Positions 1 to 26,063 of a DNA stretch of 26,063 nucleotides are shown piece by piece (the first letter of the stretch is position 1; each line of letters begins with the position of its first letter). The notes under the pieces were generated by a model. It was not told where the DNA came from, searched no databases, and saw only the letters and a program-made list of their open reading frames with translations. Source of the stretch: Propionibacteriaceae bacterium (lineage in GTDB: Bacteria > Actinomycetota > Actinomycetes > Propionibacteriales > Propionibacteriaceae); the NCBI GenBank assembly GCA_031256725.1, contig JAIRQE010000027.1, forward strand, positions 1 to 26,063, in the 5' to 3' direction. Both the position numbers and the translations under genes were made by a program.

Positions 1-210
1 GGCTCCCCCACCATCACCAACGACTCCGCGCATCGAATAGGTGAAGAAGGTCATATCCAAGCGAGCAAGTCCGCGTGAGATGACTGTCCACAACAGGGAT
101 CCCAGGGGAATCAATGCCAGAACAAAGAAACCCACAACAAAAGCGGTGGCAATGTTGTTCGTGACCTTGCGACGGGCACTAATCCCGCCCATTGTTGTTG
201 CTGTGCTCAT
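1..210 (-). CDS. pstA: Phosphate ABC transporter permease PstA, N-terminal part (gene continues left of the window)
   Basis: ATG at 208-210 (minus) overlaps the pstC stop as ATGA. My translation is MSTATTMGGISARRKVTNNIATAFVVGFFVLALIPLGSLLWTVISRGLARLDMTFF..., a typical PstA N-terminus. Its position after pstS-pstC supports the call. Confidence 0.8.
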   Translation of the reverse strand, partial: MSTATTMGGISARRKVTNNIATAFVVGFFVLALIPLGSLLWTVISRGLARLDMTFFTYSMRGVVGDGGGA

Positions 211-1145
211 TTCTTAGCCCCATATCCTTTGGCGATCCTGCGGGCTAGAGCATTCACAACAAACGTAATGGCAAATAGTACAAGACCGAGCGCAATCAGG
301 GCACTAACCTCAATACCATGTGCCTCGGGGAAGTTCTGTGCAATGAAGGCAGCTACTGTGTTCGGGTTCTGAGAAGTAATCAGAGACAAGCCCACAAAGA
401 AGGCTGTTGGGGAAATCACCATGGCCGTGGCCATCGTCTCACCCAAGGCTCGGCCAAGGCCCAACATCGCACCCGAAATGATTCCGGAGCGAGCGAAGGG
501 GAAGACCGACATCTGGATCATCTCCCATTTGGTGGCACCCAAGGCAAGTGCTGCCTCTGTTGAAGAGGATGGCGTTTGCTGGAAGACCTCGCGACAGATG
601 GCCGCCATGATGGGCATCACCATGATTGATAGGACCACAGCGGCGGTGAAGATCGTACGACCAGTAGCTGAGGGCTGCCCCGCAAACAAGGGGAACCATC
701 CCAGATTCTTGCCCAACCATCCATAGGCTTGAGCCATAATGGGCGCCAAAACCATCAAACCCCACAGGCCATAGACCACAGAGGGCACAGCCGCGAGAAC
801 ATCAATGATGGCGCCTAGGAGTGTGGAAATCCTCTTCGGTGCGTACCAGGTGATGAACAAGGCCACACCGATGGCTACAGGGGCAGCCATCGCCAATCCG
901 AGGATGGAGGCCCATAAGGACCCGAAAGCTAAAGGGCCGGCCAAGGCCCACAGGTTTGAGGCCTGTAGCGGCAGTTCTGAGGCTGAGGCCCATAGAGCTG
1001 GCCACCCTTGGATTCCCAAAAAGATGGCCACGCCAGCCAAGGCCAGCGCGACCAGGAGGCTAGCTCCGGTCACGATGGCCTTGGTCGAGTGGTTCGCTGC
1101 GCGCTCTCGACGAGGAAGTGGCGCAAGTAGTGCGAGATCCGTCAT
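207..1145 (-). CDS. pstC: Phosphate ABC transporter permease PstC
   Basis: 312-aa polytopic protein with the binding-protein-dependent permease EAA-type loop (TEAALALGATKWEMI...GRALGETMA). It lies immediately downstream of pstS and is coupled to pstA through an ATGA overlap. Confidence 0.9.
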   Translation of the reverse strand: MTDLALLAPLPRRERAANHSTKAIVTGASLLVALALAGVAIFLGIQGWPALWASASELPLQASNLWALAGPLAFGSLWASILGLAMAAPVAIGVALFITWYAPKRISTLLGAIIDVLAAVPSVVYGLWGLMVLAPIMAQAYGWLGKNLGWFPLFAGQPSATGRTIFTAAVVLSIMVMPIMAAICREVFQQTPSSSTEAALALGATKWEMIQMSVFPFARSGIISGAMLGLGRALGETMATAMVISPTAFFVGLSLITSQNPNTVAAFIAQNFPEAHGIEVSALIALGLVLFAITFVVNALARRIAKGYGAKK

Positions 1146-1150
1146 GGGTT

Positions 1151-2248
1151 TCAGCTAATCTGACTCACTGCCGCGTCTACCTTGGCAGCCAAAGTGGCGT
1201 CCCCAGTGATGGGTGCAGATCCAGCATTGTCGGCGGCTGCCTGCTGTCCTTCAGCAGAGACCACATAGGTGAGGAACTCTTTCACGAGCTCACCTTGAGC
1301 GGCATCAGCATAGGTACCACAGGCTGCGATGTAGCTGATGAGAACCACTGGGTACGTACCAGCGTCTGTCAGCGTACGGTCCAGAGCCACCACGACGTCT
1401 GAGTCAGCGCGACCCTCTTCCATTGGAGACTTACCAACTGCTGCTGCAGCAGCTGCGGCGGAGTATGCCTGGTAATTTTCGCCAACCTTGACTGCGACTG
1501 TACCCAAGCTGGAAGCCTGAGAAGCATCAAGGTAACCAATGGCACCCTGAGTAGCTGCCACGGTCTCACGTACACCCTGGGTCTTCTCAGCTGCTTCACC
1601 GTGGAGGCCTTCCGGCCAGGTCTGCTCTGCTGCCCATGTCCAAACTGCAGGAGCAGCCTTGTTCAGGTAGTCAGTGAAGTTCTCAGTGGTACCAGACTTG
1701 TCGGAGCGATGTACTGGTGTGATGGCGACCTGTGGCAGTGCAGCCCCAGGATTCTGGGAGACAATGGCTTCGTCGTTCCATGTGGTAATCGCGCCAGTGA
1801 AGATCTTCGCGATGGTTTCAGCATCAAGGTTCAATGATGTGATTCCTTCGAGGGTGAATCCAATGGCGATTGGGGAAATATATACAGGGATCTGTACGAG
1901 AGTCGAATCCGCTGCACATGCTGCGAAAGTTCCAGCCGCCTCATCAACGCTGAAGGCAGCATCTGTACCAGCGAAAGCATAGCCACCGTCGGCAAAGTTC
2001 TGGCGTCCTGTGCCTGAACCCGTCGGATCATAGTTCACAGTCACCTGAGTATTGGTGTTCTGGAAACCAGCCCTCCATGCCTCCTGAGCTGCGGTCATTG
2101 ATGAAGCTCCACCAGCATTGATGGTACCCGTAAGTGTGCTTACAGTTTCATTGTTGTTGGTTTCAGGAACATCAGCCTCGTTGGCTGCACAAGCTCCCAA
2201 AGAAATCGCGATGGCAGCCGCGGTGGCCACCAGGGTCGTCTTCTTCAC
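1151..2248 (-). CDS. pstS: Phosphate-binding lipoprotein PstS
   Basis: Signal peptide with lipobox ISLGAC. PstS-like motifs are present (GGASSMT, YDPTGSGTGRQNF, FAGTD). GTG start at 2246-2248 with AAGGAG 5 nt upstream. Confidence 0.9.
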   Translation of the reverse strand: MKKTTLVATAAAIAISLGACAANEADVPETNNNETVSTLTGTINAGGASSMTAAQEAWRAGFQNTNTQVTVNYDPTGSGTGRQNFADGGYAFAGTDAAFSVDEAAGTFAACAADSTLVQIPVYISPIAIGFTLEGITSLNLDAETIAKIFTGAITTWNDEAIVSQNPGAALPQVAITPVHRSDKSGTTENFTDYLNKAAPAVWTWAAEQTWPEGLHGEAAEKTQGVRETVAATQGAIGYLDASQASSLGTVAVKVGENYQAYSAAAAAAAVGKSPMEEGRADSDVVVALDRTLTDAGTYPVVLISYIAACGTYADAAQGELVKEFLTYVVSAEGQQAAADNAGSAPITGDATLAAKVDAAVSQIS

Positions 2249-2288
2249 ATTGTCTCCTTAAGATTCGTGTGTTACCACTCACGTTAGA

Positions 2289-2306
2289 GACGAAAGATTG
2301 ACGAAA
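2289..2306 (-). promoter_or_regulatory. Candidate PHO-box-like direct repeat upstream of pstS
   Basis: GACGAAA occurs at 2289-2295 and again at 2300-2306 (TTTCGTC on the pstS strand). That is one helical turn (11 bp) apart, about 40-60 bp upstream of the pstS start. OmpR/PhoB-family regulators bind direct repeats with 11-bp periodicity. Confidence 0.3.
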
Positions 2307-2322
2307 ACGCCCACAAAGGTTA

Positions 2323-3978
2323 ATGCCAGGAAAACGATCAGGAAAGGATTGGAAACGACCGAGCTTTTACACAACCTCAGATATCTATGATATCTTTGTT
2401 GGTGAGATGACTTCTGAAAAAGAACAGAACCAAGACTGGCTCCACTGGCGTGATCTGAAGAACATTGCGCGAGCCTCCCTGCGAGCGAACCTTGTGGCCT
2501 GTGTGGTGGTCAGCGTTCTTGGTGGGGTGATCATTTGGCCCATCTTTACCGCGAGTTCCATCATCACCACCAGTTATGATTTCCTTCTTGAGGGTTCCCG
2601 TTTCCTGGGATGGACCAATGCAGAAAACCTTCTGACAAGCGCCGATGTGTGGTTGAAGAGAGTCCAACAATGGACCTGTATCGGACCCGAATCCACAGCC
2701 GGAGTGATCTCCAACGTGTACAACACCATTGAGAATTCCGGTGGTATCGAAAAAGCCGTCGTCTATGCACTCAGCCACGCCCTCTTCGGTGGTGAAGTCA
2801 GTTTGTCGATCATTGCCACCACCGCAGTGATCATTTCCCTTGTCGTCACCTTCTTTGTGAGGGTACCACTGCGTATCTCCACCCTGCGTTTCTACCTCGA
2901 AACCCGCACCTATCCCGATACCGAAGTGGTACGTCTGCTGTACATCTTCAGAAAGCGTCGAACATGGTTCATGGCTCGTGCCAGGGTGTACAAGTATCTC
3001 AGGTTGGGATTGTGGGGACCCACCATCGTGATGCTACCCCAAAAGTACTACTCCTATCTGATGTATGACTTCATCCTGGCCGAAAACCCTGATGCCAGTC
3101 CCATTGAGGCCCTTCGACTCTCCCAAACCATGATGAAAGGCAAGCGGCTCCATGCCTTCCTGCTCGACCTCAGTTTCCTTCACTGGTACGCGCTAGGCCT
3201 AGTCACCTTCGGTTTGACGATGTACTTCTATGCGACTCCTTATCGAAGTCTGGCCATAGCCGAGTTGTACCTCCGTGTACGCAATGAAGGCAAGGAACTC
3301 GGCACCGAGAGAATCGAATTATGCAACGACATCCTGCTCACCAAACCTCCCGCAGGCCAAGACCCCATCGAGGGTCAGACTCCGCTCATCAACATCTATC
3401 CCCTGACTCACACTGGGCTCCCCAACCGAATCTCCAGGATGGATTATCACCGCGACTATTCCCTAGTGAACCTGGTTCTTCTCTTCTTCTGCTTCTCTTT
3501 CATCGGTTGGGTCTGGGAGAGCCTTCTTTCCGTGGCGTACGAGGGCCATCTGGTTAATCGAGGAACTATGTATGGACCCTGGCTGCCCATCTACGGTCTC
3601 GGAGGGGTCGCCGCACTTATGTTGCTCAAGCGACTTCGAGATCGCCCCTTCCTCATCTTCTTCGCCGCCATGGGTGTCTGCGGGGTTATTGAGTACCTCT
3701 CTGCCACGATCATCTACACCACCAGTGGTTTGAAGTACTGGAGTTACTCGGGTTATTTCTTCAATATCCAAGGTCGAATCTGTCTAGAAGGACTCCTTAT
3801 CTTCGGAATGGGCTGCTTCGCCGTGATCTACTTCGCCGCTCCCCTGTTCGATACGTGGATTAACAAGATCCCGATCAGAGTACGCCTATGGATCATTGGG
3901 ATTCTCATCACATTTTTCGCTCTGGACGCCACCTTCACCATGATGTACCCACGCATAGGTACTGGGATCACCGAATGA
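2323..3978 (+). CDS. Polytopic membrane protein: DUF975-like N-terminal half fused to a 'putative ABC-transporter type IV'-like C-terminal half
   Basis: 551-aa ORF with many hydrophobic segments. The N-terminal WRDLKNIARASLRANL... resembles the start of DUF975 proteins. The C-terminal region (FIGWVWESLL...NRGTMYGPWLPIYGLGG) resembles the PF06541-type family. The start may instead be ATG 2407 (MTSEKEQN...). Confidence 0.65.
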   Translation: MPGKRSGKDWKRPSFYTTSDIYDIFVGEMTSEKEQNQDWLHWRDLKNIARASLRANLVACVVVSVLGGVIIWPIFTASSIITTSYDFLLEGSRFLGWTNAENLLTSADVWLKRVQQWTCIGPESTAGVISNVYNTIENSGGIEKAVVYALSHALFGGEVSLSIIATTAVIISLVVTFFVRVPLRISTLRFYLETRTYPDTEVVRLLYIFRKRRTWFMARARVYKYLRLGLWGPTIVMLPQKYYSYLMYDFILAENPDASPIEALRLSQTMMKGKRLHAFLLDLSFLHWYALGLVTFGLTMYFYATPYRSLAIAELYLRVRNEGKELGTERIELCNDILLTKPPAGQDPIEGQTPLINIYPLTHTGLPNRISRMDYHRDYSLVNLVLLFFCFSFIGWVWESLLSVAYEGHLVNRGTMYGPWLPIYGLGGVAALMLLKRLRDRPFLIFFAAMGVCGVIEYLSATIIYTTSGLKYWSYSGYFFNIQGRICLEGLLIFGMGCFAVIYFAAPLFDTWINKIPIRVRLWIIGILITFFALDATFTMMYPRIGTGITE

Positions 3979-4001
3979 GACCCCAACTCTTGGGAACATG
4001 C

Positions 4002-4070
4002 ACGCAACTAGACCATTCGTACCTGAACTCCGGTCGTATGGTCCGTATGGTCTAGTTGCGTATTGTGTTT
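4002..4070 (+). terminator. Long hairpin, probable terminator between convergent genes
   Basis: Perfect 15-bp inverted repeat: ACGCAACTAGACCAT (4002-4016) and ATGGTCTAGTTGCGT (4047-4061), with a 30-nt spacer, followed by ATTGTGTTTTT. It lies 24 bp after the stop of the 2323-3978 gene. Confidence 0.45.
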
Positions 4071-4386
4071 TTACAAAAATCAGTACGCACGTGGACCAAA
4101 GTCATCGCCTCTGGGTAGTCGTCGAGAAGGGCGTTCATTGGCTCATCAACATCCTCAGGTGCTACCGTGTCAATTCCCCCAACTGTGTTAGCCCGACGCT
4201 TCCAGTCGCCCACAGCAAACCACTCCATCTAGGCTGCCGCAGTTCCTGTCTTCAAAAGACGGTGGTACTCCTTAATGAGGTCGATAGTCAAGGGTTGGCG
4301 AGAACAGCCAATCACGAGGTCGAGCATACGAAAATGATTGGAAGCCTCAATACCATCATCTAGGCGCGCATCCCCCGGACAGTCTG

Positions 4387-4410
4387 AGTTATATATATAG
4401 TTATATATAT
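4387..4410. repeat. Perfect 12-bp tandem duplication containing a (TA)n tract
   Basis: AGTTATATATAT occurs twice (4387-4398 and 4399-4410). It encodes the duplicated IYNY/IYN within the Fic remnant. Confidence 0.85.
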
Positions 4411-4468
4411 CTTGCTTGCTCCTCGGTGAGGGTACTTCGATTCGATTAGTGTGGAACACCATAAGAAT

Positions 4469-4496
4469 TTGGCTCAGATGATTTGGTTCAGATGAT
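4469..4496. repeat. 14-bp tandem duplication that frameshifts the Fic remnant
   Basis: TTGGCTCAGATGAT (4469-4482) is followed directly by TTGGTTCAGATGAT (4483-4496), with one mismatch. Deleting one unit restores GGFYHLSQILMVFHTNRIE in a single frame. Confidence 0.8.
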
Positions 4497-4633
4497 AAAA
4501 CCCACCTTTGAGTCGTATTTCTTTCTCCTCATGCAGGGATGCAATGAACCTCCTAGCATTGATGGGGTATTCCTCGGACGAAATCATCGTCATTCTCCCT
4601 CAAAATCGACAATGGCGTTGGCCCACATAAGTA

Positions 4634-5701
4634 TTACTGTGTGGCACCTTCCACAGGGCCGAACCACTCTTCTATGCATGTGACCATGGTGGACTCGAAC
4701 TGATCCTGATCATGGTGTTCGCGGAGCCATTCGGTGAAGGTACCATCAACGATGGCATCCAGTTCAGCTCGGCAGGCATCAGGGTCGGTAACAGCCCTAA
4801 GTACCATCTTCTCGGCTTCGGCGGGAGTTGTGTAGAGGAAGGGGTACCCCTCAGGAAGGATGGCGTGAGCCCAATCCTTATCAGGCATGACACCTATAGC
4901 GCCCGCTACCATGGCCTCAACGTACTGCAAACCATAGGATTCCTCATCGGAGGTGGCCAGGAAGGCTGTAGTACGAGCCAAGGCAGCCCAATAATCGTGA
5001 CGGAAAGGCAGCAGAGGCGACACTGTGGCCCAGCGCTGGCGACCAAACTCCATAGCCTGGTTCGAGGTGAGATGGGATTCGACGAGGCGTACCTCCACTT
5101 TGACTGGGGTCTGTTTGACGACCCTAGACATGATCTCGAAGAAGAGTTTGGGGTTCTTGCGCGAAGACATATAAATCGCTGGATAGAGGACGACGGGTAC
5201 CTCAGTGTCCTGGCGCTCCTGGGCATGCTCCAGTTGAATACCCAGGTTGGCAGAACTCATTTTGGCCTTCTCGCCGAGATGTTGAGCAGTCCAGCGCTGG
5301 AGTTCCACGCGCAAGGCGGAAGCTGTACGATCCGAGTTCGCAATCGTTGGGAAGAGCGCACAAGAGAGCGACAACTCAGCGGCCTCAATCTTAGAGGCGT
5401 ACCGCTGAGGACTCCACCATACGAAGTTCACTAGTTTGGGCGACTCGCAGGTTTCCTTGAGTACACGCCAGGTTGGTACAGAATCAATCACATTCATATT
5501 GATGACGACAGTATTCTCACCATCAACCATCTCAAGAGGCATGAGTTCAAACTCTTTGTATTTATGGCGCTTGGTCCCAATGAGAATTGCCCCTGGGAAG
5601 ATTCGAATCAAACGCCGTACGAGAGTATCTCCCGCATCATGACCAGCAACATGGCCAGCATCATCAATAGTGAGTCCTGCGTACTGAATTGCGATTTTCA
5701 T
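4634..5701 (-). CDS. GT-B fold (GT4-like) glycosyltransferase-like protein
   Basis: 355-aa ORF. GAGGG lies 6 nt upstream of the ATG. The C-terminal EX7E motif and its context (SDEESYGLQYVEAMVAGAIGVMP) are typical of retaining GT4 enzymes. The N-terminal half is atypical, with no clear glycine-rich loop. Confidence 0.55.
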   Translation of the reverse strand: MKIAIQYAGLTIDDAGHVAGHDAGDTLVRRLIRIFPGAILIGTKRHKYKEFELMPLEMVDGENTVVINMNVIDSVPTWRVLKETCESPKLVNFVWWSPQRYASKIEAAELSLSCALFPTIANSDRTASALRVELQRWTAQHLGEKAKMSSANLGIQLEHAQERQDTEVPVVLYPAIYMSSRKNPKLFFEIMSRVVKQTPVKVEVRLVESHLTSNQAMEFGRQRWATVSPLLPFRHDYWAALARTTAFLATSDEESYGLQYVEAMVAGAIGVMPDKDWAHAILPEGYPFLYTTPAEAEKMVLRAVTDPDACRAELDAIVDGTFTEWLREHHDQDQFESTMVTCIEEWFGPVEGATQ

Positions 5702-6137
5702 TGACTACCCTCTTCTCGGTCAGATTCTGTGATCCATCCTATCGGTTCTTCCTTCGACTGCTTGAGGAAAACTATCTAGACCAGCGTTCCGAAATGCGGA
5801 CACTATGGGGGCTAATGGTTGTAGACTACCCAACTCACTTAAATCTCAGGAATACCCGAACCAAGACATGTGTAAGAAATGCTCACCCCACGTTGGGGAA
5901 TTGTACAGACCTGGCCCAGCTTGTCGTCTGTCACATTATTCATGCCAGGTAAGCCAGTATTAATGGGAGCACCTTCGGGAAGGGTGGAAAAACTCACACC
6001 AATCTTGACGCAAGGTTCTTACCACTGAAACTGCCACGTATCTTTTGACGAAGAATCATGGTCTGGTGGGGATGTGAGTTTTACAAACCAAGGGTGAAGG
6101 GAAACTATCTTCTACCCAAGGAAAAGATATATTTCAA

Positions 6138-6149
6138 GTGAGCGCTCAC
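6138..6149. promoter_or_regulatory. Perfect 12-bp palindrome GTGAGCGCTCAC (LacI-family operator-like)
   Basis: The sequence reads directly as a palindrome and is identical to the central 12 bp of the ideal symmetric lac operator AATTGTGAGCGCTCACAATT. It lies in the 556-bp gap. No LacI-type regulator is encoded in the window. Confidence 0.3.
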
Positions 6150-6257
6150 AGTTGTGTGTGACTAGGTAAAACATAGTTTTCTTGTCGAGAATAAACACCA
6201 TTTGTTGAGGACATGAGAATTGTCATGCAGAGCAAGTACCCTGGGTGGAATTACCGG

Positions 6258-7142
6258 TTAACGCTCTTTTTCTTCCCAGTACTCATACATCTTTTCGTAG
6301 AGGATGTCGTACATCTGCCGCATCTGTTCTTCCTCAGCCTGCGCATCGGGGCCTTCGGCAAACCCCTCCCCGAAATCAAACTGGATAGATGGATCAGGCA
6401 ACATGTCATCAGGAAGACTGGAAGCCATCGGGTTCTCTTCCCAATACTTATTTCTTGCCTCTTCCAGTTCGGGATCAAAATTGGTACAGACCTCCAACAA
6501 GGCTCGCAACTGATCCGGTGTGATTGTTCCAGGAAGAAGGATTGCAGGCCACTCACTTCCATCCATCTTCGAGGGCATCGCCGAATCATTGACACCTGGG
6601 AAACCATTCTCACGAGCACAGGCTGCCCACTCATTATTGGCTCGAACCATTCGCTCCGCTTCAGCGGGATCCATCATGTACGAGTCGTTTCCATAGGCAG
6701 CATTCTCGTCATACCCGGATATCTCCAAGCAGTGAGCATATATTTCAGAGTGATCGACCCCATTAATGCTTAATCGCGGCCCATCTCCCGTGTTCTCAAA
6801 GAAATCATTCATCATCTTGTCTTGCTCAGGGGTCATCTCTCCAGAAAAGGAGGCGCTGCCTGAGCCTTCATTAGACTGAAGTATGAACCCGTCTTCGATT
6901 GCGAAGAAGGCCATCGTGAGTTTCCCCTCACTGTTCTGACTAAGTTGCACTTCAATTCCAGCTTCGGTCATACAGTCATAGTAAAGTTTCGCGGCCTCGA
7001 CCAACTCAGATCCCTGTTCCTTGGGTTTTCCTCCCAAGGTGGGCAGGGCATATCTATCCGTGGTACATCCACCAAGACTACATACCAGCCCCACAGCACA
7101 CAGCACACCAGCGATGGATCGAAGAAGACTATTGAGGTTCAT
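6258..7142 (-). CDS. Lipoprotein of unknown function with repeated C-x4-G motifs (cassette 1)
   Basis: Signal peptide with lipobox SLGGC. The mature part has 4 Cys, in YYDCMTEAGIEV, YAHCLEISGYDE, WAACARENGFPGV and LLEVCTNF. The C-terminus is acidic. The gene starts 21 bp downstream of the FtsX permease stop. Confidence 0.8.
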   Translation of the reverse strand: MNLNSLLRSIAGVLCAVGLVCSLGGCTTDRYALPTLGGKPKEQGSELVEAAKLYYDCMTEAGIEVQLSQNSEGKLTMAFFAIEDGFILQSNEGSGSASFSGEMTPEQDKMMNDFFENTGDGPRLSINGVDHSEIYAHCLEISGYDENAAYGNDSYMMDPAEAERMVRANNEWAACARENGFPGVNDSAMPSKMDGSEWPAILLPGTITPDQLRALLEVCTNFDPELEEARNKYWEENPMASSLPDDMLPDPSIQFDFGEGFAEGPDAQAEEEQMRQMYDILYEKMYEYWEEKER

Positions 7143-7163
7143 GGATGCTCCTTATCGCTTTTG

Positions 7164-8480
7164 TTACACCGCTCGAAGTGTGACTGTCGGAGGTTGACGC
7201 GCTGCCTTGAGTGAAGGGTACAAACCGGCCAGGATTCCCACAACAACAGACATCAGCGGGCCAGCAACCAAGATCCACCAGGGGATGGCGAAGGTGATGG
7301 GAATCATTGCTGTAATACAGAAGACAACGTAGGCACCAAAGGCCAGCCCCAGGATCCCACCAAACAACCCAATGAACCCTGCTTCAAGAACGAACTGGAG
7401 TGCGATTTGGCCGGTACGTGCCCCCAAGGCTCGACGTAAACCTATCTCTCCGCGGCGTTCCATGACCGCAACCACCATGGTATTGGCGATGCCGATACCG
7501 CCTACGAGTAGAGCAATCCCGCCTAAGCCAAGAGCAAGGATGGTAAAGATCTGGAAGAAATAATCCTGGATCCAACCGTATTGGGTGGGTGTATTCACCT
7601 CGACACCCTTGGGATTCGCTGGATTAGCAGTGACTGCCATGACAGATTTCACATCTTCCAGTTTGCCCTGATGCGCGCTCACCATAATCTCGCCTATGGC
7701 AAGATCAGGCCAACGCTCCTCAGCAAACAGGGGCGCCAAGATAGCAGCAGATTGAAGCTGACCAGCAAAATCTGGCAGATCCGACAGGATTCCTATGACA
7801 GCCCACCAGGATTGCCCTATCCAAATCCTGTGCCCCACCTCAGCACCCAGCATGGTTGCTGCATACTCACCAAGTACAACCGTAGGCAAAGTGGAGGTTG
7901 CCTGATCAAACCAGCGCCCATCAGATATGGTCGCACCAAGAGTATTGACTGGATCACCCTCAGCAATGAGGGCCAAAATACCCTTTGACTGGGTTTCGGG
8001 AATCTGATCAGTACGATAAACAGAGATATCAGGCAAATGACGAATAGTGAGGACTGCTTTCACAGGCCACACCCTCTCAATCATGGCAGGAGCAGTCTCA
8101 GGTAGTGGGGTTTGCTCGTTGGTCTGGCGATCAGTAGCAGGAGTCACGAAAACCAGATTGGCACCCCATGCCTCGAAATCCTTACGGGCTTGGGCTTGAG
8201 CAGATGCTGGTACCCCGATAACAGCAACCAGAGACGCGATGCCGATGGCGATCCCAATTGCTGAAAGCACAGCCCTCAGTGGACGTCCACGCGGACCCAA
8301 GCTAGCTGTGGCAAGGGTATCTCGAAGACTCAGTCGAATACGCTTAGAAGTCTCAACGGACACTTCGGAACCTTCATCGCTTGCCATCTGGGGATCACAA
8401 GATTCGGACTCCGTATCAGTAAGCGAAGTTTCTTCCACGGATGACGTGGACTGATCCATAAGATCATCAAGAGTTGTCAC
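7164..8480 (-). CDS. MacB-type ABC transporter permease (FtsX domain), cassette 1
   Basis: 438 aa with an acidic N-terminal tail, TM1, an extracytoplasmic domain of about 200 aa, and a C-terminal FtsX module (ERRGEIGLRRALGARTGQIALQFVLEAGFIG). The GTG start overlaps the ATPase stop as GTGA. Confidence 0.9.
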   Translation of the reverse strand: MTTLDDLMDQSTSSVEETSLTDTESESCDPQMASDEGSEVSVETSKRIRLSLRDTLATASLGPRGRPLRAVLSAIGIAIGIASLVAVIGVPASAQAQARKDFEAWGANLVFVTPATDRQTNEQTPLPETAPAMIERVWPVKAVLTIRHLPDISVYRTDQIPETQSKGILALIAEGDPVNTLGATISDGRWFDQATSTLPTVVLGEYAATMLGAEVGHRIWIGQSWWAVIGILSDLPDFAGQLQSAAILAPLFAEERWPDLAIGEIMVSAHQGKLEDVKSVMAVTANPANPKGVEVNTPTQYGWIQDYFFQIFTILALGLGGIALLVGGIGIANTMVVAVMERRGEIGLRRALGARTGQIALQFVLEAGFIGLFGGILGLAFGAYVVFCITAMIPITFAIPWWILVAGPLMSVVVGILAGLYPSLKAARQPPTVTLRAV

Positions 8481-9424
8481 AGTTTCACCTCCTTGATGGG
8501 CTCTTTCATGGATTCCGAGCTTGATTTCTTTTGGGTACGCACACGAGCGATGCGCTGACGTACCCGATCCTTGGCGTCAAGGGTGGGTTCCATTTCGCTC
8601 TGGTCAACCACAATCGGGGGTGGTTCAAGGAAATCTGGATCTCGTACCTCGACTACTTCTCGGGGCTTCTTCTTGGATGTTTTCAACCCCTTAACGGACG
8701 GCATTTCACCAGATTTGGTATCTGCGACTACATTTCCATCCAGGAGGCTGATCTGCCTCGAAAACCGAGAAGCGAGACCTTGGTCATGGGTGATCACGAC
8801 CACGGTTGTACCGTCGGAAGCAATGGACTGTAGTTGGTCAACAATGAGCTGCCCACTGGATTGGTCAAGTGCCCCCGTGGGTTCATCTGCAAAGAGAAGA
8901 CGTGGCCCACCTGCAATAGCGCGAGCAATCGCAACCCTTTGCTGTTCACCACCGGACAGTTGGCCAGGTCGGTGGCTAGCACGAGGAGCCAACCCCACCT
9001 TCTCCAGGGCCTCAAAAGCACGTTCTCGCCTCGTCGCTCTTTTGATCCCTTGGTACAACATCCCTTCGGCAACGTTCTCCCAAGCCGATAGTGTTGGCAG
9101 CAGAAAGAACTGTTGGAAGACAAACCCTATCGATTCTGCACGAAGGCGAGCTTTGGCTGCCTCAGGAAAATCTGTTGGATCCAACCCGTCAATGAACACC
9201 TCTCCCGAGCTTGGTTGATCCAGGATTCCCATGATTGACAACATGGTGGTCTTGCCGGACCCTGAGGGACCCACAACAGCCACATCTTCGCCAACCTCAA
9301 TATCTAGGGTGACATTATTGAGCACTGTCAGGGGAGGATTACCCGGATATGTCTTAGTGATCTGTTTCAGGCTTACCAAGGGAACTGTTGAGGCCATCGG
9401 CTCTAGCTGGGTTTGGGTACTCAT
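8477..9424 (-). CDS. ABC transporter ATP-binding protein (MacB/LolD-like), cassette 1
   Basis: Walker A GPSGSGKTT, Q-loop FVFQQF, signature LSGGEQQR, Walker B LLFADEPTGALD and H-loop ITHD are all present. There is an extra C-terminal tail of about 79 aa. Confidence 0.95.
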   Translation of the reverse strand: MSTQTQLEPMASTVPLVSLKQITKTYPGNPPLTVLNNVTLDIEVGEDVAVVGPSGSGKTTMLSIMGILDQPSSGEVFIDGLDPTDFPEAAKARLRAESIGFVFQQFFLLPTLSAWENVAEGMLYQGIKRATRRERAFEALEKVGLAPRASHRPGQLSGGEQQRVAIARAIAGGPRLLFADEPTGALDQSSGQLIVDQLQSIASDGTTVVVITHDQGLASRFSRQISLLDGNVVADTKSGEMPSVKGLKTSKKKPREVVEVRDPDFLEPPPIVVDQSEMEPTLDAKDRVRQRIARVRTQKKSSSESMKEPIKEVKL

Positions 9425-9436
9425 ATCATCACCACA

Positions 9437-10879
9437 TCAGGGAACGATGACTTCATCGCCAGCATTGAGTTGATCAGAGAAGACCTGTACCCGCGTATCG
9501 GCCACCAAACCAATCTCAACCCTAATCAGGGTACCGTCCACTAGCTCCACGCAGTACCCACCCTCTGCCAAAGCCATGAGAGCCGTTACGGGCACAACCA
9601 GTGACTCCTCGACCTCATCTTGGATGAAGGAGACCGTGATGGCACTCACCTCAAGAGCGTCACCTTCCGTAGGATCTGCAATGCTTATTCGAGCCTTGGC
9701 AGGGATAGTTTGGTTGGTCTGTGGATCAAGTCGCGATTCTGTGATCCCACCAACCTCCCCTTCAATTTCCGTACCATCAGGAAGTTTCATGATGGCCTTG
9801 GTTTCATCCGAAATCAGCCTGCGCTGGGCTTCGGTCAGGTCCACATGCCCGTACAGAACAGGTCTAGTCCACGTGAGTACTGAGTCACCTGCTGTAAGCC
9901 CAACCTTGGCCGTGACATTGTGAATCCGTATCTCAGGTTCACTCACGATGATCGCTGACTTGGGGCCAATGGTATTCATTGAGAGTCGATTCACGACCGT
10001 TTGGGCCTCGGTGACGGCCCTCTGTGCTGTGGTCACTCCCGCCTGCTCAGAGGCAGTGTTCGGCGGTTGATCAAGTTCGTTACGTGTGGCTTGAGCCAGA
10101 TTCAATGCTTCTTGCGCGCGTACAATATCTGCTTGAGTGCATACAGACGCACAGTTTCCCCTGAGGGCTTCCTCATAGGTTCTACGTGCCTCGTTGACAT
10201 CGTTGTCGGCGGAAACAATTGCTGACTGACTTGGTCTGCGATTCCTTGCATTAGTCAGATCAGTCTGGGCGGCAGTCAGATCCTCCTTGGCCTTGTTGAG
10301 CGCACTTTGAGCTTCAGTCCTCTCGGTATCCAGGGTCGAACTTGGGGGTACAACGCTATGCCCCGCTCTTGAATACATCACGGCGATAGCTGCTGAGAGT
10401 GCGTCATCATAGGTTTGGTTTCCTGGCTGTCCAGCATCCAGCCCAAGGCTTGCAAGGGCTGCTCGAACCGAGGCAACATCAGGACCAGAGACACCAGGAG
10501 CAATATCTCGCCATAGCGGGAGTTCACCACTAAGAAGGAATACTGGTACACCCTCAACTTCCATGATGATCTCGCCAGCTTTGATGGTATCCCCTGCTTG
10601 AGGGATCTTTGTGACGACCCCTCCACCACCACCAAGGGTATGGACATCACCATAACCCAGGGTTCCTGAGATAACGAAAGCAGACACCAAAGAGGTCTTC
10701 TCGACTGTGGCAGTACGAGTCCTATCTTCAACATTTTGATTCTGGTGACGATTCCCAAACCAAACAGCACCACCTGCGACTAGAGCGAGGACCACAACTC
10801 CTGCTCCCAGACCAATCAAAACCCGTCGCTTGGTTGAAGGATTCTTTGCCTCCCGCGCGGTCTTTTCTCGCTTTTTCAT
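9437..10879 (-). CDS. HlyD/MFP-like periplasmic adaptor with peptidoglycan-binding domain, cassette 1
   Basis: N-terminal TM (VLIGLGAGVVVLALVAGGAVWF). PG_binding_1-like segment (GPDVASVRAALASLGLDAGQPGNQTYDDALSAAI). A long coiled-coil-like Ala/Gln/Thr-rich region is followed by a beta-rich C-terminus. Confidence 0.8.
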   Translation of the reverse strand: MKKREKTAREAKNPSTKRRVLIGLGAGVVVLALVAGGAVWFGNRHQNQNVEDRTRTATVEKTSLVSAFVISGTLGYGDVHTLGGGGGVVTKIPQAGDTIKAGEIIMEVEGVPVFLLSGELPLWRDIAPGVSGPDVASVRAALASLGLDAGQPGNQTYDDALSAAIAVMYSRAGHSVVPPSSTLDTERTEAQSALNKAKEDLTAAQTDLTNARNRRPSQSAIVSADNDVNEARRTYEEALRGNCASVCTQADIVRAQEALNLAQATRNELDQPPNTASEQAGVTTAQRAVTEAQTVVNRLSMNTIGPKSAIIVSEPEIRIHNVTAKVGLTAGDSVLTWTRPVLYGHVDLTEAQRRLISDETKAIMKLPDGTEIEGEVGGITESRLDPQTNQTIPAKARISIADPTEGDALEVSAITVSFIQDEVEESLVVPVTALMALAEGGYCVELVDGTLIRVEIGLVADTRVQVFSDQLNAGDEVIVP

Positions 10880-10980
10880 GCCAATCCAATCCTCTTCGTT
10901 GGTATAGGTAGCACTTTAGTTTATCATCTCGCTTCTTTCCATGCCCTCATTCGTGAGAGTGAACATGAATCATCCTTAGG

Positions 10981-11027
10981 AATGATGCCTCATCATTGCC
11001 AGCCACGAAAGATTTTCATCTTTCGTG
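10981..11027. promoter_or_regulatory. Two adjacent perfect inverted repeats in the divergent promoter region
   Basis: AATGATG-cct-CATCATT (10981-10997) and CACGAAAGAT-tttc-ATCTTTCGTG (11004-11027). The second ends 26 bp before the thioesterase ATG. Confidence 0.35.
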
Positions 11028-11052
11028 ATGAATTCTGAGGTAGTGTGCCATT

Positions 11053-11481
11053 ATGAAAATGAGACCAATCACATTGCGCCATATGGTTATGGGACAGGAT
11101 CTGAACCACCATGGCACCCTGTACGCCGGTCGATGCGTGGAATGGATGGTGGAAGCCGGACTTATCGCCGCGTGCGATGCCACCCATCGAAACCATATCG
11201 TCTGTGTTCACATTAATGACCTCTACTTCCGTACTCCTGTACAGCGTGGAGATCAGGTGGAGTACACCACCACTGTGTGTTATGTGGGAAAATCCAGCCT
11301 CGTGGCCTATGTAAGGGTGGAAAACGTCATCAATGGTGCATTCGTGGTCGATGGCTTCTTCACCTATGTCAACGTCACTGATGATGGTCGCCCACTCCCT
11401 CATGGCCTCATCCTTGAGGCTGTCACTGAGGCTGATAAAGAACTCATGCAACTGGGCTCAGGATACGCACGCAAACCGTGA
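11053..11481 (+). CDS. Acyl-CoA thioesterase (hotdog fold, YciA/4HBT-like)
   Basis: 142 aa. MRPITLRHMVMGQDLNHHGTLYAGRCVEWMVEAG...HINDLYFRTPVQRGDQVEY...VGKSSL matches the acyl-CoA hydrolase pattern (P.d.N..G.l.GG..l.wmD; F..Pv..Gd). Confidence 0.8.
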   Translation: MKMRPITLRHMVMGQDLNHHGTLYAGRCVEWMVEAGLIAACDATHRNHIVCVHINDLYFRTPVQRGDQVEYTTTVCYVGKSSLVAYVRVENVINGAFVVDGFFTYVNVTDDGRPLPHGLILEAVTEADKELMQLGSGYARKP

Positions 11482-11513
11482 GTTCACTAAGATTCCGCGT
11501 TCGGCCCAACAAT

Positions 11514-11546
11514 AATGATCCATCCAGTGGACCAGCATGGATCATT
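11514..11546 (+). terminator. Hairpin downstream of the thioesterase gene
   Basis: Perfect 10-bp arms: AATGATCCAT (11514-11523) and ATGGATCATT (11537-11546), with a 13-nt loop, 33 bp after the stop codon. There is no clear U-tract. Confidence 0.3.
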
Positions 11547-11629
11547 AGTAATCCATAGATACGCTGTGACAGTCTGCGGGAGTGTTGAAAGGTCCCTGGA
11601 CGTTTCATACAAGAAATGAAGGGACTATC

Positions 11630-12040
11630 ATGAAGACCGCTATTCGCATTAGTGCGTTGATCACAGTTATTCTTGTGGGAGCTCTGCTTGGTGGTTGTGG
11701 GGCTGATCCTGACAAGACCCTGCAGACCGTCGTGGATCAGTTCAATGAGACCACTCCGATGATGGTGGATGATCAAACCCGTCTCGACTCTGCTGAACTA
11801 CTTGAGAATCGCACGATGAGGATGAACTATACCCTGACCTCCTATGCCTCCACTGATTTTGATGAGTCAATGATCACGGCCATGGAAGAAGCGATGAAGC
11901 CCCAGGTTCTGGAACAAATTCGATCCAACGCAGGTTTGGCCATTTTCAAGGATTATTCAGTGACCTTTGAATATGCTGTTCGTGGCAGCGATGATGTGGA
12001 ACTCTATGTGATCTCCATCACCCCCGAGGACTACACATAG
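11630..12040 (+). CDS. Small lipoprotein of unknown function
   Basis: The ORF track starts at 11582. ATG 11630 is preceded by GAAGGGA and gives MKTAIRISALITVILVGALLGGC, a signal peptide with a lipobox. I recognise no domain. Confidence 0.7.
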   Translation: MKTAIRISALITVILVGALLGGCGADPDKTLQTVVDQFNETTPMMVDDQTRLDSAELLENRTMRMNYTLTSYASTDFDESMITAMEEAMKPQVLEQIRSNAGLAIFKDYSVTFEYAVRGSDDVELYVISITPEDYT

Positions 12041-12050
12041 TCTGTACCCT

Positions 12051-13181
12051 CTATTCAGGTTTGCCCTCATCTGCAAGGATCTGCGGTATACGACCGAAGG
12101 AGTAGTATGCCGCACAGGCACCCTCTGGGGAAACCATACAGGTACCAATGGGATTGTCAGGGGTACACCCTTTCGCAAAGACCTTGCATTCCCATGGCTT
12201 GATCTGACCGGTGAGTACCAACCCACACTGGCAGGCGGGATGATCAGCAACCACAGCCCCGGGCAGATCGAAGTGCTTCTCTGCGTCAAAGGATTCATAC
12301 TCATCTGACAGACGATAACCGGACACGGGGATGGATCCTAGTCCCCGCCACTCAAAAGAGTCCTTGGGGGTGAAGACTTCTTCGAGTACACGCTTTGCTT
12401 CGGGGTTCCCCAGTGGACGTACCACCCGTGAGTACTGGTTCTCGACCTCACATCGACCTTCAGCAAACTGCTTGAGCATCATGGCAACAGCCTGCAGAAT
12501 ATCGAGGGGTTCAAACCCTGTGACAACGATAGGGATACGGAACTCTGTAGCCACGAATTGGAAGTGATCCGAACCAACCACTGTTGCGACATGGCCTGGT
12601 CCAATGAGTCCGTCCAGGGTGACATTCTTGGTTTCAAGGATGGCCCGTACCGGCGGATTAATCAGAACATGATTGCAGAAAACATAGAAATTGGTGATGC
12701 CGATCTTCTTGGCATAGGCCAAAGCAGCAGCTGTCGAAGGAGCTGTGGTTTCAAAGCCCACAGCAAAGAAGACGACCTTCCGATCAGGATTATCCCGAGC
12801 AACCTTCACAGCATCCAAAGGGGAGTAGATGAAGCGTACATCTGATCCCTGAGCCTGAGCTTGGAGGAGGCTTCCAGCCCTGCCTGGTACGCGCATCATG
12901 TCACCGAAGGTGGTGAAGATCACACCCGGCTGGCCTGAGAGCCACACAGCATCATCCACACGACCTGAGGGAATCACGCATACCGGGCAACCCGGCCCAT
13001 GCACGAACTCCACAGCTTCAGGAAGAAGATGCTCCAAACCATGGCGATAGATCGTATGGGTATGTCCCCCACAGACCTCCATGATCTTCCAGCTACACCC
13101 AAGCTGTTCTGCCATCTTGTGGATGGAAGCAATCAGATCCTTAGCGGCTGCAGGATCACGAAACTCATCAACGTACTTCAT
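12051..13181 (-). CDS. hypD: [NiFe]-hydrogenase maturation protein HypD
   Basis: MKYVDEFRD... N-terminus, the GPGCPVCV motif and a length of 376 aa. ATGA overlap with the hypC stop. Confidence 0.95.
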   Translation of the reverse strand: MKYVDEFRDPAAAKDLIASIHKMAEQLGCSWKIMEVCGGHTHTIYRHGLEHLLPEAVEFVHGPGCPVCVIPSGRVDDAVWLSGQPGVIFTTFGDMMRVPGRAGSLLQAQAQGSDVRFIYSPLDAVKVARDNPDRKVVFFAVGFETTAPSTAAALAYAKKIGITNFYVFCNHVLINPPVRAILETKNVTLDGLIGPGHVATVVGSDHFQFVATEFRIPIVVTGFEPLDILQAVAMMLKQFAEGRCEVENQYSRVVRPLGNPEAKRVLEEVFTPKDSFEWRGLGSIPVSGYRLSDEYESFDAEKHFDLPGAVVADHPACQCGLVLTGQIKPWECKVFAKGCTPDNPIGTCMVSPEGACAAYYSFGRIPQILADEGKPE

Positions 13182-13444
13182 CGAATCTCCGTCTGTTTGA
13201 AGGCATCCAACTCGTCATCCCAGACCTGCCCGAGTTTCTTAATCTGATCCAAAGTCTGATCGGCTTCTTCGGCGTCTATCTTCGATAAGGCGAAACCAAC
13301 ATGAACGAGTACCCAGTCCCCCACCTTGATTCCCTCATCGACGAGTAGGCCAATAGAGACCTCACGCTCAACCCCACTGACAGAGACAGTGGCAAGATCC
13401 CCCTCTAGAAGGGCGACAACCTCACAGGGTATTCCTAGACACAT
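13178..13444 (-). CDS. hypC: [NiFe]-hydrogenase assembly chaperone HypC
   Basis: Starts MCLGIPCEVV, with the essential Cys2. 88 aa. Confidence 0.9.
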   Translation of the reverse strand: MCLGIPCEVVALLEGDLATVSVSGVEREVSIGLLVDEGIKVGDWVLVHVGFALSKIDAEEADQTLDQIKKLGQVWDDELDAFKQTEIR

Positions 13445-13456
13445 AATTCCTCCTCA

Positions 13457-14527
13457 CTAACAGATCCGTGGTAGTGGATCGGTCACAAGCATGTCGACAA
13501 GTCGTGTTCCTCCGAAGGCATTGCGTACTGCCACAAGGCCTTGTGGATTGCGGACAACCTCGCCAACGATAGACGCTTGGGAGGCTCCCGCATCATGGAG
13601 AGCCGCAAGTGCGGTCTCAGCAACCTCACCAGAAACAACAGCGATGAAGCATCCCTCGTTTGCGACATAGAGAGGGTCGATACCCAACATGTCGCAGGCA
13701 CCCTGTACCTGTGGTTCGATTGTGAAGGCTTCCTCATCAAGAAGGACACCCTTACCTGAGGCCTTCGTTAACTCGTTCATCACGGTCGCGACTCCACCTC
13801 GTGTGGCATCGCGCATCCACTTCACCGATTCAGGATTGATCGCATCATAGATGGCTTCAACAAGTCCATTGACTGGCGCAGAATCGGATTCGATGGTGGC
13901 TGTGAATGCGAGGTTGCCTCGAGCAATCATCACAGCCATTCCATGGGAGGCGATGGGACCAGAAATAAGGATACGATCACCAAACTCTAGTCGAGAGGCC
14001 CCCAAAGTTCTTTGTGAAGGCACGACACCAATCCCTGAGGTATTGATGAAGATCGAGTCGGCTGCTCCACGTGGTACAACCTTCGTATCCCCCGCGACGA
14101 TCTGTATTCCTGCCTTCTCGGCAGCCACGCGCATATCCTCAACGATCCTGCGCAGCTCATCGATCGCGAAACCCTCTTCAAGGATGAACCCAGCAGTCAG
14201 CCATTGAGGTCGGGCACCAGTAACAGCGAGATCATTGACTGTACCGTTGATCGCCAGTTCACCAATACTGGCTCCAGGGAACCTAATCGGTTGAACCACA
14301 TAGGAATCCGTGGTGTAGGCAATCCGTCCTGTCTCAACCTGAAGTGTGGCAGCATCAGGTAAATCGATGGAAGCAGGGTTTGAGAAGGCTGGCATGAAGA
14401 CCTCTTTAATGAGTGCTGCAGCAGCCTTGCCGCCCGAACCATGTGCCATGGTCACTCGGTCATCTGTGAGCTTAGGTTCCCTACCCAACCCGTGAATCTG
14501 GCCTGGGGCATCCTGCTCCGTTGTCAT
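13457..14527 (-). CDS. hypE: Hydrogenase maturation carbamoyl dehydratase HypE
   Basis: AHGSGG motif, PurM-like fold signatures, and the diagnostic C-terminal PRIC. Confidence 0.95.
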   Translation of the reverse strand: MTTEQDAPGQIHGLGREPKLTDDRVTMAHGSGGKAAAALIKEVFMPAFSNPASIDLPDAATLQVETGRIAYTTDSYVVQPIRFPGASIGELAINGTVNDLAVTGARPQWLTAGFILEEGFAIDELRRIVEDMRVAAEKAGIQIVAGDTKVVPRGAADSIFINTSGIGVVPSQRTLGASRLEFGDRILISGPIASHGMAVMIARGNLAFTATIESDSAPVNGLVEAIYDAINPESVKWMRDATRGGVATVMNELTKASGKGVLLDEEAFTIEPQVQGACDMLGIDPLYVANEGCFIAVVSGEVAETALAALHDAGASQASIVGEVVRNPQGLVAVRNAFGGTRLVDMLVTDPLPRIC

Positions 14528-14619
14528 CGCGATGATCCTGTCGTCTCATGTCTCCTGGTGGTCTTCTTAACGTTTCAGGAGAACCGTTTGGAGAAGTCAG
14601 AGTCTTATTCTCCCAACAA

Positions 14620-17046
14620 TCAAGCAAGCATACCAGTTCGGTTGATATGAAGATGGAGGTATCCAGCAAGGGCTTGTCCGAGTGCCAGACCTCCGTCATT
14701 GGAGGGTACCACCCGGTGCAGGATTGCTTCGTACCCCTGGGACTGTAAGTGGCTGGCTAGGTCCGCTGAGAGTAGCCGATTGGCAAAGACTCCACCAGTG
14801 AATCCTATTTTCTCGGGTCCAGATGTGAAAGTAACAACCATTGTTGCCAGGAGATGGGCTAGTCCAGAATGGAAAGACCGCGCGAGACATTCCACTGGCG
14901 TATGTTTCCTCACGCGATCAAGGATGAACTCCACTAGCTCTTCCACTGATCGACAGGGAACTTTGTGGTGATGAGTGCATTGTAGAGCTCGGGCCTCCAA
15001 TTCCATTGCCGCCTGGGCCTCATAGGAGACCTGGTGACAGATTCCGATCAGTGAGGCAGCCGCATCGAAGAGCCGGCCCGTACTCGTGGTGCGAGTCAGA
15101 TTCACCTGAGCCTGTAATTGGGAGTTGACGAGAGCCATATCATCCACAGATGGGCATCCCGGGAGATCCCCAGTTGCCCACGCCTGTACCTTTGCTGGAT
15201 CTATGTCGTACTCCCACAGCAAGCCGAGGGTAGATTTCCACGGATGACGTACCGCAGAATCCCCCCCAGGAAGCCAAAACTCAGGCAGGTGATCGAGCCG
15301 ACGATACTCAAGTGGGTTCTCACCTAGACGAAGGATCTCCCCACCCCAGATGGTGGCATCATCACCGTAACCCGTGCCATCAAGAACGACGAAGGTGGAG
15401 GGGGCTTCATGTCCTACTTCGGCGATGAGGGAGAGCGCGTGTGCGTGATGATGCTGGACTTCAAGGACGTCCACCCCCCACTGCTCAGCCTTATGTATCC
15501 CCCAGGCATGGGTTGCATATCCTGGATGTTTGTCGATGACGACCAGAGAGGGTTGACGCCTATGCGCCCCTATCATCTGTTGAACGGATTTCTCATATGC
15601 TGCCTGCGTCTCAAGGGAGCCCATATCGCCAATATGAGCACTCAGGAAGGCCATTCCGTCACGGGTCAGCGCAAAAGTATTTTTGAGTTCTGCACCCACT
15701 GCGAGGACACAGTGATCCTGTTCACCAAGGAAGACTGGAAGGGGTGCGAACCCTCGACTGCGCCTGATGGGGCGGATCTGATCGGCATCTGCCATGATCA
15801 CCGAATCCTCCACGGGTATATGGATCCCTCGGTCATGCATGAGGAAAGCGTCAACGATATGCCCTAGGTCCTGGCGAGCATCCTCATTACGGTAGGTCAG
15901 CGGCAGCGAGGAAGAGTTCGCGCTAGTCGCGACAAGGATCTCATCTTCGTCAATCAGCAACCGATGCAGTGGAGAATAGGCCAGCATGACCCCCACATCA
16001 TCAAGTCCTGGGGCTACTGAGGGCGCACAATCATAGGTGGGGGCCTTGGGTGTAAGTACGATGGGTGCCTCCCGCCCACTGAAGGCTCTGCGGTGTACCT
16101 CCCCCAATTCTGCGATCCTGGAGGCAGCCTCCACAGACCCCGCCATAACAGCAAGGGGTTTGCCTGGGCGACGTTTACGGGTACGCAAGGTGGTCACAGC
16201 TTCTTCATTGCGTGCATCACACATCAGTGTGAACCCGCCGATGCCCTTCACAGCAAGGATCTTTCCTTGTTTCAACATGGATTTTGCCTGAGTGATGACC
16301 TCAGTAAAGGAGGAGGATCGCTCGGACGAGAGTCTAGATTCTGCGACTTCGCGCAGAATGACAGTTGAGTCCGCATCTCGTCCCACGTCACTCTGCGCGT
16401 CCTTTTCCCTGTCATTCTGCGCAGAACGAAGTGGAGTCGCAGAATCCAGACCATGGGATTCCTCCAACCATAGGGTGGGTCCACAGTCGAAACATGAGAT
16501 CGGCTGAGCATGGTACCGTCGATCCTCAGGGTCGGTGTATTCCTTGCGACAGGATTCACACATGGGGAAGTCAACCATTGTGGTCAGTGGGCGGTCATAG
16601 GGCACATCACGGATAATCGACAAACGCGGGCCGCAATTCGTACACGTCGTGAACGGGTACTGGTATCGCCGATTGCTGGGATCCTCCATATCCTCTATGC
16701 AATCCGCGCAGACTGCACCATCTCCGGGAATCAACGTGATGGCACCAGCCGCTCGACGAGAAGCCACGATATGGAATCCCGATTCTTCTTGGATTGGCAC
16801 TTCCGTACTATGAAAAGAAAGAATACTTGCCATAGGTGGGATTTCTTCCACTACAGCATCACAGAAACTCTGAAGATCCGAGGGAAGCCCCTGAACCTCG
16901 ATGAACACAGAATTATCGTCATTCCCACACAGCCCAGTGACCGGAAAACGACTCGCGACACGGGCAACATGGGGGCGAAAGCCCACGCCCTGTACCACTC
17001 CTGTGATGACGACCTGCTGGCGGATCAAGGCGGCCACTTTGTCCAT
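14620..17046 (-). CDS. hypF: Carbamoyltransferase HypF
   Basis: Acylphosphatase motif VQGVGFRP, two zinc-finger CxxC pairs (CADC...CTNCGPR; CESC...CFDCGP), and YrdC-like and Kae1-like regions. I place the start at ATG 17044-17046 (MDKVAAL...), or GTG 17037. The 900-aa ORF-track version extends over hypA and is rejected. Confidence 0.9.
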   Translation of the reverse strand: MDKVAALIRQQVVITGVVQGVGFRPHVARVASRFPVTGLCGNDDNSVFIEVQGLPSDLQSFCDAVVEEIPPMASILSFHSTEVPIQEESGFHIVASRRAAGAITLIPGDGAVCADCIEDMEDPSNRRYQYPFTTCTNCGPRLSIIRDVPYDRPLTTMVDFPMCESCRKEYTDPEDRRYHAQPISCFDCGPTLWLEESHGLDSATPLRSAQNDREKDAQSDVGRDADSTVILREVAESRLSSERSSSFTEVITQAKSMLKQGKILAVKGIGGFTLMCDARNEEAVTTLRTRKRRPGKPLAVMAGSVEAASRIAELGEVHRRAFSGREAPIVLTPKAPTYDCAPSVAPGLDDVGVMLAYSPLHRLLIDEDEILVATSANSSSLPLTYRNEDARQDLGHIVDAFLMHDRGIHIPVEDSVIMADADQIRPIRRSRGFAPLPVFLGEQDHCVLAVGAELKNTFALTRDGMAFLSAHIGDMGSLETQAAYEKSVQQMIGAHRRQPSLVVIDKHPGYATHAWGIHKAEQWGVDVLEVQHHHAHALSLIAEVGHEAPSTFVVLDGTGYGDDATIWGGEILRLGENPLEYRRLDHLPEFWLPGGDSAVRHPWKSTLGLLWEYDIDPAKVQAWATGDLPGCPSVDDMALVNSQLQAQVNLTRTTSTGRLFDAAASLIGICHQVSYEAQAAMELEARALQCTHHHKVPCRSVEELVEFILDRVRKHTPVECLARSFHSGLAHLLATMVVTFTSGPEKIGFTGGVFANRLLSADLASHLQSQGYEAILHRVVPSNDGGLALGQALAGYLHLHINRTGMLA

Positions 17047-17122
17047 CCCTTCATTGGTCGTAGGATTCCTATGTCTAAGCTCGTCACGAGCGTAGCATTG
17101 CTGGAGGTCGAAAGAGGGGTTC

Positions 17123-17461
17123 ATGCACGAACTTTCCCTATGCCGCTCTATCGGTTCAATCGTGGAGAAGGTGGCTGAAGGACGCCGCGTGGCAGTCGTC
17201 GAAATCGAGGTTGGCCACTTGCGCCAAGTCGTACCCGAGACCCTTGTACATTGCTGGACCCTCATCACCCAGGGTACAGACCTCGCAAACTCACGCCTGG
17301 AGATCCAAGAAAAACCTTGCATTGTGGCTTGTCAGGACTGTGACAAGGAAACGACCTTAACCGAATCACCTATACTTGAGTGTGGATTTTGCACAAGCAA
17401 GAATGTGACCCTCATCGCTGGAGAAGAGTTCATGGTCACCTCGTTAGTACTGGAGGATTGA
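17123..17461 (+). CDS. hypA: Hydrogenase nickel insertion protein HypA
   Basis: Canonical MHELSLC N-terminus (Ni site) and zinc-site CxxC pairs (CQDC...CGFC). 112 aa. Confidence 0.9.
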   Translation: MHELSLCRSIGSIVEKVAEGRRVAVVEIEVGHLRQVVPETLVHCWTLITQGTDLANSRLEIQEKPCIVACQDCDKETTLTESPILECGFCTSKNVTLIAGEEFMVTSLVLED

Positions 17462-17462
17462 T

Positions 17463-18326
17463 ATGGGAAGATTTCACCGCCACGATGATGGAACAACCCA
17501 CAGCCACGATCATGACCACGCTGGCCACGACCACCATCATGGCCATCCCCATGATCACGACCATGAGCATGGTCACCCCCACGAGCATCCTCACGACCAT
17601 GAACATACACCCGATCCTGAGCGGGCCGAACTCATTGGCGACCACAGTGGCTACTCCACAGGTGGCGAACGTATTCAGGTTCTAGAGCGCATCTTTGATG
17701 AGAATGATCGAGCAGCCGAAACCAACCGTAGCCTCCTTGATACCGCTGACGTCACAGCCATCAACCTCATGAGTTCTCCTGGGGCTGGAAAGACCACCCT
17801 CCTAGTTGCCACATTGTCCGCCCTTCAAGACAGGGTACGCTGCGGAGTCATCGAAGGGGACATCGAAACCTCCATAGATGCAGATCGACTTGAGGGGTTT
17901 GGAGCTCAAATCTCTCTGCTCAATACAGGCGATGGCTTCGGTGGGGAATGCCATCTGGATGCACCCATGGTTGCCACAGCACTCACACGGCTGAATCTTG
18001 AGGATCTTGACCTTCTTTTTATCGAAAACGTTGGCAACCTGGTGTGTCCAGCCGAGTTCGATGTGGGAGCCCATCGCCGAGCCATGGTTGCCTCCGTCAC
18101 CGAAGGTGAAGATAAGCCGCTGAAGTACCCAGTGATGTTCAGAAGTGTGGATGCAGTCGTCATCAATAAGATCGACCTTCTCCCCTACCTTGACTTTGAC
18201 ATCGACCAATTCCAGGCCAACATCACAGCCATCAACCCCACGGCCACAATCTTTCTCACCAGTACAAAAACCGGCGAGGGACTCCACGAATGGATTGACT
18301 GGGTTCAATCAGGGACAGTCAATTAG
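17463..18326 (+). CDS. hypB: Hydrogenase nickel-incorporation GTPase HypB with His-rich N-terminus
   Basis: His/Asp-rich stretch (HSHDHDHAGHDHHHGHPHDHDHEHGHPHEHPHDHEH, about nt 17472-17606). P-loop SSPGAGKTTLL, CH motif GECHLD and ENVGNLVCP. The start is 1 nt after the hypA stop, with GGAGGA upstream. Confidence 0.95.
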   Translation: MGRFHRHDDGTTHSHDHDHAGHDHHHGHPHDHDHEHGHPHEHPHDHEHTPDPERAELIGDHSGYSTGGERIQVLERIFDENDRAAETNRSLLDTADVTAINLMSSPGAGKTTLLVATLSALQDRVRCGVIEGDIETSIDADRLEGFGAQISLLNTGDGFGGECHLDAPMVATALTRLNLEDLDLLFIENVGNLVCPAEFDVGAHRRAMVASVTEGEDKPLKYPVMFRSVDAVVINKIDLLPYLDFDIDQFQANITAINPTATIFLTSTKTGEGLHEWIDWVQSGTVN

Positions 18327-19180
18327 GACTCTGTCTTTTTTCGACTGAACCGGGAAGGAATCGGCTCAATCCCCGCATCTCGGGCGGCTCGACGCTTGTC
18401 GTTGATCCGGCAGAGTATCTCGGCAATCTCGTACATCGCAACCATGGGGATCATGAGGGCCATCATGGTCAACGCATCAGCTGTGGGAGTCGCGATGGCT
18501 GAGAAGAGAGCACACAAGACGACTGCTGGTCCACGGAACTTCCCTAGAGCTTGACCAGAGATAATCCTCAACCTATTCAAGCTCACAAGTAACACAGGCA
18601 ACTGGAAGGCCAAACCAAAGACCAGGAGCAACCGCAGCTCGAAGTTCATGAAGGTACCCATGTCGTTGAGGTTCGTCACAGATGGTGGATTGAAGTTGAG
18701 GAGCATCGCAAAACCACGCGGGCAGATGCTGTACCCCATCGCTACCCCAGCCAAGAACAGAGGTATGGCTGCATAGAGGAATTGTCTGGCAGTACGTCGC
18801 GCAGCCTCGCCGAGTGCTGGCACGATGAACCTCCACAGGTGAAAGAGCCAGATAGGGCAGGCAGCAATGAATCCGGCAACAAAGACGACTCGGAAATACA
18901 GGGAAAAACCAGCCGTGACCCCCTCAGTCACCATTTCGACACGGTCGCTAGGGCGACTCTCATTGAAGATAATCACGGCCTGATCAATAGGCCAACGTAC
19001 GATGCCCAGCAGTTCCCTTTGAAAGAAGATCGCAATGAGTGCCACTGCCAGAATCCCGATCATCGACATCAGGAATCGATAACGTAACTCCCGCAGATGG
19101 TCGAATAGCGACATCGTGCCATCTGTAGACTGGGGTTTTGGTGCCCGCAACCACGCGAAGCGCGAACCCTTTTTGGGCAC
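18323..19180 (-). CDS. tatC: Twin-arginine translocase subunit TatC
   Basis: MSLFDHLRELRYR motif after an actinobacterial-type N-terminal extension, with 6 predicted TMs. GTG start at 19178-19180. Confidence 0.9.
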   Translation of the reverse strand: MPKKGSRFAWLRAPKPQSTDGTMSLFDHLRELRYRFLMSMIGILAVALIAIFFQRELLGIVRWPIDQAVIIFNESRPSDRVEMVTEGVTAGFSLYFRVVFVAGFIAACPIWLFHLWRFIVPALGEAARRTARQFLYAAIPLFLAGVAMGYSICPRGFAMLLNFNPPSVTNLNDMGTFMNFELRLLLVFGLAFQLPVLLVSLNRLRIISGQALGKFRGPAVVLCALFSAIATPTADALTMMALMIPMVAMYEIAEILCRINDKRRAARDAGIEPIPSRFSRKKTES

Positions 19181-19199
19181 AATCCCTACCTTGCCCTAC

Positions 19200-19463
19200 C
19201 TATTTGGTATCGGTAACCTGTTCGGGTACAGTCTCGGCCTCAGCCTCGTGTGGAGAAACCTCTGATGCCACAGTCCCAGTAATCTGAGCAGTCTCATCAC
19301 CCTTCAATTCCTCTTTGAATTCCCTGATGGCACGGCCAGATGCCTTGCCCACTCCAGCGATCTTCGCACCACCAAAGATGATGACCACGATTACAAGAAT
19401 AATCAGCAGCTCTTGCCAACCCAGCATTGCAAATGCCAGTAAGGTGTGCCATCCAAGGCTCAT
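19200..19463 (-). CDS. tatA: Twin-arginine translocase subunit TatA
   Basis: N-terminal TM followed by the hinge FGGAKI and the amphipathic helix GRAIREFKEELK. GGAGGA lies 5 nt upstream of the ATG at 19463. Confidence 0.85.
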   Translation of the reverse strand: MSLGWHTLLAFAMLGWQELLIILVIVVIIFGGAKIAGVGKASGRAIREFKEELKGDETAQITGTVASEVSPHEAEAETVPEQVTDTK

Positions 19464-19737
19464 GTCAATCCTCCATCACCGCAGGATGAGTCCGTCTCAT
19501 ATCGAAGTTGATCCTACCAGGACTCGCTTCCACGCATCTGCAATTTCACTAACTTCTCTGCCGCACATTCATGTATGCTCTATTTGAATATCTATTTCCA
19601 CGCGGACACCCTAACCTTCAAGTGAAGTCTTTCTAATACCTATCTTGCATGTATGCCGGACTTGCCACGATTCACTCAATCTGATTTGTGGGTCCTCTGA
19701 AGCATCGCTTACCTCTCTACGGGGATTCAATTATGAT

Positions 19738-20835
19738 TCAGCGATCCTTGCTAAAGCGAAAGAGATGTTTCTCGAATGTTGTGGAAACAACAACAACAAC
19801 TCCAAGGATACAAGCAGATAGACCCGCACCCAGAATACGTAAACCTGCGCGCCATATCATCCAATCAGGATAGGGGTTGTCAACAAATGATACCCACAAG
19901 AGACCAGCAGCGATAATCAGGCAGGCACCACTGGCCCATATAAGAGTCTCAATTAAATATTGCCACATAATGGCTACTCTACCTACACGAGCATGGAGCG
20001 CAGAAGCGATTTCAAGACGCCGTAATCGAACCGAAACGTAGCCTAACCCGAATCCAATCGCTGTTGACACCCATGGTGCATATGCTGTCAATCGATTACC
20101 ATATAAGACTTCAAGATCATCAGAAACACCAAGACTCGAATTCAACTGCTTTGTTTCGATCTGACTATGTTGTACTGATCCATTCAGCGCCATATAACTC
20201 AAACCATTCAGCGTCTGGTCCGATGGCCATATTTCGGTCCAGCATTGCTCAAAGAGCCCACTGCTCGGAACTGATGCAATCACTGAGTACCCGAGATCAC
20301 GGGACCGCCCATCATTTGGCCAGGTGTACACACCCGATACCATAACTGGCCCACTAGTAGTCTGGATCACACGACCCGGCGCAGCCCCTAGAACTTCGGC
20401 AAGATCAGCAGACAACCACACGCCCAGCACATCATTCGTGGACACCTTAACGGGCTGCGCGATAGTGGAAAGCATACCCAGTACGCCAGGAGTGACTTCA
20501 ATAACAGTTATCCAAGAAGTAGGCAGACTGGCGATCTGAAGAGAATCACCGCGTCGAATTGCCCCGGCATGCAATAGGGCATCCGTATGGGCCAATGCCT
20601 CACAGCGACGACCGTCAATCGACTCTTGAGCTTTCAGAACTTGGACACTTGCTCCAGCTGCACGGAATTGAGCAGCATCCCGAACTATGGACACCATCAT
20701 ACGGACATCAACCGAAGCAACCACGCCGATGCTGACGCAAAACACCAACACAAAGATCACCGCCCTAGTCGTTCCAGACAACAGATTTCGCAGCGATTCT
20801 GATCCCACAGAACTGGCTCTCATCCTTGTGGGCAC
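19738..20835 (-). CDS. FtsX-like ABC transporter permease, cassette 2
   Basis: TM1, then an extracytoplasmic domain of about 210 aa, then 3 C-terminal TMs with the FtsX-type loop RLRRLEIASALHARVGRVAIMWQYLIETLIW. The likely true start is ATG 20823, which overlaps the ATPase stop as ATGA. GTG 20835 is the alternative. Confidence 0.75.
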   Translation of the reverse strand: MPTRMRASSVGSESLRNLLSGTTRAVIFVLVFCVSIGVVASVDVRMMVSIVRDAAQFRAAGASVQVLKAQESIDGRRCEALAHTDALLHAGAIRRGDSLQIASLPTSWITVIEVTPGVLGMLSTIAQPVKVSTNDVLGVWLSADLAEVLGAAPGRVIQTTSGPVMVSGVYTWPNDGRSRDLGYSVIASVPSSGLFEQCWTEIWPSDQTLNGLSYMALNGSVQHSQIETKQLNSSLGVSDDLEVLYGNRLTAYAPWVSTAIGFGLGYVSVRLRRLEIASALHARVGRVAIMWQYLIETLIWASGACLIIAAGLLWVSFVDNPYPDWMIWRAGLRILGAGLSACILGVVVVVSTTFEKHLFRFSKDR

Positions 20836-21770
20836 GATACGCCTTCATCATTGGATCGCGGGACCTGGCGTGCCCGCTCTATACGAATACGAACTCGCTC
20901 GGATGGCCCCCCAGAGGACAAGACGCCTAATGGTTTTTTAATACCAACAAAAGACTCTTCGTCAGAATTTTGCTCCCCACTCCCGATCTTCTCATCACTA
21001 GAGGAAAATCTAGTTTCAATGCCTGTGTCGTCACAGAACACTACAGTAGGACGATAAGTGGATCGTTGGTTCTTCGCACTGGAAACCACGCCCTGATAAT
21101 CCGCCAAATCAATAACCCGGGTGCATGCATCTTTCGTCCTCAAATCATGGGTCGCCACAACCACTATCGTGTCGTCCTGCGCAATTCCCATCAAAACATC
21201 GTTTACTGTCGAAGCAGTTGCTAAGTCTAGCTGAGCAGTTGGTTCGTCCACGAGCAACAAGTCACACTTGGCCACCAACGCCCGGGCCAACATCAGCCGT
21301 TGCGCCTCTCCTCCTGATAGGTCTCGAAAGACTCTTTCCGCCACCTCCGCCAGCCCAAAATGGATCATGACCTTCATTGCCTCATGCTCTGCATCCTGTC
21401 TAGCCAAACCCTGCGCCAGTAATGGTAGGACTACGTGATCTAGCGCAGTGCGGCGCGGCACACCATGTGGGTTTTGGAAGACCCATCCCGTGTGACTAAT
21501 TCTGTGCCAAGTTACCTCTCCCACGAGAGGCTTTACCCATCCAGCAAGGATCGATAGTAGCGTTGACTTTCCAGATCCTGATGGTCCCACTACTGCCACT
21601 ACCTCACCTGGTGATAAGGTAATATCCAGTCCACTAAACAATTCTTTTGTGCCAGGAAATCTGTGTGCTAAACCTCGCGCTACCACTCCTATCTCACGAC
21701 TAGACCCAAATCGGCCTACTGACACGACCTCACTCCGTTGAGTAGATCCGGCTTGCGCAGTCCTTAGCAT
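20820..21770 (-). CDS. ABC transporter ATP-binding protein, cassette 2
   Basis: Walker A GPSGSGKST, Q-loop VFQNPHG, signature LSGGEAQR, Walker B LLLVDEPTAQLD and H-loop ATHD. It has an N-terminal extension of about 28 aa and a C-terminal tail of about 90 aa. Confidence 0.9.
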   Translation of the reverse strand: MLRTAQAGSTQRSEVVSVGRFGSSREIGVVARGLAHRFPGTKELFSGLDITLSPGEVVAVVGPSGSGKSTLLSILAGWVKPLVGEVTWHRISHTGWVFQNPHGVPRRTALDHVVLPLLAQGLARQDAEHEAMKVMIHFGLAEVAERVFRDLSGGEAQRLMLARALVAKCDLLLVDEPTAQLDLATASTVNDVLMGIAQDDTIVVVATHDLRTKDACTRVIDLADYQGVVSSAKNQRSTYRPTVVFCDDTGIETRFSSSDEKIGSGEQNSDEESFVGIKKPLGVLSSGGPSERVRIRIERARQVPRSNDEGVSCPQG

Positions 21771-22822
21771 TGAATCAAGGAGTCTGGTAGCAGAGTAACA
21801 GAGGATGGGCTTGCATCATTCGTTACTCTGACATAGGTGCGCCCCAATGACGAAGATACAATCTCTACAGGAACGGTGTCTCCCTCAACTACCAGACAAC
21901 CTTTCCCGAAGTCAGTTACCACAATCGAACTTGGTGGCACTACAAGCACCGATATCGGCTCTGCCAGTTGTACGGTCATTTGCATAGAGCCCTGACCAGT
22001 CGAAGTAATGTACTGGTATTCTTCATCTTTTTCAACTAGAGCCAAGAATTCTTTGCTTGTGACCCACCCATCGGCGCCCACTTCCGCCAAGGCATCCCCA
22101 TACGAAAGCATCCAGTTATGTCCAGGGACCTCAGCTAATACCAGCGCCTGCAAACCACCCGCTACCTGAAGTATATCATCACCATGATTCACGATGTCGC
22201 CGATTCTGACCAGGCATTCTCCAATCATAATCTCAGTTGCTGGTAGCCACATCACGGATGAAAGTGGCAGATCACCAGAGTCTGACTTGCCGCCCACAGA
22301 CGCGAAGAGCTTGGTCACTGCCACTCTAGTCTTCCAGTCAAAGCGACTTGTCACATCCACTTCATACCCTAGCCGATCCAGTTCTACCTGCAGCGCTGAG
22401 ACATCTGGACCTGCCATTCCTGTAGACAAGTCCCGCCATAGCGGCATACCAGCCGACAAGCCAATGACGGGTTGACCATTGACAAAAAAAGGAGCCTGTC
22501 CAGAAACCAAAGTGCCTCCCGACAAACAGGAACTTGCACTCACCACTCCTGTTGAGTTCGACCGCAAGCTCACTGACTCGTGAATCTGAGGGACTACGGA
22601 AACTTTGTGCGCTCCATCGTATATCTGACTTGACACTGCCACTACCGATTCTGCATCTGACGATGCAATAGATACTGGAGGACGATGTGGCAAAACAAGA
22701 GAGCCTATCAGTATGCCTAGGGCCACAAGCACAACCATCAATAGACCAATCATCCCTAGACTCAGCCCATGCAGTCCACGATTTAGCCAAGCAACTCCAT
22801 CACTTGGAGAAGAAATAGGCAC
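21764..22822 (-). CDS. Membrane-anchored peptidoglycan-binding adaptor-like protein, cassette 2
   Basis: N-terminal TM (LSLGMIGLLMVVLVALGILIGSLVL). GQPVIGLSAGMPLWRDLSTGMAGPDVSALQVELDRLGY is paralogous to the cassette-1 adaptor segment. The C-terminus is beta-rich. It lacks the long coiled coil. GTG start with GGAG 6 nt upstream. Confidence 0.75.
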   Translation of the reverse strand: MPISSPSDGVAWLNRGLHGLSLGMIGLLMVVLVALGILIGSLVLPHRPPVSIASSDAESVVAVSSQIYDGAHKVSVVPQIHESVSLRSNSTGVVSASSCLSGGTLVSGQAPFFVNGQPVIGLSAGMPLWRDLSTGMAGPDVSALQVELDRLGYEVDVTSRFDWKTRVAVTKLFASVGGKSDSGDLPLSSVMWLPATEIMIGECLVRIGDIVNHGDDILQVAGGLQALVLAEVPGHNWMLSYGDALAEVGADGWVTSKEFLALVEKDEEYQYITSTGQGSMQMTVQLAEPISVLVVPPSSIVVTDFGKGCLVVEGDTVPVEIVSSSLGRTYVRVTNDASPSSVTLLPDSLIQC

Positions 22823-22941
22823 TGTTTACTCCAATTCGCCTTCCATACCGTCATACAAAATCACCTCTGAAACGATTCCATGAGCCGCACGTTCAATGTG
22901 ACGACACTCAGAACAAAGGCCAACTGTTGAAACGATATTCA

Positions 22942-23562
22942 CTACCTATTATGCATTAGTTCCATTGCCTGTTCAGGAGTCAGCGTTCCGGTCTCCAACG
23001 AGTCCCAAAAGCATAGAGCTCCTTGATCTGTAGCAGGGATCCAGCTCGGGTCCTCAACCATTGCAGAAAACTCATCATCCGACAACCCTGATCCTTCATC
23101 AAGACCGTGTTTCTCGAAGCATGCCCGAATCAGCATTCCTCCAGACAAACGCTCAGGATTCCATTTCGCCTCGAAATAGATAAACCGAACTAAGTCAATA
23201 GATCCTTTGGAACACTCGACATCCAGTGATTGAGAAACCGGCTTATTGGGATCAGGGTTACCTGCCGAAGGAGCCATCTGATAGCCGCCGTCATCCAGGA
23301 ACTGGACGTCGTACCCGTTTTCTGCCATGCATTGCATAAAACGATCCTCGGCCTCACGCTCTTCCGCGTCTGTAACCACATAATCTGCCAGCACGGCCTT
23401 CTCGAACTCGGTGGGGTCGCTAGCAGTCAGTACTTCATCAATCCAAGCCTTCATAGCGGGGTAGACATCCGGTGTCTCTGGTTGCTGAGAGACCGTACAC
23501 CCACCGAGAACAAAGACAGCGAGTCCCAAAGTAATGGCAACCGCCGTGCGAGTATGCATCAT
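22942..23562 (-). CDS. Lipoprotein with C-x4-G motifs, paralogous in pattern to 6258-7142 (cassette 2)
   Basis: Signal peptide with lipobox VLGGC. The mature part has 4 Cys, in FMQCMAENGYDVQ, LDVECSKG, IRACFEKHGLDEG and GALCFWD. The terminal TGTLTPEQAMELM resembles PGTITPDQLRALL in the cassette-1 lipoprotein. Confidence 0.75.
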   Translation of the reverse strand: MMHTRTAVAITLGLAVFVLGGCTVSQQPETPDVYPAMKAWIDEVLTASDPTEFEKAVLADYVVTDAEEREAEDRFMQCMAENGYDVQFLDDGGYQMAPSAGNPDPNKPVSQSLDVECSKGSIDLVRFIYFEAKWNPERLSGGMLIRACFEKHGLDEGSGLSDDEFSAMVEDPSWIPATDQGALCFWDSLETGTLTPEQAMELMHNR

Positions 23563-23578
23563 CCTGGTATATTAGTTC

Positions 23579-23911
23579 TCATAATATCATATTTTGCTGA
23601 TACGGCGTGGTGCCACGAACAATACCTACTCTCCCAGTCTCAGCATTAACTGCTGAAGACTTCCCTTGAGTAACCCATGCACCTTTGAGGGTAAGAGGAG
23701 TACCAGCAAGATTGTAACTAATCCAAGGAGCCGTCTTAATACAAGTCGAGTTACTCACGGCTATTGAATACGTAGCGGTAGTATAACTACGAGTGCATCC
23801 TCCATCTGTCTCAGTGCCCGTTGCAGCTTCAACTTCTGAAGGAGTCCCTACTACTAAAGCGCCTACTGCCAATACCGCAGCAAGAACAGCACTAAGGCTT
23901 CTTCGATACAT
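23579..23911 (-). CDS. Small exported protein (about 110-aa precursor, about 81-aa mature, 2 Cys)
   Basis: ATG 23911 is preceded by GGGAGAAAGGAAAC; the ORF track begins at GTG 23947, which has no SD. The signal peptide is MYRRSLSAVLAAVLAVGALVVGTPSEVEA|ATG. The mature part is Thr/Ser/Tyr/Val-rich (beta-like), with Cys in DGGCTRSY and NSTCIKT. It is the first gene of the cassette-2 operon. Confidence 0.6.
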   Translation of the reverse strand: MYRRSLSAVLAAVLAVGALVVGTPSEVEAATGTETDGGCTRSYTTATYSIAVSNSTCIKTAPWISYNLAGTPLTLKGAWVTQGKSSAVNAETGRVGIVRGTTPYQQNMIL

Positions 23912-23964
23912 TGTTGTTTCCTTTCTCCCATGGACATCCCGAGCCACTTAACGTCGAAACCCAT

Positions 23965-23970
23965 ATTATA
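23965..23970 (-). promoter_or_regulatory. Candidate -10 hexamer TATAAT for the cassette-2 operon
   Basis: The plus-strand ATTATA at 23965-23970 reads TATAAT on the minus strand, inside an AT-rich tract about 55 nt upstream of ATG 23911. No convincing -35 element is present. Confidence 0.25.
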
Positions 23971-24099
23971 TTATTATCAACGTATCATGGTCTCTCGAAA
24001 TACTCAAATCCGATTGTCTCAACCTCACTGATAATTTGATGTGACCTACCTGAGGATGCGTCAAACACAACTCCCTCCCCAAGCCACTAGACTGGGACA

Positions 24100-24615
24100 A
24101 TGACCCCACTGCTGCTGGATATTGGGATGGCTGAACTTCTTGCCATCGCTGTACTGGCTGCGCTGTTTCTGGGACCAGAGAAGGTTCCTCCACTCGCTAA
24201 GAAGGCGGCACGAGTCTTTCGTTTTCTGCGCAATGTGGCAAATACGGCAACCGATCAAATCAAGACCGAGTTGGGCCCAGAGTTTGAGGATCTCCAGGAT
24301 CTTAATCCAAAGAACCTCGTGGGTAGTGTTCTGTCCAGTGATACTGATCCGATGACGAGCGAACTCGAAGCCCTCAAAAACGAAATGAACGGGATGCGTA
24401 CCGAAGTAACAAAGATGAGGCTTCAAACTGGGACACCCCTATTCCCGATGCCCACTCGCCCTAAGCCAGCAGTAACACCTCCGCAGCCTACTCCTCCACC
24501 CAGCCAGGAACCATCTGGAGAGTCGGAAGAAGCGGCTCCGACCATTACAGCCGCACCCACCACACCAACAAAGCAAAAGCAGTCAAAACCCTTCAACAAC
24601 TCGGCTACAACGTAA
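24100..24615 (+). CDS. tatB: Twin-arginine translocase subunit TatB
   Basis: LLDIGMAELLAIAVLAALFLGPEKVPPLAKKAARVFRFLR...ELGPEFEDL matches the actinobacterial TatB pattern (IGWGE.L...V....V.GPE.LP ... GPEFDDL). The tail is long and Pro/Thr-rich. Confidence 0.8.
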   Translation: MTPLLLDIGMAELLAIAVLAALFLGPEKVPPLAKKAARVFRFLRNVANTATDQIKTELGPEFEDLQDLNPKNLVGSVLSSDTDPMTSELEALKNEMNGMRTEVTKMRLQTGTPLFPMPTRPKPAVTPPQPTPPPSQEPSGESEEAAPTITAAPTTPTKQKQSKPFNNSATT

Positions 24616-24676
24616 CCCTCGCTCAAACAATCTGACTGAACCGGTGTGTGTTTGATGCCGCTGATTTGTTGTGTGT

Positions 24677-25591
24677 TCACTGGGGTTCCAGCGGTTGTTG
24701 TTGTGAATAATACAGGGTTTCGATCTCGTCTGGGGTGAGGTAGTCCAGGTATTCGTGGAGTCGTTGGGTGTTCCACCAGTGAACCCAGTCCAGGGTCGCG
24801 TCGAGGACGTCGGTCAGGGTCGCAAAGGGACCGTCCTGGGAGACACATTCGGTCTTGTAGAGACCATTGATGGTCTCAGCGAGGGCGTTATCGTAGGAGT
24901 CACCCACTGTCCCGAATGAGGGAATGATCCCTGCCAGGGCGAGTTGTTCACCGTAATGAATCGCAGTGTATTGACTTCCATGATCACCATGATGAATGAG
25001 TCCTGGGCTGATCGGGTGCCCATGGTGTTCCCGGTCAGCGAGCGCGAGGTGAAGAGTGTCGGAGACGAGTTTTTGGGTCATTTGTGACGCGGCGTGAACC
25101 GCAACGATTCGTCGGGAGAACACGTCAGTGATGAACGCTACATACACCCATCCTGACAGGGTGCGAACATAGGTGAGGTCTGCGACCCAGATCTGGTTCG
25201 GAGCCGAAGCAACGAACATCCTATTGACGAGGTCACCAGCAGTGGGTGTGGTTTTCCTGGTCGTGATGATGTGTCGCCCCCTCACGAGGCCTTTCATCTG
25301 GTCGACTCGCATGAGGCGCCCAATCTTGGACTCACAGGCTTCAAACCCTAGACGTCGCATCAGGGCCCACATTTTCCTGCGTCCATAGAATCGTTCCCTG
25401 GGTAGGCGACCATGCTCATCAACGGTTTCCCTGATGGTTCGCATCACATCAACAAGTTCGGCATCAATAATGGATCTGGTTGAGGGGGGACGTGTTTTGA
25501 ATGCCCGGTAGGTTCTCGCTGCGATCATGACCCCGTACTCGCGTAGTACTCGGCATATCGACTCGACTCGGAAACCTCTGGCCCTCATCAC
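24677..25591 (-). CDS. IS3-family transposase OrfB (DDE integrase core)
   Basis: IWVADLTYVRT...HHGDHGSQYTA...DNALAETINGLYKTE gives the D, D and E regions of the rve fold. The reading frame stays open upstream to about 25675, in -1 relative to orfA. Confidence 0.9.
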   Translation of the reverse strand: MMRARGFRVESICRVLREYGVMIAARTYRAFKTRPPSTRSIIDAELVDVMRTIRETVDEHGRLPRERFYGRRKMWALMRRLGFEACESKIGRLMRVDQMKGLVRGRHIITTRKTTPTAGDLVNRMFVASAPNQIWVADLTYVRTLSGWVYVAFITDVFSRRIVAVHAASQMTQKLVSDTLHLALADREHHGHPISPGLIHHGDHGSQYTAIHYGEQLALAGIIPSFGTVGDSYDNALAETINGLYKTECVSQDGPFATLTDVLDATLDWVHWWNTQRLHEYLDYLTPDEIETLYYSQQQPLEPQ

Positions 25592-25605
25592 ATCAATGAA
25601 CTCTA

Positions 25606-25941
25606 CTATTTTCGCTGTTGACCAGGGTCGAGTTCCCCGGCAAAGAAAATCGATGCTGCTTTCAGGATTTCGTTGGCTTCTTCAAGATCACGGACCTTGC
25701 GTTCCAACTCTTTAATCCTTGTCGACTCGGTTTGTTTCTCCACCTGAGCGATTCCTTCAGGGGTTCCCTCATCAAGCTGGGTTTGAACCCAACGACGCAA
25801 AGACTCACCCTTGACACCAACCTTGGGTCCAATAGCGAACGCAGCCTGATAGACAGAATCATATTCATCCAGGTGACTCAACACCATTTTAATGGCCCGA
25901 TCCCGGACCTGTGCAGGGTAACGACGTGGCATACCACTCAT
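25606..25941 (-). CDS. IS3-family transposase OrfA (HTH / leucine-zipper part)
   Basis: MSGMPRRYPAQVRDRAIKMV... (HTH) and IKELERKVRDLEEANEILKAASIFFAGELD (zipper and frameshift region). The TTG-initiated 151-aa version in the ORF track probably over-extends into the 5' UTR. Confidence 0.85.
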   Translation of the reverse strand: MSGMPRRYPAQVRDRAIKMVLSHLDEYDSVYQAAFAIGPKVGVKGESLRRWVQTQLDEGTPEGIAQVEKQTESTRIKELERKVRDLEEANEILKAASIFFAGELDPGQQRK

Positions 25942-26063
25942 CCTCTCTAGTCCGAAAATAACTGGTGTTTGGGCAGGGTTGTGTGTCTGGTGGGATGCAC
26001 CATTGTGGTTGTGATCGAGTGTTGTGTCAGTCTGTTTGTTGGAGGGTGACTGTGTATCCAAGT

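Follow-up and report, generated by a model that had tools for sequence, protein, structure and literature searches.

A five-gene ABC transporter cassette of Actinomycetota that may combine a secreted bacteriocin-like protein with a producer immunity unit

The stretch of DNA analyzed here (the window) comprises 26,063 nt from a Propionibacteriaceae bacterium and carries two related ABC transporter modules, termed cassettes 1 and 2. Cassette 2 is best explained as encoding a secreted bacteriocin-like protein together with a unit that confers immunity on its producer, a reading to which we assign a probability of roughly 0.55. It is favored by the small gene at the head of the cassette, which sequence comparisons show to be its variable, dispensable and fastest-evolving element, and by the lactococcin-972 genes that fill this position in nine related loci.

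Organization of Cassette 2

The five open reading frames called in cassette 2 are co-directional and lie on the minus strand, in agreement with the preliminary description of this DNA:

23961..23998, minus strand: putative AT-rich, promoter-like region 5' of the small gene (consensus scan and sequence reading)
23579..23911, minus strand: small exported protein gene (open reading frame and ribosome-binding site; JGI gene call P0084 is identical)
22942..23562, minus strand: lipoprotein gene (alignments of the family)
22948..22975, minus strand: candidate internal promoter at the end of the lipoprotein gene (consensus scan only)
21764..22822, minus strand: adaptor gene (Pfam PF01471, profile comparison with the PDB, hhalign)
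20820..21770, minus strand: ATPase gene (PF00005)
19738..20823, minus strand: permease gene (AF2 model and Foldseek)

The small gene begins at an ATG at 23911 that is preceded by the ribosome-binding site GGAGAAAGGA, with a GTG at 23947 as an alternative start, and the putative promoter 5' of it reads TCGAGA, 17 nt, AATAAT and then TATAAT. A gap of 16 nt separates the small gene from the lipoprotein gene. The candidate internal promoter (TGAACA, 16 nt, CATAAT) precedes the 119-nt gap between the lipoprotein and adaptor genes and would fit the modular split into a small gene–lipoprotein gene pair and an adaptor–ATPase–permease trio seen in other genomes. The 7-nt overlap described earlier between the adaptor and ATPase genes holds if the ATPase starts at the ATG at 21770; the public gene call for locus L001 places this start 15 codons later, giving a gap instead of an overlap. 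The ATGA coupling between the ATPase and permease genes, in which the permease start lies on the ATPase stop, was likewise found as described and is also present in the relative L085. Within the window, cassette 2 lies in a low-GC stretch and is adjoined by a transposase.

Conservation and Distribution

In a set of 74 genome loci, each with 3 kb or more of upstream sequence, the adaptor and the ATPase are each encoded in 73 and the lipoprotein in 72, and the lipoprotein, adaptor, ATPase and permease genes occur together in 70, all of them in Actinomycetota. This conservation is far above chance and upholds the earlier view of the genes as a conserved unit; a recognizable small gene accompanies all four in 32 loci. 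The hosts found all belong to the Micrococcales, Bifidobacteriales, Actinomycetales and Propionibacteriales, which are presumably single-membraned. Compared with three relatives, sequence identity drops as the exposure of the component rises, from 63–76% for the ATPase, 44–55% for the permease and 38–50% for the adaptor to 30–38% for the lipoprotein and 29–31% for the small protein. The cassette is patchy in distribution and multi-copy (the genomes of B. rousetti, B. callitrichos, B. scaligerum and B. santillanense each carry two), and none of the families flanking the cassette loci is universally conserved. A two-component system lies divergently upstream in approximately 13 Bifidobacterium loci, an arrangement reminiscent of peptide-sensing resistance modules.

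The Transporter Module

The permease comprises 361 aa and consists of a first transmembrane helix, an extracytoplasmic domain of approximately 190 aa with a conserved Cys74/Cys194 pair, and three further transmembrane helices; an RRLEIA motif occurs in it, and its C-terminal EKHLFRYFK.R is conserved. It matches no Pfam or NCBIfam model, including the NCBIfam models FtsX_actino and lolCE, and its 83 homologues are all unannotated proteins of Actinomycetota. The AF2 model (pLDDT 92.4), however, matches Spr0695 (5xu1, 2.5e-13), MacB (5gko, 5lil and 5nik), HrtB (7w7a), LolC/E and the extracellular domain of YknZ (5f9q) in Foldseek, and the permease profile weakly matches transmembrane helices 2–4 of MacB (E 0.45). 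The predicted structure thus assigns the permease to the MacB/FtsX (type VII ABC) fold, in line with the MacB-type module named in the preliminary description; its label as FtsX-like stands by fold and not by the profiles PF02687 and PF12704 suggested there, neither of which matches. Transporters of the MacB-type class have no transmembrane substrate path and act on extracytoplasmic substrates by mechanotransmission (PMC5985334).

The ATPase (316 aa) contains a nucleotide-binding domain at approximately residues 29–226 (ABC_tran PF00005, 4.6e-28) with intact Walker A (GPSGSGKST), signature (LSGGEAQR), Walker B (LLLVDEPT) and H-loop motifs, and its top NCBIfam matches (LolD, FtsE, L_ocin_972_ABC and others) all score under their cut-offs. 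Its C-terminal tail of approximately 90 aa, encoded at 20823–21092, is real but unconserved: related ATPases, 63–76% identical to that of the window, measure approximately 210–220 aa and lack it.

The membrane-anchored adaptor (352 aa, GTG start preceded by GGAG) comprises an N-terminal transmembrane helix, a lipoyl-like half, a PG_binding_1 domain at approximately residues 119–170, the second lipoyl-like half and a beta-rich C-terminal part bearing a VVPPSSI motif. Four of its cysteines are conserved. It lacks the coiled-coil hairpin of classical adaptors and carries the peptidoglycan-binding domain at that place. PF01471 (PG_binding_1) matches the window adaptor at E 3.2e-4 with 21.2 bits, below the cut-off of 23, and is matched in 17 of 28 family members; against the PDB, the adaptor profile matches peptidoglycan-binding domains (7e-5), lipoyl domains on both flanks and, weakly, MexC and CusB. 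These weak profile matches hint at membership in the membrane-fusion-protein family. An adaptor with a peptidoglycan-binding segment and no long coiled coil had been proposed earlier, and the replacement of the hairpin supports the accompanying argument against simple efflux across an outer membrane.

A permease fold shared with FtsX and LolC/E, an adaptor predicted to bind peptidoglycan and a nearly constant lipoprotein (72 of 74 loci) would fit a role in which ATP-driven motion of the extracytoplasmic domain controls a wall enzyme, as in FtsEX-like regulators of peptidoglycan remodeling, or frees the lipoprotein, as in Lol-like extractors. We regard either role as very unlikely, given that no hydrolase or EnvC/PcsB-type activator is encoded in or near the cassette, that the flanks hold no universally conserved family, that the FtsX_actino and lolCE models leave the permease unmatched, that the cassette is patchy and multi-copy with a low-GC, transposase-adjoined setting in the window, and that the presumably single-membraned hosts offer no outer membrane as a lipoprotein destination.

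The Lipoprotein and the Small Exported Protein

The lipoprotein (206 aa) was correctly recognized as a C-x4-G lipoprotein: it carries an LGGC lipobox (Cys22) and four more invariant cysteines (78, 117, 148 and 184), two of them within C-x4-G motifs. Its family spans 429 representative clusters at E ≤ 1e-3. The AF2 model (pLDDT 90) is helical with one hairpin and has no structural match in the PDB or BFVD (best E 0.46 and 0.36), 80 members show no consistent Pfam match, and no similarity to known immunity proteins was found in Pfam, PDB or BFVD. We propose that the lipoprotein is a specificity or immunity component which binds the small protein.

The small protein (110 aa from the ATG) carries the signal peptide MYRRSLSAVLAAVLAVGALVVGTPSEVEA, followed by AT, and a mature part of approximately 81 aa that is rich in T, S, G, V and Y and contains two invariant cysteines. 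It matches nothing in Pfam, NCBIfam or the PDB sequences, and a word-index search of 5.8 billion proteins gave no homologue; relatives of its type are encoded at the corresponding place in 16 genome loci as well as in L085. Its position and evolutionary pattern lead us to propose that it is a bacteriocin-like toxin of a new family. Membership in the lactococcin-972 family was considered and rejected (no Pfam match at E ≤ 10; hhalign probability 0.1%).

Variation at the First Position

A small secreted gene from one of three mutually unrelated families is found in 34 of the 74 loci. By family HMMs, at least three such families of small signal-peptide proteins fill the first slot, in 17, 10 and 11 loci, counts that are partly circular, as the family HMMs were made from the very hits counted. 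In nine loci (L013, L021, L023, L027, L028, L031, L036, L037 and L081) the first gene belongs to Pfam Lactococcin_972 (PF09683), at 27.8–54.2 bits against a cut-off of 22, and lactococcin 972 itself (2LGN) is the top match among PDB sequences for the protein of L028; hhalign detects no similarity between these and the window-type small proteins. Signal peptides and conserved cysteine pairs are features of the small proteins.

The lipoprotein gene always lies directly 3' of the small gene. The two remain adjacent and in the same order both where the pair is inverted (L002, L058) and where it lies 3' of the permease gene (L016, L026, L032). Of the 70 four-gene loci, 38 show no recognized small gene, e.g., Schaalia L046, and arrays of two to four lipoprotein genes are accompanied by at most one small gene (L004, L012, L015, L016, L068). 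Both arrangements resemble orphan immunity genes. A structural role for the small protein, as first suggested, finds no support in this pattern of a variable and dispensable gene, and the comparative data favor a toxin with self-protection over the generic wall-anchored extraction device envisaged before.

The tight linkage of small and lipoprotein genes, the signal peptides and cysteine pairs of the small proteins and the wall-binding adaptor would also suit a secretion device, in which pump, peptidoglycan-anchored adaptor and lipoprotein drive the folded small protein through the thick wall after Sec export and disulfide formation, so that export and immunity could be one act; MacAB-TolC, which exports STII from the periplasm, offers a parallel (PMC5985334). 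Such a device would be left without its recognized cargo gene in the 38 four-gene loci mentioned above, and lipoprotein gene arrays lacking matching small genes suit immunity better than chaperoning. Moreover, proteins of approximately 8 kDa are generally expected to cross Gram-positive walls by diffusion. Altogether, we consider wall transit unlikely.

Cassette 1

The preliminary description saw the same parts list in a second module of the window:

6258..10879, minus strand: cassette 1, a related four-gene module (Pfam, pairwise and profile comparisons)
9437–10879, minus strand: adaptor with peptidoglycan-binding segment and coiled coil (Pfam)
8477–9424, minus strand: ATPase (Pfam)
7164–8480, minus strand: permease with canonical FtsX and MacB_PCD (Pfam)
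6258–7142, minus strand: C-x4-G lipoprotein

The claim stands for three components: the adaptors have the lipoyl and peptidoglycan-binding segment in common (hhalign probability 97.8%), the ATPases are 36% identical, and the lipoproteins are distantly homologous (probability 78%, E 1.8e-5). It fails for the permeases, which show no sequence-profile similarity (probability 1.3%), for gene order, for the coiled coil of the cassette 1 adaptor and for the small gene, as the open reading frame lists of the flanks contain no small secreted gene adjoining cassette 1.

A module of this kind lacking a small gene raises the possibility that cassette 2, too, provides stand-alone resistance to exogenous envelope-active peptides or antibiotics, as do Spr0693-0695 or BceAB, with the small gene as an unrelated or regulatory passenger. 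The fold of the permease, nearest to the antimicrobial-peptide resistance pump component Spr0695, the many loci missing the small gene and the two-component systems adjoining Bifidobacterium loci point in this direction. Since it leaves unexplained both the firm linkage of a small secreted gene with the lipoprotein gene in 34 of 74 loci and the nine lactococcin-972 genes in the first slot, we hold this explanation to be doubtful, if the least so of the alternatives.

Proposed Mechanism

Under the preferred reading of toxin plus self-protection, we infer the toxicity and target of the window small protein, its binding by the lipoprotein and the direction in which the system acts. The small protein would be a disulfide-bonded, signal-peptide-dependent, bacteriocin-like toxin acting on the cell envelope of competitors, and the other four genes would protect the producer. 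On the outer face of the membrane, the lipoprotein would recognize its cognate small protein in a LanI-like role. The MacB-fold permease, driven by the cytoplasmic ATPase, would transmit mechanical motion via its extracytoplasmic domain and, together with the peptidoglycan-anchored, hairpin-less adaptor, dislodge or expel the toxin from the membrane–wall interface, placing the producer's own target out of its reach. As approximately half of the loci have no recognizable small gene, a cognate toxin is not required for the module to work, and its targets in such cases are possibly exogenous peptides.

Precedents exist for this scheme: YknWXYZ protects against the Sec-exported, disulfide-bonded SDP, AS-48EFGH protects against AS-48, and MacAB-TolC moves the Sec/Dsb-dependent enterotoxin STII out of the periplasm (PMC5985334), while orf2-orf3 of the lcn972 operon form an ABC immunity system (PMC4055356).

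Comparison with Known Systems

In lantibiotic self-immunity, a surface LanI lipoprotein sequesters the producer's own peptide and the LanFEG ABC transporter expels peptide from the membrane. The likeness to the cassette would be one of function: LanFEG transporters are not known to be MacB-fold, and no solved protein is detectably similar to the window lipoprotein in sequence or structure. That no described system could be named, as stated earlier, holds for the composition of the cassette, which is without a described match, and not for its function, for which YknWXYZ/SDP, AS-48EFGH, Spr0693-0695 and lcn972-orf2-orf3 are already described analogues.

The top structural matches of the permease belong to Spr0693-0694-0695 of Streptococcus pneumoniae and MacAB of Escherichia coli, which share the three-part organization of adaptor, ATPase and permease and whose substrates are peptides of the extracytoplasmic space (PMC5768738; PMC5985334). 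Their adaptors, however, form hairpin-based channels, their permeases are only 13–15% identical to that of the window, and they have neither a lipoprotein of the cassette family nor a linked secreted-protein gene.

The lcn972-orf2-orf3 operon of Lactococcus lactis plasmid pBL1 resembles the cassette in placing a small, signal-peptide-dependent bacteriocin gene before an ABC system implicated in immunity (PMC4055356), and its bacteriocin family supplies the first gene of nine homologous cassettes. In Orf2, a weak FtsX match (E 0.005) overlaps DUF1430, and Orf3 and the window ATPase share 29% identity. In contrast, the window ATPase scores 120.9 bits against TIGR03608 (cut-off 254.85), the window small protein is not PF09683, and Orf2, a DUF1430 protein of 648 aa, resembles the window permease in no profile comparison (probability 0.07%); pBL1 encodes neither an adaptor nor a lipoprotein.

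In YknWXYZ of the Gram-positive Bacillus, a permease of the MacB fold is joined by an ATPase that is a separate protein and by an adaptor anchored in the membrane. The system protects the producer from the endogenous toxin SDP, a Sec-dependent, disulfide-bonded secreted peptide, and purified YknX binds peptidoglycan (PMC5985334). YknZ, whose extracellular domain matches the window permease in structure, is described as a clear homologue of MacB (PMC5985334); for the window permease, neither the FtsX nor the MacB_PCD model of Pfam gives a match. The window adaptor differs in its discrete PG_binding_1 domain at the classical hairpin site, the accessory component is a lipoprotein in place of the membrane protein YknW, and the small gene of cassette 2 lies inside the cassette, whereas the toxin gene lies outside the ykn operon.

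Organization of cassette 2 and its surroundings

Cassette 2 (19738–23947 in the window) lies in a Propionibacteriaceae metagenome-assembled genome and consists of five ORFs that follow one another in tandem on the minus strand. Its pattern of conservation and variability across related loci, taken together with published precedents, leads us to read it as a bacteriocin-like secreted protein with its immunity system, at a probability of about 0.55. The five genes and their immediate neighbors are as follows.

23579–23911 (-): small protein, 110 aa from the ATG, the same as the public gene call P0084
22942–23562 (-): lipoprotein with an LGGC lipobox
21764–22822 (-): adaptor with a GTG start and GGAG upstream
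20820–21770 (-): ATPase ORF (PF00005)
19738–20823 (-): permease ORF, ATGA overlap with the ATPase gene
19200–19463: tatA, flanking cassette 2 on one side
18323–19180: tatC, on the same flank as tatA
24677–25591: IS3-type transposase (rve and HTH_21), directly beside cassette 2
25606–26061: second transposase fragment, beside cassette 2

Upstream of the small-protein ATG lie a ribosome-binding site, GGAGAAAGGA, and an AT-rich stretch that contains TATAAT; promoter-like sites occur at about 23965 and about 22950. The small-protein and lipoprotein genes are separated by 16 nt and the lipoprotein and adaptor genes by 119 nt. The ATGA coupling of ATPase and permease claimed in the preliminary description is found at the ATPase stop and permease start. 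The adaptor and ATPase genes overlap by 7 nt, as also claimed there, if the ATPase starts at the ATG at 21770, but the public call for the same sequence (locus L001) places this start 15 codons later.

The region at 19000–24000 has a GC content of 0.49–0.51, compared with 0.53–0.56 in neighboring sequence, and a GC skew of -0.16 to -0.21, compared with about -0.03. The low GC, the negative skew and the adjoining transposases suggest that cassette 2 may have been acquired horizontally. The flank opposite tatA and tatC carries a divergent 171-aa ORF (24100–24615), TatB-like at its N-terminus by eye and with no Pfam match at E ≤ 1e-3. Between the window's two cassettes, 12051–18326 holds a complete set of hydrogenase maturation genes: hypD, hypC, hypE, hypF, hypA and a nucleotide-binding gene of the cobW/HypB type. 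Genes for the hydrogenase itself are not seen anywhere in the window.

Relation to cassette 1

Cassette 1 (6258–10879) has four genes and is related to cassette 2 but distinct from it. It had been described as having the same parts list, which holds for the homology of adaptor, ATPase and lipoprotein and fails for the permease profile, the gene order and the small gene. The two adaptors have a lipoyl and peptidoglycan-binding segment in common (probability 97.8%), the ATPases are 36% identical, and between the lipoproteins there is remote homology (probability 78%), with their C-x4-G motifs in alignment. The cassette 1 permease is a canonical FtsX and MacB_PCD protein by Pfam, to which the permease of cassette 2 shows no similarity in profile–profile comparison (probability 1.3%). 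As read from its sequence, adaptor 1 retains a coiled-coil stretch located after its peptidoglycan-binding segment. The lipoprotein gene is the last in cassette 1, and the flank ORF lists contain no small secreted gene nearby. An adjoining 355-aa ORF (4634–5701) has no Pfam match, and a 551-aa ORF at 2323–3978 joins a DUF975 with an ABC_trans_CmpB domain.

Conservation across Actinomycetota

A conservation scan of one genome per species identified 80 cassette loci, all in Actinomycetota. Hosts include Cellulomonas, Oerskovia, Cellulosimicrobium, Isoptericola, Sanguibacter and many Bifidobacterium, as well as Schaalia/Actinomyces/Pauljensenia, Microbacteriaceae and Propionibacteriaceae genomes. 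Gene counts cover those 74 loci for which 3 kb or more of sequence was available upstream. Adaptor and ATPase genes are each present in 73/74 loci and the lipoprotein gene in 72/74 (upstream and on the same strand in 68). All four core genes (lipoprotein, adaptor, ATPase and permease) occur together in 70/74 loci, which bears out for these four the conserved gene neighborhood expected in the preliminary description. All four are joined by a recognizable small gene, assigned by family HMMs, in 32/74. Examples of hosts with a full cassette are Isoptericola halotolerans SM2308 (L011), Cellulomonas telluris (L009) and, with the lactococcin-972 form, Labedella phragmitis (L028). No universally conserved sixth gene was found in the flanks of the 80 loci, where neighbors are lineage-specific only.

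Identity to relatives declines from the ATPase (63–76%) through the permease (44–55%), adaptor (38–50%) and lipoprotein (30–38%) to the small protein (29–31%), and many loci, for example L046 from Schaalia, contain the four core genes without a small gene. Fastest evolution in the most exposed, specificity-determining parts and persistence of immunity genes without the toxin gene together form the pattern that one would expect of a variable secreted toxin whose self-protection machinery is conserved. The numerous loci lacking a cargo gene weaken the alternative that the machinery serves to secrete the small protein across the wall. Such a role is compatible with the precedent of MacAB-TolC, which acts from the periplasm on STII, a substrate dependent on Sec and Dsb (PMC5985334), and is regarded here as quite unlikely.

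A divergent two-component system is found at about 13 Bifidobacterium loci. The sensor kinase and response regulator lie divergently upstream of the small gene in L044, L051, L054, L056, L057, L063, L072, L074 and L075, at about 2100–4400 on the opposite strand; the window has no such regulator. In a close metagenomic relative (L083/L084), whose permease is 54% identical, the module consists of the adaptor, ATPase and permease genes alone, with an HMGL-like gene ahead of it and a Transposase_20 gene downstream. This case shows that a module may lose the pair of small gene and lipoprotein gene or never gain it.

The small protein and the first-gene slot

At least three unrelated families of small signal-peptide proteins occupy the position before the lipoprotein gene. 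In nine loci (Agreia, three Rathayibacter, Agromyces, Labedella, Cryobacterium, Microbacterium and Bifidobacterium santillanense) the first gene passes the gathering score of PF09683 (Lactococcin_972) with 27.8–54.2 bits (cut-off 22), and lactococcin 972 is the best PDB sequence match of the Labedella protein. Lactococcin-972-like genes in Actinobacteria had already been noted by genome mining (PMC4289311). A lactococcin-972 locus on a Streptomyces plasmid was set aside, as its neighborhood differs (DUF6518 protein).

The family of the window's own small protein is characterized by two invariant cysteines with a spacing of about 18 residues and is present in 16 genome loci and in L085, the closest metagenomic relative. 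The window protein has a signal peptide, and its mature part (residues 30–110, 81 aa) agrees with the precursor plan of the lactococcin-972 family, in which mature proteins have ~65–80 aa. It has no match in Pfam, including PF09683, at E ≤ 10, no word-index homologue among 5.8 billion proteins and no NCBIfam family match beyond a weak 'TAT target' (E 0.071); its profile finds no match among PDB sequences. Given the missing PF09683 match and an hhalign probability of 0.1% between window-type and lactococcin-972-type proteins, it is not claimed to be a divergent lactococcin 972. A weak hhalign link connects window-type and Bifidobacterium-type small proteins (probability 29%, E 6e-4). Aromatic-rich C-termini are common by eye in window-type and lactococcin-972-type proteins (AWYRY, PWKAY, AYYDV, AFWDTK).

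The signal peptide of the window protein begins MYRRSLS and contains an RR pair. Because most family members lack the RR, Sec export is assumed for the small protein, while the window protein itself may be exported by Tat.

The small gene remains next to the lipoprotein gene, and in the same order, both where the pair is inverted (L002, L058) and where it stands downstream of the permease gene (L016, L026, L032). This locked pair, like the lactococcin-972 genes, is left unexplained by a stand-alone resistance module, an unlikely alternative that nonetheless fits the toxin-less loci and cassette 1. Under the preferred reading of a secreted toxin with its immunity, we infer the toxin status of the window small protein only from its position and evolutionary behavior.

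The lipoprotein

While a word-index homology search returned the query alone, an exhaustive representative search revealed a lipoprotein family of 429 representative clusters. Alignments show four invariant cysteines besides that of the lipobox, two of them in C-x4-G motifs. An AF2 model built with sequences from the representative search is helical with one hairpin (pLDDT 90) and has no significant structural match by Foldseek in the PDB or BFVD; there is also no consistent Pfam match among 80 members, and the window lipoprotein finds nothing in Pfam or NCBIfam. YbjP, the TolC partner lipoprotein, was considered as a relative and rejected as unrelated and tied to the outer membrane.

Several loci (L004, L016, L068, L012, L015) contain two to four tandem lipoprotein paralogues ahead of the adaptor gene and at most one small gene each. 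The array of L004 (1234–5088) includes one truncated copy. Judged by gene content, such tandem arrays look like orphan-immunity arrays. Under the preferred reading, the lipoprotein is likely the binding and specificity subunit.

Adaptor, ATPase and permease

The adaptor has an N-terminal TM helix at ~22–44 followed at ~119–170 by a PG_binding_1 domain of about 50 residues, which matches the endolysin 7rum at 7e-5; PF01471 is matched by 17/28 members of the adaptor family. The profile of these 28 members matches lipoyl/biotinyl domains on both sides of the peptidoglycan-binding insert (E 8.6e-5 to 0.1) and, weakly, MexC and CusB (E 0.036–0.3). None of the 28 has an HlyD-family Pfam match, and these matches point only weakly to a possible place in the membrane-fusion-protein family (MacA/HlyD type). 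The reported absence of a long coiled coil was correct: the adaptor lacks the coiled-coil hairpin, and the PG_binding_1 domain occupies the place that the hairpin has in classical adaptors.

The ATPase has the nucleotide-binding domain of an ordinary ABC protein (PF00005, 4.6e-28), with Walker A, signature, Walker B and H-loop all intact by sequence reading. It scores 120.9 bits against TIGR03608, below the cut-off of 254.85. Both ATPases in the window have C-terminal tails of ~85–90 aa of low-complexity appearance (20823–21092 and 8477–8740); the tail of ATPase 2 is missing from the relatives examined, whose ATPases are 210–220 aa long.

The permease had been called FtsX-like, to be recognized by PF02687 and PF12704, yet neither model matches it. 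At E ≤ 1 it falls in no family of Pfam or NCBIfam, none of 83 permease homologues (0/83) carries a precomputed FtsX or MacB_PCD domain, and the best match of its profile to PDB sequences reaches only E 0.45, to TM2–4 of MacB. An AF2 model built from a 56-sequence alignment (pLDDT 92.4) has TM1 (21–55), a mixed alpha/beta extracytoplasmic domain of ~190 residues (57–244) and three further TM helices (245–266, 282–313 and 321–348). A Foldseek search of the PDB with this model gave 54 matches at E ≤ 1e-3, with query-normalized TM-scores of at most 0.61, headed by Spr0695 (2.5e-13), MacB, HrtB, LolC/E, YbbP and BceB. From the model and these matches, the permease is predicted to have the type VII ABC fold (MacB/FtsX/LolCE superfamily), in a lineage that sequence models miss. 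In the metagenomic relative P0010, ATPase and permease are fused into a single 612-aa protein, mirroring the fused MacB of E. coli.

A fold of this kind would also suit an FtsEX-like or Lol-like role. However, the permease matches none of the FtsX_actino, FtsX_Gpos and FtsX_Gneg models, the sequences flanking the 80 loci contain no conserved hydrolase or activator gene that could be a partner, and the distribution is unlike that of a housekeeping gene set. Such a role is therefore highly improbable.

Proposed function and significance

If cassette 2 is a toxin with its immunity, the ATP-driven permease and the adaptor, anchored in the wall, would remove the toxin from the membrane–wall interface. 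With slightly less than an even chance, the cassette is an undescribed, Actinomycetota-specific producer-immunity machine whose parts are invisible to present annotation: a new two-cysteine family of secreted bacteriocin-like proteins, a lipoprotein specificity subunit without detectable structural relative, an adaptor that is anchored to peptidoglycan and has no hairpin, and a lineage of MacB-fold permeases not recognized by any sequence model. A limited literature search found no published description of the five-part composition, the lipoprotein family, the hairpin-less peptidoglycan-binding adaptor or the permease lineage. In a bolder version, the immunity machine would actively pass the folded toxin through the wall.

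If the proposal is true, the four-gene core could be used as search bait for new signal-peptide-dependent actinobacterial bacteriocins. The toxin genes vary too much to be found by homology, whereas the conserved core is easily found and could be a genomic beacon for new secreted bacteriocins in gut, oral and soil Actinomycetota (Bifidobacterium, Schaalia/Actinomyces, Cellulomonas, Microbacteriaceae). The cassette also bears on the open question of the role of adaptors in bacteria that lack an outer membrane; its adaptor has a peptidoglycan-binding domain instead of the hairpin and is accompanied by a dedicated lipoprotein (72/74 loci). Furthermore, an entire MacB-type permease lineage is missed by Pfam and NCBIfam, and a lipoprotein family of 429 clusters is exposed that has a confident predicted fold and no detectable relative in the PDB or BFVD.

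Comparison with known systems

The lcn972 operon contains an ABC immunity system, orf2–orf3 (PMC4055356). In its sequence from pBL1 (NC_004955), the first gene lies directly ahead of this system, a position matching that in cassette 2, whereas pBL1 has neither adaptor nor lipoprotein. Its Orf2 is a DUF1430 protein in which a weak FtsX match (E 0.005) overlaps that domain, and it is not related to the window permease at profile level (hhalign probability 0.07%). The window permease does not match the Lcn972-type immunity models (DUF1430/TIGR01654); this missing match, the low TIGR03608 score of the ATPase and the hhalign result speak against an Lcn972-type immunity transporter.

The working principle proposed for cassette 2 is already known. 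In Gram-positives, MacB-type pumps with adaptors protect producers from their own secreted peptides: YknWXYZ protects against the Sec-dependent, disulfide-bonded SDP, and AS-48EFGH likewise provides producer protection (PMC5985334). Cassette 2 has the adaptor, ATPase and MacB-fold permease of such systems and is linked to a gene for a secreted protein, and may provide producer immunity of the same type.
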